A DNA stretch of 64,000 bases from a bacterium (GTDB lineage: Bacteria > Patescibacteriota > Dojkabacteria > SC72), in NCBI GenBank assembly GCA_021108295.1, contig JAIORF010000102.1, positions 110,027 through 174,026 of the forward strand, written 5' to 3'. A program made the translations under genes and the position numbers. The notes below the pieces were generated by a model. That model searched no databases. It worked only from the letters and a program-made list of their open reading frames with translations, and was not told the origin of the DNA. Numbering within the stretch: the stretch's first letter is position 1; each line of letters begins with the position of its first letter. This document shows positions 1 to 64,000 of this stretch, piece after piece.

Positions 1-200
1 TTGCGTTAGAGGAGTTTGGTATTCCTATGTATGATTTTACTCCTTTGCAGGTTAAGGATGCAGTTACAGGGTATGGGAGGGCGGATAAGAGGCAGGTGCA
101 GGAGAATGTAAAGAGGTTTTGTAAGTTAGAGAGTATTCCTAAGCCTGATGATGTTGCAGATGCAATGGCAGTGGCTATAGCTACTAGTAGGTTGGTATAG
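1..200 (+). CDS. ruvC: Holliday junction resolvase RuvC, C-terminal fragment (gene begins upstream of window)
   Basis: Frame-3 translation [65 protein letters not shown]-stop matches the conserved RuvC C-terminus; ruvA-ruvB lie downstream. Confidence 0.8.
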
Positions 201-254
201 AAAAGTATTATAAGGTTTGGTATACTGGAGGAATAAGTTTAATAAATACACATT

Positions 255-770
255 ATGGCACCACATTATAGTGAATTTGATCAAAGCTCCCCAAAAGATC
301 TTCTTTTGCAACGTCATGGGAAAGCAGTAGAATCTCTTGGAGAAATATGTGCAATGGAGAGTCTTGTTTCTGAGCAAATTGCCGAAGCTTTGGAAGAAAA
401 CGATTTATTATCCCTTGATTTTGTATCTTCTGGTAGTCGAGTTTATCCAGTTTCATTAGCAGTAATGTTACTAGATGGCAGTGAGAAGGAGTTAGTTAAT
501 AACAATCCCTCTGTTGATGAATTGGAACTTCTGGAAAAGATAATGCAACTTCCATCCACAAAGTCGATGTATAAAGGCTTTCTGGGACGAATACATGAAA
601 ATGAACGAAGTGTTCTTTTCGAGTCTAAGGATTGTAGGTGGAAAGGAGATGCTTTTAGAATAGTTCCAATTATTGGGGAATCTATACCTCGAGAGCGAGC
701 TGAGGAAATCCTTAGTGTGATTTCAAGTTCAGAGGGAGAGATTATTAATTGGAGAGTTGGAGGGGAATAG
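255..770 (+). CDS. Hypothetical protein, paralog A of a tandem pair (MAPHYSEF N-terminus)
   Basis: 171-aa ORF. It shares N-terminal MAPHYSEF, EICAM, SLDF and V(M/I)LP(V/I)IG(D/E) motifs with the next ORF; no recognisable domain. Confidence 0.5.
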   Translation: MAPHYSEFDQSSPKDLLLQRHGKAVESLGEICAMESLVSEQIAEALEENDLLSLDFVSSGSRVYPVSLAVMLLDGSEKELVNNNPSVDELELLEKIMQLPSTKSMYKGFLGRIHENERSVLFESKDCRWKGDAFRIVPIIGESIPRERAEEILSVISSSEGEIINWRVGGE

Positions 771-798
771 ATAGAAATAAGTTTGTTATAGAGATATT

Positions 799-1281
799 AT
801 GGCACCACATTATAGTGAATTTAGAGAAAAGCTTACAGGTGAACAATGTTTAGAGAAGTCTCTTAACGAGATATGTGCTATGGATTATCTCACTTCCGAA
901 GACTTACAATCCAGAAACTTTATATCTCTTGATTTCCTTAGGGATAATGATGGAGAAATTCGTCCAGTTGCTTTGGCTTTGGGACCTAGATTTGAGGGAG
1001 ATCTTCCCGATGTTAATGAGATGAAGCAGACTCCTTTCTTCAATCTCTATGTAAGCAGTGTTTATTGTGTTTTTTTAAATAGAGTGAAGAATAAGGACGC
1101 GAAGATTTTTGAGAAGATTAGTAAATATCCATATATATATTGGTATCCTGCTGGGCAGGATGTTGTGATGTTACCTGTTATTGGTGATCCCGTAAGCGAA
1201 GAACAAGTTGAAAAAATGTTTGAATTAGCTCCAGATACAGATACTCAAATATATGATTATGATTTCAGTGGAGTGTTTTAG
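799..1281 (+). CDS. Hypothetical protein, paralog B of the tandem pair
   Basis: 160-aa ORF. First 27 nt around the start codon are identical to paralog A (252-278 vs 796-822); otherwise diverged. Confidence 0.5.
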   Translation: MAPHYSEFREKLTGEQCLEKSLNEICAMDYLTSEDLQSRNFISLDFLRDNDGEIRPVALALGPRFEGDLPDVNEMKQTPFFNLYVSSVYCVFLNRVKNKDAKIFEKISKYPYIYWYPAGQDVVMLPVIGDPVSEEQVEKMFELAPDTDTQIYDYDFSGVF

Positions 1282-1326
1282 CTCTTAGAAATCTTTTACC
1301 ATATATGATATATTATAGGTATACAT

Positions 1327-1911
1327 ATGATCTCATACATACAGGGTAAAGTACTCAAAACATACATAGGTAAGCAATCCTATATCGATATCCTCATATC
1401 CAGTGGGGTAGGGTATAGGGTTTTTGTTCCTACTAACACTAAAGTTTTGCCAGTTAAGAGCGATATTAAAATATATACAAGTTTCCAGGTTAGACAAGAC
1501 AATCAGACCCTCTATGGCTTTGAGAAAGAGAGCGATAGGGACTTCTTTGAACAGTTGATAGGGGTATCTGGTATAGGTCCTAGAATAGGATTAGCCATAC
1601 TCTCTACATACCCTCAGGAAGAGTTGGAGGGTATCATCTTAGAAGGTGATTCTCGTAAGTTAAGTAAAGTGTCTGGTCTTGGTCTTAAAGGCTCTCAAAA
1701 GATTATATTAGAACTTAGGGGTAAGATAGATTTCAAGGATGAGGATAAGCAGAGTATAGAGAGTAAGCGTATTAGGGAGTTTAAGGATGCTATGAGAGCC
1801 TTAGGTTTTAGTGGAGAGTCTCTTAAGTTATACGTTAAGAAAGCAGAGAAGATTCTTGATAATGAGATGTTGGAGATAGAGGAGTTGCTTAAAAAAGTTT
1901 TGTCACAGTAG
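1327..1911 (+). CDS. ruvA: Holliday junction DNA helicase subunit RuvA
   Basis: 194 aa. N-terminal OB-fold region IQGKV, HhH repeats (GVSGIGPRIGLAIL; VSGLGLKGSQKII), C-terminal RuvB-binding domain; immediately precedes ruvB. Confidence 0.9.
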   Translation: MISYIQGKVLKTYIGKQSYIDILISSGVGYRVFVPTNTKVLPVKSDIKIYTSFQVRQDNQTLYGFEKESDRDFFEQLIGVSGIGPRIGLAILSTYPQEELEGIILEGDSRKLSKVSGLGLKGSQKIILELRGKIDFKDEDKQSIESKRIREFKDAMRALGFSGESLKLYVKKAEKILDNEMLEIEELLKKVLSQ

Positions 1912-1913
1912 TA

Positions 1914-2942
1914 ATGATTAAATCTAGTAAAAAAACTGAAGAGAAGAATAGGGGGAAGAATAGTAAGGTGGTTGCTAGTGCTGGATTGACAGATTCAGAA
2001 CAAAAGATTAGGCCATCTAGGTTTGATGATATTGTAGGTAGGGGACAGGAGAAAGAGACTATTAAGATGATGGTTGGTTCTGCTAAGAAGAGGAGGGAAG
2101 TAGTAGATCATATATTGTTCTATGGTCCTCCAGGATTGGGTAAGACTACGTTTGCAATGGCTATTGCCAATGAGATAGGTTCTTCTATTAGAATTACCTC
2201 TGGTCCTGCTATAGAGCGTCAGGGAGACTTGGCTGCTATACTCACTGGTCTTAAACCTAATGATGTTCTTTTCATTGATGAGATACATAGATTGTCTCCT
2301 ACTGTAGAGGAGATATTGTATCCTGCTATGGAAGATAGAGCATTGGATATCATTATGGGTAAAGGTCCATCTGCTAAAACCATTAGGTTAAACTTAGAGC
2401 CTTTTACATTGATTGGTGCTACTACTCAAATTGGTAAGATTAGTCCTCCTATGAGGGATAGGTTTGGTTTAGTACAAAGGTTAGATTTCTTTGAGCATGA
2501 GGATATGAATAGGATTATCAAAAGAGCTTGTAAGTTGTGGGGTATTCAGATAGAGGAGAGTGCTTTGGAGTTGCTTTCTATGTGTTCAAGAGGTACTGCT
2601 AGGATTGGTCTTAGGTTACTTCGAAGAGTACGGGATTATGCGCAGGACAAGGATAGGGATGTTGTTACATTAGAGATAGTACAGAGGACTTTTGAGTTAC
2701 TCGGTATTGATGAGATGGGGTTAGAGGGTATTGATAGGCAGATATTGGAATTAATACTAAACAGTTTTGGTGGTGGTCCTGTAGGTTTGTCTACATTGGC
2801 TGCCTCTTTGTCTGAAGATGAGGGTACTTTGGCAGAGGTTCACGAGCCGTATCTTATGAAGTGTGGCTTTATTAAACGTACTAATCGTGGTAGGGTATTA
2901 ACGGAGAAGGGAATTAGGTATATTAGTCAGCTATATGGATAA
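1914..2942 (+). CDS. ruvB: Holliday junction DNA helicase RuvB (AAA+)
   Basis: Walker A GPPGLGKTT, Walker B LFIDEIHRL, sensor and winged-helix C-terminus; conserved RFDDIVGQ-like N-terminus. Confidence 0.95.
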   Translation: MIKSSKKTEEKNRGKNSKVVASAGLTDSEQKIRPSRFDDIVGRGQEKETIKMMVGSAKKRREVVDHILFYGPPGLGKTTFAMAIANEIGSSIRITSGPAIERQGDLAAILTGLKPNDVLFIDEIHRLSPTVEEILYPAMEDRALDIIMGKGPSAKTIRLNLEPFTLIGATTQIGKISPPMRDRFGLVQRLDFFEHEDMNRIIKRACKLWGIQIEESALELLSMCSRGTARIGLRLLRRVRDYAQDKDRDVVTLEIVQRTFELLGIDEMGLEGIDRQILELILNSFGGGPVGLSTLAASLSEDEGTLAEVHEPYLMKCGFIKRTNRGRVLTEKGIRYISQLYG

Positions 2943-3753
2943 TATTGTTACTCAGAACACAGGAGAGGATAGTGTAAAGAGGTTAAAAATTATACTTCTT
3001 TCTTTTGTTTTGTCATTTTCCCTATTTTTTACTAAGATATTTGCTCAGGAATCTTCGTTACTCATGATCTATGTAGTAGGGGGTATATATTTCTTTGTCT
3101 CTGTGATTGGCTTATTGTGGGCTTTTAATTATAAGGTGAAGATTAGATCTTTAATTTATATCTTGCAGGGAGGTTTGTTTGTGTTTAGTGAGGTTCTTTT
3201 TGTGTTGGTGTTTTTCTTCCAGCAGTTTGATCGTATATATGAAGGTGTTTTGCTTTTCATTCTACTCTGTTTTATTTGGGTGATTACCTATGTTTGTTTC
3301 TTGATGGTAAATGTTTTTAATGTTGCTTTGTATAAGAGTTTGCCTTTGTTGCAGGTTGCTCAGACTGCTTCGTACATCCTTTCTTTGTTGATGATTTATT
3401 TCTTTACATTTTCTATTCTTACTAGTGGTTTCCCTTTGTATGTGATGTTTCCATTATTATTCATATTATATTTGTTTATATTGTTTATGCAGTTTAACGA
3501 ATTGGATATGGAGAAGGGTATTATATGGCGTAGGGTGATTTTGCTTTCGTTGATTAATATGTTTACAATTATCCCGTTTATATTTATAGGTTCAACTCAT
3601 GAGATTGTCGCTATAGTACCGACAGTAGGGGGTTTTGTTGGTGGTGGGCTGCTAAATCTTAGTGGGCAAAAGGATGTTAAGTGGCAGGTGTTTGGTTACA
3701 ATGTGATATTGCTAATTGCCATTGTTCTTGCAGTTTATTTTTGTTGGTTCTAA
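2935..3753 (+). CDS. Hypothetical polytopic membrane protein
   Basis: 272 aa with about 8 hydrophobic helices rich in F/L/I; overlaps ruvB stop by 8 nt. Confidence 0.5.
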   Translation: MDNIVTQNTGEDSVKRLKIILLSFVLSFSLFFTKIFAQESSLLMIYVVGGIYFFVSVIGLLWAFNYKVKIRSLIYILQGGLFVFSEVLFVLVFFFQQFDRIYEGVLLFILLCFIWVITYVCFLMVNVFNVALYKSLPLLQVAQTASYILSLLMIYFFTFSILTSGFPLYVMFPLLFILYLFILFMQFNELDMEKGIIWRRVILLSLINMFTIIPFIFIGSTHEIVAIVPTVGGFVGGGLLNLSGQKDVKWQVFGYNVILLIAIVLAVYFCWF

Positions 3754-3803
3754 TTTTTGTAGTATATATTCGAGAGTAGGGGTAGGGGTAATGTTACGAT
3801 TCT

Positions 3804-3843
3804 GTCCTATAGTGTGGGATGTCCTATAGTTTCACGGTGTGGA
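3804..3843. repeat. Direct repeat GTCCTATAGT(n)GTGTGGAT x2 in a long convergent intergenic region
   Basis: gtcctatagt at 3804-3813 and 3821-3830, each followed by gtgtgg(g)at; seen directly in the sequence. Confidence 0.3.
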
Positions 3844-4293
3844 TAAGTGAGTGCCAATACTCTATCAGTATGGTATCGAAGTATATTGGTTTGAGTTGTA
3901 GTGAACATCATCATCTGTGAGTGTGTGTAGATCTGTATACATCTGAGGAGAGGTGGTACTACTCTGTATCAGATATGTATGTATTTCTTCGTTGTATATA
4001 CCGAGTATAATCACGGTTATATGCGACTGGGTGTATATAATGTTTTAAACTTGGGGTTTCTTATATATTTTGTATTGTAGATATTTTAATTTGTTTTTTA
4101 TAATCTGTCTTCCAACTTCGATACTTCTTCTATTCATTTGTGTATGTTATTTATCTCTCTCGTCTTTTTCTTCTAAGACCCCCTACTCTGGGTATAGATT
4201 TTATGAAAGAGAGGGTTATTTATAGGGAGTATGGAAGAAAGCGCTTTACTAAAGGATAAACAGCACCAAGGCTCTGAGGGCGATTCTAAAGGT

Positions 4294-4328
4294 ACTTAGG
4301 TCTAGGGGCAGTATGAATAGACCTAAGT
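4294..4328 (-). terminator. Hairpin terminator (possibly bidirectional) just downstream of the 4330..4740 gene
   Basis: 11-bp perfect stem ACTTAGGTCTA / TAGACCTAAGT with a 13-nt loop, starting 1 nt after the minus-strand stop codon; T-rich on the plus-strand side. Confidence 0.45.
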
Positions 4329-4329
4329 T

Positions 4330-4740
4330 TTATTCTGGAGTTTGTGTTATGGATTTGTAAGTGTCAGATTGTTGTGCTTTTTCTACGAGTGCAATTGCTT
4401 CTGGATCTCCTTGTTTGTATTTTTCAAGTAGGTCTTTGGATTCGGTAATTGTATTTTTTATTTCTTCAATATATTGTAGAAACATTTTTTTGAGTTCTTC
4501 TAATGCGTTGTCTCCATAAACAGTAACGGAAATTTCTTTGAGAATGGTTTCGTAGTGTTCAGTTGATTTTGCATTTTGTAATCTTTGGTGTAGGGCTTGT
4601 AGTTCATGGTCAGAGGTTGTCTGTGCAAGTTCCTGAAGCATTATATCTACAATTTCTTCAGAGATTGTGTTGAAGAGTTCGTTTGAGGTTTTTTCATCTA
4701 AACCTAATTCTTTGATTTTTGTAATAATTTCTTTGTACAT
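4330..4740 (-). CDS. Hypothetical all-helical cytoplasmic protein
   Basis: 136-aa ORF 11 nt downstream of the 4751..6415 gene, so likely co-transcribed; charged and helical, no domain recognised. Confidence 0.5.
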   Translation of the reverse strand: MYKEIITKIKELGLDEKTSNELFNTISEEIVDIMLQELAQTTSDHELQALHQRLQNAKSTEHYETILKEISVTVYGDNALEELKKMFLQYIEEIKNTITESKDLLEKYKQGDPEAIALVEKAQQSDTYKSITQTPE

Positions 4741-4750
4741 GGGAGATGAG

Positions 4751-6415
4751 TTAATTTAAACTTAAGGTATCAAAAACTGTCCGAGCAGCAACTTCTGGTG
4801 ATACTCCATTAGATACAACATTCCACAGGTTTTGAGTAAATACATTACCTGCTTGTTGACCTTGTAGCATAGCTTGGTCAACACCGAGGTTTTGTAGAGC
4901 TTCTACAAAGGTTTTCTGTAAAGCTCCATGACTTCCTCCAATATTTCCCATTGCAAGATCTTTGCCTTGCCATCCAAGGCTACTTGGTTCCCATCCATAG
5001 TCAGAGGCTTTTAACCATTGTCCTTCAAAGAGATTTGTAGGGGTAGTAGGTGATTCTATAATTGGTGGTTGTGAGACTTCAGTTAGAGGTGTTTCAGGAG
5101 TTAAATTTGGTCTTTCTGGTGGTGTTGGATCTATATTAGATGTAGTTTCGAGCATATTAAAAATGTTTTTTATGGCAGAGCCGATACCGTATCCAGTTGC
5201 TCCACCAATTAATACTGCAGAGGTCTCCCCTAGTCTATCGGACCACCATTTTCTTCTTTCAATTTGTTTGTTGAGTTGTTCTAGCTGTTCTGTGGTCATA
5301 TTTCTTCTGTCTGTGAGGTTTATATCCTTTGTTTTGGTTCTAATTCTTTCTTCCATGTGTTTTAGGTTTTTCCCTGCAAAGCGTCCACCGATTGTAATTC
5401 CTATGACTGCAGCTATTGATAGGGGTGGTGTGGCAATGGCGACTCCACCTGCAGTGACTCCTGCAACTATTTTGATAATCTTTTCTTTTCGTGTTCTCTT
5501 TTGTTGAGATTCTTGTTCTTTTTGATTGAGTGTTGTTTGGAGATTTTCTCTTTCTAGGAGGAGGTTTAAGTAATGGAGTTTCTCACTGTCAGGTATGGTT
5601 CTTTCATCGTTATATTCACGGAGGGCTGTTTTAGCTTCTAGTGCTTCAATAGATTGGTTTAGTTCAACTAATCTCTGAGTGTCTGTTGGTATTGGTTTTT
5701 CTTCAGGTTGAGTTGTAGGAGTTACTATCTTTTGAGGTTCTGGTGTGGTTGGTGTAGGAGTTACATTGTTTTCGTCTTTAAGAGTTTTGAGTTCTTCCCG
5801 AATCTTTCCTCTTCTATTCTCAATTGCTCTTAACTCAGCTTTTAATTCTATTTCTTTTGGTGTTTCTGTTTGCACAGGAGGTTTTGCTTTTGCTTCTGTG
5901 TCATTGTCTGTGATGCTTTTAAAGCGATCAATTGGTGGTCTCGTATTTGCAGGTACCCAAGCACTTTGGCTTTCTGGTGTTGGGCCTGGCCCCATTATCT
6001 TTGGAGGGTTTCCATCACTTGATGGAATGGTTGGTGTAGGAGGAGCTGTTGGAGTTGTGTTGTCACGAGCTGCAATCCTTTCCAGAGCTATTGCTTTGCG
6101 AGCTTGAAGTTCTTCTGATAGAGCTTGTTTTTGTTTTGGTGTTAGTAATTGCTTATCTGTAGTTTCTGTGATTGGAATATCTGTTGGTTGAGTAGTAGTT
6201 GTAGGAATGACTTCTCGAAATGGTTTGACTTCATCTTCTGGCTTTGGTTGTGGAGTATGTGGAGTATGGTCTCCCCAGCCTTTTTTAATATGTTGAGGTA
6301 TAGCACTGTAGTCTCCTGTTATATTTCCTTCAGCAGGTGGGTTATCAGTAACAGATGGAGGGGTACTTAAGGGGGCTTCCTGTGGCATACCGCTTTGTAA
6401 ATTATCAGTGTTCAT
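4751..6415 (-). CDS. Pro/Thr-rich membrane protein with coiled-coil segments and Gly-zipper-like transmembrane helices
   Basis: 554 aa. Long PT-rich low-complexity N-terminal region with coiled-coil heptads, two Gly-rich hydrophobic segments (IVAGVTAGGVAIATPPLSIAAVIGITIGG; SAVLIGGATGYGIGSAI) and a ~150-aa C-terminal domain. Confidence 0.5.
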   Translation of the reverse strand: MNTDNLQSGMPQEAPLSTPPSVTDNPPAEGNITGDYSAIPQHIKKGWGDHTPHTPQPKPEDEVKPFREVIPTTTTQPTDIPITETTDKQLLTPKQKQALSEELQARKAIALERIAARDNTTPTAPPTPTIPSSDGNPPKIMGPGPTPESQSAWVPANTRPPIDRFKSITDNDTEAKAKPPVQTETPKEIELKAELRAIENRRGKIREELKTLKDENNVTPTPTTPEPQKIVTPTTQPEEKPIPTDTQRLVELNQSIEALEAKTALREYNDERTIPDSEKLHYLNLLLERENLQTTLNQKEQESQQKRTRKEKIIKIVAGVTAGGVAIATPPLSIAAVIGITIGGRFAGKNLKHMEERIRTKTKDINLTDRRNMTTEQLEQLNKQIERRKWWSDRLGETSAVLIGGATGYGIGSAIKNIFNMLETTSNIDPTPPERPNLTPETPLTEVSQPPIIESPTTPTNLFEGQWLKASDYGWEPSSLGWQGKDLAMGNIGGSHGALQKTFVEALQNLGVDQAMLQGQQAGNVFTQNLWNVVSNGVSPEVAARTVFDTLSLN

Positions 6416-6488
6416 ATTGATGTTAGACAGATTAGAATAGATACTAATATATAATCTAATGTTTAAAGATTAATGTCAATATGAAAAT

Positions 6489-9400
6489 GTGTGTATTTTT
6501 GTTAAAATGTTCATACATATGAAGCAATTTCTTAAAAAGAACTGGGGTAAGATATTATTAGCTACAATATTAGTTGTAATTTTAAGCCTATCCTTCAAAG
6601 TAGGATATTCATATATATCTAATGATAACTATTCTCCCGATCTCAATCCATTGTTAACTATTGAGAGAAGTATAATCTCTCCTGCATGGAGAAGTTATAG
6701 AGGACTTGGTTTTGCATCTGAAAGTGAACAAACAGATGTATTTAGATCTGTCTTTTACTATGTCACAGACATATTTCTACCTACATGGTCTCTTAGTCAG
6801 ATATTTGCCCTACTCTGTTTTGGTGTAGGGAGTTGGTTTACTGGTTTACTTGCATCTAATCTTGTTAGGGATTTTAGTAAAGAGAAATATTCAGAGTTAG
6901 CATTTTTACTTAGTGGGATCTTTTACATTACAACTCTCTGGACTGTATGGGTGTACTATTTAAATATGTTTCCATATATTTCACAGTTTGGGTTTCTACC
7001 GTTGCTAGTATGGAGTATTTATAGGTTGGTTAAAGATTTTAATTGGAAGAATGCATTAATTACGTTCTTTTGCAGTATTGTATTTACTTCTACATGTGTA
7101 ATTGCAACTTTGTTTGTAGTAGATGTTGTGGTTATATTTTTTCTTACATTAACTTTTGCTATATTTCATACAAAAGGTCTTAAAGAAATATTTAAGAAAG
7201 TATTTCTTACAATGTTATTGTTTGTATGTACACAATTGTTTTGGATATTGCCTTTTGTACACTATACAGTGAATGTAAGTGGAGATATTGTGGATTCTTA
7301 TGTTAACAGGAGTATTACTACTAGTGTTATTGATTTGGAACATGAAGCTTTAGATTCAATCGACTCTGCTCGAATGTATACGAGGATATTGGAAACTACA
7401 GATGATATGGTGGGAGAGAAGTATCTTTTCCCTGATGCTGAGGAGTATATGGTGTATGACTTCTATAAGTTTGTGGCATTAATCCCTGCGATATTGGGGG
7501 TCATAGGGATAGTATTCTCGATTGTAAAGAAAAGGTGGAAACTCTTACTACTTAGTATTCTTACAGTTGGTTCATGGTTTATCATAAAGAATCTTAATCA
7601 ACCTCTAGGGGAGACATATAGTCTTTTGCAAGAGTATGTCCCGTTATTCAAACAGGTATTTAGATGGCCTTCTTCGAAGATTGGGCAGATATATGTCTTC
7701 TCCTTATCACTAATTGCTCCGTTTGGTTTTGTGTATCTACTGGAATTCTTAACTTCTGTTTTGAAAAGGAAGGTATTAAAAGTTTCTCTTTGGGTAGTTT
7801 CAACACTGATGTTAATAACAATGCTTCTTTACTTCTCATCATATATGTTTGTAGGAGACCTTTTTGTAGAAAGATCAATTGTAGTCATTCCTGAAGAATA
7901 TTATCACTTAGAGCAATATCTAAATGAAAATGATAATAAAGGGAGGATCTTGTATCTTCCGACTGCAAATAGTAGTTACTTTAGGGAGTATGATTGGGGT
8001 TTTATTGGGTCTGGCTTTCTCCACTATATAGTTCCTAACCCTTTGATAGATATGTCTTTGGCAATTGGATCTAATGCTGGAGAAGAAGCGATGCGACAAT
8101 TAAAAGACTTCGAACTATCGCACGATGTAGAAAGTCTTGAAAGATTTCTTGAACAATATGATACGAAATATGTACTGATAGATAGAAACCTTGTAAAGGG
8201 TAGATACGGGCATGAATTAGATTGGACAATATCGAATATTCTTGCAGAAAGGTTAGATCTTGTTTGGAATGACTCAGATATATATCTTTATAAAACAGCA
8301 AAAGTGGAGGAAAGATTAACAGAATCTATGTCTCCTGAACTTAATACATTTACTAGAGAGGTTACTGTGTCCCCTACCCTTACACCTCTTAATATGCAGA
8401 TTAAGAATTGGAAGATAGAAGAGAATGAAATAGTTGGAACCTTTATACACGAAGGTCAAAATGTCTATCAATTACTAACAAATGGCGATATTGATATTTA
8501 CTCTTTACCGAGTAGTCTTGTATTGGAAGATAATCACATAATTGTTAAACCAGCTATACCTACTATAAACGATATCTCAACAGGTATTAGTAAAACCTTT
8601 GATAATGTCGACTATGATTACTATATGGTTGGAGAAAAAGTTTTTACAAAGAGTCAACTAGAAATAGGAGTTTCGGTGGACATACAATATACGGAATTAA
8701 TACAAATATATGGTGTTAGAGAAGGCGATTGGAATACAGATAATATGACCTCACATATTGCTTCAAATGGTAAAGCAGGAAATTGTTCTGGGACAGAGTT
8801 TGAAGAAGATATCTCTATACAGTTACAAGGACAGGCTTCAGGGTTCTCTGTTTCAGGTGATTCTGAACTTCCGTGTATATATTCTAGTATAGATTTGTTT
8901 GAAAGTGGTGTAGCCAAGATAGAACTTAATTGGGAAAATATTACAGAAAACACATATGTTGGATACTGTTTGTACTCTCAGCAATATGAGAAATGTGTAA
9001 ACGAAGAGAAATATATATATTCAGAGGATCAACTAGGACAAGAAGAGATCCTACTTCCATACAGGTTAAATAAAAGTGATGATTTGACACTTACAATATA
9101 TGTTTACTCTCCTACGCTAGATGATGTAGAAACAATATTTAGAAATATACAGATTAGTATTCTCTCAAATCTCGAAAGGATTTCAGTCTCTTCATATAAG
9201 GAGACCTTATACAAAGCAGGTATTCTCTTGGAGAATACCAAGGAGTACACATTGAGTATTCCTGTGATATATGGAGATAGTAGTTACATATACTTTTCCT
9301 CTACGAAAGAGAATATGATATGGAAGATGAATGATGCTCAAGACGGTGGGGAACTTAAGGTAGAATGGAATAATGGAATAAGTCAGACTGTACAGGGACA

Positions 9401-10064
9401 GTATTTAAATCAATATACTACCCTTTTCAATACTAAGGGTTTGGATAGATATCTTTGGTATTGGTCTGGACAAAATATTAGTAATATTCCATCTACACTC
9501 TGTTTAACTTATGCGAGTGATGACAAGTGTTGGGTAGAGGATATGTTTTTTGATAATGAAAAGGGTTCTAACTTAAACTTCTTTAGGAGTATTGGTAATA
9601 AGAGATTAGATCTTTCATACAGAAGTGTGAGCTACGAGCAACTTTCACAAAACAAATTAGAGAACTTTGTAGTTATGAAATATCCAAGTGAATGGGAAGA
9701 TATTAAGTTTGTCCCTGAATCAAGTACAAGATTTGTAGAGTATGAAATGGATAGTGGAGGTTCGCAGAGTACAATATATTCTCTTCCAGAGCAGTTGCCT
9801 ACTAATTCTTTAATCACAATTCCACAATCATCTAGTAGTGGTTGGTTAGCAATTTCCTTTGGTAACAATATCCCTCATATCTTGAAAGATAGGGTTGTTG
9901 TAAATGGTTGGAAGCAGGGTTGGGATATATCTAATACTGATTACAACAATATATGGGTAATATACTATCCTAACCTTCTTGCATATCTTGGGTATACAAT
10001 ATTGGTTACAGAGTTTTTTGTAATACTTTTTAACTTAGTAAAGAGAAGAAATGGAAAAGAGTAA
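6489..10064 (+). CDS. Giant polytopic membrane protein, candidate GT-C-type glycosyltransferase (YfhO/GtrC/ArnT-like) with a large extracytoplasmic C-terminal domain
   Basis: 1191 aa. About 12-14 TM helices in the first ~460 aa, then a ~730-aa soluble domain. Stop overlaps the downstream GT2 gene by 14 nt; a second GT2 lies nearby. Family assignment is inference. Confidence 0.5.
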   Translation: MCIFVKMFIHMKQFLKKNWGKILLATILVVILSLSFKVGYSYISNDNYSPDLNPLLTIERSIISPAWRSYRGLGFASESEQTDVFRSVFYYVTDIFLPTWSLSQIFALLCFGVGSWFTGLLASNLVRDFSKEKYSELAFLLSGIFYITTLWTVWVYYLNMFPYISQFGFLPLLVWSIYRLVKDFNWKNALITFFCSIVFTSTCVIATLFVVDVVVIFFLTLTFAIFHTKGLKEIFKKVFLTMLLFVCTQLFWILPFVHYTVNVSGDIVDSYVNRSITTSVIDLEHEALDSIDSARMYTRILETTDDMVGEKYLFPDAEEYMVYDFYKFVALIPAILGVIGIVFSIVKKRWKLLLLSILTVGSWFIIKNLNQPLGETYSLLQEYVPLFKQVFRWPSSKIGQIYVFSLSLIAPFGFVYLLEFLTSVLKRKVLKVSLWVVSTLMLITMLLYFSSYMFVGDLFVERSIVVIPEEYYHLEQYLNENDNKGRILYLPTANSSYFREYDWGFIGSGFLHYIVPNPLIDMSLAIGSNAGEEAMRQLKDFELSHDVESLERFLEQYDTKYVLIDRNLVKGRYGHELDWTISNILAERLDLVWNDSDIYLYKTAKVEERLTESMSPELNTFTREVTVSPTLTPLNMQIKNWKIEENEIVGTFIHEGQNVYQLLTNGDIDIYSLPSSLVLEDNHIIVKPAIPTINDISTGISKTFDNVDYDYYMVGEKVFTKSQLEIGVSVDIQYTELIQIYGVREGDWNTDNMTSHIASNGKAGNCSGTEFEEDISIQLQGQASGFSVSGDSELPCIYSSIDLFESGVAKIELNWENITENTYVGYCLYSQQYEKCVNEEKYIYSEDQLGQEEILLPYRLNKSDDLTLTIYVYSPTLDDVETIFRNIQISILSNLERISVSSYKETLYKAGILLENTKEYTLSIPVIYGDSSYIYFSSTKENMIWKMNDAQDGGELKVEWNNGISQTVQGQYLNQYTTLFNTKGLDRYLWYWSGQNISNIPSTLCLTYASDDKCWVEDMFFDNEKGSNLNFFRSIGNKRLDLSYRSVSYEQLSQNKLENFVVMKYPSEWEDIKFVPESSTRFVEYEMDSGGSQSTIYSLPEQLPTNSLITIPQSSSSGWLAISFGNNIPHILKDRVVVNGWKQGWDISNTDYNNIWVIYYPNLLAYLGYTILVTEFFVILFNLVKRRNGKE

Positions 10065-10887
10065 ACCTTTGGTATCAATAGTTATACCTGTACATAATGG
10101 AGAGAAGTTTTTAAGGGAGGCAATAGAGAGTTGTCTTAATCAGGACCACCCTACTCTAGAGATAGTGGTAGTAGATGATAAGTCTACGGATAGTACATTA
10201 GAAATATTAAGGGAGTATGAGAGTAAGGATGAAAGAATTAGAGTTCTTTCTGTAGAGAAGCAGAATGGTTTGGGTAATGTAATAAATATAGGTATTAGAG
10301 CTTCTAAGGGTAAGTATATAGCTCGTATGGATGCAGATGATATTATGTATCCTTCTCGTATATCTAAGCAGGTAGAGTATCTAGAAAACAATCCTAGATG
10401 TGTAGCAGTGGGTGGTCAGATAGATATCATAGATGGGGAGGGTAAGATTACGGGTAAGAGAGAGTATGCGATAGAGGATAGGGATATAAAGAAGAATATG
10501 TTTCTTTTTCAACCTTTTGCACATCCTGCAGTTATGTTAAGAAGAGATGCTGTAGAGAGTGTTGGTTTGTATCCAGAGGATATGTGGAAGGTAGAGGATG
10601 TTAAGTTCTTTTTCTTACTTAGTCAGGAGGGAGAGTTTCATAATCTCTCAGATACTGTTTTGAAATATCGTATGACTTTTAATACAGAGAGTCAGGGTAA
10701 GATGGTAGATCATTTTAGAAAGACTCATGAGATGAGGAAATGGGTTGTAGAGAATTTAGATATTAGGCCTACTTTTAGGGAGAGGGTTATATGGTTTTTA
10801 CAAAGAGGGATTGTTTTTTTTATTAGTTTTCTTCCTCCAAAATTGTTTATGAGGGTGTATGAGTTTGGTAGGTGGGTTATTAAGTAA
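10051..10887 (+). CDS. Family 2 glycosyltransferase (GT-A fold)
   Basis: VSIVIPVHNGEKFLREAIESCLNQ, DDKSTD and ARMDADD (DxD) motifs typical of GT2. Confidence 0.85.
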   Translation: MEKSKPLVSIVIPVHNGEKFLREAIESCLNQDHPTLEIVVVDDKSTDSTLEILREYESKDERIRVLSVEKQNGLGNVINIGIRASKGKYIARMDADDIMYPSRISKQVEYLENNPRCVAVGGQIDIIDGEGKITGKREYAIEDRDIKKNMFLFQPFAHPAVMLRRDAVESVGLYPEDMWKVEDVKFFFLLSQEGEFHNLSDTVLKYRMTFNTESQGKMVDHFRKTHEMRKWVVENLDIRPTFRERVIWFLQRGIVFFISFLPPKLFMRVYEFGRWVIK

Positions 10888-10888
10888 A

Positions 10889-10914
10889 AAAGAGATATCT
10901 TTCGATATCTCTTT
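10889..10914 (+). terminator. Rho-independent terminator hairpin after the GT2 gene
   Basis: AAAGAGATATC-TTTC-GATATCTCTTT perfect hairpin 2 nt after the stop, followed by a T-rich tract. Confidence 0.5.
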
Positions 10915-11068
10915 GTACATTATTTTCTTTTTTTAGTCTTTCGTCCTTAAGGACTCATCAGTAAGACAAATATAGTCTTAGAGACTCTAGCGTGTGGTGA
11001 TTTTTTGTGTTTTTACACACTAGGGTCTGTGAAAAAGTGGGGTAGCTTTGGTTAGTTGCTGGGTAGCA

Positions 11069-11644
11069 TTATTGATTTAAAAACCAAAGCTGGAAGCCCG
11101 CGGAGTCGTTGTCTGCTTGATAGGAAACTGTTATAACTTGATCCGCATAGATCATAGTTTCTTGTTGCGGATCCTCTCCATAGTTTCCTAAGTCCCATTC
11201 AACGTTGTCGACGAAAAGTTCACCTGCCGAGTTGTTGATCCATCCGTCTAGGGGCATGGTAAAGGAAATCGTTCCACCGTCGCGTTTCAGGTCTGCAAGA
11301 TTCTTGCTACCTGCGCGAACGAGGTTTCCATTCCACCAGCCGAGGGTGTCCATCTCCCTGTTGCTATCAAACACAATCGTGTATTCGCCGTACTCATCAA
11401 AATCAACAGAGTTTGTGATTTTATTAAGAACGGCAACGGATGTGTTTTCAGGCTGTCTGGGATTAGGAGTCGTTGCCACAGGGGCTACTTCAGGAACCGG
11501 CTGTGTAGCAATCGCTTCCGCAAAACGGTCGCGATCAGTCTTGAAGTCAATTGATGGCCAGGGTTTCCCCAGGAGCATCCAAATCATCAAGACAGTTAGT
11601 ACTATCAGTGTAACATTTTTTGTAATAACCCAAAAGTTTTTCAT
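11069..11644 (-). CDS. Hypothetical exported or membrane-anchored protein, compositionally atypical (about 48% GC)
   Basis: 191 aa. N-terminal hydrophobic anchor (TLIVLTVLMIWMLL), PT-rich linker. Local GC counted at ~45-51% against a ~36% background; uses GCG, CGA, ACG codons that are rare elsewhere in the window. Confidence 0.55.
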   Translation of the reverse strand: MKNFWVITKNVTLIVLTVLMIWMLLGKPWPSIDFKTDRDRFAEAIATQPVPEVAPVATTPNPRQPENTSVAVLNKITNSVDFDEYGEYTIVFDSNREMDTLGWWNGNLVRAGSKNLADLKRDGGTISFTMPLDGWINNSAGELFVDNVEWDLGNYGEDPQQETMIYADQVITVSYQADNDSAGFQLWFLNQ

Positions 11645-11986
11645 TTTTATCTCTCCTCATATAAGAATATATTTTTATTGTTGATATATTGCTACCCATT
11701 CAAACAACTAACACATAGTTAATTATCTAAATGGGTAACAAATATCTAATATGTCTTTTAAGGAGATATTTCACCACACGCTATTTTATCTAAATATATA
11801 AAGATATAAATCTATGTATATATATTTAGAAATTATTAAAGTTCTGAGTTCATAAGAACTCATGTATAAAGACTTACTATCTCTACGAATGAATACTTAT
11901 GGATGTTTATTGGGAAAATATGTTAAAGTGCAGTATTAACTATCTATTATATTATACTATAGGTTTGTGCCTGGTGTCAATCTCCC

Positions 11987-12745
11987 CTACTTTGAAAGAA
12001 CTAACCTATATACCCTCTTAGTAAAGAAAACCTTATCTCGAAGAGATAATCGTAATATATCTTTTAACATACCAACCTCGGCTCTAATGTTTGTAGAAGT
12101 ACTATCACTCCTATTCTTATTCAAAAAGAAAGGTGTAACCTCTACCTTAGCATTAAGCTTCCCAATCTCATTTAAGATATCGCTATCTATTGCAAAATCA
12201 TTTACTGAAAGAACAGGTAAGATACTTTTTATTAAATCTTTTTTGAAAAGCTTAAGACCACAACCAATATCAGTAACCTCTTTAGGAAGTTTTAGGAATA
12301 ATCTGTTTAATTCTACTAAAGCATTAGAAAGAATTAATCTTTCTAAAGATAGCTCTACATTAGAATTATTGTGAACCTTAGAAGGTATTACTGCTGAAAT
12401 ATTATCTTTCTTGATAGCTTTGATAGCGTAACCAAGTGTTCTTATGGCAATATCTGTATCTGCGTCTATAAAGCCAATTATATCTCCAGTAGCCCTCTTC
12501 ATACCATATCTAACAGCATATCCCTTACCTTTATTCTCTTTATATCCAAGAACAGTTACTTTCTTTAGTCTGTTCTTCTTAATATATTTCTCCAATATCT
12601 CCTTAGTACTATCAATATATCCATCTATGACAAAGATTAACTCAAAGTCTGAGTTCTTTCTTGTAAGATATCCATACAGTCTTTCTAACTGATCTAATAC
12701 CTCTCTTTCTTTTTTGTATGTTGGTATTACTAAAGATATTTTCAT
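11987..12745 (-). CDS. GT2 polyprenyl-phosphate glycosyltransferase (DPM1/GtrB/CsbB-like)
   Basis: MKISLVIPTYKKE, FVIDGYIDST and GFIDADTD motifs; ~250 aa size typical of dolichol-P/undecaprenyl-P sugar synthases. Confidence 0.8.
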   Translation of the reverse strand: MKISLVIPTYKKEREVLDQLERLYGYLTRKNSDFELIFVIDGYIDSTKEILEKYIKKNRLKKVTVLGYKENKGKGYAVRYGMKRATGDIIGFIDADTDIAIRTLGYAIKAIKKDNISAVIPSKVHNNSNVELSLERLILSNALVELNRLFLKLPKEVTDIGCGLKLFKKDLIKSILPVLSVNDFAIDSDILNEIGKLNAKVEVTPFFLNKNRSDSTSTNIRAEVGMLKDILRLSLRDKVFFTKRVYRLVLSK

Positions 12746-12779
12746 TGGTGTATAGGAAAATTTAGAACCTTAAAAAGCC

Positions 12780-13010
12780 CTACTTAGAGAGCTTTTCTTT
12801 TAAGGTTTTTGCTGTGCTTAATGTTGCTAATCCTAGTACAAAGAGTACCATTGCACTAATGTAGAAGATGCTTGTATTCTCAAGACCTGTTTGAATAGGT
12901 TTGTGAGGTGTATATGGTGTATAAACACTATATGCATCAGCAAGTACCATATCTGCATTTAAAGTGAAGATTGTAGCAACTAAAAGAGCGGATTTAATTA
13001 GTTTTTTCAT
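12780..13010 (-). CDS. Small secreted protein with a sorting-signal-like C-terminus (candidate minimal sortase substrate)
   Basis: 76 aa. Signal peptide MKKLIKSALLVATIFTLNADMVLA, ~25-aa mature part, then KPIQTG + hydrophobic helix + KTLKEKLSK tail. Lies directly downstream of the sortase gene on the same strand. Confidence 0.4.
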   Translation of the reverse strand: MKKLIKSALLVATIFTLNADMVLADAYSVYTPYTPHKPIQTGLENTSIFYISAMVLFVLGLATLSTAKTLKEKLSK

Positions 13011-13089
13011 CTTATTGATAATAAAATTAGATGAACAGTGAGATTATATCACTTAAGACCTCTTTTGTATACACTATGGGGTTGGTAAG

Positions 13090-13731
13090 CTACTCTACTC
13101 TATTTGCGTATCTAAATATTCTTTGAGTAGAATTGAAGTATTTACAGGTGTAAAGAATGAGATCTGCATCATAAGTTTTGATGAAAGTAGATTCATCCTC
13201 TGCAAATATTTCGTATTCATACTCTCTTTGTTCCCAGATAATTATTACACTATCCCCTATTCTAGTTTTTGGTAGATTAAAGAAGGAAAGAGTATTTCTA
13301 GTTGTAATATCCCAATATACATATCCAAATCTATGTGCAGCTAATATTGTTGGTAAGCTTCTGTCCTCAGGATTGCCATAATCCGAAGCCATCCAAGTAC
13401 CATTTCTTAAACTTGTCTCAGGATCATTGCTTTCCCCTATAGGGGAAAATACTTCTATGCGAGAGATGACGAGATGAGGCTCTTGTGGTAGTGATGCATT
13501 GAAATCTGGTAATACATTGTCTTTTTCATTTACCTCCACAGGCACTATTGGTTCCTCATAGATTTCCTCTTTGATATTATCTATCTCTGTGTCTGTAAGA
13601 TCAGGGTTGAGTCTGTAGAGAATGTATGGGGATACGGGGATCGCTATTAATATAAAAGCTAAGGCTAGGAATGAGAATCCCAATATTACATATATGTTAG
13701 ATAACTTCTTGATAAATATGTTCTTCTTCAT
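13090..13731 (-). CDS. Sortase family transpeptidase
   Basis: N-terminal TM anchor; catalytic His in LAAHR, catalytic Cys in LILYTC (TLxTC motif), conserved Arg in QRIFR. Confidence 0.7.
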   Translation of the reverse strand: MKKNIFIKKLSNIYVILGFSFLALAFILIAIPVSPYILYRLNPDLTDTEIDNIKEEIYEEPIVPVEVNEKDNVLPDFNASLPQEPHLVISRIEVFSPIGESNDPETSLRNGTWMASDYGNPEDRSLPTILAAHRFGYVYWDITTRNTLSFFNLPKTRIGDSVIIIWEQREYEYEIFAEDESTFIKTYDADLILYTCKYFNSTQRIFRYANRVE

Positions 13732-13748
13732 ACTTCTATCCTATCATA

Positions 13749-14555
13749 TTAATTCTTACTTCTTAAATATGTCTCTAGTATCATTCCACTACTCTTTTGC
13801 TCTAATGCATTACTCTTACCAATATATCTGTAATGCCAACTCTCGTAACTATACCCTGTTGTACTCTCGTATCCTTGAGGGTATCCAATTACAAAGCCAT
13901 AGAGATATGCATTCTCTACCAACCATCTACTAGCTTCGGTATTACCAAACTGACTACCTAGTGAATCACCTATTTCGTTTGAACTAAAATCTAGTGTAGT
14001 ACCTAACTGATGTTGACTATGACCTGCTCTAGCAGACACCTTGTCTGTACAAGATATGCAGTTGTTGTAGTAAGAAATCCAGTAGTTGTATGTACTCTCT
14101 TGGGTAGCATATGATCTGTATGCACTAACTACGCTTAAATCAATATCATCACTCTTAGAAGCATCAACTAGGTCTCTCAGATCATCAATGATGATACTTC
14201 TTAGGTAGTAATTCTCCCCTCTTCTAATACCACTGTTACTAGCCTTAACTAAATCATTGGGTTTGTATGTACTAGGTAATTGATACTTTTTGTTTACTAA
14301 AACTAACAGATCGTTACCATCTCTACTACACGCTACAATATCGCTTGGATATTCCCACCAGTTACCACTGGTAGAGGGAACAACAACCTCTTCAGGGTTT
14401 ATTTCCTCAGTACCTTTTTCTTCAACATCTATCACTTCATTTATCACAATCTTATTGTTGTCATCTATCTCCTCATCTTGTGGCAACTCTATGGTATTAA
14501 AGAGAGTTAAGATGGAGATGAGGAAGGATGTAATTAGGTTTAATATTTTGAACAT
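13749..14555 (-). CDS. D-alanyl-D-alanine carboxypeptidase, M15B/VanY family
   Basis: Signal/anchor N-terminus; SAYRSYATQ, HSQHQLGTTLDF (SxHxxGxAxD) and ESWHYRY (ExxH) zinc-peptidase motifs. Confidence 0.8.
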   Translation of the reverse strand: MFKILNLITSFLISILTLFNTIELPQDEEIDDNNKIVINEVIDVEEKGTEEINPEEVVVPSTSGNWWEYPSDIVACSRDGNDLLVLVNKKYQLPSTYKPNDLVKASNSGIRRGENYYLRSIIIDDLRDLVDASKSDDIDLSVVSAYRSYATQESTYNYWISYYNNCISCTDKVSARAGHSQHQLGTTLDFSSNEIGDSLGSQFGNTEASRWLVENAYLYGFVIGYPQGYESTTGYSYESWHYRYIGKSNALEQKSSGMILETYLRSKN

Positions 14556-14759
14556 GTTCTAATTATACCAAAGCTCTTGTTCAATAGTTTTTAAGTAAGC
14601 CTGGCATAGTGTCTTGATGTGGATTTTAGATTGGTAATCCAATACATAGTGCATACTTCATAGTATTCATTATAGAAGTCACACTTACCTCCTACTAAGT
14701 CAGGAAATATATTTTTAGATGTTTTAGAATGGAGTATATAAATTAAGAAGGAAAGGAAG

Positions 14760-14963
14760 ATGAATTTAAACAAGAGAGATATGAGAACAATAGAAGATCA
14801 GATAGAAGAATTGTCAAGTAAGATGATTAAGATGGAATTTAAGGTAACTCAAATTGATGAAGAGAAGGAATTTGATTATCAAAAAGTATTAGCTACGATT
14901 AAATATCTTTATAAATATTATGATGATATGAATAAGGATCGGTCTATTAAGATTACATCATAG
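14760..14963 (+). CDS. Small hypothetical coiled-coil protein
   Basis: 67-aa charged ORF, convergent with gyrA and overlapping its stop by 11 nt; weak support. Confidence 0.3.
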
Positions 14964-17685
14964 CTACTGTAGCTACCTTGTCGTTTTTATCAACATTCAT
15001 AATTTTTACTCCACTAGTTTGTCTCCCCTGTGTAGGTACTGCTTTAAGGAAAGATCTTATCACTTTTGATTTCTCAGAGATAATCACTAATTCTGACTCT
15101 CTTGGATTATCCAATATTCTTGCAGCTACTACATCGCCAGTTTTAGGAGTAACCTTGAATGTGAATATACCACTACCTGCTCTCTTTTGACTACCGTATT
15201 CCTTAAGCTCTGTCATCTTAGCAAATCCTTTCTGTGAGATAGTGAGTAATCTAAACTCTTCGCTTTTGATTATGCCCATACCTACTATATGGTCAGTTTT
15301 AGATTTAAACTTCATAGCAGTTACACCTTTAGCTGTTCTACCCATGGCTCGGACGTCAGATTCTTTAAATCTGATAGATTTACCCTCTGAAGTGATTAAG
15401 ATTACATCATTGTCTCCTGTAGTAGGTTTTACCCATGTTAGTTTATCACCGTCTGCAAGTGTAAGTGCAATGAGACCGTTTGTTCTAATATTGCTAAATT
15501 CTGAGATCTTAGTTTTTTTGATAACGCCGTTCTTTGTTACCATTGTAAAGAATTTGTTCTTCTTCTTATCGTCCCCATCTTTACCTTCCCCTACTCCACC
15601 TTTAGGATCTCTTGTTACAAATGAAGTGATTAGATCGTTTTGGTCCAGTGAAATGAGATTTACCAAAGGTAATCCCTTGGCAGTCCTGCCATATTCTGGA
15701 ATTTCAAATACCCTAAGTGTGTATACCTTCCCTTTATTGCTAAAGAGCATTAACTCATCAAGTGTGTTACAAAGTATTGCATGTTTTACGAAATCGCCTT
15801 CCTTGTTGTTTCCTCCTCTGACTCCCTTCCCACCTCTCTTCTGAGATCTGTATGAATCGGGATCAACCCTTTTGATATATCCAGAGTTTGTGATTGTCAC
15901 GAGGGTGTCTTCAGAAGCTACCATGTCCTCTTCGTTGATTTCTCCTATCTTCCCTTTGACAACTTTGGATTTTCTTTCGTCACCGAATTTTTCTTTGATA
16001 AGTTGTAGGTCTGTATCTACGACTTCAAGTATTTTATCTTCACTTTCAAGTATTGCATTATATTCTTTAATTTTCTTCTCAAGATCTTTGTATTCATTTT
16101 GCAATTTAAGTTTCTCAAGTGCAGCTAATCGTCTAAGTTGCATATCAAGTATGGCTTGTGCCTGTACTTCTGTAAATTTGAACTTGTCGATAAGGTTAGT
16201 TTTTGCACTATCTTGTGTCTTGGATTGACGGATAGTGGCTATAATCTCGTCGAGTACATCTAGAGCTTTGAGTAAGCCTTCTAGAATATGTCCTCGATAT
16301 CTTGACTCTGCAAGATTATACTCATATCTTCTAATGGTTATCGTAATTCTGAAAGAGAGGAATAGTTCTAGCATTCTCTTTAAAGAGAGAGTCTTTGGTT
16401 CGTTCTTAACGAGTGCAATCATATTTGCATTGAACGCTTTCTGCATCTCGGTATATTTATACAGTTTGTTGAGTACAGCCTTCGGTTGTGCATCTCTTTT
16501 GAGTATGACGACAACTCGAATACCATCTTTATTGGATTCATCCCTTATATCAGCGATACCTTCGATCCTTTTATCCTTAACCAAGTCAGCGATTTTTTCA
16601 ATCATATGGGCTTTGTTAACTTGGTAAGGGATTTCTGTAATGATTATATGGAATCTATTCTTATCGCCTTCGATGATACTAGCTTTTGCTCTTTGTAAAA
16701 TTCTACCTCTTCCTGTAGCGTAAGCATTGAGTATCTCTTTTTGGTCGTATATTGTTCCACCGGTTGGGAAATCGGGTCCGGGAATTATCTCAATTAGTTC
16801 AGTAGGATTAATTTCTGATTTGAAATCTGGGTATACCACTTCATCTGTATCTTTCAACCTTTTTTCTATAGCTTGTATATCTTCACTAAAGTCTATCTGT
16901 TTTGTGTCTACATAGTTTTCAAAGTAGTGCTCTGGTTTTGAATTAAGCGTTTGTGGAGTAGTTTCTTCTGCCTCTTTGGATTTCCTCAGTTCATTGTAAA
17001 TAGCTTTACCTTTCCATCTGTTTTTTCTCTTTATCATTTCCTGCAATGCGTCGATGAGTTCTGTGAGATTGTGAGGAGGGATTTGTGTAGCCATACCTAC
17101 GGCAATACCTTGCGAACCGTTGGATAGCAGGTTTGGAAAGAGTGCTGGTAATACGGTTGGTTCAAGTCTTGTACCATCGTAGTTAACATTGTATGTGACA
17201 GTACCTTTATTTAAGTCTTTGAGAAGTTCGGGAGCTATTTTGGAGAGTTTTGCTTCTGTGTATCTCATTGCAGCTGGAGGATCGCCATCAATAGAGCCGA
17301 AGTTCCCTTGTCCATGTACTAGTGTGTATCTCATGGAGAATGGTTGTGCCAGTTTTACCATTGTTGGGTAAACTACTCCCTCACCGTGAGGATGGTAGTT
17401 CCCAGAGGTGTCTCCTGCGATCTTTGCAGATTTCCTAAAGTGGGCACTTGGCATTAAGCCTAGGTCGTTCATTGCTACTAAGATTCTTCTTTGTGAAGGT
17501 TTGAGGCCATCTCTGACTTCTGGGAGTGCACGAGAGACGATGACAGACATAGAGTAATCTATGAAGTTGGACTTCATTTCATCTACAATGCTTCTTGGAG
17601 CAATATCTCCTGGTTTGAATGTAGCATTGAAGTCTGTATCCCCATTATCTTCTACCGTCGTTGTGTTTTTTATTTCTTCTGGCAT
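14953..17685 (-). CDS. gyrA: DNA gyrase subunit A
   Basis: [17 protein letters not shown], active-site region [10 protein letters not shown], GyrA-box-like C-terminal repeats; ~50-aa extra segment between TELIDAL and GPDFPTGG. Confidence 0.95.
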
Positions 17686-17694
17686 AAATATTTA

Positions 17695-19626
<1,932 letters not shown>

Positions 19627-19688
19627 TTATCTAGTTGCAATATATATCTATATTTTACTTCTTTTTGGGTCAAATGTTAAGAGGTAAG

Positions 19689-20399
19689 TTAACCTAATTC
19701 TTGTATCTGTAAGTACAAATTCTCAAGTAACAATCTTCTATTTCCATTCGCGTTTATCCGTTTTTTAGTAGTGATTACTAAATCAATTTTTTCTGTAATC
19801 GTTCTGATATTGACACATTCCTTTATACTCTTTCTGAAAGAATTATGCAAAGCCTGAAGGTATGAGTTTATATATTCTATACATTTAAGCTTGTCTTTTG
19901 CCAAGCTTTCAATCAATGCAAAAGATTTCACTAAGTCGCTATTTTCAAAATAGAAACTTTCTAGGTTGTCTGTGTCTTGAATGTTGTGTGTGGTTTTCGT
20001 GTAGAGTTTTTTGCCTCGAGAGATAATGGTTGGGAGTAGGTCTTTCTCACTACCAACGAGAAGTATATATGCTGTTTGCTCGGGGCTTTCTTCTAGCGTT
20101 TTTAGAAATGCATTTTGTGCTTGATGTGTGAGTTTCTTTGCATCTAGTATGACGGCTATTTGTACAGTCTCTTTGAAGGGTTTGTATCTCATTTCTTCTT
20201 GTAGGTCTTTTATTGCTTCTATACCTATGGAGTTTTGTTCTCGACCATCTACTATATGTATGTCGGGATTGATTTCTAGATTTGTGGATGTGACTTTCCT
20301 ATTCCATAGGGTTGATATGAGTGTGAGCATGTCGATATTCTCTAGATTGTGGTTTTGTGTTATGAGTAGGTATGTCATATGTTTATCATTATATACCAT
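19689..20399 (-). CDS. holB: DNA polymerase III delta-prime-like clamp-loader subunit (short)
   Basis: AQNAFLKTLEESPEQTAYILLVGSEKDLLPTIISRG matches clamp-loader box VII and the SRC motif; no Walker A, as expected for delta-prime. Confidence 0.55.
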   Translation of the reverse strand: MVYNDKHMTYLLITQNHNLENIDMLTLISTLWNRKVTSTNLEINPDIHIVDGREQNSIGIEAIKDLQEEMRYKPFKETVQIAVILDAKKLTHQAQNAFLKTLEESPEQTAYILLVGSEKDLLPTIISRGKKLYTKTTHNIQDTDNLESFYFENSDLVKSFALIESLAKDKLKCIEYINSYLQALHNSFRKSIKECVNIRTITEKIDLVITTKKRINANGNRRLLLENLYLQIQELG

Positions 20400-20457
20400 A
20401 TCCCAAGTTTTTTAATTTGTTGTTTAAATTTATGATATTACAGGGTTGGATAGTTGT

Positions 20458-20486
20458 TTGACTATCTACTATCTTTCCAATATTAT
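20458..20486 (+). promoter_or_regulatory. Candidate sigma70-type promoter for the pilus operon
   Basis: TTGACT - 17 nt - TATTAT, 31 nt upstream of the pilB start. Confidence 0.4.
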
Positions 20487-20516
20487 GTAGTTAAGAACTA
20501 AAATTAAAACTGCCCC

Positions 20517-22322
20517 ATGAGTAAAATTACACTTCTACAGTATTTAGAAAACAAGAAGATTATTAATTCAGCTGACGCTAATAAGGTGCGTGTTGAGAGG
20601 TCTCGCTCTCCAAAGAGTGAAGAGGCCATTATTCGAGAGCTTGGGGTTTTGGATAATGAGGCAATAGCTAGAGCAAAGGCTGAGATATTTGGTATACCAT
20701 ATATAGATTTGCGTAAGGTCCCAGTTCCCGAGAGTGTCATGGCAGAGGTGAATGTAGATAGTTTGCAGAAGTTTAATGCTGTACCGTTTGAAAGAGGTAG
20801 TGACTATGTGAAGATTGCAATGTTAGATCCTTTTGATGTACAGGCGACACAGGCATTACAACAGAAATATCCTTTTGGGACTAAAATACAGGTGCATATT
20901 ACAACCAAGGAGAGTATTAATTTTGTATTAGATCAGAGGGTTGGTGAATTGATGAGCTCAGAGGTTACAGATGCGCTAGAAGATGTGGAGTTACCAATTC
21001 AAGAGATTAGTGATGATCCTAGTCAGATTCTTTCGAGTGAGGAGTTGAGGAATGCTCCGGTTGCTAGGATTGTGAATGCCATATTGCAGTATGGGGTGAC
21101 TTCATCTTCTTCAGATATCCATATTGAGCCTATGGAGTTAAAGTTGAGGGTGAGATTTAGAATTAATGGTGTGATGACAGAACGCTTGGTGTTGCCCAAA
21201 AATCTTACAGCAGCTATTGCTTCTCGTATTAAAATATTGTCTAATTTAAAGATTGATGAGAAAAGATTGCCTCAGGATGGTAGGTTTCAGGTCAAAGTAG
21301 GTGGAAGTAAGGTGGATATTCGTGTTTCTGTGATGCCTACAATCTTTGGTGAGAAAGTAGTTATGCGTCTTTTAGAGTCTGATACTTCTGGAATCACTAT
21401 TGAAACGACGGGATTAAGAGGAAATGCGTACAAGGTTTTCTTGGATAGGATAAGGATAACGAATGGTATTGTACTTGTTACTGGTCCTACGGGTAGTGGA
21501 AAGACAAGAACTTTGGCGTGTGCTTTAATCAAGGTCAATGATCCTAAGGTGAATATCATGTCCTTGGAGAATCCTGTAGAAATACGTATCCCGGGTGTAA
21601 CTCAGATTCAGATTAAACCAGATATTGGATTGACTTTTGCGAATGCTCTTAGATCTGTACTTAGACAGGATCCTGATATCGTTATGGTCGGGGAGATAAG
21701 GGATAGGGAGACTGCTGAACTTGCTGTGCAAGCTTCATTGACTGGTCATTTAGTACTTTCTACTTTGCATACCAATAGTGCTGCTGCCGCTATACCTAGA
21801 CTTCTAGATATGGGCATTGAGCCATATCTTTTGGCTTCTACTATGCGTCTTGTTGTAGCTCAGAGATTGCCACGAAGGGTATGTAAGCACTGTATTGAAG
21901 CATATATTGCCAGTCCACAACTTGTGGAGGATATGGTGAGCCAATTCAAGAATATTCCTAGGTTTGATTTGGTTGGATATATTAACAAGGTAATAGCTTC
22001 TAAGAAACAAAAGGGTGAAGATGGGGCTTCTGTAATGCAGGAGGCGAAAATAGGACCAGATGGTAAGCCAGAGATATATCTTTACAAGGGTAAAGGTTGT
22101 GATAGGTGTGGGGGGAATGGGTATTCTGGAAGGATTGGTATATTTGAGGTGTTGGATGTTACTGAGAAAATAGGTAGAATGATAATGGATCAGTCTACTG
22201 CAGGAGAGATAGAGAAAGAAGCGAAGAGTATGGGGATGATGACTATGATGCAGGATGGGTATTTGAAATCTTTGGAAGGAATTACTACAATAGAGGAAGT
22301 AATGAGAGTGTCTAGGGAATAA
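20517..22322 (+). CDS. pilB: Type IV pilus assembly ATPase PilB (GspE family)
   Basis: N-terminal GspII_E domain, Walker A GPTGSGKTRTL, Asp box, His box, tetracysteine CKHC...CDRCGG zinc motif. Confidence 0.9.
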   Translation: MSKITLLQYLENKKIINSADANKVRVERSRSPKSEEAIIRELGVLDNEAIARAKAEIFGIPYIDLRKVPVPESVMAEVNVDSLQKFNAVPFERGSDYVKIAMLDPFDVQATQALQQKYPFGTKIQVHITTKESINFVLDQRVGELMSSEVTDALEDVELPIQEISDDPSQILSSEELRNAPVARIVNAILQYGVTSSSSDIHIEPMELKLRVRFRINGVMTERLVLPKNLTAAIASRIKILSNLKIDEKRLPQDGRFQVKVGGSKVDIRVSVMPTIFGEKVVMRLLESDTSGITIETTGLRGNAYKVFLDRIRITNGIVLVTGPTGSGKTRTLACALIKVNDPKVNIMSLENPVEIRIPGVTQIQIKPDIGLTFANALRSVLRQDPDIVMVGEIRDRETAELAVQASLTGHLVLSTLHTNSAAAAIPRLLDMGIEPYLLASTMRLVVAQRLPRRVCKHCIEAYIASPQLVEDMVSQFKNIPRFDLVGYINKVIASKKQKGEDGASVMQEAKIGPDGKPEIYLYKGKGCDRCGGNGYSGRIGIFEVLDVTEKIGRMIMDQSTAGEIEKEAKSMGMMTMMQDGYLKSLEGITTIEEVMRVSRE

Positions 22323-22349
22323 AATATTAATTACTTAAGTATAAAGGAA

Positions 22350-23756
22350 ATGGACAATACTGCTCAAAATGTTGGTGTGAATATTTCATATCCAAGTTTT
22401 AATAATGGGGCTAATACTACCCCTACTACTCCACTAGGGGGACCTGGTAGTGCTAATGGAGATTCTTTGAAGGATATTATTCCTGATGTGAAGAAGCCTA
22501 AGGCTGTGGAGCTCTCACCAGAGGAGAGCAATTTAGCAGAACCTACTGTGGAGCAGGATAATCGAGATGATAACTTTTTAATTCCACAGGAGAGTAAGGG
22601 GGATGTTGTTAATGACAAGAAGGAGGAAGTGAATCTGTCTGTACCAGAGACTGACGATCTCCCAGAGGAAAATATTGGTACGAATGTTGTGGGTAAGAGC
22701 AAGATGACTCAACTACTTGAGCATACAATTGAAAAAGGAGCTTCTGATTTACATATCTCTGTTGGGTATCCTCCAATTATACGTGTTGATGGGAAATTGC
22801 AAGAGATAAGTGATCAGATAATAGATCCTGTTGAGGCTGAGGAATTAATTCTCTCTCTTATTACTGATAACAAAAAAGAGTTGTTGGAAGTGAATAGAGA
22901 GATTGATTTTGCGTATAGCCATCAGGCTAAGTATGCTGGTAGATTCAGGGTTAACGCCTTCTATTCTATGAAGAGCCTTTCTGCTGCCTTCCGTCTTATT
23001 CCAACTAGGGTTAGAACTATAGAGGAGTTGAAATTACCACAGCTTTACCATCAATTCACACAACTTAAACAAGGGATGATACTTGTCACAGGTCCCACAG
23101 GACATGGTAAAAGTACAACATTAGCTGCAATGATAGAGGATATAAATAGAACTCGTTTTGCTCATATTGTTACCATAGAGGATCCAATAGAGTATCTTTT
23201 TGAGGGTAAGAAATCTCTAATAGACCAAAGAGAAATGGGACAGGATACTCATTCATGGCCTATTGCTCTTAAGAGTGCAATGAGGCAAGATCCGGATGTG
23301 ATACTTGTAGGAGAGATGAGAGATTACGAAACAATATCTGCTGCGATTACCTTGGCTGAAACAGGACACTTAGTATTTGCTACATTGCATACAAACAATG
23401 CGGCACAGAGTATAGATAGGATGATAGATGTCTTTCCAGAGGTACAGCAAGCACAGATAAGGGCACAATTATCAAACATTTTAGAAGCTGTTGTTGCTCA
23501 GAGGTTGATACCTCTTGATCATGGTGGAAGAATGGCTGTAGCAGAAATATTGATAGTGAACCCTGCAGTCAAGAATCTTATCCGCGAGGCAAAGACTCAT
23601 CAGGTTGACAATGTGATTAGAACAAGTTCAGATGTAGGTATGATTTCTTTAGAGAGATCACTAGTGCACTTAGTGAGGGAGGGTGTTATTAACATTAAAA
23701 CTGCTCAGGAGTTTGCTGTATATCCAGAAGAAGTAGCTAGATTATTAAAGTCATAA
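22350..23756 (+). CDS. pilT: Type IV pilus retraction ATPase PilT with a ~110-aa disordered N-terminal extension
   Basis: Walker A GPTGHGKSTT, PilT signature AVKNLIRE (AIRNLIRE), His box; N-terminal extension is low-complexity G/P/T/N/E-rich. Confidence 0.9.
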   Translation: MDNTAQNVGVNISYPSFNNGANTTPTTPLGGPGSANGDSLKDIIPDVKKPKAVELSPEESNLAEPTVEQDNRDDNFLIPQESKGDVVNDKKEEVNLSVPETDDLPEENIGTNVVGKSKMTQLLEHTIEKGASDLHISVGYPPIIRVDGKLQEISDQIIDPVEAEELILSLITDNKKELLEVNREIDFAYSHQAKYAGRFRVNAFYSMKSLSAAFRLIPTRVRTIEELKLPQLYHQFTQLKQGMILVTGPTGHGKSTTLAAMIEDINRTRFAHIVTIEDPIEYLFEGKKSLIDQREMGQDTHSWPIALKSAMRQDPDVILVGEMRDYETISAAITLAETGHLVFATLHTNNAAQSIDRMIDVFPEVQQAQIRAQLSNILEAVVAQRLIPLDHGGRMAVAEILIVNPAVKNLIREAKTHQVDNVIRTSSDVGMISLERSLVHLVREGVINIKTAQEFAVYPEEVARLLKS

Positions 23757-23760
23757 ATAT

Positions 23761-24993
23761 ATGAAGAAATTTAAATATTGGGCAAGAACACCAGATGGCA
23801 AAGAGGTTAAGGGTAGTTTAAATGCTAGAGACTTGAATGCTGTCTCTGAGATATTGCATGAGAGGGGGCTTGTAATTGTGAAAGTTAAGGACTCTTTTAG
23901 TCTTGATATGAAGAGGTTAACGGAGGTTAATATAGGGGGTGTACCTCTCAAAGAAAAAGTTGTATTTATGAGGCAGATGGCTACTATGGTGTCTGCAGGA
24001 TTAGCCATCACAAGGGCATTGGAAATAATGGAGCAGCAGATTGAGAACCCCCTTTTTCGAAGGGTAATATCCAATGTTAAGGTTGATATAGAATCCGGTA
24101 AGAGTTTGTCAGATGCGTTTAGAGCTCAGCAAGATATCTTTGATGATGTGACACTAAATCTTGTAGAGGCTGGTGAGTCTAGTGGTAAGTTGGATGTGGT
24201 TCTTGTGAAATTAGCGATAGAGTTAGAAGAGAAAAAGTCTTTGAATGCTAAGTTGAAGTCAGCATTGATTTATCCGATGATTATGCTTCTTGTTATTGTT
24301 GCTGTTGTGATACTTCTTATGTTTGTACTTGTTCCTGCGATGTCAGACATTTACGAGGAGTTTAATGCTACTCTCCCATGGACTACGACGGTACTTATTA
24401 ATGTAAGTGCTTTTGTTACCGATTATTGGTGGATTATCTTTATGGTTCTTGGTGTTGCTGTCATTGGTGGTAAAGCATATTTTGATACTCCTAAGGGAAA
24501 GAGGGTAATGGATAAGATAGTTATCAATATCCCTATTGTAAAGGATGTTGTGACCAAGATGCAGGTTGCTCAGTGTACAAGGATTTTGTCTCTCTTACTT
24601 TCTAGTGGTCTATCTATTGTTCGTGCATTAGAACTTACTGCAAATTCTTTATCGAATTCTCTGTTCAGGGATGTCTTACTAGATGCCAAAGATGATGTGG
24701 AGAAAGGAGGGTCCTTAACCCTTCCTATGTCTCGGAGTCAGTACTACCCTCTTCTTGTGAGTAGTATGATTGCTGTAGGTGAAGAGACAGGTAATTTGGA
24801 TGTCGTATTGGAAAAGATAGCACAGTATTACAAGGAGGAAGTTGATGAGGCTACGGGGAATCTTTCTTCCATACTTGAGCCTGTTTTCCTTGTTCTAATG
24901 GGAGTTACTATTGGTTTTATTGCTATGGCTGTATATATGCCTATGTTTCAATTAACAGAGGTGATGACTCAGTTGACAGTATGGTTGGTTTAA
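23761..24993 (+). CDS. pilC: Type IV pilus platform protein PilC (GspF family)
   Basis: Two GspF repeats, three TM segments, 410 aa; follows pilT by 5 nt. Confidence 0.9.
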   Translation: MKKFKYWARTPDGKEVKGSLNARDLNAVSEILHERGLVIVKVKDSFSLDMKRLTEVNIGGVPLKEKVVFMRQMATMVSAGLAITRALEIMEQQIENPLFRRVISNVKVDIESGKSLSDAFRAQQDIFDDVTLNLVEAGESSGKLDVVLVKLAIELEEKKSLNAKLKSALIYPMIMLLVIVAVVILLMFVLVPAMSDIYEEFNATLPWTTTVLINVSAFVTDYWWIIFMVLGVAVIGGKAYFDTPKGKRVMDKIVINIPIVKDVVTKMQVAQCTRILSLLLSSGLSIVRALELTANSLSNSLFRDVLLDAKDDVEKGGSLTLPMSRSQYYPLLVSSMIAVGEETGNLDVVLEKIAQYYKEEVDEATGNLSSILEPVFLVLMGVTIGFIAMAVYMPMFQLTEVMTQLTVWLV

Positions 24994-25039
24994 TGTAATT
25001 TTGTATTAGGGAATATATAAATTATTTTTATTTAAGACA

Positions 25040-25597
25040 ATGAGAAAGAGTTTTAAAGCTTTTACACTTGTTGAGATGCTTATCGTCATGGGAATTATCA
25101 TAATCCTTATGGCTGTCGGTATTGCAAGTGGTAGAGCAGCATTGAGAAATGCAAATAAGATTGAGCATCAGAATGCTGCAGAGCAGATTTATCAAGCTAT
25201 GCAGGGTTACTATGCCGATAATAGAGAGTATCCAGCTGAGGCTACACCTGCAGTTTTACTAGCAGCAGATGGAGATCTTGATGAATATGTAGATGAATTT
25301 GATGGTGGTAGTGCAGCTACATATGCATATCTAGTAGATTCAACACAGCAAGAGTTCTTGGTATGTACGACCATTGGTGGTGCTGGTGATGTAGCACATC
25401 TTGGTATTTACTGTACAGGAAATGGTCTTTCTAGTGATTTAATTACTGGAACACCTACTACAAAATTCTCTGAGTATGTAGCATCTCCAACGGATTATGA
25501 TGATGTCAGGGTTTTATTTGTAGATGCAAATGCTATAGATTGGGACTCTGAGGGAGATTGGGGAACTACAAGGACTGATATTGCAGCTGTAGAGTAA
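25040..25597 (+). CDS. Major type IV pilin (class III signal peptide)
   Basis: MRKSFKA|FTLVEMLIVMGIIIIL: short basic leader, F at +1, E at +5, hydrophobic alpha1 helix. Ala at -1 instead of the canonical Gly. Strong terminator follows. Confidence 0.8.
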   Translation: MRKSFKAFTLVEMLIVMGIIIILMAVGIASGRAALRNANKIEHQNAAEQIYQAMQGYYADNREYPAEATPAVLLAADGDLDEYVDEFDGGSAATYAYLVDSTQQEFLVCTTIGGAGDVAHLGIYCTGNGLSSDLITGTPTTKFSEYVASPTDYDDVRVLFVDANAIDWDSEGDWGTTRTDIAAVE

Positions 25598-25620
25598 CCC
25601 GTTATTTTGTTAGAGATATC

Positions 25621-25642
25621 ACTCCCCTCTTTTGAGGGGAGT
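25621..25642 (+). terminator. Strong rho-independent terminator after the major pilin gene
   Basis: ACTCCCCTC-TTTT-GAGGGGAGT (9-bp GC-rich stem) followed by TTTGGTTATT. Confidence 0.7.
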
Positions 25643-25724
25643 TTGGTTATTACTACGAGCTATTGATGCGAAAAACGAATTAGGTTATCATTAAATACAA
25701 AATATATTTTATTATACAAAGTAA

Positions 25725-26621
25725 ATGAAAAAGAAAATTGTTCTAATAGTGCTTTCGATTGTTTTTGTAATACTACTTATAGCCTCTGTCCTATTTATTA
25801 CTAGGTACACATCTAGTGCAGATAAATATGCTTCCCTTATGAAGCTCTGTTTATCCAGTCAAGATGCTGGTGTCACAACTACCTCGTGTAAAGGGTTTGT
25901 AAAGTCGGTATCGGAAGAAGATTCTGCAAATCCATGCTTTGACTTACTTCTTATTACAGGAGAAGGAGAGTATGAGGAACATACAATGTGTGTGGAGGAC
26001 TCTATAGTGGAGTGGACCAATCCTTATGATGATTACACTAGTCTTATACCAGTGAATATAGATGTAAGTTATAAACAATTCTTGTCCTTAGATATCCTCT
26101 TTAGTGAGAGAGTAAAGATATCTCTTTTGGATGACGAAGAGACGTTTGCCTTTCTTGATAGTGATAATATAGTCGAGGAGAATTCTTCCTTATTTGCTAA
26201 CATCCGTATTCAAGAGAATGAGGCCATTATGGATAAAGGATATTATATGACGGGGAAAAGCGGTTCTGGTGTCTCTGATAATCTTGTGTTTATTCAAGTT
26301 GCAATAAGAGAGATTTTGATAGATGGTTCCGAGATGACTTTTCATCTAGTTAGTTCTATTGATGGCAAGAGGGTTATGTTTGAGGTAAATACAGAGGTTT
26401 TTGAGTATATGCAAGCAGTAGATTATGAGCAAGTAGTAACAGATATTACAGTATTAAATACTTCTGTCTTAGATGTTGAAGAGACCTACGATGTAGTATT
26501 TGTTATCAATCCTAATATTTTTGAATTGGAGGAGTTTATAGAATCAATGTTGTCCATTGATCAAGAGGGACCCTTTGTTATGGAGGGTTTGGAACTTATT
26601 CTGATGATGGCAAACTTTTAG
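25725..26621 (+). CDS. Hypothetical membrane-anchored protein in the pilus locus
   Basis: 298 aa, N-terminal signal-anchor IVLIVLSIVFVILLIASVLFI, acidic extracytoplasmic domain. Confidence 0.45.
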   Translation: MKKKIVLIVLSIVFVILLIASVLFITRYTSSADKYASLMKLCLSSQDAGVTTTSCKGFVKSVSEEDSANPCFDLLLITGEGEYEEHTMCVEDSIVEWTNPYDDYTSLIPVNIDVSYKQFLSLDILFSERVKISLLDDEETFAFLDSDNIVEENSSLFANIRIQENEAIMDKGYYMTGKSGSGVSDNLVFIQVAIREILIDGSEMTFHLVSSIDGKRVMFEVNTEVFEYMQAVDYEQVVTDITVLNTSVLDVEETYDVVFVINPNIFELEEFIESMLSIDQEGPFVMEGLELILMMANF

Positions 26622-26660
26622 GATCCTGCTTGTTTATAGATAAATTCATAGACATCATAT

Positions 26661-28487
26661 ATGTCCAACCCTGAGATAGGAGAGAGTAGTACTTTACAAG
26701 GAGGTTTAGATCCTAACCATTTTGGATTTAAGCCAAAAGCTCGGGATAGTCACGAGATTAGGACTCTTCCTAAAGGAGTTAAACCAGCAATATCAGCAGC
26801 AGTTTTAGCTGCAATAATGACGTCATCTGGAATAGTTGCTTGTACATCTAAAGAAAGCTCTGCTGCTCCAGTAGAACCAACTCCTACGGAACAGTATAAT
26901 CCAACTTTAGTAATGGAAACTCTTCCTGATCCTACAGATGTTGGAGCAACTTTTACCCCAGTCCCACCACCTACTCTAGAGCCTACTGAAGTAATAGAAA
27001 AAGAAGTCGACTTTTTGGGAATGATGGAAGGTCTTGAGGTAGTATCTAGAGAGGAAGTAAGCAGTGTTTATGAAACAATTCAAGGGACAACGGTTTTTGA
27101 GATCCCAGTTACAGAAGGAAAGAGAAGCTTTGTAGATAGCTCAAGAGCAGTATCTATGTATGAGATGGGAGCAGGAATACTTCTTCCAGGGTCTGAGGTA
27201 GTAACAATGGTAGATGGACAAGGTGTAGAAATTAAAATGGTCATTGTGGAAGATATTTTAACATCTGGTGATAACAAATCAATCTTAGTTCTAGTTGTAA
27301 AGGATAAGGAAGGAGAGCTCTTCACTACAGAGCAAGAGGATAGTGGAGCCTTAGTTACTGGAGTAATTCCTAACTTTAGAGAATATACTCCTGAGCAGGT
27401 TGAAACTTTATCCCAATCTTTAGAGAAGTTTAGGGAATATCAGGAACAAATGGGAGCATTTAGGAATGGAGCTAAATATCCTTACAGTCTTGTATTTGGA
27501 GAGGGAGAGAATGAGGTGATATCTTTTCTTGGAGAGATGATGAAAAGGTTGAATGAAAGCGATTCTACAGAACCGGACTTTATTGCAAAATTTGATGAAT
27601 ATGTAAACTCTCGGCTTACTTTGACAGAAGATGGTGCTCTGATAGTTACTTTTCTTCAAGAGGATACATTGCTCCAAAGTGACTTATCAGATCTTTCTGT
27701 AGGAGGGTTTCCTCCCCAAGAGTCCCCGTCAAGTAAGGGAATGACTTTAGAAGAAGAGGAAATGGTAGAGAGTTTAGTAAATTTGTCAGGAATGGGAGTT
27801 TTTCTTAATGACCCAAAGCAGAAAGAACAAGTGTTGGAGTTTGTAAAGTTTAGAGATGCTCTGAATGGTTCTAATGGGAGTGTAGAGGGATTAGGAAAGA
27901 TAAATACAGATAATGAGAATATGAATAATGCAATGGAGTTTCTAGCAAATTTTGTTGAGCAAGGTGGTGAGTGGAACTCAATAGCTTTAGCATACGCTTT
28001 AAGAATAGCATTTCCAGATTTAGGAGTCCCCAAGCTTGGTGATAAGCCACAAGGGACTGTTGTAGAAGTTTTTAGAGATAATAGTGATCCTCGGCTTAGT
28101 GAGGGTATTCCAATTATGATAGATGTGATGAATTTAGGGTATGACTTTCCACAGTTAGCAATTATCCCAACTCTTTATGGTGGATCAATAGCCTTGGGGC
28201 CTCCAGAAGATTTATATCCTAAATTGGATAGTGGAAGTATTATTTTTCGTAAAAATATAGAGATTAAGGAGAATCCAGAAATGGATAAATTACAAGTAGT
28301 TCTTGCTAAAAGTGTGGCAAGTGATGGGAGTATCTCCTATCTTATTGTCGAGCTTGACGAAGAAGGAAAAATGATAGTATATACAAGCCAAGATAATAAG
28401 GATGAGTTGATTGCAAATAAGCAGTGGGTTATAAAGGATGGATATAGTGGACCTAACATTTTCCCTTCTTCACCACCAGGGGGATAA
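26661..28487 (+). CDS. Hypothetical secreted protein or lipoprotein in the pilus locus
   Basis: 608 aa. Hydrophobic segment ending in a lipobox-like IVAC after a long n-region, PT-rich linker, large soluble domain. Confidence 0.5.
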   Translation: MSNPEIGESSTLQGGLDPNHFGFKPKARDSHEIRTLPKGVKPAISAAVLAAIMTSSGIVACTSKESSAAPVEPTPTEQYNPTLVMETLPDPTDVGATFTPVPPPTLEPTEVIEKEVDFLGMMEGLEVVSREEVSSVYETIQGTTVFEIPVTEGKRSFVDSSRAVSMYEMGAGILLPGSEVVTMVDGQGVEIKMVIVEDILTSGDNKSILVLVVKDKEGELFTTEQEDSGALVTGVIPNFREYTPEQVETLSQSLEKFREYQEQMGAFRNGAKYPYSLVFGEGENEVISFLGEMMKRLNESDSTEPDFIAKFDEYVNSRLTLTEDGALIVTFLQEDTLLQSDLSDLSVGGFPPQESPSSKGMTLEEEEMVESLVNLSGMGVFLNDPKQKEQVLEFVKFRDALNGSNGSVEGLGKINTDNENMNNAMEFLANFVEQGGEWNSIALAYALRIAFPDLGVPKLGDKPQGTVVEVFRDNSDPRLSEGIPIMIDVMNLGYDFPQLAIIPTLYGGSIALGPPEDLYPKLDSGSIIFRKNIEIKENPEMDKLQVVLAKSVASDGSISYLIVELDEEGKMIVYTSQDNKDELIANKQWVIKDGYSGPNIFPSSPPGG

Positions 28488-28598
28488 TGAAATTAGAATT
28501 ATTGAATAGAAACTTTATTATTAACTCCAAACCCTTGATGATAAGAAAGAATTAGTTTATTATTAAGTAGAAACTATATTCTAATAATTTAGTAACAA

Positions 28599-31223
28599 AT
28601 GAAAAAGAAAACTGTCTTAGCTATATTTATCGTTTTGTCAAGTTTAGTCTTAGGAAGTTTCATCTTTAAGAGTGATGTTTCTGCATATGACTGTAGGGCT
28701 ATGGGGATGCAATGTCAGGCACCTCATGGAAGTTTTACAAGAAATGTTTGGCAGTGGTATAGAACATTCTACTGCTACAAGCAGACGTGGAGGGTTTATT
28801 ATCGATGTTATGGTAACGATAGAAATTGTACAGGAGGTCATTACTATTATCGAACTTCGGCAGATTGCTGGGCGAAACGTCGTATCAGATTCGCTGGTTG
28901 TTGTGAGGAGATTTCTTGTACCCCCGGCTGTACCCCTCCTGCCTGTCCCTCAGGGACCTCTGCTTCAGGCACAGGAGACTTGTATACCCCTCGTCCTAGT
29001 TGTAGAGACGATTGTGGAGATAGACACTATCGTAATTGTTGGTATGACTGTACAGACCCTACCTGCCAAGAACTTAACTCAGAACTGTATGATGTATGTC
29101 CTGGAGGACAAACCTGTGGAGGTCCTGTCACTATCACCTACACCGACTCAGTAGCCTGTGGAGGAGCTACGCATAGCAAACAATGTGTATTCGTAAGAAA
29201 TAGTCGTCCAGTTAGTACAGACCTCACTATTTACTACGGAGACTTTGGTACAGTCCAAGGAACCCATACTAGCCAATCACCATGGTTTAATAAGATTGTG
29301 AAAAGCCTCTCTGCACAAGAACTAGAAGGTGGAGTAGACCGAATACTAGGATTCACATCTACAGAATACTCCGGAAGTAGCCTTAACAACCCAATCAAAA
29401 TACGAGCAGAATACCAAGATGCCGACGGTTCTAACGATATTGTAGCCATCTATGTATGGTGGTCTGAAAGTGAGACAGTAGATTTCATTACCCCAGATAG
29501 AATAGCGGCTGCCTCTGAAGGCCTCTCTTCTCAATCGGAAAGTGAAGACTCTTGGGGCTTTATGCTAAGACGTGTGGGAGGAAGTTGGACTACAGTATAC
29601 TCACCATATATCAGTAGTACTGATGCAGCTTGGGTTGAAATAGGGTATGTAGGAGGAGGTTCGTCTCCTTCCTCTATTCTCTCTCCTTCTGGCGAAGAAA
29701 TGGCTGTTCTCCATAATGTTGAGGTTACTGATATCTCTGGAGGTAGAGTAGAAATAGAACTCTTACTAGAATTCGTAAACTCGGGGACTAGTCCAGCAAT
29801 AGCTGAAGGAGAATACAAGATATGGAACTTTGCTAATGATGTAGACGGGTTCTTACCGTTTGAAAGTGATCCAGATATAGAAGATGTGATAGTGGATAAC
29901 GACCTTTGGGAAGATAGTACAATGGATTGGAATCTTGATTTAGAAGAACCAAGTATTTGGGCAGAAACTATATCCGAAGTAAGTGACGGAGTTCTAGCTC
30001 TTGATTTTAATGTGTCTGATATAGATAACTTCGGACTCTCCTATGTACGCATAGATGCGTGTAGGACGGGAGGAAGTACTACTGATGTCCTTACACCTAC
30101 ACTTAACGGTGTTCCTGGTAGTTCTTACACCATGCCAACCTGTGATGCATGTTCCTCTTTCTCTGGTATAGATATAACGAGTGATCTAGATCTCTTAGGA
30201 GGCGATGGAACAATCCTTAGTTCTACTACTCATACATACTCCCCAATGACCTTAAGAGTAGCGCTAAATTCTAACGAAAACGGAGCTATAACCTTCTGGA
30301 TAACAGCAATGGATATGGCAGGTAACTACCAACAATCCACAATAATTTACGAACTAGGAAAATGGATGATAGCTACGGATGGTTTTGTGTACGGAACCGA
30401 CGGAGTAAGTGCAAATACGAGGAATATAGCAGATGGTGTATGGAATGCTCCTTCTGAATTGTTTAATTATAACTTTGATGAACCAACCGCAGATTTAACA
30501 GATTTGGTCCTTTTGGGAGGTCATAATAATACGGCAAGCTTCTTGGGTATGTTAGTGAAATACAATGAGAACAATTCTTTTAAAGTTGCTCACTTCCCTG
30601 GAGTCTATATTAATTCTCCTTATACAGAACTTTTAGCAGCTTACAATGCTAAAACAGAGAATCTCTTGCTAGATTACGATGAAATTAGTGATACAAGTAT
30701 TAGTGGTAATCTTACCAGTCTTTTTGGTGCAGTTCATGACTACTATATAGTGAATAATAGTGGGGATACAACCATAAGCTCTAGCTTTGTATGTGATGGA
30801 CAAGGATTGATAATGGTAGATGGTGATATAACTATCACACCCGATGTTGTAAATAGTACGGCTTTGGATGCATGTATAGTGCTTGCTTCGGGAGATATAA
30901 TAATCGAGGATGGTAGTAATAAGACTGATTCTGGTGCGTTTGGGTATGATTTACTCCACGCGTTCCTCATTGCTAACGGAGAGATAATTATAGACGCTGA
31001 CGCTCACAATGATGGTTTACTGGTAGAAGGGGGTTTGGTAGCTTTTACGCCAAATACTGCTAGTGGGGCTATAGTAAACAACAGAGAAATGGATGTAGCT
31101 ACCTCTAATATTTATCCAATATTAGCAGTGAACAACAATGCTAAGTATGGATTACTAAGTAAAGTTCTCTTTGGTTCTCAAATAGATGTGTTTAAGCTTG
31201 AGATTGGGTTTAAGCCTTACTAG
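28599..31223 (+). CDS. Large secreted Cys-rich protein (candidate pilus-associated adhesin or tip protein)
   Basis: 874 aa. Signal peptide, then ~170 aa with more than 25 cysteines and locally elevated GC, then a long beta-rich region with GDI(T/I)I repeats near the C-terminus. Confidence 0.55.
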   Translation: MKKKTVLAIFIVLSSLVLGSFIFKSDVSAYDCRAMGMQCQAPHGSFTRNVWQWYRTFYCYKQTWRVYYRCYGNDRNCTGGHYYYRTSADCWAKRRIRFAGCCEEISCTPGCTPPACPSGTSASGTGDLYTPRPSCRDDCGDRHYRNCWYDCTDPTCQELNSELYDVCPGGQTCGGPVTITYTDSVACGGATHSKQCVFVRNSRPVSTDLTIYYGDFGTVQGTHTSQSPWFNKIVKSLSAQELEGGVDRILGFTSTEYSGSSLNNPIKIRAEYQDADGSNDIVAIYVWWSESETVDFITPDRIAAASEGLSSQSESEDSWGFMLRRVGGSWTTVYSPYISSTDAAWVEIGYVGGGSSPSSILSPSGEEMAVLHNVEVTDISGGRVEIELLLEFVNSGTSPAIAEGEYKIWNFANDVDGFLPFESDPDIEDVIVDNDLWEDSTMDWNLDLEEPSIWAETISEVSDGVLALDFNVSDIDNFGLSYVRIDACRTGGSTTDVLTPTLNGVPGSSYTMPTCDACSSFSGIDITSDLDLLGGDGTILSSTTHTYSPMTLRVALNSNENGAITFWITAMDMAGNYQQSTIIYELGKWMIATDGFVYGTDGVSANTRNIADGVWNAPSELFNYNFDEPTADLTDLVLLGGHNNTASFLGMLVKYNENNSFKVAHFPGVYINSPYTELLAAYNAKTENLLLDYDEISDTSISGNLTSLFGAVHDYYIVNNSGDTTISSSFVCDGQGLIMVDGDITITPDVVNSTALDACIVLASGDIIIEDGSNKTDSGAFGYDLLHAFLIANGEIIIDADAHNDGLLVEGGLVAFTPNTASGAIVNNREMDVATSNIYPILAVNNNAKYGLLSKVLFGSQIDVFKLEIGFKPY

Positions 31224-31234
31224 TTTGCAGTGGT

Positions 31235-32050
31235 TTGATATATAATGGACATATGCAGATTATCTTAATCATATTCGCCTTTTTAGTAGGTATTGTATCT
31301 GCTAGTTTTCTTAATGCTTTGATGTATAGGTTGGATAAAGAATATAAGTATCCAAACATATTTGTTAAACCTTCTCATTGTGAGAAGTGTAATAAACAAT
31401 TAAAGAGTTATGATCTTGTTCCTATCTTGTCATACATCTTTTCTAGAGGTAAATGTAGTAAGTGTGGGTCTAAGATTACAGTCTACTATCCGATATCCGA
31501 GTTGATACTGGGTATTTCTTTTGCATTATTCTTTTTGAATGGTGTGTCATGGTTTATGTATTTTGTTTTAATCTTTCTCTTCTGTCTCTGCTATTTTGAT
31601 TATATTTATAAAGCTATACCCCAAGTCCCTACTCTACTATTTAATGTGTTGGGTATAATGTATGTGATAGTATTATCTGTTGTTGCGAAAGAGTTGGTAC
31701 TAAATGCTCTTCTCTCAGGGATATTGCTCTTGTCTGGTATGTGCATATTGCTAATTGTAATGTACGGAATTAAGGGTTTTACTATTAAAGATGGTCTAGA
31801 AGGATTAGGTAGTGGTGATTTCCTCATTCTTTTTGGTTTAAGTATGCTTTTGTCTATAGAACAGTTTTGGGTGATGTTCTGGATATCAATTCTACTTGCA
31901 CTACTCTTCTTTATACCGAGTTCCATATTAGGAAAGATGAATTTGAAATCCTCTCTTCCACTTCTACCTTTCTTTACTTTGGGATATATCGTAGTGGTAG
32001 TGTATGGTGAGAGTATATTTGAATATGTAGAGGGTGTGTTGATGATGTAG
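31235..32050 (+). CDS. pilD: Prepilin peptidase PilD (A24 family)
   Basis: N-terminal CEKC...CSKCG zinc-finger-like motif, 6-8 TM helices, catalytic Asp motifs FDYIYKAIP and GSGDFLILFG. Confidence 0.85.
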   Translation: MIYNGHMQIILIIFAFLVGIVSASFLNALMYRLDKEYKYPNIFVKPSHCEKCNKQLKSYDLVPILSYIFSRGKCSKCGSKITVYYPISELILGISFALFFLNGVSWFMYFVLIFLFCLCYFDYIYKAIPQVPTLLFNVLGIMYVIVLSVVAKELVLNALLSGILLLSGMCILLIVMYGIKGFTIKDGLEGLGSGDFLILFGLSMLLSIEQFWVMFWISILLALLFFIPSSILGKMNLKSSLPLLPFFTLGYIVVVVYGESIFEYVEGVLMM

Positions 32051-32112
32051 AGGGTTTACTAGGAGGTATTGATGACAAAAGGTATTTCGGCTATTATAGA
32101 GAGTGAAGTAAA

Positions 32113-32787
32113 TTGATTTACTGCCTAATGGAAAAGATAAGAGCGTATACATTAATGGAAATGTTAATTGTTATGACCATTATGGTGATTCTTCTCTCCG
32201 TTGGTATTTATTCATATGCCTCTTTTGCAAAGACTACTCAGTTTAATCAAGATGTGGCAGATATCCAAAATGATGTATTAATTATGCAAAGAGCTGCTAT
32301 GCTCTTTGAGAAAGATCCTGATGAATATTGGTTGTACGGTATTGGAATTGATTTTGAGGATCTTAGTAGTGGTGACGGGAAATATTCTTTTTTTAAGTGG
32401 TGTTCGGAGTATCCTGATTTCGGTGGTGTGAGGACTAAGAGTGAGTATCCTAATTACGATCCAGCCTATTCGTTTAGTGAGACTAACGGGAATATTCCAA
32501 CAGGTATATCTGAAGGGACTTGTAATGGCGCAATGAAGTTGGTTAAGTTGTCTGGATATGGTGTAGGGAATTTAAATCTGGATGAGGATGTATCTATTGC
32601 AAATGGTAGGTTTCTTCTTTTTGAAGCTGTGTCTGGTAGAGCTTTTATCTATGATTCTAGTGGTGTTTTGGTAAATGATGCAAATATTGAGATTACTTTG
32701 GATAAGAGGGTTGGTGATATACATGTGTTAGTTATTAAAAATTTAACAGGTAGAATTGAATTAATTAATATAGGGGATGATGAATAA
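32113..32787 (+). CDS. Minor pilin / pseudopilin
   Basis: (M)EKIRA|YTLMEMLIVMTIMVILL prepilin N-terminus with E at +5 and Ala at -1. Confidence 0.7.
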   Translation: MIYCLMEKIRAYTLMEMLIVMTIMVILLSVGIYSYASFAKTTQFNQDVADIQNDVLIMQRAAMLFEKDPDEYWLYGIGIDFEDLSSGDGKYSFFKWCSEYPDFGGVRTKSEYPNYDPAYSFSETNGNIPTGISEGTCNGAMKLVKLSGYGVGNLNLDEDVSIANGRFLLFEAVSGRAFIYDSSGVLVNDANIEITLDKRVGDIHVLVIKNLTGRIELINIGDDE

Positions 32788-33346
32788 AAGAATAAAAGCT
32801 TTGGGTTTTGTAGAAGTTATGATTGCTATAGTGGTAGTTGGTATTGTGTCTGCTGTTTTTCTTACCATTTCTGCTAGAGCAATGAAGGCTCTTGTACAAA
32901 CAGAAAGATTGGAATATATGTCTAGGATTGCTACGGATGGTGCCAATATTGCACAAGAGGTAGCTAATCAACAAAAGGCAGCATTAACTGGCGAGGGTCC
33001 TTACTTCCCCTCAGAGGCTATTGATGTAGGACGCTGTTTTATTCCGTTTAGAGAAGAGAGTGGAGAAAATGTGTTTTACTACTTCTTACGTGAGGAGGGA
33101 GGTATGGAGGGGCAGTTCATTTCAATTCTTAATGGTGATGATACGGAGACACGAGACCTTTTTATAGAAAATGGTGCAGATACACATGAAGACTATTTTC
33201 TTGTGATGTGTATTCAGTCTATGGATGCTACAGGTACTAGATGGGCTAATGTCGAGTTTAGGGTGGGTGATGTAAAGTTGGCTGGTGTACGAACTACGGA
33301 TAGTGATCTTAAAGATTTTAAATATTATGCCATTATTGATTTATGA
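32777..33346 (+). CDS. Minor pilin / pseudopilin
   Basis: MMNKRIKA|LGFVEVMIAIVVVGIV prepilin-like N-terminus (E at +5 if cleaved after KA). Confidence 0.6.
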   Translation: MMNKRIKALGFVEVMIAIVVVGIVSAVFLTISARAMKALVQTERLEYMSRIATDGANIAQEVANQQKAALTGEGPYFPSEAIDVGRCFIPFREESGENVFYYFLREEGGMEGQFISILNGDDTETRDLFIENGADTHEDYFLVMCIQSMDATGTRWANVEFRVGDVKLAGVRTTDSDLKDFKYYAIIDL

Positions 33347-34038
33347 AGAACTTTTTTAAAGCTTTTAGTTTGGTAGAGATGATAATTACGTTAGGTATTC
33401 TTTCTATAGTTATGCTTATAGCTACACAAACTCTTGTCACTATTGTTAGAGTTTCTTCTATTTCCAAATACAAAACGGTTACTAAGAATGAAATAGGGTT
33501 TTCCATGGAGTTAATAGATAGGTTGTTGTCGAATTCTAGTGTCGCTGATGTTTATGTGTATGATACTATTAATGCAAGACAGTATGATCCAGAGGCTGAA
33601 GCTATAGTAGAGGTTGATCCAGGGACTTATAATTTAGATGAGATATATAGTATAGAATTAGCCCCTGGGATTACTGGTAACGAAATACATGTTAGACCGT
33701 ATGGGTATGATATCTGGGCTTGCATAGCTCTTTTTATGGATGTAGACAATAGTAAGGGATATCTTGTGAAAAGAACAATGGGAAGTTTTGCTGATGGTCA
33801 TAAGTCTTGTTTTGATACAGGTGTTTCTCTTTCAGATCCCCTACTCGTTTTGGTGTCTGATGAGGTAATGGTTAATGAGTTTAAGGTGTCATATACTCAG
33901 AGTTCTTCTAACAACAACATCTTTTATGTAGATCTTGAGATGGAGCCTATATATTGGGTGGGTGGTAGTCATGCTGCTATAGGGAAGACTGTTTTTAGAC
34001 AGGCTGTAATTACAACTCAGGGTTTGACGTGGTATTAA
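33343..34038 (+). CDS. Minor pilin / pseudopilin
   Basis: MKNFFKA|FSLVEMIITLGILSIV prepilin N-terminus; overlaps the previous gene by 4 nt. Confidence 0.7.
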   Translation: MKNFFKAFSLVEMIITLGILSIVMLIATQTLVTIVRVSSISKYKTVTKNEIGFSMELIDRLLSNSSVADVYVYDTINARQYDPEAEAIVEVDPGTYNLDEIYSIELAPGITGNEIHVRPYGYDIWACIALFMDVDNSKGYLVKRTMGSFADGHKSCFDTGVSLSDPLLVLVSDEVMVNEFKVSYTQSSSNNNIFYVDLEMEPIYWVGGSHAAIGKTVFRQAVITTQGLTWY

Positions 34039-34042
34039 TTTA

Positions 34043-34987
34043 TTGTTAAATTATTGTATGATGAAAAAATATTACAAGGGACAGGCGTTAGCGATAGTTA
34101 TGGTGGTTTTAGTGGTTGCATCTATTATTGGTGTATCACTTTTCTCTAGGATAAGTAAGGATAAGGAGTCGGCGATTAATCAGCAGGACTCTGCTTTGGC
34201 AGAGGAGCAGTCTGATGGTATATTGGATATTTTTGTGGGTGCCGATGTTATAGCTTTGGAAACTAAAATAAGGGAAGGTGTGGGACCGTTTGAGAGTATC
34301 TCTAGTTCAGAGTTCGCCTCTTTTATTACTGATATTGGTGGAGATCCCGATGCATTACCTGATGAGGATGTAGGATGTCAGGAGGAGAGTTCAAGCATAT
34401 TGGTTACTGTTGGGCAGAGTGATGATGATGATTTTGTAGAAGTACAGCATGGTAGTGTGAGAGTTTATAGTTTAGATGGTGCTACGGTAGTAGCTCCATG
34501 TCTTCTAACTTGGAGATTTAGACCTGTAGATGAATCAGTTGCTTTCCTTGTTGCGTATATTATGAATGATGGGAGTGTTGTCACACAATCTGAAGAACAC
34601 TATTGTGTCACTTCAGATGGTTCTGCTTGTACTACAATTGAGAATGTAGAATATCTTAGTAGTTTTCTAAATACCGGAGATATGGCATCAGTTGGAGTTA
34701 TGGATGCTGATGGTGCTTATCCTAGGACTATTGATCTTGTTGCTAGGTTTGCAGCTGATGTGATAGAGATTCGTGTTATTCCTATTGCTGGTACATTGGC
34801 TGTGGCTGATTCGTTGAATGATGTGACCTGTATTGATAGGGAGTTTAGGTCTATTAAAGTTCGTTCGGAGGTTAATTGCAATGGTTCTTATAGGGGGAAG
34901 GAGATGCTTTTACCAGGTTCTGGTAATCTTGGTTATTCTCCTCTTTTTGATTATGCTATTTATGATAATGGTTTATTTCAACCTTAA
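34043..34987 (+). CDS. Pilin-like protein lacking Glu5 (PilX/ComGG-like candidate)
   Basis: MMKKYYKG|QALAIVMVVLVVASIIG hydrophobic N-terminus without E at +5. Confidence 0.4.
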   Translation: MLNYCMMKKYYKGQALAIVMVVLVVASIIGVSLFSRISKDKESAINQQDSALAEEQSDGILDIFVGADVIALETKIREGVGPFESISSSEFASFITDIGGDPDALPDEDVGCQEESSSILVTVGQSDDDDFVEVQHGSVRVYSLDGATVVAPCLLTWRFRPVDESVAFLVAYIMNDGSVVTQSEEHYCVTSDGSACTTIENVEYLSSFLNTGDMASVGVMDADGAYPRTIDLVARFAADVIEIRVIPIAGTLAVADSLNDVTCIDREFRSIKVRSEVNCNGSYRGKEMLLPGSGNLGYSPLFDYAIYDNGLFQP

Positions 34988-35007
34988 GGTATTTATTCTT
35001 TAGTAAT

Positions 35008-35391
35008 ATGGATAATAAAAAAACAATATTAATTATCGAAGACGAAAAGGTTTTGTTAGGGTCGTACTCAGAGGCTTTGGAGTCTAAAGGGTATTCTGTA
35101 TTAAAGGCCTTGGATGGTTACAAGGGGTTGGATATAATAGCGGAGAATATTGGTAAGATTAGTTTGATCCTTCTCGACCTTATGATGCCAGGTGTAGATG
35201 GTTTAGAAGTTCTTAGAACTATCAAGGATGATAAAGATAAGTATGGTAGTGTTCCCATTATTGCTCTTACCAACATGACATCAGAGAAGGTTATTAAGGA
35301 TGCTTTTGATTTGGGTGCGACATCATATTTAGTGAAAACGGACTTGGATTATGAGGGGTTAATAAAAGAGGTTAATAAATTCTTGGGTTAG
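35008..35391 (+). CDS. Stand-alone CheY-like response regulator receiver
   Basis: ILIIEDE, DLMMPGVDG (phospho-acceptor Asp), T and K positions conserved; 127 aa, no output domain. Confidence 0.8.
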   Translation: MDNKKTILIIEDEKVLLGSYSEALESKGYSVLKALDGYKGLDIIAENIGKISLILLDLMMPGVDGLEVLRTIKDDKDKYGSVPIIALTNMTSEKVIKDAFDLGATSYLVKTDLDYEGLIKEVNKFLG

Positions 35392-35449
35392 GTTCCCAAT
35401 CTTACGAGTTTCTGCTAATATGTAGATAATAATTTAAACTGTCTTAGCA

Positions 35450-36481
35450 ATGGCTAAACTGCCTGACCATGTAGGTGTTGATTTCGGTACACACTCAGTG
35501 AAAGCTGTCGAGCTTAAAGATATCACTACCCCTACTCCACAACTGGTTAATTTTGGAAGCCAAACAACTCCACAGGGTGTTATCAACAGTGAGGATAAAA
35601 ATGATCAGAAGAAATTATCTGAGGTGCTCAAGAAGCTCTATGGAGATAGTAAGATTAAGAACAAATCTGTAGTAGTTGCATTGCCTGAGTTTTCTGTATT
35701 TACTCGATTTCTAGAATTCCCTGGAGTAAAAAAAGAAGAGCTAGAAGATGCAGTTTTCTATGAAGCTAAACAATATATTCCAGTACCAATAGATGAGGTG
35801 AGAATGAGTTATGTAACCATTGGTTTTAATGAAGCTAAGAATGCTCCTCGTGTACTTCTTGTAGCTGCTCCTCTCAAGATTATAGATATATACAGAGATA
35901 TATGTGAGATGGCAGCATTAGATGTAATTGCAATAGAAACAGAGTCTGTAGCATTAGGAAGAGCCATGTATAGAGCTACTAAACAAAAGCATGTTGTTAT
36001 GTTGGATTTTGGTGCGAATAGTACAGATATGAGCATAATGCTCGATGGATATCTAGTGTTCTCTCAGAGTATCTCTATTGGGTCCGATTCTTTGACACAG
36101 TCAATAATTAATAAGTTTAATTTTGAGTATAAGCAGGCTGAGGAATACAAACGTAACTATGGAGTTGTAAAGAATGTCCTTGAAGGGAAAATATATCAAG
36201 TACTCTCCCCTATTCTGGAATCTATAATGCTTGAAGTAAGAAGAGGTATAGAGTTTTATAAAAACAAAACACTTGCACCTGCACCTACAAACTTTCTTCT
36301 TACTGGAGACGGTGCATTGCTTCCAGGTTTGTCGGAGTACATATCTTTTGCCTTAAATGTAAATGCTTCTATAGCTAACCCTTGGATGAACATTGTAGTG
36401 GATCAAAAATTTAAAGACATTATTTCCAAGAGTGGGCCTTCTTACTCTGTAGCAATTGGATTAGCACTTAAAGATGAATAA
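35450..36481 (+). CDS. pilM: Type IV pilus assembly protein PilM (actin-like ATPase fold)
   Basis: VGVDFGTHSVKAVEL N-terminal phosphate-1 motif, ~340 aa. Confidence 0.85.
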   Translation: MAKLPDHVGVDFGTHSVKAVELKDITTPTPQLVNFGSQTTPQGVINSEDKNDQKKLSEVLKKLYGDSKIKNKSVVVALPEFSVFTRFLEFPGVKKEELEDAVFYEAKQYIPVPIDEVRMSYVTIGFNEAKNAPRVLLVAAPLKIIDIYRDICEMAALDVIAIETESVALGRAMYRATKQKHVVMLDFGANSTDMSIMLDGYLVFSQSISIGSDSLTQSIINKFNFEYKQAEEYKRNYGVVKNVLEGKIYQVLSPILESIMLEVRRGIEFYKNKTLAPAPTNFLLTGDGALLPGLSEYISFALNVNASIANPWMNIVVDQKFKDIISKSGPSYSVAIGLALKDE

Positions 36482-37241
36482 TAATGAGGAGAAACAAAAT
36501 ATTGAGGTAGAGAAAAAGCAGAAGAAATCTTTTCTGTCTAATTTTGTTGAGATAGAGTCTAAAGAGAAGGTTGTTATTGAAACCAAGAATATAGCTCGTC
36601 AGGAGAAAGAAGTTAAAAAGATTAAGATAAAAGCTGAGATTGATGATGAATCACAACTCTCTGACCAAGAGAAACTACTGCTTCATACTGGTGCTGGTGT
36701 AAATCTAATACCAAAGAAATCAAAGGCTGAGGTTGTAAAAGCTAAGAAGAAGTTTTCTTTCAATGTTTCTTCTATGGTAAGTTTACTTTTGTTGGTAGTC
36801 CTTTCTTTGAGTGTTGTACTGTTTAATATTGTATCTAAGCAACAGCTGAATAGTGCAACAGAAGATTTGTTCCAGAAAGAGAGTGAGTTGGAGGTATATG
36901 GTGATATGATATTGTCAAATAATGAGATACTTGAGAGGATAGATCTTTATAAGCATTTAGAACAAGGAGTGTTTTCTCCAAAGGAAATAGTGGTATATGT
37001 TATGACAATAGTTGATAGAAGTGGCAGTATTGTTATCAGAACTTTTGATATTGGAAATGATTTGGGCTTTGAAATGAGTGGTAGTACTTCTGATTTGGCT
37101 GTAGTTGCCAAATTGTGGTATTTGTTAGGTATTGATGAAAATATTGATAATATTAATCTAGAATCTGTAGGGAAGAGTGATAAAGGGGCTTCGTTTTCGT
37201 TTAAGGGTCAACTAAATACATCTAACTTTATAGGGGATTAA
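36474..37241 (+). CDS. pilN: PilN-like bitopic protein
   Basis: Long charged N-terminal region, single TM (VSLLLLVVLSLSVVLFNIV), coiled coil, periplasmic domain; overlaps pilM by 8 nt. Confidence 0.55.
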   Translation: MNNNEEKQNIEVEKKQKKSFLSNFVEIESKEKVVIETKNIARQEKEVKKIKIKAEIDDESQLSDQEKLLLHTGAGVNLIPKKSKAEVVKAKKKFSFNVSSMVSLLLLVVLSLSVVLFNIVSKQQLNSATEDLFQKESELEVYGDMILSNNEILERIDLYKHLEQGVFSPKEIVVYVMTIVDRSGSIVIRTFDIGNDLGFEMSGSTSDLAVVAKLWYLLGIDENIDNINLESVGKSDKGASFSFKGQLNTSNFIGD

Positions 37242-37961
37242 ATGTCCATTGGTATTTCTAAGAACAATTTGGATAATAGAAAGGTTGGTAAGAAGCTAGC
37301 TACTATTAGTAAGAGGTCTAAGAAGAGTCAATTAGAGTTATCTGATTTGGTTATTCCGTTATCTTCTTTTGTAATATTAGTACTTCTTACATTCTTTGTG
37401 TTTATACCCATGGTTGAAACGGCAAATGAGAGTAGAGCTGAGTTAAAAGAAGTACAAGAAAAGTTGACAGCATTAAATACATTGGAGAGTAAGTTAGGAG
37501 AGATGAATGAGACTTCATTGTTGGAAGATTTGGTAATGGTCAAAACGATTATACCAAAGGTTTTACAAGTTTCAAGTTTTGTTTATTACATTGATACTCT
37601 TGCGATGAGTAAAGATTTGGTGACGAGAGAGATAAGTGCGGGGGATGTTAATATTGGAGGTGATCCTACTGAGTCCAAGACAAGTCAGGGTGTAAGTGGT
37701 CCGCTTTCCTACTCTGGTAGGTACGAGGATGTTCTAGATTTCTTGGAAGAGATGCAGGGGTATTCTCCATATTTAGTTACATTAAGAAACATTTCGTTGA
37801 CAGGAGGAGAAGAGAATTGGTCTGTGAGTTTTGATTTAGTTGGTTACTATATTCCAGAGGAGAGTAAGAAGTTGGATCTTTATGTGCCATTTACGCCATA
37901 TACTTCTTTTTCGGATATTATAGATAGTTTTTCACTTAGAGTAAGTAAGCTGGATGAATAG
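37242..37961 (+). CDS. pilO: PilO-like bitopic protein
   Basis: Single TM (FVILVLLTFFVFIPMV) followed by a coiled coil; starts 1 nt after pilN. Confidence 0.5.
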   Translation: MSIGISKNNLDNRKVGKKLATISKRSKKSQLELSDLVIPLSSFVILVLLTFFVFIPMVETANESRAELKEVQEKLTALNTLESKLGEMNETSLLEDLVMVKTIIPKVLQVSSFVYYIDTLAMSKDLVTREISAGDVNIGGDPTESKTSQGVSGPLSYSGRYEDVLDFLEEMQGYSPYLVTLRNISLTGGEENWSVSFDLVGYYIPEESKKLDLYVPFTPYTSFSDIIDSFSLRVSKLDE

Positions 37962-37978
37962 AAAGAGCAAAGATAAAA

Positions 37979-38001
37979 AAGCAACCACATTGTGGTTGCT
38001 T
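37979..38001 (-). terminator. Rho-independent terminator (bidirectional) between pilO and the rpsP-KH operon
   Basis: AAGCAACCAC-ATT-GTGGTTGCTT stem-loop; on the minus strand it is followed by TTTTTTATCTTT, 38 nt downstream of the KH gene stop. Confidence 0.65.
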
Positions 38002-38038
38002 TATACATTACTAATATGGATTCCTATATTAATAGGTT

Positions 38039-38335
38039 TTATAAATCGTCTGTAGAAATCTCTTCCATTTTACTTTCATCATCACTTGGTCTACGATCAT
38101 CTTTTAGCATAACTTTCACTCGTCTGTCATTTCTAATAGCGCTAATTGTTATGATATCTCTAATGGAGTTAATAGTTCTACCTTTCCTACCAATTACTAC
38201 ACCTTTGTCTGTTTCTGCAACTTCGATTGAGAGTATTGTTAAGCCAGGGAAGTCTACACTTTCTTTTTCTTCAACAGTAACATCGTCAGGGTTGTTCACT
38301 ATCGATTTGATTATGTGTTCTAGTAGTTCTTTCAT
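38039..38335 (-). CDS. KH-domain RNA-binding protein (YlqC/UPF0109-like)
   Basis: VVIGRKGRTINSIRDI GxxG KH motif; conserved position downstream of rpsP. Confidence 0.75.
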   Translation of the reverse strand: MKELLEHIIKSIVNNPDDVTVEEKESVDFPGLTILSIEVAETDKGVVIGRKGRTINSIRDIITISAIRNDRRVKVMLKDDRRPSDDESKMEEISTDDL

Positions 38336-38434
38336 TATCCTTAAGTAAATAATTTTAAATAGTGTATCAGATACACTTACATTATCTTATATCGGAGGGG
38401 AAATAAAATCAATACAGAAATTTACTTGAGTAAA

Positions 38435-38740
38435 TTACTCTTTTTTGTCCTTCTTAGCGCCTTTTGTGGTATTTGGTTTGGTAGAACCTCTTTTAAGAGA
38501 TTTTATTAATCCAAGTTTAACAAGGTAGTGTTTAACAGTATCTGTTGGTTGAGCTCCTTTAGATAACCACTTTTTTGCTTTAGCTTCATCTATATCAAAT
38601 GTTGAGGGACTTGTTCTAGGGTTGTAGTAACCAATTTCTTCAACGGTTCTGCCATCTCTTGGCTTAGCTGATTCCATCACTACTATTCTGTAATGTGGTT
38701 GTCCTTTTCTTCCTGTTCTTTTAAGTCTTATTTTTAGCAT
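38435..38740 (-). CDS. rpsP: 30S ribosomal protein S16
   Basis: [21 protein letters not shown]... canonical S16 N-terminus. Confidence 0.95.
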
Positions 38741-38766
38741 AACGATGAGATTTTAACAGATGAAAG

Positions 38767-39483
38767 TTATTTATTCAAGTCCTTTTCCATATATTCTAGC
38801 CCTTTTGATGCTGCTTCTTCTTCCGCTTTTTGTTTACTACTACCTCTCCCCTCGCCTATGACTTTATTTCCTAGTTTGACAGCTACTATGAATTCTCGGT
38901 CATGATCAGGGCCTATTTCTTTGATTACTTTGTATATAGGAGTGATTTTGTATTGAGATTGTGCAACCTCTTGTATTTTTGTTTTACTGTCAATATCTGA
39001 TCTGCTCTTCACGATTTCTGGGATCTTTGTAATTAGAATGCGATTAACCAACTCTTTACATTTCTCGTATCCTTGATCTATGTATATTGCACCAAGTACA
39101 GCTTCGAAGGTATTTGCAAGTAAGTAGTCTTTGTTTTCACCTCCAGATTCCTTTTCCCCTTTTGCCATTCTTAGGTATTTACCGTAGCCTAACTCTCTAG
39201 AGGCTATTGCTAGACTCTCTGTACGGACTATGGCTGATCGGAAACTTGTTAGTTCTCCTTCAGGTCTGTCAGAATATTCTTTGTAAAGGTGGTCTGAGAC
39301 AATTAGTTCTAGTACAGCGTCTCCCAAGAATTCCAGTCTCTCGTTGTGAGTTTTTTCCTGTCTATGTTCGTTTAGGTAAGATCTGTGAGTAAGTGCAGTT
39401 TTAAGTAGTGAGATATCGTTGAATTTTATACCTATTTTCTTTGCAAGACTATTTATCATTTTTGTTCTCCTTGTGGTTTTCAT
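38767..39483 (-). CDS. rnc: Ribonuclease III
   Basis: RNase III signature [15 protein letters not shown] and C-terminal dsRBD. Confidence 0.9.
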
Positions 39484-39898
39484 ATATTGCTCCTAGTACT
39501 CCATTTACAAATCTTCCATTTACCTCTTCTCCAAATTCTTTCGCTAATTCTATTGCTTCGTCAATGGCGACTTTAGGTGGTGTTGTTTTCCCTACGAAGC
39601 CTTCAAATATTGCAATTCTTAGTACTTGTATATCTACGAGTTTCATCTGTTCTATTGGCCATTGTGGTGCATATTGAGTGATGAGTTCGTCTATTGGCTT
39701 CCTATTCTCATTAACGCCTTTTACAATTGAGTCAACCATTTTCAAGAGATATTTATCTATTTCATCTATGTCAGCTAATTGTTCAGAGTTAAATTCTGAG
39801 ATGTTTGGATTAATATTTGTTTTATTAAAGTCGTGTGCAAAAAGCCGCTGTAAGGCTATCTGTCTTGAGAGATGTCTAGGGTCAGTTGCTCTTTTCAT
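39449..39898 (-). CDS. nusB: Transcription antitermination factor NusB
   Basis: [14 protein letters not shown]-terminal region and all-helical NusB fold length (149 aa). Confidence 0.85.
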
Positions 39899-39914
39899 GT
39901 ATTCTTTTTAAAAA

Positions 39915-40091
39915 CTATTTACTTTTCTTTGAAGTTCTTGCGTAGTAACCACAGTATGCACATTCGAAATGTGGTTTTTTGGCATGTCCACACTTAGGGC
40001 ATTTGTTTGTAGCTATACTTTTAAGTCCGTCTTGGGCTCTTCTTCTATTTTTTCTTCCTTTAGAAATCCTTCTTTTTGGTAATGCTGCCAT
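39915..40091 (-). CDS. rpmF: 50S ribosomal protein L32
   Basis: Not in the ORF track (58 aa). Minus-strand translation MAALPKRRISKGRKNRRRAQDGLKSIATNKCPKCGHAKKPHFECAYCGYYARTSKKSK with the CxxC...CxxC zinc ribbon typical of L32. Confidence 0.8.
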   Translation of the reverse strand: MAALPKRRISKGRKNRRRAQDGLKSIATNKCPKCGHAKKPHFECAYCGYYARTSKKSK

Positions 40092-40152
40092 TTCGTTTAT
40101 TTGTTATGTTAATCTTTGTGATTATATATAATTAATGGGGTTTATTCAATAT

Positions 40153-42867
40153 TTATATTATCCAACTGTCCTTTATACTAATTTCATCACCACTTTTTAG
40201 GTTTCCTTCTAGTATTTCTTGTGCGATTTTCCCTTCTATTTGATCTTGTATATATCTTTTGAGTGGTCTTGCACCCATACCAGGTATATTGGATTTGTCA
40301 GAGATGAGCATTGGTATCTGATCTGACCATTGGAGTATATATCCTTTCTTCCCTAATCTTTTGGATAGTTGAGTTAGTAGTAGGATGGTGATTTTACTTA
40401 GGTTTTCTAGACTGTGTGGTTGGAATACGATTACCTTATCAAATCTATTGAGTAGCTCTGGTCTAATACTGTGTTGTAATTCTATTAGTGCTTTACTCTT
40501 TGCTTCTTCCCAGAGGGAATTACTCTGCTGTAATGTTTCTAGGAGTGTGAGACTACCAATGTTGCTTGTACATATGATTATGGTATTTGTGAAATCTACA
40601 GTTTCTCCACTATTACTAGTTAGTCTTCCTTCGTCAAAGATTTGTAAGAAGAGATCCAATATTTGAGGGTGAGCTTTCTCGATTTCGTCAAAGAGGACTA
40701 CAGTGTATGGGTTGCTTTTTATCTGGTCTATTAGTGAGATAGAGCTTTTACCAAATTCTGGGGTAGTACTTCCTAAGAATTTCTCAATGCTTTTTATATC
40801 TTGGTATTCAGACATGTCGATTCTAATCATTTTCTTGTCTTCTCCAAAGAATTCTTCGCATACAACCTTGCTGATATGTGTTTTACCAACACCAGTTGGT
40901 CCCATGAAGAGGAATGTCCCTATGGGTTTGTTTGGATCCCTTATATCTGTTCTAGCTCGTCTAAGAGCGTCTACAATGGTGAGAATTGCTTCGTCTTGCC
41001 CTACTACTTTACTCTTGATGTTTTCTTCGAGTTTCATAAGGTTTGTACTTTCTTCTGCAGATATTGGTGTAATATTTATATTCTTTTGTAGAGAGATAGC
41101 TTTTGCTACATGCTCTGAGGTTAGTAATTTTATTTGGTTAGCTTGAGCCCAAGAGCATGCTGACTCTATTGTCGCTACTGCACTACTAGGTAGTTTCTTT
41201 TCTTTAATATATCTTTGAGCTAATTCTACAGCAGATATTAGGGCTGGGAAGGTGATGTAACATCCGAAGTTCTTTTCTAGTATTTCAATCTTAGTCTCAA
41301 GGATGTAGAGTGCATCGTCTAGTGATATTTCTGCTACTTCTATATTGGTGAAGGTTTGTCTTAGGGATTCGTTGTTGTAGAAATATTTCTTGTAATCCGA
41401 GTGATTGACAGTTCCCACTATTGGGAATTTGCTATCTAGTATGTATGGTAGGAGTATGCCTGCAATTGAGTGTCCTGATTCTTGTGCTTTGGTTGGCATT
41501 AGTTCTTGCATCTCATCGATGAAGAGGATTACATCTCCTGCTTGTGCTAATTCGTTCATGGCTTTTGCTATGAGTTCTTCCATGTTTTGTCCTGGTTTAG
41601 ATGCGTGTGCAATGAGGGCGTTTATATCTAGTTTGATTATTCTCTTGTCCTTAATCTGTAGTGGTACATCTCCTCTATTTATTCTTTGTGCTACCCCGAG
41701 TATGAGGCTGGATTTTCCTGTACCCGGCTCTCCTATTAGGAGTGCGTGTTTGTTATTTACTTTACCTAGTATAGATACTAGTGCTTCTATTTCTAGGTCG
41801 TGTCCTATTCCAAAGACATCTCTTGTCTTGGCAATTTGTTCTGTAATATTTGTACTGAAGTGGTTAAGTATGAATGTGTATCCATATATCCATTGTTCTG
41901 CAATCCCTCCTTTTTTGTAGTAAGCGACATTAGGGTTGAAAATGTTTGTAGCAAGGTTTCTCTTTCTTAGTCTTGCATTGTATCTTACAATTTCTCTTAG
42001 TATATCTAGGCTACTGTTGTTTGCCTGTAGAAATTTTTGTAGTGTTGGAAATACTTTAGTTAGTGCTAGAAAGAGGTGCTCGGGTCTCACTATTTGAGAC
42101 TCTGTGAGTAGTGCTTCTTCTACAGCGTAGAGGAGTATACTTCTAAGAGAGGTTGCTGGGTATGTTGGTAGTGTTTCTGGGTTGATTTTGTTTTCGTTTA
42201 GTTCTCCTGCATCTATTTGTATATCTGCTCTTTTAAGTATCTCTTTTATATTGGGTACATTTAATAGTGTGATGAATGTGGAGTGAATAGAGAATTGATT
42301 CTTTTGTGTATTGTCACATACCAGATTGAGTGTATCATCATTAATGTACTTAATTGCGTCTAGGTTGCTGTAGTGGTTAAATTTGAATCCTACTGTTTTT
42401 ACTTCTTCATATTCTTTTTGTGGAATTATTTCAGTTTTGGGTAATCTAATTGGATGGCTTCTATCTTTGTAGTAGTCGTGCCAGAGTGCAAGGACGCTGA
42501 GGATTGATATTCCAAAGAGAAGATTTGCTATTGAACTGTTAAAGAAGTTTTTGAGTATTAAGATGTCGTCTAGTACACCTAGGAATTGGAGCATGTAACC
42601 TAGTGCTACTATTAGGCCTGGTATGAGGAGGGCATTTGATATTGTTCTTCTGGTATTTTCGAATTTAGCGGTTCTAAGAGAGTTGGTGATTACATTGCTT
42701 ATTTGTGGTGTGGATATTGTGAAGTAGTGGTTTCTAGTTACCAGAAACATTGCGTCTAACTCTTTTGTGAGTATTGGTAGCTCTTTTTCTATGACACCGT
42801 AGGAGTTATTGTCTCTTGAGTGATATCCTAGTATTGTTCTGTTTTGCCATCCGTAGTCTATTGCCAT
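40153..42867 (-). CDS. Membrane-anchored double-AAA+ Clp-family ATPase (ClpA/ClpC-like D1+D2, no M-domain)
   Basis: Two TM helices at residues ~75-125, Clp_N-like repeat, D1 Walker A GEPGTGKSS / Walker B ILFIDEM, D2 Walker A GPTGVGKTH / VVLFDEIEKAHP, sensor-2 GARPLKR; 904 aa. Confidence 0.8.
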   Translation of the reverse strand: MAIDYGWQNRTILGYHSRDNNSYGVIEKELPILTKELDAMFLVTRNHYFTISTPQISNVITNSLRTAKFENTRRTISNALLIPGLIVALGYMLQFLGVLDDILILKNFFNSSIANLLFGISILSVLALWHDYYKDRSHPIRLPKTEIIPQKEYEEVKTVGFKFNHYSNLDAIKYINDDTLNLVCDNTQKNQFSIHSTFITLLNVPNIKEILKRADIQIDAGELNENKINPETLPTYPATSLRSILLYAVEEALLTESQIVRPEHLFLALTKVFPTLQKFLQANNSSLDILREIVRYNARLRKRNLATNIFNPNVAYYKKGGIAEQWIYGYTFILNHFSTNITEQIAKTRDVFGIGHDLEIEALVSILGKVNNKHALLIGEPGTGKSSLILGVAQRINRGDVPLQIKDKRIIKLDINALIAHASKPGQNMEELIAKAMNELAQAGDVILFIDEMQELMPTKAQESGHSIAGILLPYILDSKFPIVGTVNHSDYKKYFYNNESLRQTFTNIEVAEISLDDALYILETKIEILEKNFGCYITFPALISAVELAQRYIKEKKLPSSAVATIESACSWAQANQIKLLTSEHVAKAISLQKNINITPISAEESTNLMKLEENIKSKVVGQDEAILTIVDALRRARTDIRDPNKPIGTFLFMGPTGVGKTHISKVVCEEFFGEDKKMIRIDMSEYQDIKSIEKFLGSTTPEFGKSSISLIDQIKSNPYTVVLFDEIEKAHPQILDLFLQIFDEGRLTSNSGETVDFTNTIIICTSNIGSLTLLETLQQSNSLWEEAKSKALIELQHSIRPELLNRFDKVIVFQPHSLENLSKITILLLTQLSKRLGKKGYILQWSDQIPMLISDKSNIPGMGARPLKRYIQDQIEGKIAQEILEGNLKSGDEISIKDSWII

Positions 42868-42872
42868 TTCAT

Positions 42873-43274
42873 TTATACAAAAAATGATCTAAGGGTAAAT
42901 ATTATGGTGGTTGGTGGGAGTAGTAGCCAGAAGAAGAGAAAGAGGGTGTATGTGAGTGTGATTATTATGAGAATCGTTATTGCAATTGGTAGGTAGAGTG
43001 TTTTAGAGAGTATTCCTACAATATATCCTATGAGGTTTTTGTCTCTGTGCCACGGTAGGAAGAAGTTCCTTGTTAGTAGGCTTAGTGAGAGGTTGTCATC
43101 TAGTACAATGATGAGTCTTTTAAGCGTTCTTAGGTGCCATATTGGCATTTGTATGTACCACCATTTGAGGAAGTTGTTTAGGAAAGTTAGCAAAATCTCA
43201 AAGTATGAATTTACTTTGGTCTCGTTGAGTAATTGTTGACCCGAGTTATCGAGTAGTAAGTTTTTAGATTCCAT
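42873..43274 (-). CDS. Small membrane protein, upstream partner of the Clp-like ATPase
   Basis: 133 aa with a C-terminal hydrophobic region; 5 nt upstream of the ATPase gene on the same strand. Confidence 0.4.
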   Translation of the reverse strand: MESKNLLLDNSGQQLLNETKVNSYFEILLTFLNNFLKWWYIQMPIWHLRTLKRLIIVLDDNLSLSLLTRNFFLPWHRDKNLIGYIVGILSKTLYLPIAITILIIITLTYTLFLFFWLLLPPTTIIFTLRSFFV

Positions 43275-43358
43275 AGTTGACAGTGGATATATTATATATG
43301 AAATTGGGGTTAATGGTAAGGAGAGGGTGTGTCCTATATATTTTTGATATAATGTGGA

Positions 43359-44330
43359 ATGAATGTTTATGAGAGGATAATAAAAGAGAAGAGTTGTATT
43401 TATGCTTTAGCTCCTATGGAGGATATTACGGATTCTGTATTTAGGCAAATGTTGTGTGATATTGGTAAGCCGGATATGTTCTTTACCGAGTTTATGAGTA
43501 CAGATGGGTATATGTCTAAGGGTAGAGAGAATGTAATGCATAGATTGGAGTTTAGAGATATAGAGAGGCCTATTATAGTGCAATTGTGGGGTAATACTCC
43601 TGAGAATTATGCTAATACAGTGAAGAATATTGTGAATCTTAAGCCTGATGGTATTGATATTAATATTGGCTGTAGTGTTAAGAATGTTTTGAGGAGTGGT
43701 CATTGTTCTGCATTAATTAAAGAGCCAGAGTTAGTTAAGGACATTATTGAGGCTGTGAAGAGTAAGGCTGGTGATATTCCTGTTAGTGTTAAGACTAGGT
43801 TAGGTTACGATTCCATTATCACAGATTCTTGGTTTAATTTTTTACTTGAACAGAATCTTGATCTTATTACAGTGCATGGGAGGATATCGAAGGATGGTTA
43901 CAATATTCCTGCTAATTGGGATGAGATTGGTAAGGTGGTTAAGTTAAGAGATGTGGTTTCCCCTACTACCGTTATATTGGGGAATGGAGATATTTCTAGT
44001 TTAGATATGGCAGATGAGTATGTTTCTAAGTATGGTGTAGATGGCGTAATGGTTGGAAGGGGTATAGTCAACAATCCGTGGTTATTTAGTAGGAGGGGGG
44101 ATATAGACGAGAAGGAGCGTTTAGAGGTGTTAAAGAAGCACTTAGAGCTTTTTAAGGGTACTTGGGAGGGGGTTAAGAGTTATAATAGTCAGAAGAAGTA
44201 TGTAAAGATGTATATTAGTGGTTTTGAAGGGGTTAGTGAGTTAAGACAGAGGTTGATGGAGTGTGAGGAGGTGGATAGGGCTTTGGAGATTGTAGAGGGA
44301 TATATAGAAGAATCTGCTATTTCTCCTTGA
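43359..44330 (+). CDS. dus: tRNA-dihydrouridine synthase
   Basis: LAPMEDITDSVFRQM, FMN-binding TIM barrel motifs, catalytic Cys in NIGCS. Confidence 0.85.
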   Translation: MNVYERIIKEKSCIYALAPMEDITDSVFRQMLCDIGKPDMFFTEFMSTDGYMSKGRENVMHRLEFRDIERPIIVQLWGNTPENYANTVKNIVNLKPDGIDINIGCSVKNVLRSGHCSALIKEPELVKDIIEAVKSKAGDIPVSVKTRLGYDSIITDSWFNFLLEQNLDLITVHGRISKDGYNIPANWDEIGKVVKLRDVVSPTTVILGNGDISSLDMADEYVSKYGVDGVMVGRGIVNNPWLFSRRGDIDEKERLEVLKKHLELFKGTWEGVKSYNSQKKYVKMYISGFEGVSELRQRLMECEEVDRALEIVEGYIEESAISP

Positions 44331-45198
44331 GTTTCAGTTTGGTGAACTTATCTTTGGTGTCTGTTCTCTTCTCTATGGTCTGTCCTGTGTATTTTGGTAG
44401 TGTGAATGTAAAGGTAGTACCCTCCCCTAGTTTGCTATCTACATGTATCTTCCCTCCCATTTTCTCTATTAGATTGAATGTGACATAGAGGCCCAGTCCT
44501 GTTCCTTCTGGTTTTACAATGTTAAAGTCCTCACAGTTTTTTGATTCTGTATAGTTACCTACTCTAAAGAACTTGGTTCCTAGAGCTGATACGTTTTCTT
44601 TGCTCATACCTCTTCCTGTGTCTGTTATGGATATTTGAATGAAATCATTCTTTTCTTCTGTTTTTATTGTTACATTTCCTTGGTGTGTATATTTAATTGC
44701 GTTGTCTATTAGGTTATTAAGTATTTCTACAACTCTGGCGTGATCAGCGTATATGTATGTGGAGTTTGGAGAGAGTTTTGTTATTAGTTGTAGTTTTTTG
44801 TGTTTTGCTTTTGCTTCGTGTGTATGTAAGGCCATCTCTATTTGTTGTAAGAGATTTACTTTCTCATAGTTCAGTTCGATTTTGTCTCCTTCTAGTTTAG
44901 CGCTACTGAGTAGTGTATTAATGAGTTTTATTTCTGTTTCGACTGCGTCTTTAATACGTGCGAGATATTTAGCGGAGTTCTTATTGTTTTTTGTAGAGGA
45001 GTTGCAGAGAAGGTCTAGGTTTAGTTTTATTATAGACATTGGGGTTCTTAGTTCATGTCCCATGATATCTATCATATCTCTTTCTTTCTGCCTTTCTTTT
45101 TCGAGTTTGTTAAGTTGTTGTTCAAGTTTGTAAATTTGTGTAGAGATTTGTTGTTTGGTCATACTTTTATTAATAAACTTATTCTCTATTATATACAA
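44317..45198 (-). CDS. Cytoplasmic sensor histidine kinase (HisKA + HATPase_c)
   Basis: H-box MGHELRTPM, N-box NLIDNAIKYT, G-boxes DTGRGM and GTGLGL; coiled-coil N-terminus, no TM. Confidence 0.8.
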   Translation of the reverse strand: MYIIENKFINKSMTKQQISTQIYKLEQQLNKLEKERQKERDMIDIMGHELRTPMSIIKLNLDLLCNSSTKNNKNSAKYLARIKDAVETEIKLINTLLSSAKLEGDKIELNYEKVNLLQQIEMALHTHEAKAKHKKLQLITKLSPNSTYIYADHARVVEILNNLIDNAIKYTHQGNVTIKTEEKNDFIQISITDTGRGMSKENVSALGTKFFRVGNYTESKNCEDFNIVKPEGTGLGLYVTFNLIEKMGGKIHVDSKLGEGTTFTFTLPKYTGQTIEKRTDTKDKFTKLKLKEK

Positions 45199-45330
45199 AG
45201 GTGTCTGTGAACAGAATAGGTGTGTTTATATTTTATCAGCTGGTATAGGAATTGCAAATGTTTGGTATATCATTTTCATTTTTTTAGAATCTGTAGCATA
45301 ATGTAGGAATAACTTTTTAGTTACATCCTT

Positions 45331-46581
45331 ATGAAAATTGCCAAGATATTTGCTCAGGAGGTTTTAGACTCAAGAGGTAATCCTACTGTTGAGTGTAGTG
45401 TTGTATTGGAGAATGATATTAAAGCATCTGCCATAGTGCCTAGTGGTGCTTCTACGGGTACATATGAGGCTGTGGAGTTAAGGGATGGGGATATGGATAG
45501 ATACTTAGGTAAGGGTGTTCTTAAAGCTATTGAGAATGTAAATACAAAGATAGCAGAGGTTGTAGTTGGTATGGATGTAGAGGATCAGAGGGAGATAGAT
45601 CAAGCTATGATAGCTTTGGATGGGAGTAGTGATAAGTCTAATCTTGGTGCTAATGCAATTCTTTCTGTATCTATGGCTTGTGTGAGGGCTGCTTCCCTAT
45701 CTCAAGGTATACCAATGTATGAGTATGTAGCTACTTTGTTTGGTAATAGTACAGATGAGTATGAGATGCCAGTACCAATGATTAATGTTTTAAATGGTGG
45801 TAGGCATGCTAATGGTGCTTCTGATATTCAGGAGTATATGTTTATGCCAGTTGGTGCATCTAATATTGAGGAGGCTGTAAGGTGGGGTTCTGAGTGTTTC
45901 CATCACTTGGGTAATATTTTAAAGGAGATGGATTTTAGTACTACAGTTGGTGATGAGGGTGGTTATGCTCCTTCTTTGGGTAGTAATGAGAAGCCTTTGG
46001 AGTTAATGGTTCAGGCTATTAAGAAGGCTAATCTTAAAGCTGGTGAGGATATGTGTATTGGTATTGATGCTGCGGCTAATGAGTTTTTTGAGGAGGGTAA
46101 GTATGAGCTTAAGGCAGATAGTATGAGTTTGAGTAGTGAGGAGTTGTGTAGTATGTATATGGAGTGGGTAGAGAGGTATCCTTTAATTTTGATAGAGGAT
46201 GGTTTTGGAGAGGATGACTGGGATGGTTTTGTACTTTTAGAGAAGAGGTTGGGAGAGAGGATTATGAATGTGGGTGATGATTTGTATGTGACTAGTATTG
46301 AGAGATTAGAGAGGGGTATTAAGGAAGAGGCTACTAATTCCATTCTTATTAAGCTTAATCAGATAGGGAGTGTTACTGAGACAATAGAGGTGATGAAGAG
46401 GGCTAGTGAGGTTGGTATGAAGTGTATGGTTTCTCATAGGTCTGGGGAAACAGAGGATACTTTTCTTGCTGATTTTGTAGTTGGTGCTGGTACAGGTTTT
46501 ATTAAAACAGGTTCTATGAGTAGGAGTGAGAGGGTTGGGAAGTATAATAGGTTGATGAGGATAGAGAGGGAGTTAGGTTAG
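45331..46581 (+). CDS. eno: Enolase
   Basis: MKIAKIFAQEVLDSRGNPTVE... and the enolase signature region. Confidence 0.95.
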   Translation: MKIAKIFAQEVLDSRGNPTVECSVVLENDIKASAIVPSGASTGTYEAVELRDGDMDRYLGKGVLKAIENVNTKIAEVVVGMDVEDQREIDQAMIALDGSSDKSNLGANAILSVSMACVRAASLSQGIPMYEYVATLFGNSTDEYEMPVPMINVLNGGRHANGASDIQEYMFMPVGASNIEEAVRWGSECFHHLGNILKEMDFSTTVGDEGGYAPSLGSNEKPLELMVQAIKKANLKAGEDMCIGIDAAANEFFEEGKYELKADSMSLSSEELCSMYMEWVERYPLILIEDGFGEDDWDGFVLLEKRLGERIMNVGDDLYVTSIERLERGIKEEATNSILIKLNQIGSVTETIEVMKRASEVGMKCMVSHRSGETEDTFLADFVVGAGTGFIKTGSMSRSERVGKYNRLMRIERELG

Positions 46582-47778
46582 GTCAATTTTGTCCCTAGCA
46601 GAAGTTGTTAAAGAATTATAAGTTTCTGGGAAGTTGTTTTGTAGATATACGAGGAATTGGTATGTAGTAGTTATTAGTGTGACGATGTCTCTTTCTACAG
46701 CTTTTGTCATAGGAATCTCTGAGGTTAGTTCTGCTTTGTTAGTCATGTAAGATATCTTTGCTAAGTAAGTAATTGCAATATTAGTCATTCTGTCAAAGGT
46801 TAGTTGAAAGAGTTTTTGTGTACCGAGTTCTAGTTGCTGACTCATAAAGTCTTCGCCGAAGAATCCTATGTGTTGTTGCTCAGCCAAAAGGTTTTGAACC
46901 CTTTTCTTCATTATATCTGTTGTAGCATTAGTTAATATGGAATGTGCAGCTTCTCGAACTTGTTCGTTTTGGGAGAGGTTAAGTAGTAAGAGGGCTTGTG
47001 AGTAAAAGAATATCTTGTCGTCTACCATTTGTTGAACTAGTGGGTTGAGCCCTTCGTGGAAGCGAACAGCATTAGATAATGAGGAGGGGCTTACTTGCAT
47101 ACGTTCGGCAAAGTCAGCTTGGGTTGCATCAGGATTGTTTTCAATGAACATTTGCCATAGATTATAGAAGACAGTCGCTTTTTCTGTCGAAGTCATTGGG
47201 ATATGGAGATTTTCATCCATTTTTATTCTTAGTTGTTGTTCAGGAGTCATTTCGTAAAGAAAGAGTTTAATAAGGATGGGTGCTTGCCAATTTGAAATAT
47301 GTGCGATACCTCTTCTTCTATGATCTCCAGCTTGTACTCTTATTTTTCCATTTGGTCCAAGGTCAGCAATACATGGGTTGAGTTGTTCGTTAGTAATTAT
47401 ATTCTCTCCTAGTTCAATGGCGTGGTCCATATTAAGTGGTCTAATATTGTTTGTTGGGAGGGTTTGGTTTACGGGTAGGGATATGATTACCCAATCTTGA
47501 TCTTCCATGGTACCAATTATTTCTATTTGCTCTTCTTGAAGGAGTTCTTCGTATGTTAATACGGTATTTGGAGGGGTTTCTGTAAGAATTCTAAAATTCT
47601 CTATTGTTAATTGTTTCAGTACTAATAAGTCTCCTGTTTGTGTAATTTCTCTCAGATTTCTTATATTGATGTCTGTAGTGAGGTCAGGGTGATGAACTGT
47701 TACAACCCTTTGTATTCTTTCGCTCTTGTTCTGATTCTTCATAAGAGCAATGATAAACGAATAGAAGCCTATTGGCAA
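46573..47778 (-). CDS. ParB/Spo0J-like protein (ParB N-terminal domain + HTH), orphan with no adjacent parA
   Basis: GKIRVQAGDHRRRGIAH resembles the ParB GERRxRA box; HTH TQADFAERMQVSPSSLSNAVRF; ~100-aa N-terminal extension. Confidence 0.45.
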   Translation of the reverse strand: MPIGFYSFIIALMKNQNKSERIQRVVTVHHPDLTTDINIRNLREITQTGDLLVLKQLTIENFRILTETPPNTVLTYEELLQEEQIEIIGTMEDQDWVIISLPVNQTLPTNNIRPLNMDHAIELGENIITNEQLNPCIADLGPNGKIRVQAGDHRRRGIAHISNWQAPILIKLFLYEMTPEQQLRIKMDENLHIPMTSTEKATVFYNLWQMFIENNPDATQADFAERMQVSPSSLSNAVRFHEGLNPLVQQMVDDKIFFYSQALLLLNLSQNEQVREAAHSILTNATTDIMKKRVQNLLAEQQHIGFFGEDFMSQQLELGTQKLFQLTFDRMTNIAITYLAKISYMTNKAELTSEIPMTKAVERDIVTLITTTYQFLVYLQNNFPETYNSLTTSARDKIDLT

Positions 47779-47781
47779 GTA

Positions 47782-48210
47782 CTATAAGGCTAATCTTTTG
47801 AGGAGTTTTGTATCACCGTAGTGATGATTGTCGTTCTCCTCCCCTTCTTTCTTATACAATATGACTTCTGCTTGTGGTCTTATATCTTGTATTAAAACTT
47901 TTAATTCTTCATATCCAATTTGTGGATCATGGGGTTTTTGTATAAAGGTTATATCTATATCTAATATCTCCTCCTCTATCGCTTTAAGTGCTACTATAAG
48001 TTCCTATGCTTTTAGCAATAACAATGTATTCTTCTTTTGGTAAGTCTCATAATTTCTGTAGTTCTACATCAAAGGATATTTCTTCTTCTGTATCCCAATG
48101 GTTGTAGTGTATTACTTCTTTAGGGAGATCAAATTCATTAGAGAGATTATTTATCCAATCTTTATTTGATATTGCGTTTCCAGGAAGGAAGAGGTATGTC
48201 ATAGATGATT
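47782..48210 (-). pseudogene. Candidate disrupted gene (two collinear ORF fragments separated by a stop and a frame change)
   Basis: Minus-strand fragments MTYLFLPGNAISNKDW...ELQKL-stop and ELIVALKAIEEEILDID...KLLKRLAL-stop lie in different frames with no ATG for the second. Confidence 0.3.
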
Positions 48211-48284
48211 ATATGGTATTTGTAGTTAAGAGTTCAATATTTGAAGAATCTGGAAGAATTTGCAGAAGCAAGGTATAATAAAAC

Positions 48285-48404
48285 ATGATGAATAGTAGAA
48301 AGAAAATAAAAATCACAAGAAAACAAAAAAGAAATGTAGATAAAGCCTTCAAAAGGGCTATGAAGCAGTATAAACCTGCTCTTATTAAACTCGGTAATGC
48401 CTAA
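48285..48404 (+). CDS. Small basic ORF overlapping the Doc start (candidate antitoxin or regulator)
   Basis: 39 aa MMNSRKKIKITRKQKRNVDKAFKRAMKQYKPALIKLGNA. Its stop overlaps the doc ATG by 8 nt (ATGCCTAA), an arrangement typical of antitoxin-toxin pairs. Confidence 0.3.
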   Translation: MMNSRKKIKITRKQKRNVDKAFKRAMKQYKPALIKLGNA

Positions 48405-48831
48405 AGATTTAGTAAGACGAATTACTCTTGAAGAAGTCGAATATCTTTGTTTTCAATTAGTTGATGAAGTTTTTCCAGATTCAGAACCAATACCAGTATT
48501 TGAGACAAGATTTGAAGGGGTTTTAGAAAGTTCAATTACCCAACCATTTCAGCAAATAGCAGGAAAGGATTTATATCCATCATTCGTGCAAAAATCATCG
48601 AGCCTCTTTTATCTGTGTATAAAGAACCATCCGTTTGAGAATGGTAATAAAAGAGTTGCTGTTCTTGTTCTGTTGATCTTTTTGATTAATAATAATAAAT
48701 GGTTAGAATGTACAAATACGGAATTGTACGAATTGGCTGTTTATATAGCAAAAAGCAAGACACAGGAAATGCAAAGGATTCTTGCTTATATTAAAATCTT
48801 TCTATTAAATCACATTAAAGATGAAAATTAA
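48397..48831 (+). CDS. doc: Doc (death-on-curing) / Fic-family toxin-like protein
   Basis: HPFENGNKRVA matches the Doc variant of the Fic motif HxFx(D/N)(A/G)NKR. Confidence 0.75.
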   Translation: MPKDLVRRITLEEVEYLCFQLVDEVFPDSEPIPVFETRFEGVLESSITQPFQQIAGKDLYPSFVQKSSSLFYLCIKNHPFENGNKRVAVLVLLIFLINNNKWLECTNTELYELAVYIAKSKTQEMQRILAYIKIFLLNHIKDEN

Positions 48832-49579
48832 TAACAAAGAAGTTTTTAAAAATATTCAAGCTTATCTCAATCTAGATATCTATGGTAAAAAAGTTGTATG
48901 TCCCTACTCTATCAATTTTGTTGAAAATGAATTTCTAGGATTAATGAGAATGGTAGGAATAGAGGAGGAAAAGATCAAGGAAGTTCATGAGTTATACAAA
49001 AGCAATGAGGCTATATATGGTTGGTATAGGGGTAAGGGAACCGCTAAGGAGATATCTTCTGCTACAAAGGAGATAGCAAAGAAGAGAAACTTTAATTTAG
49101 AGTCTTCATCACCAGAAGGTATTGTTGAATTTATGAGATTAGTAGATTTAGGTATTGATTGTAGTGGGTATGTTTTTAATGTTTTGTTAGAAAGTGTTGA
49201 GGAGAAGGATGTGTTTTTAAAATCTTTGAACTGGTTAGATGAGAAGATGATTGTTTCTAGAGCTAGTGTTGATATTTTTTGTGGTAGGGCTTCAGAGGTT
49301 GTAAATATTAATGATCTAAAGAGTTTAGATTTGATGATAATTAAGTCTAGGTATACTGGGGAGAATAGTCATATAGCGATATTAATTGAGAATGATGGGA
49401 AGATGTATATATCTCAATCTTCTGTATCTACAATACCTAATGGTGTTAGGTTAGATAGTTTTGAGGTAAGGGATAATAAGCCTGTATTTGGTTTTGAGTA
49501 TGAGTTGGGTACGTCTATACAAGACATGTGTGAGATGGGGTTAGTAGAGTTTAGGAGATTGAAGTATATGTTAGTTTAG
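48821..49579 (+). CDS. NlpC/P60-like papain-fold cysteine peptidase (no signal peptide)
   Basis: GIDCSGYVFNV (catalytic Cys motif DCSGfV) and downstream SHIAILI (catalytic His); overlaps the doc stop by 11 nt. Confidence 0.5.
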   Translation: MKINNKEVFKNIQAYLNLDIYGKKVVCPYSINFVENEFLGLMRMVGIEEEKIKEVHELYKSNEAIYGWYRGKGTAKEISSATKEIAKKRNFNLESSSPEGIVEFMRLVDLGIDCSGYVFNVLLESVEEKDVFLKSLNWLDEKMIVSRASVDIFCGRASEVVNINDLKSLDLMIIKSRYTGENSHIAILIENDGKMYISQSSVSTIPNGVRLDSFEVRDNKPVFGFEYELGTSIQDMCEMGLVEFRRLKYMLV

Positions 49580-49619
49580 GGTATAAAATAGTAGTAGTTT
49601 AATTGTTATTAAAGGTAGA

Positions 49620-50114
49620 ATGGCAAAACCAACTAAGTATGCTCCCCATATTTGTACAGTAGTCACTATATTAGCTGTTATAGGGATTGTGATAGGTCTT
49701 TTAACTCATGAGACTCTTGTCATAGTTATTCTTCTTTTACCTGCGGCAATCTATGAGGTGTATAGGACAGAGGGAAAGTCTACTAAGGCATCTTCATATC
49801 TTTTGTTAGGGGTGTTAATAGCTGAGATCTTACTTCTTTTGTTTAAGATAGATATTAATCTTGCTGATTATTTTGGTGTAGATTCGAAAGATATAGGTGG
49901 GTATGTTGTTCCATTGGGAGATATAAAGATAGTGGGATCATCTCTTATGGCAATTCTTTCAGTAATTCTTTTCTTAAAGACTCATGGTAAATATACTAAG
50001 TGGTTGGCAGTAACAATTTTTATTACTTCTTTTGGAATAATATATTCTATAGATCCAGATGTTTTTAGAGAGTTGTTTAAGTATGCAGTAGAGCAAGGAG
50101 TAGATAAGATTTAG
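49620..50114 (+). CDS. Hypothetical 4-TM membrane protein
   Basis: 164 aa with four hydrophobic helices. Confidence 0.45.
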   Translation: MAKPTKYAPHICTVVTILAVIGIVIGLLTHETLVIVILLLPAAIYEVYRTEGKSTKASSYLLLGVLIAEILLLLFKIDINLADYFGVDSKDIGGYVVPLGDIKIVGSSLMAILSVILFLKTHGKYTKWLAVTIFITSFGIIYSIDPDVFRELFKYAVEQGVDKI

Positions 50115-50132
50115 TTGTGTGTAAATAGTCTT

Positions 50133-50582
50133 CTATTTATATTGTTCTGATGTTAAATATCCCTTAAGAACAGAGATGTCGTCCTCTAGGATATGAATAA
50201 ACATATGCTTTATGTTACAGTTTTTCTTATATATTAAGTCCCCCACTTTGTATATGCTCCAATTACAAAAAGATGTCGTATATTTATGATTTATATCAAT
50301 ACTTTCATAACCGTTTATAGGAAAATATAAGGGGAAGTTTTCTATACCATCTTTCTCAATATGTCCTTTGTTAAATCTATTAACCCCCTTTGTTTCAAAT
50401 ACTGATTTCTTGTTTGCTTTAGCAATACCTAAGATCAAGTCATAATTGCCTGTTTCTATCTTCTTTTTAAAAATATGTATGTCCTTCTTAAAATTCTTAA
50501 ATACAAAGATCTCTTTAGATAATGACTTTAATTCTTCTTGCCAAGGAAAAGTCCTGAAGGTATAGATTAAGATGTTCTTCAT
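50133..50582 (-). CDS. Pyroglutamyl-peptidase I (C15)-like protein, short
   Basis: ILIYTFRTFPW (VLVTGFEPF-like), VFETKGVN (catalytic Glu region), SFCNWSIY (GxxCN catalytic Cys), HMFIHI (catalytic His). Confidence 0.45.
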   Translation of the reverse strand: MKNILIYTFRTFPWQEELKSLSKEIFVFKNFKKDIHIFKKKIETGNYDLILGIAKANKKSVFETKGVNRFNKGHIEKDGIENFPLYFPINGYESIDINHKYTTSFCNWSIYKVGDLIYKKNCNIKHMFIHILEDDISVLKGYLTSEQYK

Positions 50583-50656
50583 AATCTAAGTATATATGAA
50601 ATTGACGGAATGGTGGATGATCTTATTAAGATATGGAGCAAAAAGTTTGTTGAAGA

Positions 50657-51634
50657 TTAGCCCTTCCAAGATTTAAATTCTCTCCCTATCCTTTTCATAC
50701 TATAAAACTTCCCTTTATTATCAGTAGGCTTCTTCAATATCCCCTTGCATACCGATTCTATTGGACAATTTGTGTTCTTCTCTCCATTACCCTTACTACA
50801 ACCTTGGCTACCAATTAGCCATAAAGATTCAGAGATTTCTTTCATATTCCAACCAAATTCCCTGCTTAATTCCTGAAATAAAGGAAGGAGAATCTTATAT
50901 GATAAATTGTGGGAGTGGATTTCATCTCCTATCTCTACAATTCCTGTCTGAATGGCAATTCTTGATAATTGGAAATCTATTGGAAGGCCAAAATCATTTA
51001 ACCCTTCTAAATCATAGAGATTATATCTACCAACCCATTGGAGATATAATGCTGCAAGTTTTGGTCCTAATCTATGGAATTCTTTCTGAGCTCTTTTTGC
51101 TCTTGGTGCTACATACAATGCTTTCCATACCTCTTCTGCATTATTATTATGTTTTATAAAGAAGTTTCTTATATCGCCATCATAATTTCGTGTGAGTATT
51201 GAACAGTTGTGATACCAGCTGTTTAAGCTGTTTTTCTGGTATCCTAAGGGTCTTAAATATTCTAGACAAGCTTCGAGGGTGTCGTCTTCTCCATTTCTTA
51301 GAACTTCTTCAGGAGAGAATATCCAAGAATGGCTTTCGAAGAGATAAGAATTCTTAAGAAGTCTATCAAAGAAGACAGAGGTTCTTGTGCTGTATATTGT
51401 TGTAGAGAGTAGTAGTAGACTGTTCAGTAAATATTTGTCATTTACGTCTTTTTCTATTAGAAAGTTTATGTAACTTTCTTCTGGCTGATTTTTGTCTTTG
51501 AAGAATTTACTTTCGGGATTGTTATATTCGGCGAGTGCAAGTTGAATAACTTCTATTGCTCTCTCTTCGTTCACGATACAATTAAGTTCGTTGTTGATAG
51601 GTTCTTTTTCAGACATTACACTAGGATTCGACAT
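50657..51634 (-). CDS. HhH-GPD superfamily DNA glycosylase-like protein
   Basis: HhH element HRLGPKLAALYLQWVG followed by an LPIDFQLSRIAIQTGIV Asp loop; C-terminal Cys cluster CSKGNGEKNTNCPIESVC (3 Cys). Confidence 0.4.
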   Translation of the reverse strand: MSNPSVMSEKEPINNELNCIVNEERAIEVIQLALAEYNNPESKFFKDKNQPEESYINFLIEKDVNDKYLLNSLLLLSTTIYSTRTSVFFDRLLKNSYLFESHSWIFSPEEVLRNGEDDTLEACLEYLRPLGYQKNSLNSWYHNCSILTRNYDGDIRNFFIKHNNNAEEVWKALYVAPRAKRAQKEFHRLGPKLAALYLQWVGRYNLYDLEGLNDFGLPIDFQLSRIAIQTGIVEIGDEIHSHNLSYKILLPLFQELSREFGWNMKEISESLWLIGSQGCSKGNGEKNTNCPIESVCKGILKKPTDNKGKFYSMKRIGREFKSWKG

Positions 51635-51796
51635 CTTGTAGTATATGACTATATTGTGTGAATGGCAATATATGGAGAGAATGGTGGGCGATATTAAATA
51701 GCATGGAACTTAAGAAGAGAATGACATTTCTCTTAGATTTCTAAATGTCTTTTAGATTTGTTGAATTTGTAGTTGGGAATACACTACTAGTTTTGC

Positions 51797-52795
51797 TTGA
51801 CAGATCTCATTGTTATAGGTTATTATCCCTCCATGGCTGAATCTGAGACTAAATCTGAAGAAGGATTATCAAGGGGAGAATTTCTCAAAGTACTAGGTGT
51901 AACAGCTACTGCTGCACTCGTAGGTGGCTGCGTAGCCGATATGGACTTACCTTCTACTTCTACAACTCCATCACCTTTTCCTCCAACCGAGACACCGCCA
52001 CCAGTGACTCCAACCCCCACACCAACTGAAACATTAGCTCCATCTGAAACGCCTGATGTATGGGAATTGTCACTTTCTCAGCGGATTGAATTAATGAAAG
52101 ACCTCGAGTTTTATTCAGATTTACACGATGGAAATACTAGGAAAATTCTTACGTTTCAATTGGATAAGGAGGAGTACCTAGGACACCCTACTAGAATACT
52201 TGATCATGACAACTGCTGTGGAGAGGCAACTTTAGCTACTATTATAAAGATGTGCGAGTATTTAAATACGTCTAAAGTTCCAGATATTACCATTGCTGAT
52301 ATTCATATCGCACTTGAAGGGAAGACCTTCACAGATATAAGGGGTTACACTGCCAAATATATTGTCTGGAATGATGCAATGTATTTTGTTGGACTTCCCG
52401 ATGCTCTGAAGACCTTAGCCCCAGAGCTCATTTCGAAAACTGAGTTTTTGACGCCCGACTATGGTGCCAGATATCCAAGAATTGTTCCCCAGTCGGAATG
52501 GCCTGATATGCTTTCAAGAGCACAAGCTCTTTGTGAAGATGGTGGATTTGTAATAATTGGTGGTATGAAATATCGTGCTGGCCATATTATGCTTGGCACG
52601 GATATTAAAGAAGACGGTACGGCCATAATAGTGGAGCCACGTTGTAGAATAGCCCAAAGAGTCCTTCTTAAAGACTATTTTGAAGAGTGGGTGGACTATA
52701 GGGCTGCATCCCTGGGGAGACAACCTGCGCTTCTACATATGTTTGGTATTACCCCGAAACTGAATGTTCCAGTTAAGCCTGGATTACAAAGATAA
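51797..52795 (+). CDS. Lipoprotein with PT-rich linker and C39-like cysteine peptidase domain
   Basis: Twin-Arg-like SRGEFLK + LVGGC lipobox, PT linker, DHDNCCGEATLATII (C39-like DCGxAxL) and RAGHIML. Confidence 0.45.
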   Translation: MTDLIVIGYYPSMAESETKSEEGLSRGEFLKVLGVTATAALVGGCVADMDLPSTSTTPSPFPPTETPPPVTPTPTPTETLAPSETPDVWELSLSQRIELMKDLEFYSDLHDGNTRKILTFQLDKEEYLGHPTRILDHDNCCGEATLATIIKMCEYLNTSKVPDITIADIHIALEGKTFTDIRGYTAKYIVWNDAMYFVGLPDALKTLAPELISKTEFLTPDYGARYPRIVPQSEWPDMLSRAQALCEDGGFVIIGGMKYRAGHIMLGTDIKEDGTAIIVEPRCRIAQRVLLKDYFEEWVDYRAASLGRQPALLHMFGITPKLNVPVKPGLQR

Positions 52796-52897
52796 GTTCT
52801 ATCTTCAAGTATTTCAGTCTTTGATAATCCTTTGTAGCGCTATCTGTGGAGGAGGACGTAGTCAGTGTTAGCCTAATTTCCGCTTAAGTTTTCAAAA

Positions 52898-52974
52898 TGG
52901 TGGGCGATACGGGACTCGAACCTGTGACCTCCACAATGTCAATGTGACGCTCTAACCAGCTGAGCTAATCGCCC
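52898..52974 (-). tRNA. tRNA-Val (anticodon GAC), CCA encoded
   Basis: Reverse complement folds as a cloverleaf: acceptor GGGCGAU/AUCGCCC, D-arm GCUC-AGCUGGUUA-GAGC, anticodon loop UUGACAU, T-loop UUCGAGU, discriminator A + CCA. Confidence 0.85.
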
Positions 52975-52988
52975 CTAAACAAAATATT

Positions 52989-53567
52989 CTATCTCTTTCT
53001 AATAACCTTGTCTATTAAACCATAAGCCTTAGCCTCTTTTGCAGTAAAATACTTATCCCTATCAGCATCCCTCTCTATCTGAGCAACACTCTGCCCTGTA
53101 CCCTTCGCTAAAATCTTGTTTAATGCACCCTTAAGCTTAAGAATCTCCTCTGCCTCTATCGCTATATCAGAAGCCTGCCCCTCTACGCCACCCAAAGGCT
53201 GATGAATGAGGATCTTACTATTCGGAAGTGAAAAACGCTTACCCTTTGTACCAGATGTAAGAAGTATGGAGGCCATAGAAGCAGCCATACCAACTGCGAT
53301 AGTGGAAATATCACACTTAATGTAACTCATGGTATCCAAAATTGCTAAACCAGCAGAAATCTTACCCCCAGGAGAATTAATAAACATTTGGATATCCTCC
53401 TTCTCATTCTCCTTCTCTAAAAACAGTAACTGAGCTACTACAATATTAGCTAACTCATCACTGATAGTACCAGTTACGAATATAATTCTGTCTTTTAGTA
53501 ATCTAGAATAAAGATCGTAAGCTCTATCTCCATCTCTCTCCTTTTCAATTACTGTAGGTATTAACAT
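52989..53567 (-). CDS. clpP: ATP-dependent Clp protease proteolytic subunit
   Basis: [25 protein letters not shown]; catalytic Ser in GMAASMAS, His and Asp present. Confidence 0.95.
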
Positions 53568-53569
53568 TC

Positions 53570-54616
53570 CTATTTCTCCTCCTTATTTAAAAACTCCTTA
53601 CCAAGAGTATGAAGTATAAACTTCTTGAAAGCCTTCTCCTTCCTCTCTACCCTCTGTACATACTCCAACCACTGCTCATTATCAAATATAGATTGATCAA
53701 CATCAGGTTGAGTCTTCTTAATTACCTCTATTTTCTTATCAATATCCTCCTTCTCTACCTTAATATCTTTAGTATCTGCATACAAAGTTAGAAATACATC
53801 ACTTTCTAGAGCCTCTTTTGCATCCTTAAGCCATGCTTCCCTCATCTGCTCCATATCGATACCACTCTGTTTGATAAAATCCTCTACCTTGACACCCCTC
53901 TGTTGCATATCCTGTTCAAAAGCTTTCTCCCTTTCTTTTGCTTCAAACTCTATAGCAGCTTGTGGGACTTTGATATCAGAAAGATTAATAGCTTGCTTAA
54001 GTGCATTCTCCTGATAGCTCTGCATCAACATCTGCTCTTTTTGTGTAGTAAGAATTCTCTCTATTTCTTTTTTAAGATCCTCTAAACTCTTTATATCCTT
54101 TAACTCTAATTTCTTAGCAATCTCCTTTGCCCAACTATCACAAATACTCTTAGCCTTTGTCTCATTGTTGGTCTTAAGCTCTTTAATAGCTTGATCAACA
54201 TCCTTTTGCTCTATCTCTACTGTTTCTTTCTCAACCTTAACCTTCTTCATATTACCTAACTTAAACTTAGGCATAATTGTGGTTTCAACCTTGAATTCTA
54301 AATCATCCTTACCATCAAACTTAGGCAATTCTGAATATTTTGGAGGAGCAATTAGCTCTATCTTCTCTTTTTGAATTGCGGTATTGATATACATAGGAGC
54401 AAGTTTCTCAAAAGTATCAAACTGAAGCATAGACTTCATAGAAGGTTCAAGTAGGTCTGTAGGAACTTTCCCTTTTCTAAAACCCTTTACATTACTATCC
54501 TTAGTCTGATCTTTTAGTACTGCGTTGTATGACTTATCAAAACTCTCTCTTGGGACTGATATTGTAAGAACTATTGTATCCTCCCCCTTATCTTCTCTGG
54601 TGTACATATCTGACAT
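53570..54616 (-). CDS. tig: Trigger factor lacking a recognisable FKBP PPIase domain
   Basis: N-terminal ribosome-binding signature GFRKGKVP, helical C-terminal arms; 348 aa; upstream of clpP as usual. Confidence 0.75.
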
Positions 54617-54647
54617 ATTAACTTGTATTCAATTTAGACTATGAATT

Positions 54648-55358
54648 CTACGTTTTTTGGTACAATTTGTCCAGTTTCCCAATTACAACAAGTCTTTGGT
54701 GGGATGTCCAAAGAGGAGTACATGTAATTAGGGTTACTCTGTAATCAGAACTGTCTTGGATTACAGAAATGTCATTTTTCTCTACAATCTTAACTTCAGA
54801 TACAATGTAGTTGTACTCATTACCATCTTGATTGAAGAAAAGAGTATCCCCTTTCCTTACCTTGTCTAAGTTAAAGAAGGTGTCCTTTGCAGGAGGAATA
54901 AAGAGGTATCTATGGGAGATTATTACTACATTCCCTTTCTGTCCAGGATATTTAGAGGTTGGAAAGTGCCAGAAGCCTTTGTCTAATATGTTTGAATCGC
55001 TACCTTGGAAGATGTCTCCCTCTACATCTATAGACTCTATTTTAAGTGTTGTGTTTAATTCTTCCAAGATCAAATCTATATCCCCTACTTCATCGAGATA
55101 TTCTTCAATGCTTGTGTCTTCTACTAAGATTTGAGAATTACCCAAGATTTGTTCCTTTGTAGGAGCTACTGTTGTAAGTAGTGAAAAGTACATGTCGTAT
55201 GTATATCTTTTTATATCTATTCTCTTAAAAGTACCAATGAGTGTGTTGTAGTTTGGGAGGATTAGAAGGTATGAAATTGGTACGAAAAGTAGTAGCAAAA
55301 GAATTATTGTTATGAGATATCGGTAAATTTGTTTTATCATAGTAAGGTATTCTATCAA
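54648..55358 (-). CDS. Sortase family transpeptidase
   Basis: N-terminal TM anchor, catalytic His in VVIISHRY, catalytic Cys in VTLITCTP (TLxTC), Arg in QRLVV. Confidence 0.8.
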   Translation of the reverse strand: MIEYLTMIKQIYRYLITIILLLLLFVPISYLLILPNYNTLIGTFKRIDIKRYTYDMYFSLLTTVAPTKEQILGNSQILVEDTSIEEYLDEVGDIDLILEELNTTLKIESIDVEGDIFQGSDSNILDKGFWHFPTSKYPGQKGNVVIISHRYLFIPPAKDTFFNLDKVRKGDTLFFNQDGNEYNYIVSEVKIVEKNDISVIQDSSDYRVTLITCTPLWTSHQRLVVIGKLDKLYQKT

Positions 55359-55432
55359 TTATTTGAAAAGACTTGAACTGTTTTGCAAAATGGATTATTC
55401 TAGAGAAGTATATAAATTAAATTATAGGTTAG

Positions 55433-56389
55433 ATGGCTAAAAAGAAATCTACCAAAAAAGGTAATAATAGTGTGAATAAAGAAACAGGTAAAAGTATGAA
55501 GCAGAAGGTGCAGCTTATAGCTGCAAGTGGTAATGACAAAGCTTCAAGGATTGTAGGTACCATATTTATCGGTCTGGGTGTACTTCTTGTTGCTTTCGGT
55601 GTGTACTCATTCATTCAATTTAGATCAGATCCAGTATTTGAAGAAACTTTTGTCACTCCATCATTGGAATATGTAACGGAATTGACTAATGGTAGTGAGG
55701 TAATGGTTAAGGGTGAGGCTCTAGATTACGATAGTATTGCAATATTTGTTAATGATGAGAAGATAGATGAGGTTAAGGTTGTTGATGGTATATTTGAATA
55801 TACATATGAGGTTGAGGATGAGGGAGAGTTTGCAATATCAGTAGCAGGACTTAAAGGTTTTCCAATTAGGAAGATTAGTGTTAGAAGTGTAGAGTTTGTT
55901 GCAATTGTAGACAAGAGTGCTCCTAGTAGTGAAGAGGTAGAGCTTGTGTATGGTGGTGAGACTAACAGAGATTCTTTTAGGATGACTGGTAATGTAGAAC
56001 CTAATTCTACAGTTGAAATTAAGAGGGGTGTAGAGGTATATACTTCACTTGCAGATGGAGAGGGATATTTTGAAATATTAGATATTGTACTCGATGCTGG
56101 TAAGAATGTTTTCAGCATATCAGTTACTGATAGTGCTGGTAATATGACTACATTGGATGAGAAAGTAAGGGTTGAATATTCAGTTGATGGTAGTGTAAAT
56201 GGGAATGCAGTAGCAGATCAATACACAGAGGACAGTGGTAGGGCTGTAGCAGGTACTGGGGACACAATTCCACAGGCTGCAGGAGAGTTAGATATTCGAT
56301 TAGCAAGAACTTTGATGTTAGTTTTCGGATTAGCAGCTATCTTTGTATTTAGTGGTAGTTCTGTGTATGCTTTTTCGAAGAGAGAGTAA
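55433..56389 (+). CDS. Ig-like-domain surface protein with C-terminal sorting-signal-like tripartite tail
   Basis: N-terminal signal-anchor, Big-like beta domains, C-terminus ...TGDTIPQAAGE + TM helix + SKRE; divergent from the sortase gene. Confidence 0.5.
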   Translation: MAKKKSTKKGNNSVNKETGKSMKQKVQLIAASGNDKASRIVGTIFIGLGVLLVAFGVYSFIQFRSDPVFEETFVTPSLEYVTELTNGSEVMVKGEALDYDSIAIFVNDEKIDEVKVVDGIFEYTYEVEDEGEFAISVAGLKGFPIRKISVRSVEFVAIVDKSAPSSEEVELVYGGETNRDSFRMTGNVEPNSTVEIKRGVEVYTSLADGEGYFEILDIVLDAGKNVFSISVTDSAGNMTTLDEKVRVEYSVDGSVNGNAVADQYTEDSGRAVAGTGDTIPQAAGELDIRLARTLMLVFGLAAIFVFSGSSVYAFSKRE

Positions 56390-56418
56390 TCTTTAGATGC
56401 TAAAGGTTAGTTGTAACT

Positions 56419-56440
56419 GGGGAGTTTTTACTCCCCTTTT
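56419..56440 (+). terminator. Rho-independent terminator
   Basis: GGGGAGT-TTTT-ACTCCCC followed by TTTT. Confidence 0.6.
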
Positions 56441-56514
56441 ACTTGCATCTTTAAATATTAAACGCTAATATCTATTAACACTTTGTCCTAGTTAATTTAA
56501 CTGCCTAGCGTTGG

Positions 56515-59085
56515 ATGAGTAAATCACAAACAAAAAACCGTGTATACTTCTGGGAAGATTTTAGTGCAAAGAATTTGAGAGAAACTTCCGTAGGTAGAAA
56601 GGGGTTAAGTCTCTTCAAGCTTAAAGATATGGATATACCGGTACCTGAATTCTTCGTCATCTCCCCTACTGTGTTTAAGGATATGCTGTTTGAGAGTTTG
56701 GATAGGGATATAGACAAGCTAACGCACAAGGGTAGAAATCCTGAAGAAGATGAGATTGAAAAGAGTATACTTAAAACTAATCTTAAAGAAGACCTCATTG
56801 ATCAAATACGAACTGCATACACTCGAATATCTGGCTTTACAGACGCATGGGTATCCGTAAGATCTTCAGTAGTGTTCCCTTCTAAACCAGAAGTTTCCTT
56901 TAGTGGAGTTTTCTCTACAGAACTTAATGTTAGACATATGGATCAATTGATAGATGCTGTTAAGCATACCTATGCATCGGTATTCACAGATGATGTTGTC
57001 ATGTATTGTGCAAGAAAAGGAATTGATCTTTCAGAGGTTAAGCTAGCAGTTGTTGTACAAAGAATGGTACAGGCAGAGGTCTCAGGCGTGGTATTTACAG
57101 TAGATCCAATTACTCAAGACAAAACAAGGGTAAGTATAGAGGCTGTATATGGATTGGGAGATGTAATTGCTACAGGAGAGATTACTCCAGATACATATGT
57201 TCTTAACAAAAAGGATCTAACTACGATTGAAAAACATATATCTCCACAAGAGTGGATGAGAGTTAGAACAGTTGGTGTAGGTAAGAAGAAGAGCGCTGTA
57301 GAGAAGATTTCCATATCCCAAGCCTGGAGTCATAGGCAGAAGGTTGAGGAGAAGTATTTACAGGAAGTGTCAAAGATTGCATTGGTGATTGAGAACAAGT
57401 CAAGAGAGCATCAGAGTATAGAGTGGGTACAGGCTGGAGGTAGAATTTGGGTATTGCAAAGCAAGTCTTTAAGTGAGATGTTTATACAGCCAGAAGTAGT
57501 AGTAGTTAGGGAGGATAGGGATACTATAGGTGAGGTTGTGAATTCCTTTGTAGGTAGGTATAGGGATGTGGACAGTATAGAGGAGAAGGCTTTTGATGGT
57601 GCTAAGAAGTTAGTACAAAAGCAGAAACACGAGTTTGATGGTCATGTAGAAAAGCTAATTAATATTGCAAAGACTGTAGACAAGAATAGTAGTGAAACAG
57701 AGACAAGGGTACAAACAAGAGAAGATTTTTTACTCTCTGGAATAGGTGCTAGCTTTGGTACTGTGACAGGTAAAGTCTTGATTGTAGACGATGGAAGAAA
57801 AGAGATTAAGGTGACTAAAAATGATGTTCTTGTTATTAAATCCTACGCCTATGAAATGGAATCGATGATACTTAGTGCTGGTGCAGTTGTTACAGATACT
57901 GGGGGTCTAACTAGTGATATTGCTATCATTTGTCGAGAATTTAGAATCCCTGCTGTGGTTGGTGCAGTCAACGCTTCTAGTACTCTCAAACAGGGAGACT
58001 TAGTACGAGTTGATGGTAATGTCGGTAGTGTATACAAAGAAACAGACCCAAGTATTAGCAATGGTTTTAAGGAAGAAAAAGTACATCCAGTAGTTGCTGC
58101 TTACAGTGAGGAAAATCTTTCAGGTATTGATCTCTTGAATGAGAAGAAGAAAAAAGAGCCAAAGAGTGAAGAGAAAGAATTAGATGAGAGTATTCCAGTT
58201 GACTCTACTCTTTCCCCTAGTGCCACAAAGGTTTTTGTACAGCCTGTACTCAAGTTAGAAGAAATTAGAAAGTATGTGGGTAATTCTCATGGTATGGTGT
58301 TTGTTGATATGGATAGGATAATGATTGAACAGGGAAGACATCTTCTTGCCTATGTTGAAGATAAGAAATTTGTGGAGTATGCAAAATTAATCTCAGAAAA
58401 GATTTGTGAGTATGTAGATCTTTCTCAGGGTAATGAGGTTGTAGTAAGTATTGGTTCTAGCACAGTTGGAGAGTTTAGAGAGATTACTAAGGGTAAGTCT
58501 ATGGAGAAATCTGATATCCCTGATGACCAGTTTGGATTACAACACTATGTTTCTAATGGGGACTTGTTGAAACGTACCCTTAAGATTGTGAAAAGGGTGA
58601 GAGATGTTTACAAAAAGCGTAATGTAAGTCTTGCAGTACACGCCCCTATGAGTGGGGATCTTATGAGAGTATTTAAAAAGAATCTCTCAAGTGTTGGTCT
58701 TAGAAGAAGTTCTACTTTTAAAGTGTACGCTATTATTGATAATCCTGCAGAGGTAATATTAGTAGACGATATCATAGAGGCTAAGATAGATGGGGTAATC
58801 CTAAATATGCCAAGATTGGCAAGGCAGATGCAGGGCTTGGGTAGAGATGATGTGAAGGCTAAGTATTCCCTTTCTACCAATAGTATGCTTAAGATGGTAA
58901 GTAATGTGATAGATATTTTGAAACCATTCAAGGCAGTAGTTACGGTAATCTGTGAAGAGGACAAGCAACTTGTTAGTGAGTGTGTCAAAAATGGTGTATA
59001 TGGGATTAGTGTAAAGCCTGAAATTGTTAAAGATGTTCGTAAGCTTGTAGCAAAGGAAGAAGCAAAGTTGATTATGGGTAAGTAG
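56515..59085 (+). CDS. PEP-utilising enzyme family protein (PEP synthase / pyruvate,water dikinase-like) with phospho-His replaced by Asp
   Basis: N-terminal PPDK_N-like ATP-grasp region, mobile domain motif GGLTSDIAIICREFRIPAVVG (canonical GGxTSHAAIxARExGIPxVVG), C-terminal TIM-barrel-like region. Confidence 0.7.
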   Translation: MSKSQTKNRVYFWEDFSAKNLRETSVGRKGLSLFKLKDMDIPVPEFFVISPTVFKDMLFESLDRDIDKLTHKGRNPEEDEIEKSILKTNLKEDLIDQIRTAYTRISGFTDAWVSVRSSVVFPSKPEVSFSGVFSTELNVRHMDQLIDAVKHTYASVFTDDVVMYCARKGIDLSEVKLAVVVQRMVQAEVSGVVFTVDPITQDKTRVSIEAVYGLGDVIATGEITPDTYVLNKKDLTTIEKHISPQEWMRVRTVGVGKKKSAVEKISISQAWSHRQKVEEKYLQEVSKIALVIENKSREHQSIEWVQAGGRIWVLQSKSLSEMFIQPEVVVVREDRDTIGEVVNSFVGRYRDVDSIEEKAFDGAKKLVQKQKHEFDGHVEKLINIAKTVDKNSSETETRVQTREDFLLSGIGASFGTVTGKVLIVDDGRKEIKVTKNDVLVIKSYAYEMESMILSAGAVVTDTGGLTSDIAIICREFRIPAVVGAVNASSTLKQGDLVRVDGNVGSVYKETDPSISNGFKEEKVHPVVAAYSEENLSGIDLLNEKKKKEPKSEEKELDESIPVDSTLSPSATKVFVQPVLKLEEIRKYVGNSHGMVFVDMDRIMIEQGRHLLAYVEDKKFVEYAKLISEKICEYVDLSQGNEVVVSIGSSTVGEFREITKGKSMEKSDIPDDQFGLQHYVSNGDLLKRTLKIVKRVRDVYKKRNVSLAVHAPMSGDLMRVFKKNLSSVGLRRSSTFKVYAIIDNPAEVILVDDIIEAKIDGVILNMPRLARQMQGLGRDDVKAKYSLSTNSMLKMVSNVIDILKPFKAVVTVICEEDKQLVSECVKNGVYGISVKPEIVKDVRKLVAKEEAKLIMGK

Positions 59086-59112
59086 CTTTTTTCTATGATA
59101 TAATCCAGAACC

Positions 59113-61704
59113 ATGTCTACTATCAAACAGACTCCAATGATGGAGCAATATATGAAGTTTAAGAAGCAATATCCAGGTAAGGTTGTGCTGTTTAGAATGG
59201 GAGATTTCTTTGAGACTTTTGGTGATGATGCAAAGATTGCATCTAAGGTTTTAAATATCACACTTACTGCAAGAGATAAGAAGACTAACCCTACCCCACT
59301 TGCAGGATTCCCCCAAAAAGCGATTAATCAGTATTTACCAAAATTAATTAAGGCTGGATATTGTGTAGTGGTAGTTGATCAGCTTGAAGATCCTAAACTA
59401 GCAAAAGGTATTGTAAAGAGGGGGGTAACTAGAGTTGTAACTCCTGGTACGCTAGATGGAGAACAGGCTAATGATTTGAAAAATTCTTACTTAGCGGCCT
59501 TTTTTAGAGAGAAGAGCCTTTTGGGAGTATCACTGTGTGATATGTCCACTGGAGAGTTCTTGGTAATGCAATTACCTTTTGATAAGGAGAGTATTAACTC
59601 TGTTCTGTCTTCATACGATCCAGTTGAGGTTCTTTTGATTGATGGAAGTAAGGGGTTGGAGTTTGGGAATATTCCTGTACAGTTTGTTGATAAGGGGTTG
59701 AGGAATGTGAGTTTTACTAAGGAAATTGTAAAGAGCTTTTATGGAGTTAAAAGTCTTGAGTCCTTGGGGCTTGAAGAGGGGGCACAGTTAGTATCTGTAG
59801 GGATGATACTTAAATATATAGAGGATACCCAGTTGTGTAATCCTAAGCATATAGAGAAGCCAAGGGGTGTAAATATCAATGGTAAGATGATTTTGGATAA
59901 GCCAACTATTAGAAATCTTGAGTTGGTTTCCAATGCTTACGGTGGAGGTGTACAGGGTTCATTACTTTCAATTATTGATAAAACACAAACAAGAATGGGT
60001 AGTAGGTTGTTGTACCATTGGTTACTCAATCCTTTGATTGAAAAGGGTGCTATCAATGAAAGGTTGGATGTTGTTGATAGGTTTGTAAAAGATAGGGAGC
60101 TACTCAGTAGTGTAAGGGAAGAACTTTCCTCTGTGAGTGATATAGAGAGGATTGTTGGTAAGATTGGTTTGGGTAGGGTTAATGCTAGAGATTTTAATGC
60201 ACTTCAGACATCGTTGGATGCTACATTGAGAGTGAGTGAGTTATTGAAGGATAAGTATATCCCTCATATTAAGTTTCTTAAAGAAGTAGTAAAGAGTATA
60301 GATACTGCGATATCTGACAATCCACCTACTTTAATAACTGAGGGTGGTGTCGTTAAGGATGGGTATAACGCTGAGGTGGATGAATTGAGGGAGCTTTCAG
60401 GTAGTAGTAAGGGGTGGTTAAAGAAGTTTGAGGAGGAAGAGAAGAAGAAAACAGGTATTACTTCTCTCAAGATTGGTTTCAATAGGGTGTTTGGGTATTA
60501 CATTGAGGTAACGAAAACTCATCAGGAAAAAGTTCCAGATCGATATATTAGAAAACAGACGTTGGTTAATAGTGAACGGTATATTACGGAGGAGCTTAAA
60601 GAGAGAGAGGATATCATTCTCAATGCTCAGGAGAAGCTTTCAGAGTTAGAGTATAAGCTGTTCTGTAAATTTAGGGATGGTTTTGTTTCTAAGCTTAGTA
60701 ATTTACAAGAGGTGGGAAAGAAGGTTGCTAGGTTGGATGTGCTTTCTGGTTTTGCTAATCTCTCTATCACTTCCAACTATACTCGGCCTAAGATTTTTGA
60801 TTTGGGTGAAGATGAGGGGATTATTGATATTAAGAATGGTAGGCATCCAATCGTGGAGGGTTTACTGGATGAAGATTTTGTTTCTAATGATACAGTTTTG
60901 GATTTTGAGGGGAATAATATGTGTATACTTACTGGTCCTAATATGTCTGGTAAGTCTACATATATCAGGCAGGTTGCCACTATAATTTTGCTTGCTCAAA
61001 TTGGTTGTTTTGTGCCTGCTTCTAGTGCTTCTATATCAATAGTGGATAGGATATTTACTAGGGTTGGTGCTAGTGATGATCTTAGTCGTGGTAGGAGTAC
61101 TTTCATGGTAGAGATGGATGAGGCTGCTAATATTGTTAATAATGCGACTAAGTATAGTTTGGTTGTGCTTGATGAGGTTGGAAGGGGTACGAGTACTTAT
61201 GATGGTGTGAGTATTGCTTGGGCATTGGCTGAGTATTTAGTCACGGATATTAAGGCAAGGACTTTGTTTGCTACTCACTATCATGAGCTTCTTAAGCTTT
61301 CAGATAGGGTTCCGGATAGGATTAAGAATTTCAATGTGTTGGTAGAAGAGGATCTTGATGCGGGTACTGTTATATTTCTTAGAAAGATTGTTGAGGGTGG
61401 TACTGATCGTAGTTATGGTATTTATGTTGCTAAGATGGCAGGTTTACCAGAGAAGGTTGTGAATAGGGCAAATGAGATATTAGAGAGTTTTGAACAAGAA
61501 AAGATGTTTGGTAGTGAGAGTGAGTTAAGGGATTCTGATATATTGATGAGTAAGAAGAAAATGGTTGATAAGACAGTATTTCAGTATCCTCTTTTTACTG
61601 CTAAGGAGAGTGAGGTTGAGAGGGATATACAACAGTTAGATTTGGATAATATGACTCCTATGGAAGCTTTGGGGCAGATAATTGAGTGGAAGAAAGGGTT
61701 GTAA
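59113..61704 (+). CDS. mutS: DNA mismatch repair protein MutS
   Basis: Mismatch-binding N-terminus with GDFFETF-like motif, Walker A GPNMSGKST, ABC signature STFMVEM, HTH at C-terminus. Confidence 0.95.
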   Translation: MSTIKQTPMMEQYMKFKKQYPGKVVLFRMGDFFETFGDDAKIASKVLNITLTARDKKTNPTPLAGFPQKAINQYLPKLIKAGYCVVVVDQLEDPKLAKGIVKRGVTRVVTPGTLDGEQANDLKNSYLAAFFREKSLLGVSLCDMSTGEFLVMQLPFDKESINSVLSSYDPVEVLLIDGSKGLEFGNIPVQFVDKGLRNVSFTKEIVKSFYGVKSLESLGLEEGAQLVSVGMILKYIEDTQLCNPKHIEKPRGVNINGKMILDKPTIRNLELVSNAYGGGVQGSLLSIIDKTQTRMGSRLLYHWLLNPLIEKGAINERLDVVDRFVKDRELLSSVREELSSVSDIERIVGKIGLGRVNARDFNALQTSLDATLRVSELLKDKYIPHIKFLKEVVKSIDTAISDNPPTLITEGGVVKDGYNAEVDELRELSGSSKGWLKKFEEEEKKKTGITSLKIGFNRVFGYYIEVTKTHQEKVPDRYIRKQTLVNSERYITEELKEREDIILNAQEKLSELEYKLFCKFRDGFVSKLSNLQEVGKKVARLDVLSGFANLSITSNYTRPKIFDLGEDEGIIDIKNGRHPIVEGLLDEDFVSNDTVLDFEGNNMCILTGPNMSGKSTYIRQVATIILLAQIGCFVPASSASISIVDRIFTRVGASDDLSRGRSTFMVEMDEAANIVNNATKYSLVVLDEVGRGTSTYDGVSIAWALAEYLVTDIKARTLFATHYHELLKLSDRVPDRIKNFNVLVEEDLDAGTVIFLRKIVEGGTDRSYGIYVAKMAGLPEKVVNRANEILESFEQEKMFGSESELRDSDILMSKKKMVDKTVFQYPLFTAKESEVERDIQQLDLDNMTPMEALGQIIEWKKGL

Positions 61705-61708
61705 TCTT

Positions 61709-62413
61709 CTAATACTTAAGCTTATACCCTCCCCCATACTTACTATCTATTAATTCCCTCCCTGTACATAGTCTAATCTTCTCTCTTATTCTATGTACTA
61801 TTACTACAATATATTGTTTTGTGTATGTTTTACCAAATTTTGATTCAATGTAATGAATTATTTCCTCTTTAGAGAGAAACTTCCTTTTGATTAGGAGTTT
61901 TACTACACTAATCTCTGTAGGAGTAAGTGGGATAAATATATTGTTATACATCACCCTATCCATCTTCTTTTCATATCTTAAGAAGTTGTACTCATAAATA
62001 ATCTCATACTGAGTGGGAATGCAATGGACTAAATTCTTACACCTAAGTACTAGGTCTTCTGGGTTGAATGGCTTTTGTAGATAGTCATCACAACCATAAC
62101 TAAGAAGGATGTGTTTAAGATTAGTATTGTTTGGGATAATGGCTAAAATCTTTGTTCTAAGACGTTTATTCTTTAAGTGTTTTAAGAAACTTAGAAGCTG
62201 TTTGTTGACATTATCGGTATCTATACAGAGAAGATCTACATATCTGCTATTTACAATATTTGTTGCATTTGAGAGATTTGTAGAGGTAATTCGCCAAAGG
62301 TTTTCCTTCTTGAGAAAACATTGAGCAGTATTTGTTGTTTCAATGTTTACAACTAATACTCGCTTTTTGTTTATGTTTAGCGGGTTAATAAATAACTCTA
62401 AGGAGTATTGTAT
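61709..62413 (-). CDS. OmpR-family response regulator (atypical receiver + winged-helix) with non-ATG start; possible start-codon mutation or pseudogene
   Basis: Open frame continues upstream of the annotated 84-aa ORF: KKRVLVVNIE...DLLCIDTD...KILAII...GCDDYLQKPF (REC) + trans_reg_C VIVHRIREKI. No in-frame ATG; an ATA at 62411-62413 overlaps the hisS stop (TAATA), giving a 234-aa product. Confidence 0.5.
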   Translation of the reverse strand: MQYSLELFINPLNINKKRVLVVNIETTNTAQCFLKKENLWRITSTNLSNATNIVNSRYVDLLCIDTDNVNKQLLSFLKHLKNKRLRTKILAIIPNNTNLKHILLSYGCDDYLQKPFNPEDLVLRCKNLVHCIPTQYEIIYEYNFLRYEKKMDRVMYNNIFIPLTPTEISVVKLLIKRKFLSKEEIIHYIESKFGKTYTKQYIVVIVHRIREKIRLCTGRELIDSKYGGGYKLKY

Positions 62414-63717
62414 TAGATTTCTTTAATCTTTTGTATAGACTGGGATATCGTAATTACGGAACTGTCTCCACTATCCATATCTTTTAGTTGTACTTTATTC
62501 TGTTTTATTTCATCTTCTCCTAAGAAAATGACCCATCTTATACCCTTTCTGTTGGCCTCTTTAAGTTGTTTGTTGAGCTTAGTTGGTTCAAGACACATGA
62601 GTGTGTTGATTCCATTCTTTCTCAATTCTTGTGTAAGTTGAGTAGTTTTAATAAGAAGAGATTTATCCATTAGTGTTACATACACATCTGTATTACTTTT
62701 TGTATTAGGGAGTAAGTTGTAGGTACTTAGGTAGTCAGTCATTATTATATCCCCCCACCCTAGTCCAAATGCTGGAATCTTTTCCTCTCCGAATATGGTA
62801 AGTAAATCATCATATCTTCCACCACCAAACATAGCTCTTGGGTTTTTGCTACCTCCAATATCAAACATCTCAATAACTGTACCTGTGTAGTAATCTAGAC
62901 CTCTCATGATAGAGGGGTTAAACGCAATGTTTGTAATATCTAACCCTTTTGCTTTATCAAACAGTTCAAGTAATTGGTCGGCACCACTACACTTACCTTT
63001 AAGTAGTTCTAACTTAGAGAGATCCCAACTAAGGAAGTCTAAGACTTCTTCGAGTTGTTTGTTGTCCAATCCTATATCAGTTAGATATTCTTTAAAATCC
63101 TCTGCCTTCATCTTAGAAAAATTATCAATTGCTCTAGCAAGCTGTGGGATTAATTCATCAGAGAGTTTTAATATATCGGTAAACAGGTAGTCTAGTAAGT
63201 ATCTGTTATTAATTCTTAATTCAAAAGTGTCTTTAGGGGCATCAAATTCCTTCATTACATCCATGACATATTGTATTATCTCTAATTCAGCATCAATTGT
63301 ACTCATGCCAAGTAGATCGATATTGAGTTGGAAGAATTCTCTTCGCCTACCTCTTTGAGGTTTCTCATATCTATAGAATTTGCCAATATTAAACCATCTA
63401 AGTGGAAATGTAAGTTCCTTCTTCTTTGCAGCTATCATTCTAGCAAGTGAAGGAGTCATCTCTGGTCTGAGTGCAATCTCTCTTCCCCCTTTATCTGTAA
63501 AGTTGTAGAGTTGATTACTTATTTCTTCTCCAGATTTTGCTTTGTAAAGTTGAGCAGACTCAATTAGAGGGGTGTCATACTCCTCATATCCAAATCTTTT
63601 TGCTACCCTACTCCAGACATCGAAGATGTAATTTCTAATCATCATGTCCTTGGGATATGTATCAGTAGTTCCTTTGTATGGAGCTGTTGTTAGTTTGTTG
63701 TTTTTCATAGTGTCCAA
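62413..63717 (-). CDS. hisS: Histidyl-tRNA synthetase
   Basis: Class II aaRS motifs (ALRPEMTPSLARM, motif 2 and 3) and C-terminal anticodon-binding domain. Confidence 0.95.
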   Translation of the reverse strand: MDTMKNNKLTTAPYKGTTDTYPKDMMIRNYIFDVWSRVAKRFGYEEYDTPLIESAQLYKAKSGEEISNQLYNFTDKGGREIALRPEMTPSLARMIAAKKKELTFPLRWFNIGKFYRYEKPQRGRRREFFQLNIDLLGMSTIDAELEIIQYVMDVMKEFDAPKDTFELRINNRYLLDYLFTDILKLSDELIPQLARAIDNFSKMKAEDFKEYLTDIGLDNKQLEEVLDFLSWDLSKLELLKGKCSGADQLLELFDKAKGLDITNIAFNPSIMRGLDYYTGTVIEMFDIGGSKNPRAMFGGGRYDDLLTIFGEEKIPAFGLGWGDIIMTDYLSTYNLLPNTKSNTDVYVTLMDKSLLIKTTQLTQELRKNGINTLMCLEPTKLNKQLKEANRKGIRWVIFLGEDEIKQNKVQLKDMDSGDSSVITISQSIQKIKEI

Positions 63718-63794
63718 TTATATCACACTCGTAATTCTCTTTTGTTGAGATTTCCTCTTAAATCCATTATATTATATTGGTGTAATATTTTAGG

Positions 63795-64000
63795 GATACA
63801 AACTATGAAGTATAGTGTAGCTGTGTTATCAAAATCGAAACGGAGAAAAAGAAAAACATCGAGTACAAGGAGGAAGAAGTATGTGAGGGTGAGTAAGGTG
63901 GATAGGTTTAAAAGAATGAGTGGTAAGAAGTCTAGTAGGACAAAGGCTAGAAAGAAAACAGTCTTAGGAATAGATGTCACGAAGTTAAGGAAATTTTTCT
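63795..64000 (+). CDS. Highly basic hypothetical protein, N-terminal fragment (continues past window end)
   Basis: MKYSVAVLSKSKRRKRKTSSTRRKKYVRVSKVDRFKRMSGKK... K/R-rich; the opposing 63723..63980 ORF is hydrophobic low-complexity, as expected for the antisense of a Lys-rich gene. Confidence 0.3.

Follow-up and report, generated by a model that had tools for sequence, protein, structure and literature searches.

In a 64,000-nt stretch of DNA from Dojkabacteria (WS6, Patescibacteria/CPR), hereafter called the window, two adjacent genes, A and B, encode a membrane-anchored class-I Clp/Hsp100 ATPase and a small membrane protein. We propose, with confidence and doubt about evenly matched, that they form a lineage-specific, ClpP-independent membrane remodelling module, which is driven by the second AAA+ ring (D2) and probably does not thread polypeptides. 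Clp/Hsp100 proteins are textbook soluble threading machines, whose working mode is defined by pore-loop tyrosines, a ClpP loop and an M-domain. The A family retains both rings, with a D2 that looks active, but is membrane-integral, has lost all three of these functional couplings and is linked to B at the gene level across the class. Literature searches on Dojkabacteria Clp proteins, CPR ClpB with transmembrane segments and membrane-anchored Hsp100 proteins found no description of the A family.

Both open reading frames of the original prediction, of 904 and 133 aa, are present on the minus strand (Table 1), with B upstream of A and an intergenic gap of 5 nt. A is a single gene; the possibility that its N-terminal region belongs to a separate gene through a missed frameshift was ruled out, as over 100 homologs, each ~905 aa long, cover A completely (100%) in alignment. 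Pfam searches identified tandem AAA+ modules, D1 (AAA, 3e-19, with AAA_lid_9, 7e-10) followed by D2 (AAA_2, 9e-47, with ClpB_D2-small, 2e-17), and the Clp_N-like repeat that had been predicted was found N-terminally as a double Clp_N repeat domain. This layout of two AAA+ modules and a double Clp_N repeat is that of the class-I Clp/Hsp100 superfamily. The NCBIfam ClpA model (TIGR02639) matched A in one continuous stretch, residues 333-899, at 403 bits against a cut-off of 993, and the ClpB model matched two separate stretches (score 467, cut-off 1232). A second ClpA/ClpC-type model (NF008263) gave 304 bits against 1350 and the TssH model (TIGR03345) 369 bits against 885, so that every equivalog cut-off lies above the score of A. 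For this family, database names of the form 'ATP-dependent Clp protease ATP-binding subunit ClpA/ClpC' give a misleading picture of function. The expected absence of the ClpB M-domain was confirmed by the spacing of the D1 and D2 Walker A motifs, taken from alignment numbering with E. coli ClpA and ClpB, which is 277 residues in A versus 399 in ClpB and 281 in ClpA, and 274-277 across the A family. Within the family, the D2 large domain has a mean pairwise identity of 0.50, whereas values of 0.20-0.30 were obtained for the N-domain, the hairpin and the beta domain.

Table 1. Features of genes A and B and their surroundings, in positions of the window.
Feature	Position	Strand	Description	Evidence
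Gene A	40153..42867	minus	904-aa membrane-anchored class-I Clp/Hsp100 ATPase	Pfam, NCBIfam, homologs
A residues 10-52	42712..42840	minus	family-specific N-terminal four-stranded beta domain, putatively cytoplasmic	AlphaFold2
A residues 78-130	42478..42636	minus	transmembrane hairpin, TM1 ~78-98, TM2 ~112-130; conserved LWHDYY at end	hydropathy, AlphaFold2
A residues 151-306	41950..42417	minus	complete Clp/Hsp100 N-domain fold, sequence highly diverged	
A residues 346-585	41113..41832	minus	D1 AAA+ module and lid	
A residues 421-429	41581..41607	minus	D1 pore-1 loop position; HASKPGQNM vs GAKYRGEFE in ClpB; without tyrosine	
A residues 586-904	40156..41112	minus	D2 AAA+ module and D2-small; best-conserved region of A	
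A residues 699-711	40735..40773	minus	D2 pore-1 loop position; GSTTPEFGKSSIS vs GAPPGYVG[FY] in ClpA/ClpB; unconserved within family	
A residues 773-802	40462..40551	minus	D2 sensor-1 to Arg finger; without docking tripeptide (IGL in ClpA, VGF in ClpC)	
Gene B	42873..43274	minus	133-aa small membrane protein, upstream partner of A	
B residues 71-78	43041..43064	minus	FFLPWHRD, most conserved B-family motif	family alignments A4, A5
B residues 81-130	42885..43034	minus	47-50 hydrophobic residues; conserved K91, P96, P120; hydropathy maximum 2.56	
Promoter-like site	43291..43319	minus	TTACCA-17-TATAAT upstream of B; 10/12 matches, weak candidate	

The two N-terminal transmembrane helices of the original prediction were borne out by hydropathy, structure prediction and homologs. 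Kyte-Doolittle analysis with a 19-residue window gave hydrophobic segments at residues ~78-100 and ~108-130 (maximum 2.06 and 1.85, respectively), AlphaFold2 models both as helical (helices 53-95 and 112-133), and a TM-like segment is present in the first 200 residues of all 119 full-length relatives, as well as in cluster representatives down to 24% identity. The K/R-rich flanks and short acidic loop of the hairpin suggest an N-in/C-in topology. AlphaFold2 places the strands of the beta domain at 12-17, 22-25, 38-43 and 47-50, with a pLDDT of 81-90 for the block. The domain carries the conserved family pattern GYH.K...G / LP / PFL.T, and no match to it was found in Pfam or the PDB.

The motifs GEPGTGKSS, ILFIDEM, GPTGVGKTH, VVLFDEIEKAHP and GARPLKR, which had been read as two intact AAA+ modules, all occur in the translation of A, but the sensor and arginine-finger set is intact in D2 only. 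In alignments with E. coli ClpA and ClpB, D1 has kept Walker A (GEPGTGKS, 379-386) and Walker B (IDE), while its arginine fingers are gone, with LRQTF in place of ERRF. D2 keeps Walker A (GPTGVGKT, 656-663), Walker B (LFDEIEKAHP), sensor-1 (TSN), the arginine finger (NRFD) and sensor-2 (GARP). Three losses had previously been missed, namely the pore tyrosine of D1, that of D2 and the D1 arginine fingers; none of the 119 full-length family members has any of these three elements. [ED]RRF in D1 is absent from all 119 versus present in 120/120 soluble paralogs, the aromatic-[RK]-G pore motif of D1 occurs in none, and the G-aromatic-[VIL]-G of D2 was likewise found in 0/119, versus 119/120 soluble paralogs. 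By its sequence, then, A is without the pore-1 tyrosines (KYR in D1, GYVG in D2) of class-I Clp/Hsp100 proteins. Such tyrosines are the substrate grip in ClpA/B/C/X, FtsH and Msp1. The D2 loop reads STGQSGQTS in relatives at 75-77% identity to A and is missing altogether from three distant members (P0234, P0245 and P0259). In many main-clade members it contains a bulky F, L or I, commonly with G as the next residue (FG, LG, IG), and the aliphatic residues among these could provide a weak grip and hence threading. Walker motifs are eroded in some orthologs (P0256, P0238, P0253 and P0230/P0232).

By homology, A and the soluble Hsp100 of Dojkabacteria are paralogs. A canonical 805-aa soluble Hsp100 is encoded on the same contig as one distant A family member, many soluble homologs bear Dojkabacteria names, and the lineage has another Hsp100 besides A. 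That A replaces FtsH, as was also originally suggested, is a possibility only. Because these soluble paralogs (n = 120) retain the arginine fingers in D1 and the pore loop in D2, the motif losses are specific to the membrane family.

AlphaFold2 and fold searches describe B as an 80-residue helical segment plus a hairpin, with no AAA-like fold. No curated profile or solved fold matched B, and the fold search returned only generic helical hairpins. Its hydrophobic stretch is long enough for a two-pass hairpin, putatively N-in/C-in from the flanking K/R residues; AlphaFold2 renders residues 81-130 as one long helix. Within the FFLPWHRD motif, P74 is invariant in both family alignments, F71, F72, W75 and R77 do not vary in A5 and reach at least 90% conservation in A4, and even the most distant partners have a recognisable form of the motif, F.PW[HK][RK]D.

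The tight coupling of A to a small membrane protein, also part of the original prediction, was seen at every locus examined. A scan of GTDB genomes for the pair, seeded with a 5-sequence alignment and taking one locus per species-representative genome, placed a B homolog directly upstream of A at all 41 loci with upstream DNA, and the same arrangement was found at 8 metagenome loci, very distant relatives included. Across loci, the distance from the B stop to the A start is -10 to +15 nt. This gene adjacency and translational coupling indicate that B and A may be physical partners. The pair has a housekeeping context across the class, Dus / B-A-rpmF-nusB-rnc-rpsP-KH, and the remaining neighbours vary in distant relatives. 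Membrane-associated neighbours, LemA and Band_7/SPFH, adjoin two distant A family members. Promoter and terminator scans of the region gave no more sites than shuffled sequence, so that the promoter-like site listed in Table 1 is a candidate only.

In the mechanism that we propose, the added beta domain and transmembrane hairpin would hold the ring, by its N-domain/D1 face, against the membrane on the cytoplasmic side. A would form a hexamer with labour divided between its rings: ATP binding by D1 would mainly hold the oligomer together, and D2 would be the sole real motor. ATP turnover in D2 would power a non-processive conformational cycle directed at a membrane-proximal client, making A a switch or remodeller and not a classical polypeptide-threading unfoldase. 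Client choice would lie with the diverged Clp N-domain, the beta domain and B, which might be a membrane-embedded adaptor or cofactor, or itself the client. Since the M-domain and the ClpP-docking loop are absent, A should work with neither DnaK nor ClpP, and a family without the parts for threading and for feeding ClpP probably does a different job at the membrane. One feature counts against a non-threading cycle: the D2 motor ring is the one farthest from the membrane, and would have to reach a membrane client without translocating polypeptide.

Comparison with soluble Clp/Hsp100 proteins places A apart from each. After the anchor, A shares with E. coli-type ClpA the order of double-repeat N-domain, D1, lid, D2 and D2-small, the absence of an M-domain and a similar Walker A spacing. 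It differs in its added N-terminal beta domain and hairpin, in having no IGL loop, pore-loop tyrosines or D1 arginine fingers, and in its gene neighbour, which is not clpS but a small membrane protein upstream. ClpB/Hsp104 proteins are the best-scoring D2 relatives of A (1qvr, E=1e-112; TIGR03346, E=1.5e-139), and A has in common with ClpB a sensor-1/Arg-finger segment of similar length and the absence of the ClpP loop. However, A is membrane anchored, has no long coiled-coil M-domain in the D1 lid for Hsp70 docking, hence no Hsp70 coupling, and has lost the pore loops and D1 arginine fingers, whereas the soluble paralogs keep the arginine fingers of D1 (120/120) and the pore loop of D2 (119/120). 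ClpV/TssH, like A, is a ClpP-independent and Hsp70-independent Hsp100 with an N-domain specialised for one dedicated client, but ClpV is soluble whereas A is anchored. ClpV also retains working pore-loop tyrosines and threads VipB. No T6SS genes were found in that portion of the window ORFs to which Pfam was applied, nor in the sequences flanking related loci.

A precedent is offered by Torsin with LAP1/LULL1 of the eukaryotic ER and nuclear envelope, a Clp/Hsp100-D2-related AAA+ protein whose N-terminal hydrophobic domain associates with the membrane (PMC5425593). Torsins have no aromatic pore loops, require membrane-spanning partners and are thought to act non-processively (PMC5425593). The shared logic is that of a membrane tether, absent threading loops and an obligate membrane partner. 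By contrast, Torsin is single-ring and luminal, with no arginine finger of its own, this being supplied by an AAA-like cofactor, whereas A has two rings, of which D2 has its own arginine finger and D1 has none, and B is too small for an AAA-like activator. The Pfam Torsin model scored 22.5 bits on A (E=1.3e-4) against a cut-off of 27. The likeness is best read as analogy: homology is limited to shared D2 ancestry and A is outside the Torsin family. Tentatively, and with more doubt than belief, we suggest that B-A could be a convergent bacterial counterpart of a Torsin-cofactor or Bcs1-type machine, in which a membrane-embedded, Hsp100-derived ring has abandoned polypeptide threading and, through D2-driven conformational cycling with B as obligate cofactor, remodels the membrane or a complex within it; candidate targets would be envelope, pilus and cell-surface assemblies needed by these host-dependent, reduced-genome bacteria. 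A would then be the first bacterial Clp/Hsp100 protein to be both membrane-integral and non-threading. If the non-threading inference is right, bacteria, like eukaryotes with Torsins, would have repurposed the Hsp100 scaffold for non-threading membrane work, and B-A would offer a manageable pair of proteins with which to study an AAA+ ring that has no pore loops.

The original prediction had proposed for A, as a membrane-tethered Clp-family ATPase, a part in membrane-protein extraction or quality control. The anchor fits the first part; extraction by unfolding is weakened by the missing pore-loop tyrosines in both rings, and we regard it as unlikely. Here A would be an FtsH/Msp1-like ring under the membrane that pulls misfolded or orphan membrane proteins into its axial channel and lets them go unfolded, with B as substrate adaptor. 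An N-terminal anchor that turns the N-domain/D1 entry face toward the membrane, as the N-terminal TM anchor does in FtsH and Msp1/ATAD1, would suit this task, as would a D2 that is catalytically complete by motifs, the bulky aliphatic or aromatic residue often retained in main-clade D2 loops and the LemA and Band_7/SPFH neighbours. However, FtsH and Msp1/ATAD1 are single rings of the classical AAA clade, whereas A has two Clp-type modules, and no Pfam match to Peptidase_M41, the FtsH protease domain, was found in A. The aromatic pore loops of FtsH and Msp1/ATAD1 are essential, but a conserved aromatic or hydrophobic pore-1 residue is absent from both rings in the A family (0/119), and the STGQSGQTS loop of close relatives, its deletion in three distant members and the loss of Walker motifs in some orthologs add to the difficulty. 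With no coupled protease and no M-domain, an extracted protein would also have no defined fate.

It is improbable that A is instead a structural or regulatory membrane scaffold in which nucleotide binding only controls assembly and which, instead of working mechanically, organises B or another membrane complex. In P0256 (locus L057), P0238, P0253 and P0230 the Walker A/B and sensor motifs are eroded although hairpin, N-domain and an upstream B gene have all been retained, so ATP turnover may be inessential to the core role of the family; the D1 arginine fingers missing throughout the family point the same way. Against this, the main clade and most of the distant representatives keep all catalytic D2 motifs, including the trans-acting arginine finger and sensor-2, and conservation along the protein is highest in D2, which argues for selection on hydrolysis.

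A further suggestion, that A works with the ClpP encoded at 52989-53567 as a membrane-bound ClpAP/ClpCP-like protease and possible FtsH stand-in, is close to refuted, and we give it very little credence. This ClpP has an intact Ser-His-Asp triad, no clpX was found adjoining clpP within the window, and the A family carries the database name 'ATP-dependent Clp protease ATP-binding subunit'. The docking loop decides against it. The IGF/IGL loop was sought in D2 of A by alignment to ClpA (IGL) and ClpC (VGF) fragments checked against PDB chains and was not found at the corresponding position. The [ILVM]G[FLM] tripeptide is absent from 123 of 124 A family members, the single exception being a chance LGL, and the sensor-1/Arg-finger segment is 30 residues long, a ClpB-like length, in 120/124. 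In addition, the pore loops required for feeding ClpP are missing, and clpP lies 10 kb off and is unlinked to A at every locus examined. As the soluble Dojkabacteria Hsp100 likewise has no loop for docking to ClpP, the intact ClpP probably has another partner, presumably a ClpX encoded elsewhere.

Least credible of all is a mobile anti-phage defence or conflict module, since, although candidate defence systems include some ClpB-like AAA+ proteins and PADLOC gave partial matches of the A D2 core to DolB and PDC-M37B, these do not extend beyond the generic AAA_2 core (residues ~520-772), PADLOC gave no match for B, and the pair keeps its stable housekeeping context across the class, in every locus recovered. 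A functional tie to the neighbouring type IV pilus cluster was also rejected, as the adjacency is kept only among closely syntenic Dojkabacteria and was taken as genome collinearity; pilus genes are absent near the pair at L003, L004 and L005, and lie near it in one distant relative, L006.

The membrane-anchored double-AAA+ protein under study (protein A, 904 aa) and the 133-aa small membrane protein encoded upstream of it (protein B) are specified by abutting minus-strand ORFs, with 5 nt between the B stop and the A start. All motifs originally quoted for A were found in its sequence, and its Pfam domains (AAA, AAA_lid_9, AAA_2 and ClpB_D2-small) place it by domain content in the Clp/Hsp100 superfamily. 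The NCBIfam models that matched (ClpB, ClpA, TssH, ClpK and ClpG) all scored far under their curated cut-offs (467 versus 1232 for ClpB, 403 versus 993 for ClpA), the ClpA match running as one unbroken stretch and the ClpB match as two. The Walker A motifs of A lie 277 residues apart, near the 281 of E. coli ClpA and against 399 in ClpB (both taken from alignment numbering), so that, judged by this spacing, A lacks an M-domain. Database entries name the family ClpA or ClpC; the defining features of ClpA, ClpB, ClpC and ClpV are not those of A, and full-text literature searches turned up no description of the family. Though restricted to an uncultured lineage, the family is of interest to AAA+ specialists.

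Coordinates of the B–A gene pair, the N-terminal elements of A modelled with AlphaFold2, and related genes
Feature	Location	Strand	Description
B	42873..43274	minus	ORF, 133 aa
A	40153..42867	minus	ORF, 904 aa
clpP	52989..53567		encodes intact ClpP
Four-stranded beta domain	A residues 12-50		AlphaFold2
Long helix continuing into TM1	A residues 53-95		AlphaFold2
TM2	A residues 112-133		AlphaFold2
Helical domain	A residues 150-306		AlphaFold2
Canonical soluble Hsp100	L057 2603-5020	minus	805 aa
P0256 (membrane-family member) and B-like gene	L057 7639-10658	plus	

Hydropathy placed two hydrophobic segments in A at about residues 78-100 and 108-130, and an AlphaFold2 model of residues 1-345, built with a 13-sequence family alignment (pLDDT 81.9, pTM 0.79), has helices there. 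A TM-like N-terminus was present in 119/119 full-length relatives. These data support the membrane tether proposed in the original prediction. The K/R-rich flanks and short acidic loop suggest an N-in/C-in hairpin, an orientation that would make the beta domain, N-domain and ATPase cytoplasmic and set the N-domain/D1 face beside the membrane. Protein B, for which no family was matched in Pfam, NCBIfam or PADLOC, has a hydrophobic stretch 47-50 residues long (residues 81-130, by hydropathy). Its N-terminal tail (residues 11-22; window 43209-43244, minus strand) is predicted to be disordered (pLDDT about 46-52) and carries an SGQQLLNE motif that is strongly conserved in the main Dojkabacteria clade and absent from more distant B homologs; speculatively, this tail could act as a docking peptide for the N-domain of A.

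More than 100 full-length homologs of A were found (about 905 aa, 57-100% identity), those with a source name being Candidatus Dojkabacteria or WS6 throughout. When A residues 1-345 were searched exhaustively with HMMER against 1.84 billion cluster representatives, only 39 proteins matched, about 15 of them full-length, with identity down to 24% and the hydrophobic segment kept at the same position. A GTDB scan of one genome per species returned 45 loci, mostly titled Dojkabacteria/WS6 or with generic placeholder labels; the exceptions were one titled Microgenomates and one titled Nomurabacteria. On the strength of these searches, the N-terminal architecture is conserved, yet limited to the Dojkabacteria lineage. 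A missed frameshift at the N-terminus was rejected, since the more than 100 full-length homologs match A in length and align over all of it.

The proposal that B is an operon partner of A is supported by gene order. Homologs of B (107, mostly 132-134 aa) lay directly upstream of A on the same strand in 41/41 GTDB loci with upstream DNA, each of the four loci without a match beginning at a contig end. The same arrangement was seen in metagenome loci, including the very distant L003, L004, L005, L006, L056 and L057, and across all loci the distance from B stop to A start was -10 to +15 nt. The order in the window is Dus, then B-A-rpmF-nusB-rnc-rpsP-KH, then a type IV pilus cluster; neighbours other than B are conserved only in collinear Dojkabacteria and differ in distant relatives.

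An alignment that set 16 diverse members of the family against E. coli ClpA and ClpB (NC_000913) was used to examine the ATPase modules; the D2 fragments of ClpA and ClpC were checked against PDB chains. D1 keeps Walker A and Walker B, while its pore loop has changed from GAKYRGEFE to HASKPGQNM and its arginine fingers from ERRF to LRQTF, many members having no basic residue there. D2 keeps Walker A, Walker B, sensor-1, Arg finger and sensor-2; its pore loop has changed from GAPPGYVG[YF] to GSTTPEFGKSSIS, a stretch that already differs in relatives sharing 75-77% identity (STGQSGQTS in these) and is deleted in three distant members. None of the 119 full-length relatives has ERRF, G-aromatic-V-G or the D1 aromatic pore motif. 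Conservation within A nevertheless peaks in D2, where mean pairwise identity is 0.50; the beta domain, the hairpin and the N-domain have 0.20-0.30.

At the metagenome locus L057, an eroded family member (P0256) and its B gene lie 3 kb from a canonical soluble Hsp100 that carries Clp_N, KYRGEFE, ERRF and GYVGY. A search with this protein gave 120 close homologs, several named Dojkabacteria, with a Walker A spacing of 338-339 and a TM-like N-terminus in 0/120. Because this soluble set retains ERRF (120/120) and G-Ar-V-G (119/120), the motif losses belong to the membrane family alone, as far as these comparisons reach, and do not reflect lineage-wide drift; A is, on the same comparisons, a paralog and not the sole Hsp100 of the lineage.

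Five features thus come together in A: a D1 that binds ATP but has no trans-arginines, a D2 with its full set of motifs, the absence of aromatic pore loops, a membrane anchor and an obligate small membrane partner. Because this five-part pattern is, in logic, most like that of Torsins with LAP1/LULL1, we favour, at about an even chance, a ClpP- and Hsp70-independent remodelling module at the cytoplasmic membrane face, driven by D2 and probably non-processive, in which B would be adaptor, cofactor or client. Torsins are Clp-D2-related, membrane-associated, without aromatic pore loops and dependent on membrane cofactors (PMC5425593). Membership of A in the Torsin family itself is excluded by its two rings, a D2 with its own Arg finger and a B that is not AAA-like. 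The extraction unfoldase originally envisaged has the right geometry, but A lacks the gripping loops that, to our knowledge, all characterised threading AAA+ motors use (ClpX, ClpA, ClpB, FtsH, Msp1), making a weak-grip threading extractase a possible though doubtful alternative.

Less probable again is a mainly structural scaffold, a reading that orthologs with eroded Walker motifs would suit. Neither ring of P0256 matches a Walker A pattern, and the Walker B of its D2 seems degenerate. Four others (P0238, P0253, P0230 from L056, and P0232) have degenerate Walker B or sensor motifs (e.g. D2 'IDYIEE', 'GDVELINLRQ') and retain the hairpin; these may represent orthologs that have become pseudo-ATPases, or else second copies. 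At L056, the locus tested, a small ORF lies upstream of P0230.

A partnership of A with the ClpP encoded in the window, also raised in the original prediction, found no support and is very improbable: the D2 sensor-1 to Arg-finger segment is a fixed 30 residues, and an [ILVM]G[FLM] docking tripeptide, at the position of ClpA IGL and ClpC VGF, was absent between these motifs in 123/124 members. The soluble paralog lacks it too (0/106), so this ClpP presumably works with a ClpX encoded outside the window; with both Hsp100 types lacking the tripeptide, the window offers no identifiable ATPase partner for it. We give even less credence to B-A as a defence module.

The tig-clpP pair (52989-54616, minus), whose ClpP has an intact Ser-His-Asp triad, is not followed by clpX after clpP and adjoins a sortase-domain protein gene (54648-55358, minus). 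Several sizeable window ORFs (325-1191 aa) had no Pfam match at E<=1e-5: 6489-10064 (+), 4751-6415 (-), 46573-47778 (-), 50657-51634 (-) and 51797-52795 (+). Most of the 254-nt gap between A and nusB is occupied by a 58-aa ORF (39915-40091, minus; MAALPKRRISKGRKNRRRAQ...CPKCG...CAYCG), which from its sequence pattern we take to be ribosomal protein L32 (rpmF); L001 has a homologous 54-aa ORF at the same position, and a promoter-like site (40121-40149) lies just upstream. The pilus cluster (20517-37961, plus), 2 kb from the B-A operon, encodes a PilB-like T2SSE with MshEN, a PilT-like T2SSE, PilC/T2SSF and PilM, together with long ORFs without a Pfam match (26661-28487, 608 aa; 28599-31223, 874 aa). 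This adjacency is maintained in collinear Dojkabacteria, and pilus genes are also near B-A in the distant relative L006. SPFH proteins act in other bacteria as regulators of FtsH; anecdotally, two distant relatives encode other membrane-associated proteins close to the membrane Hsp100 gene, a Band_7/SPFH protein two genes downstream of it in one (L005 6911-7801) and LemA directly downstream of it in the other (L006 8703-9254).

Follow-up and report, generated by a model that had tools for sequence, protein, structure and literature searches.

CIMEs, known from ICE accretion and mobilisation in Streptococcus, are att-flanked segments that carry no recombination genes and can excise together with a neighbouring complete element. 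In SSV-type archaeal viruses, integration splits the integrase into two parts. In mycobacteriophage BPs, immunity depends on integration, attP lies within a gene, and the affected gene is the repressor (PMC4557955). The mark of an island at a tRNA gene is an intact tDNA together with a displaced 3' fragment (Islander, PMC4383910). Here, we describe a chromosomal locus of Ca. Dojkabacteria (WS6, Patescibacteria), a small uncultured bacterium, that shares features with each of these systems. The window, i.e., the whole stretch of DNA that was analysed, is 64 kb long and belongs to a contig of 472 kb.

The locus is bordered by a conserved segment on either side (...clpB-dus-HK-eno and tRNA-Val-clpP-tig-sortase...). 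Enolase is 90% identical in L005, 79% in L006, and 72% in L007, tRNA-Val adjoins clpP on its downstream side in every relative, and the histidine kinase in the neighbourhood is truncated. We find that the interval from eno to tRNA-Val is probably a composite and variable accessory interval, comprising a cassette at the tRNA end, a part shared within the genus, and a species-specific part (Table 1). The block falls into these three parts (51682-52897, 49555-51681, and 46582-49554) and is not a single island. The arrangement is identical on all conspecific contigs spanning the block (~8 records), and the two aligned to the window over their full length (L121 and L126) show 100% identity. Because conspecific contigs from at least six samples repeat the arrangement, it is not an assembly artefact.

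A first-pass annotation had regarded the block as accessory, had suspected integration next to the tRNA gene, and had proposed synteny, k-mer, and att or integrase searches as checks. Its accessory character is borne out by synteny, as relatives do not conserve the entire block in order: the sister species lacks 46582-49554 and carries three extra cassettes, and more distant relatives have quite different genes in the interval. No relative was found in which eno directly abuts tRNA-Val with the entire block missing. The composition of the block is mildly deviant, with tetranucleotide deviation in the window peaking at 48-51 kb (z 3.6), where gene GC is 0.29-0.335 compared to a mean of 0.371. 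The search for integration signals gave a divided answer, with an att-type repeat at the tRNA gene and no integrase (Xer, lambda Int, or LSR homologue) in the ORFs of the 64-kb window or by tblastn. The suspected integration is further backed by a serine-recombinase element that relatives carry at the same nucleotide. Neither a second copy of the repeat nor a tRNA fragment was found near 46.6 kb.

Table 1 Features of the locus, with positions counted from the first letter of the window.
Feature	Position	Strand	Basis or remark
eno, left conserved flank	45331-46581	+	416-aa enolase, Pfam families
Species-specific segment, 2,973 nt, hotspot abutting eno	46582-49554		Junction alignments with L005 and L006
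Orphan ParB/Noc-like protein, N-terminal ParB-like domain + HTH, 389-401 aa	46573-47778	-	HTH_ParB
Pseudogene of 171-aa family	47782-48202	-	Compared with intact homologue, L099 18034-18549
Basic 39-aa ORF, candidate antitoxin	48285-48404	+	Stop overlaps Doc start by 8 nt
Doc toxin, Fic fold	48397-48831	+	TIGR01550 46.8, cut-off 38.65
NlpC/P60-like cytoplasmic protein, 252 aa	48821-49579	+	NlpC_P60 E 0.019, below cut-off
TM164, multi-pass membrane protein, 164 aa	49620-50114	+	Conserved neighbour
Short C15-like protein, 149 aa	50133-50582	-	Peptidase_C15 E 0.004, below cut-off
HhH325, glycosylase-like, HhH-GPD superfamily, 325 aa	50657-51634	-	Profile and fold
One-gene cassette at 3' end of tRNA-Val(GAC)	51682-52897		R and tRNA core as borders
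Repeat R, attR-type junction, 38 nt	51682-51719	-	tRNA-sense strand CTCTTCTTAAGTTCCATGCTATTTAATATCGCCCACCA
Open frame antisense through R, putative orphan piece for alternative LSR C-terminal tail	51682-51744	+	WWAILNSMELKKRMTFLLDF, then stop
Cassette body, tRNA core to R	51694-52897		Junction comparison with sister species
Papain-like cysteine peptidase/transferase-like lipoprotein	51797-52795	+	332 aa from TTG; 320 aa from ATG 51833
tRNA-Val(GAC), target of integration	52898-52974	-	ARAGORN; shared core 52898-52909
clpP, right conserved flank	52989-53567	-	
tig, right conserved flank	53570-54616	-	

The clearest trace of integration is the repeat R at the far end of the cassette. Its final 12 nt are identical to the 3' terminus of the tRNA-Val gene (copy at 51682-51693), and including the flank, the end of R and 52896-52909 form an exact direct repeat of 14 nt; by chance, 0.19 matches to the tRNA-end repeat would be expected in the window with up to two mismatches allowed. 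This att-type repeat encloses no more than the 1.2 kb adjoining the tRNA gene. We identified 13-14 distinct R copies in at least seven genomes with tig identities of 53-100% (nhmmer E ~2e-10). R is conserved across its 38 nt (identity 0.74 versus a background of 0.28 in the surrounding intergenic DNA), and its orientation is that of the tRNA in all copies, regardless of the strand of the cargo gene. The core shared by tRNA and R is short, with 12-14 nt in this clade and 7 nt in others. Relatives carry one to four cassettes without a recombinase (0.36-1.9 kb, one or two genes), each with R at its end; since the window has a single cassette, the term 'array' applies to the relatives only. A promoter-like TGnTATAAT is apparent by eye in the cassettes.

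The sequence TTTTGAAAA(C/T)TTAAGCGG follows the tRNA gene in the window and an R copy in the sister species, where the three extra cassettes (Mrr, HisPhos, and YecM) lie between the tRNA gene and this flank. The window cassette is fixed in every contig found of its species, and the sequence comparison indicates that it is older than the split from the sister species. We regard it as the likely relic of an insertion that was specific for the tRNA-Val(GAC) 3' end, a degree of confidence that refers to the composite reading as a whole.

A candidate agent of such insertions is present in relatives, where an integrative element of ~12.5 kb, inserted exactly 3' of the CCA of tRNA-Val, codes for a large serine recombinase (LSR), an FtsK-like protein, and a TerS-like protein. 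The LSR was found in L090, L110, and L129; its domains are Resolvase, Recombinase, and Zn_ribbon_recom (present in L110/L129), and it matches the PHROG integrase with E 2e-99. L109, L110, and L129 have identical tig and belong to one species; L109 is empty, and L129 and L110 carry the LSR element between tRNA-Val and R. The 371 nt located 3' of R in the carriers are 100% identical to the sequence following the tRNA in the empty L109. A precise empty site and a presence/absence polymorphism are thus seen both between L109 and L129 and between the window and the sister species. In L129, the R copy is the distal end (attR) of the element, and the L109 and L129 junctions confine the crossover to CCCACCA(T). 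Reconstruction of attP from L129 and L110 gave arms that form an imperfect inverted repeat (19/34 positions) with the block TAAGTTnCAnGC in common.

The LSR gene runs antisense over the junction, such that the final 9 codons of its integrated form belong to the tRNA gene, whose antisense strand encodes the C-terminus ...GWWAIRDSNL before the stop. The open frame antisense through R is continuous with the LSR frame. This tail frame and its length of 20-23 codons are kept in 12/13 R copies (binomial p 4e-10 versus shuffles, with copies taken as independent though some are related by descent). On its antisense strand, R encodes a conserved stretch of 20-23 aa that would serve as an alternative C-terminal tail for the LSR. 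In the excised element, the LSR would read this tail from R in place of the tRNA-derived codons, and the last ~9 versus ~23 codons would be exchanged; we infer both the excision to a circular form and the exchange of tails from sequence. The cassettes would most likely be att-bounded hitchhikers of the recombinase element, which would import them, leave them in place, or remove them by excising via a more distant R, and we infer that they may be mobilised in trans. As recombination between attL and attP is not normally carried out by LSRs, further insertions beside an earlier cassette would need a relaxed requirement for the downstream half-site.

The cargo of the window cassette has homologues with 43-74% identity, in which Cys129 and His251 are invariant. 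By inspection, it carries a Tat-like signal (SRGEFLK in the window, SRRDFLK in homologues) and a lipobox. A folded domain is confidently predicted, for which Foldseek returned the phytochelatin-synthase-like Alr0975 (E 8e-4) and SpeB as best matches, as well as staphopain and, at rank 14, the C39 domain of PCAT1. The protein had initially been called a C39-like lipoprotein; C39 identity was rejected, with no match in Pfam and closest folds other than C39. What holds is a lipoprotein whose predicted fold is papain-like, not C39 specifically.

The TM164, C15-like, and HhH325 genes of the middle segment are common to the window and the sister species with 94-97% identity, which points to vertical inheritance within the genus. 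TM164, with 4-5 hydrophobic segments counted by eye, shares 94.5% identity with its counterpart in L005 and 85% with that in L006, which directly follows eno; no homologue was identified in L099. The short C15-like protein exists as predicted at first, and its match covers only residues 102-131 (the FCN...FIHI region) with 17.7 bits compared to cut-offs of 22.7 and 199. Full-length agreement with C15 above cut-off was thus not obtained, and identity as a pyroglutamyl peptidase was rejected (30 residues matched, below both cut-offs). Its gene is broken in the sister species. HhH325, noted earlier as an HhH-GPD-like protein with three Cys, agrees with that description in profile, fold, and cluster motif. 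Its family comprises 180 representatives, with three invariant Cys (C279, C290, and C296) and an invariant D220. The family profile matches ROS1 (7.7e-5) and EndoIII (1e-3), and three members match Pfam AGOG. The structural model (pLDDT 90) retrieved Qng1/DUF2419, EndoIII, MutY, and AGOG in Foldseek, with probability 1.0 for EndoIII, MutY, and Qng1. HhH325, 96.5% identical in the sister species, can be placed by profile and fold in the HhH-GPD superfamily, with D220 as the putative catalytic Asp.

At the site of the species-specific segment, the sister species (L005) has a UDG gene, as does L095, and L006 has 188 nt; homology to L005 picks up again at 49555. Neither repeats nor an integrase were found for this segment. 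At this second hotspot, next to eno, the species would have gained the ParB/Noc-like gene and an operon of the 39-aa ORF, Doc, and the NlpC/P60-like gene. The ParB-like protein passes HTH_ParB (25 bits, cut-off 22.6) and fails TIGR00180 (31.7 versus 58.45). It has PHROG ParB-like matches down to E 6e-6, and its closest solved structure is Noc (7nfu, E 1e-3); the family motif GERRxRA reads GDHRRRG. No ParA partner adjoins the gene, its neighbours being eno and the pseudogene, in keeping with its earlier description as an orphan. The protein matched only itself among 5.8 billion proteins and nothing in phage or plasmid collections, and the gene is absent from L005, L095, L006, and L099. It sits between eno and that gene's decayed ancestral neighbour and may be a long-standing gene of rapid evolution that was lost from relatives.

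Gene decay, also suspected early on, is confirmed by the pseudogene, which shows 44% full-length identity to the 171-aa homologue in L099 and carries an in-frame TGA at the homologue's Lys, one frameshift, and a 28-aa deletion. In L099, the intact homologue abuts eno in convergent orientation, which indicates that an ancestral eno neighbour is decaying in this species. The two frame-disrupted fragments originally described are real; the statement that they lack an ATG is not, as the first begins with ATG at 48202. Doc had likewise been recognised, with the upstream 39-aa ORF overlooked. The toxin matches Pfam Fic (E 2e-11) and the PHROG Doc-like toxin (E 3e-22) and carries the motif HPFENGNKR. 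Members of the Doc family phosphorylate EF-Tu and are held in check by a small upstream antitoxin. The 39-aa ORF, called as a gene in L126, matched no family. The 252-aa gene starts within Doc, with an overlap of 11 nt at the Doc stop, and its final ~9 codons fall within sequence common to the sister species.

Several other histories could be proposed for this block. The one originally put forward, in which all 6.2 kb entered at tRNA-Val as a single mobile or defence island whose integrase lies outside the window or was lost, is very unlikely. It would account for the position on the 3' side of a tRNA gene, for the TA module, the ParB-like gene, and the peptidase-like genes inside, and for the low GC and top tetranucleotide deviation at 48-51 kb. 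However, the sole att-type repeat encloses 1.2 kb and not 6.2 kb, the TM164, C15-like, and HhH325 genes are shared with the sister species (TM164 lying beside eno in L006), the pseudogene is an ancestral eno neighbour, and the window is devoid of an integrase. Defence models matched nothing in the block except the Doc-domain candidates, a recognised defence system is likewise absent from the window, and because only Doc matches, the term 'defence island' is unjustified for this genome. Conversely, the block could be ancestral chromosome that was never a target of site-specific insertion and differs from relatives only through the gene loss and fast divergence typical of reduced CPR genomes. 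The family keeps eno...tRNA-Val as a locus, loss is ongoing (as in the pseudogene and the truncated histidine kinase), and the arrangement is fixed within the species, but insertion polymorphisms located exactly at CCA with a duplicated core, unrelated genes at one site in different lineages, and the conservation of R where adjoining intergenic DNA is unalignable (0.74 versus 0.28) make this unlikely.

A possible, if doubtful, alternative is that a single, once complete recombinase element decayed in situ and was reduced by deletion to the cassette and R, which would be immobile, with the R copies of relatives being independent scars. The window without a recombinase, the age of a cassette common to the sister species, and the degenerate R copies found deeper in some arrays would fit this. 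Against it, the cassettes are uniformly compact (0.36-1.9 kb, one or two intact genes) with clean CCA junctions and no recombinase debris, and the tail-coding frame of R is kept despite sequence divergence. Moreover, the place of one noncoding cassette in the array differs between two strains, and a DUF6512+DUF5655 pair follows different first cassettes in L088 and L111. That R instead functions at the RNA level, as a terminator or tRNA-like processing signal, is extremely improbable: it resembles a tRNA 3' end including CCA, and short hairpins lie just upstream of several copies, yet its orientation tracks the tRNA and not the cargo gene, fold energies are like those of shuffles in most copies, the acceptor 5' strand is missing, and R is the exact end of the 12.5-kb insertion. 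Site-specific insertion within a composite interval thus remains our favoured reading.

Compared to known systems, the Doc operon resembles Phd-Doc type II TA modules in its toxin with catalytic motif and its small upstream ORF overlapping the start, but the 39-aa ORF shows no detectable Phd or YefM similarity and a third, NlpC/P60-like gene overlaps the Doc stop. Like integron arrays, the relatives' cassettes are short, mostly single-gene units stacked at one site and each terminated by a recombination site; new cassettes apparently enter proximally, and the order varies between strains. In contrast to integrons, IntI, attI, and attC hairpins with RYYYAAC/GTTRRRY ends are absent, R is conserved in sequence, and the cassettes seem to have promoters of their own. 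Integron identity was rejected, with no tyrosine recombinase in the window and R without RYYYAAC...GTTRRRY.

The tDNA islands catalogued by Islander (PMC4383910) likewise extend from an intact tRNA gene to a displaced, directly oriented 3' fragment of it; as here, the fragment can begin at the junction of T stem and acceptor stem, one of three known crossover sublocations, and content differs among relatives. Such islands normally have their own integrase, usually a tyrosine recombinase, whereas the window unit of 1.2 kb contains a single gene and lacks an integrase, the relatives' enzyme is a large serine recombinase, and tRNA and fragment share a core of only 7-14 nt. Tycheposons of Prochlorococcus (bioRxiv 10.1101/2020.12.28.424599) also occur in streamlined genomes and insert on the 3' side of certain tRNA genes, where each new insertion displaces older ones inward, with partial tRNA copies between them and degenerate remnants deeper. 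Here, however, the host belongs to the CPR, the ORF of the recombinase, an LSR, extends across the att site, most units consist of one gene and lack a recombinase, and no tycheposon hallmark gene was seen in the window or the LSR element examined. As att-flanked segments without recombination genes, the cassettes resemble CIMEs, but they are much smaller, their mobilisation is deduced, and their att site would code for a recombinase tail. With BPs and SSV, the element shares a crossover inside its own ORF, by which integration alters the C-terminal end of a protein; in the present case, the exchange would be confined to the final ~9 to ~23 codons of the serine recombinase.

The first-pass annotation had read the ~6-kb block between eno and the genes tRNA-Val, clpP and tig as one integrated or defence island; its observation was correct, and its interpretation proved half right. 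Close homologues of the window trigger factor carry the names Candidatus Dojkabacteria or candidate division WS6 (Patescibacteria), and the window proteins are present on a 472-kb NCBI contig whose locus tags begin with K8R14_. One contig (L126) matches the window at 100% over 16.6 kb and another (L121) at 100% over 8.7 kb, and in all about eight contigs, drawn from six or more samples, share the gene order. Because the same DNA and order recur across several independent assemblies, the block is real and fixed in the window species. On a further 2.3-kb contig (L125, JGI Ga0255434_11110), window positions 49384-50801 abut the inverted stretch 49165-48267, the two overlapping by 7 nt; the contig is either a chimeric assembly or a true inversion variant inside the block.

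Synteny was anchored on eno (one genome per species) and on tig (metagenomes and the protein database). In the sister species (eno 90% identical; L005, L091, L095) the order runs eno, UDG, TM164 (a 164-aa membrane protein), a broken C15-like gene, HhH325 (a 325-aa HhH-GPD-like protein), the lipoprotein, YecM, HisPhos, Mrr endonuclease, tRNA-Val, clpP and tig. The genome L006 (eno 79%) has eno, 188 nt, TM164 and then unrelated genes, and L099 (tig 63%) carries UDG, DUF1653, a serine hydrolase, a dUTPase and other genes between tRNA-Val and eno, with an intact 171-aa protein abutting eno. The proposed accessory character is thus borne out, since gene order differs among relatives and the block as a whole is not conserved. 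Junction alignments delimit a species-specific segment whose right edge lies within the last codons of the NlpC-like gene, and, together with synteny, they show that the block is neither conserved nor moved as a single piece, so that the notion of one integrated island is not supported. The window holds an old tRNA-Val cassette scar, a conserved middle and a species-specific zone of gene gain and decay beside eno. The largest tetranucleotide deviation of the 64-kb window (48001-51000; z 3.6, gene GC 0.29-0.335) spans the species-specific Doc and NlpC-like genes as well as the conserved TM164 and C15-like genes; the low GC of the eno-side hotspot is only mildly unusual, and neither repeats nor a donor were found for this hotspot. 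In the window 15 nt separate clpP from tRNA-Val; in relatives (L085, L086, L097, L099, L109-L118) this gap measures 560 nt, contains ORFs of 140, 175 or 97+160 aa, or accommodates two genes, which shows that variation extends to the upstream side of the tRNA.

Features of the block and its flanks (window coordinates)
Feature	Coordinates	Strand	Remark
Histidine kinase	44317-45198	-	beside eno
eno	45331-46581	+	left flank
Species-specific segment	46582-49554		from junction alignments
TM164			after the 252-aa protein in block order
Shared middle	49555-51681		
Cassette	51682-52897		
Direct repeat AATGGTGGGCGATA, first copy	51680-51693		
R	51682-51719	-	38 nt, attR-type; last 12 nt copy the tRNA-Val(GAC) 3' end
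Tail frame	51682-51744	+	encodes WWAILNSMELKKRMTFLLDF*
Lipoprotein	51833-52795	+	
Direct repeat AATGGTGGGCGATA, second copy	52896-52909		at the tRNA-Val 3' end
tRNA-Val(GAC)	52898-52974	-	right flank, with clpP and tig

The gene list of the first-pass annotation was essentially right and needed three corrections. The ParB-like protein scores above the HTH_ParB cut-off and under that of the ParB partition model, with Noc as its best solved relative; a search of 5.8 billion proteins returned only the protein itself, phage and plasmid collections gave no match, and by these searches it is an orphan. The frame-disrupted fragments described as lacking an ATG form a minus-strand pseudogene, the first fragment of which does have one. 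Compared with the intact 171-aa homologue in L099, to which it is 44% identical, it carries a TGA replacing Lys, one frameshift and a 28-aa deletion. Recoding of TGA (code 25) was ruled out, as the other window genes read normally under code 11 and Lys occupies the TGA position in the homologue. The call of a Doc toxin stood (over the curated cut-off, HPFENGNKR motif present), and what had been overlooked was a small 39-aa ORF ahead of it, whose stop overlaps the Doc start by 8 nt. Next comes the 252-aa protein, whose gene overlaps the Doc stop by 11 nt; its NlpC/P60 match stays below threshold, and searches for phage matches and for an informative solved relative were negative. A search for defence systems (PADLOC) yielded Doc-domain candidates only.

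The labels C15 and C39 were too specific: the likeness of the 149-aa protein to pyroglutamyl peptidase is confined to the surroundings of its Cys and His motifs, and the 320/332-aa protein combines a Tat-like signal, a lipobox and a Pro/Thr linker with a papain-like folded domain in which Cys129 and His251 are invariant. The signal of this lipoprotein reads SRGEFLK in the window and contains the twin-arginine motif SRRDFLK in homologues; the window species may have impaired Tat-dependent export of this protein. The HhH325 family profile (41 members) reaches ROS1, EndoIII and AGOG, its confident model (pLDDT 90) matches Qng1, EndoIII, MutY and AGOG, and D220 and three Cys are invariant in the family. 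Genes for nucleotide sanitising and DNA repair (UDG, dUTPase, MazG-like, Ham1, several NUDIX, HD, ASCH) abound in the variable interval of relatives (arrays in L098, L099, L111, L095 and L006), and the window HhH-GPD protein is in keeping with them. Of the 768-aa multi-pass sensor kinase in the sister species, the histidine kinase beside eno covers residues 484-764 only and lacks the N-terminal sensor part (~480 aa).

A repeat scan found the direct repeat AATGGTGGGCGATA as two exact 14-nt copies, where about 0.19 matches with ≤2 mismatches are expected by chance. R at the tRNA end is an att-type repeat, and repeats framing the whole block amounted to short ones at chance level; an iterated nhmmer model gave nothing better than E ~3 as a further R copy in the window. 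The 12-mer that R shares with the tRNA end occurs in four copies at the sister locus and three in L006, all intergenic and tRNA-oriented. An R HMM recovers 13-14 distinct copies (window species, sister species, L006, L086, L088, L098 and the L111-L115 group), with the consensus yTnTTTyTAAGTTCCATGCnnnnAAGTAT(CG/AT)CCCACCA on the tRNA-sense strand. In the more distant genomes the R copy reads TATATCCCACCA and the tRNA reads TATCGCCCACCA, which shows R to be an independently conserved site and more than a duplicate of the tRNA end. In the window the tRNA is followed by TTTTGAAAACTTAAGCGG..., a sequence that in the sister species comes after an R copy, past three extra cassettes; this shift is the classic signature of insertion at a tRNA end. 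R was also considered as a structured RNA, and folding gave no consistent signal. In the relative L097 (4543-5275), tRNA-Val(GAC) is followed downstream by a single DUF6512 gene and then by a second tRNA-Val (anticodon CAC), at a site corresponding to the R copy position of other genomes.

The integrase sought for an island is missing from the 64-kb window, which contains no recombinase detectable by phmmer (XerD, lambda Int and the large serine recombinase, LSR, of L090) or by tblastn with two LSRs. In the relative L090, a 608-aa LSR gene overlaps the tRNA 3' end. Strains of one species with identical tig differ immediately 3' of the tRNA, where L109 has a short noncoding unit, L112-L115 DUF4238 and a 223-aa gene, L111 other cassettes, and L110 a 596-aa recombinase, then FtsK-like and other genes. 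A first search pattern for R in viral contigs gave no match and a second gave a single contig (L129), which carries the same recombinase as L110. Its element extends over about 12.5 kb from the tRNA as far as an R copy, and the 371 nt past this R are 100% identical to the post-tRNA sequence of L109, which places R at the distal junction of the element and the crossover within CCCACCA(T). The reconstructed attP arms form an imperfect inverted repeat, in accord with expectation for this enzyme class. Other products of the element include a TerS-like and a large methyltransferase-like protein; none of ten ORFs scanned matched a PHROG structural protein, and a search for more LSR elements in viral contigs returned only distant, unrelated recombinases. 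In L119, which carries the same element as L110 and L129, the R-arm motif TTTAAGTTCCATG also lies inverted 16 nt ahead of the recombinase start codon (9969-9985); the recombinase might bind this copy to regulate itself, or the match might be due to chance (E 0.01-0.3).

Between successive cores, relatives carry units of 359-1925 nt with one or two intact genes each (among the cargo are Mrr endonuclease, alginate lyase, S41 peptidase, DUF4238, SDR, ASCH, HD, metallophosphoesterase, histidine phosphatase). The window cassette is common to the sister species (protein 74% identical, same neighbour) and is therefore old. Some evidence points to movement in relatives: the noncoding unit stands first in L109 and deeper in L111, and a DUF6512+DUF5655 pair recurs in L088 and L111, preceded by a different first cassette in each. 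The noncoding unit (~130 nt; L109 12650-12800, L111 14889-15066, and L129 just past the R copy on the tRNA-sense strand) has its own TGATATAAT-type promoter, looks structured, has no Rfam match and acts as a cassette at differing array positions, the L109 and L111 copies being 88% identical. Downstream flanks of cassette insertions are T-rich and not conserved; repeated insertion beside an earlier cassette would require an enzyme that tolerates varied downstream flanks.

The final 27 nt of the tRNA, read antisense, belong to the recombinase ORF, which ends in WWAIRDSNL*. The same frame is open in every R copy but one and encodes WW[AD]xLxx[MLI]EL[KR]N..., stopping after 20-23 codons in 12/13 copies, with scattered stops in the other two frames. 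Shuffled tails fall within this range ~13% of the time (p ~4e-10, a value that takes R copies as independent, some being related by descent). The simplest reading, which we infer from these frames, is that R would provide an alternative C-terminal tail of the recombinase for the excised form. A 13-codon 'micro-ORF' (MELK...), considered as a separate peptide, is better explained as part of this in-frame tail. That the frame is kept in recombinase-less cassettes suggests that these cassettes are of recent origin or that passing elements still make use of them, and not that they are freely decaying. An att site within the recombinase ORF predicts a change of the enzyme's C-terminus upon integration, a change that could control direction or stability in a simple manner.

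It is possible, though we propose it only tentatively, that tRNA-Val(GAC) of Dojkabacteria is the docking site of an LSR-driven system in which R-ended cassettes are shuffled and R supplies the recombinase tail. Small, self-expressed cassettes would each end in R, and recombinase elements would shuffle, deposit and pick them up; every R would need an intact coding piece, being the source of the C-terminal tail whenever it serves for excision. Excision, circles and movement of the window cassette we infer from sequence. If this reading is true, the locus would be a platform for gene capture, like an integron but based on a different enzyme and a tRNA gene, and the protein sequence of the recombinase would report its own integration state. 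The tiny genomes of CPR/Patescibacteria have had little reported on gene gain, for which the locus offers a concrete, testable route: one tRNA gene as entry point, a defined 38-nt site per insertion, a candidate enzyme (the LSR) in relatives, and strain-level differences within one species. Cargo across relatives includes enzymes for restriction, nucleotide sanitising and DNA repair as well as secreted hydrolases, and these types suggest that the locus holds niche and phage-interaction genes. The window alone is a modest result, one old cassette scar and a second hotspot with a putative toxin-antitoxin pair and a decaying gene; the wider pattern across relatives is the more interesting one.

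We found no description of the tRNA-Val locus or of CPR cassette arrays in the literature. An integron was ruled out, as neither IntI nor attC features were found here. The structure fits the general rule of islands at tRNA genes (PMC4383910), and stacked Prochlorococcus elements separated by partial tRNAs have a similar layout (bioRxiv 10.1101/2020.12.28.424599). The present system differs in its enzyme class, in its small recombinase-less units, and in an att site that is conserved in sequence and overlaps the recombinase ORF. For an attP inside a gene, the nearest citable precedent is the integration-dependent immunity of mycobacteriophage BPs (PMC4557955).
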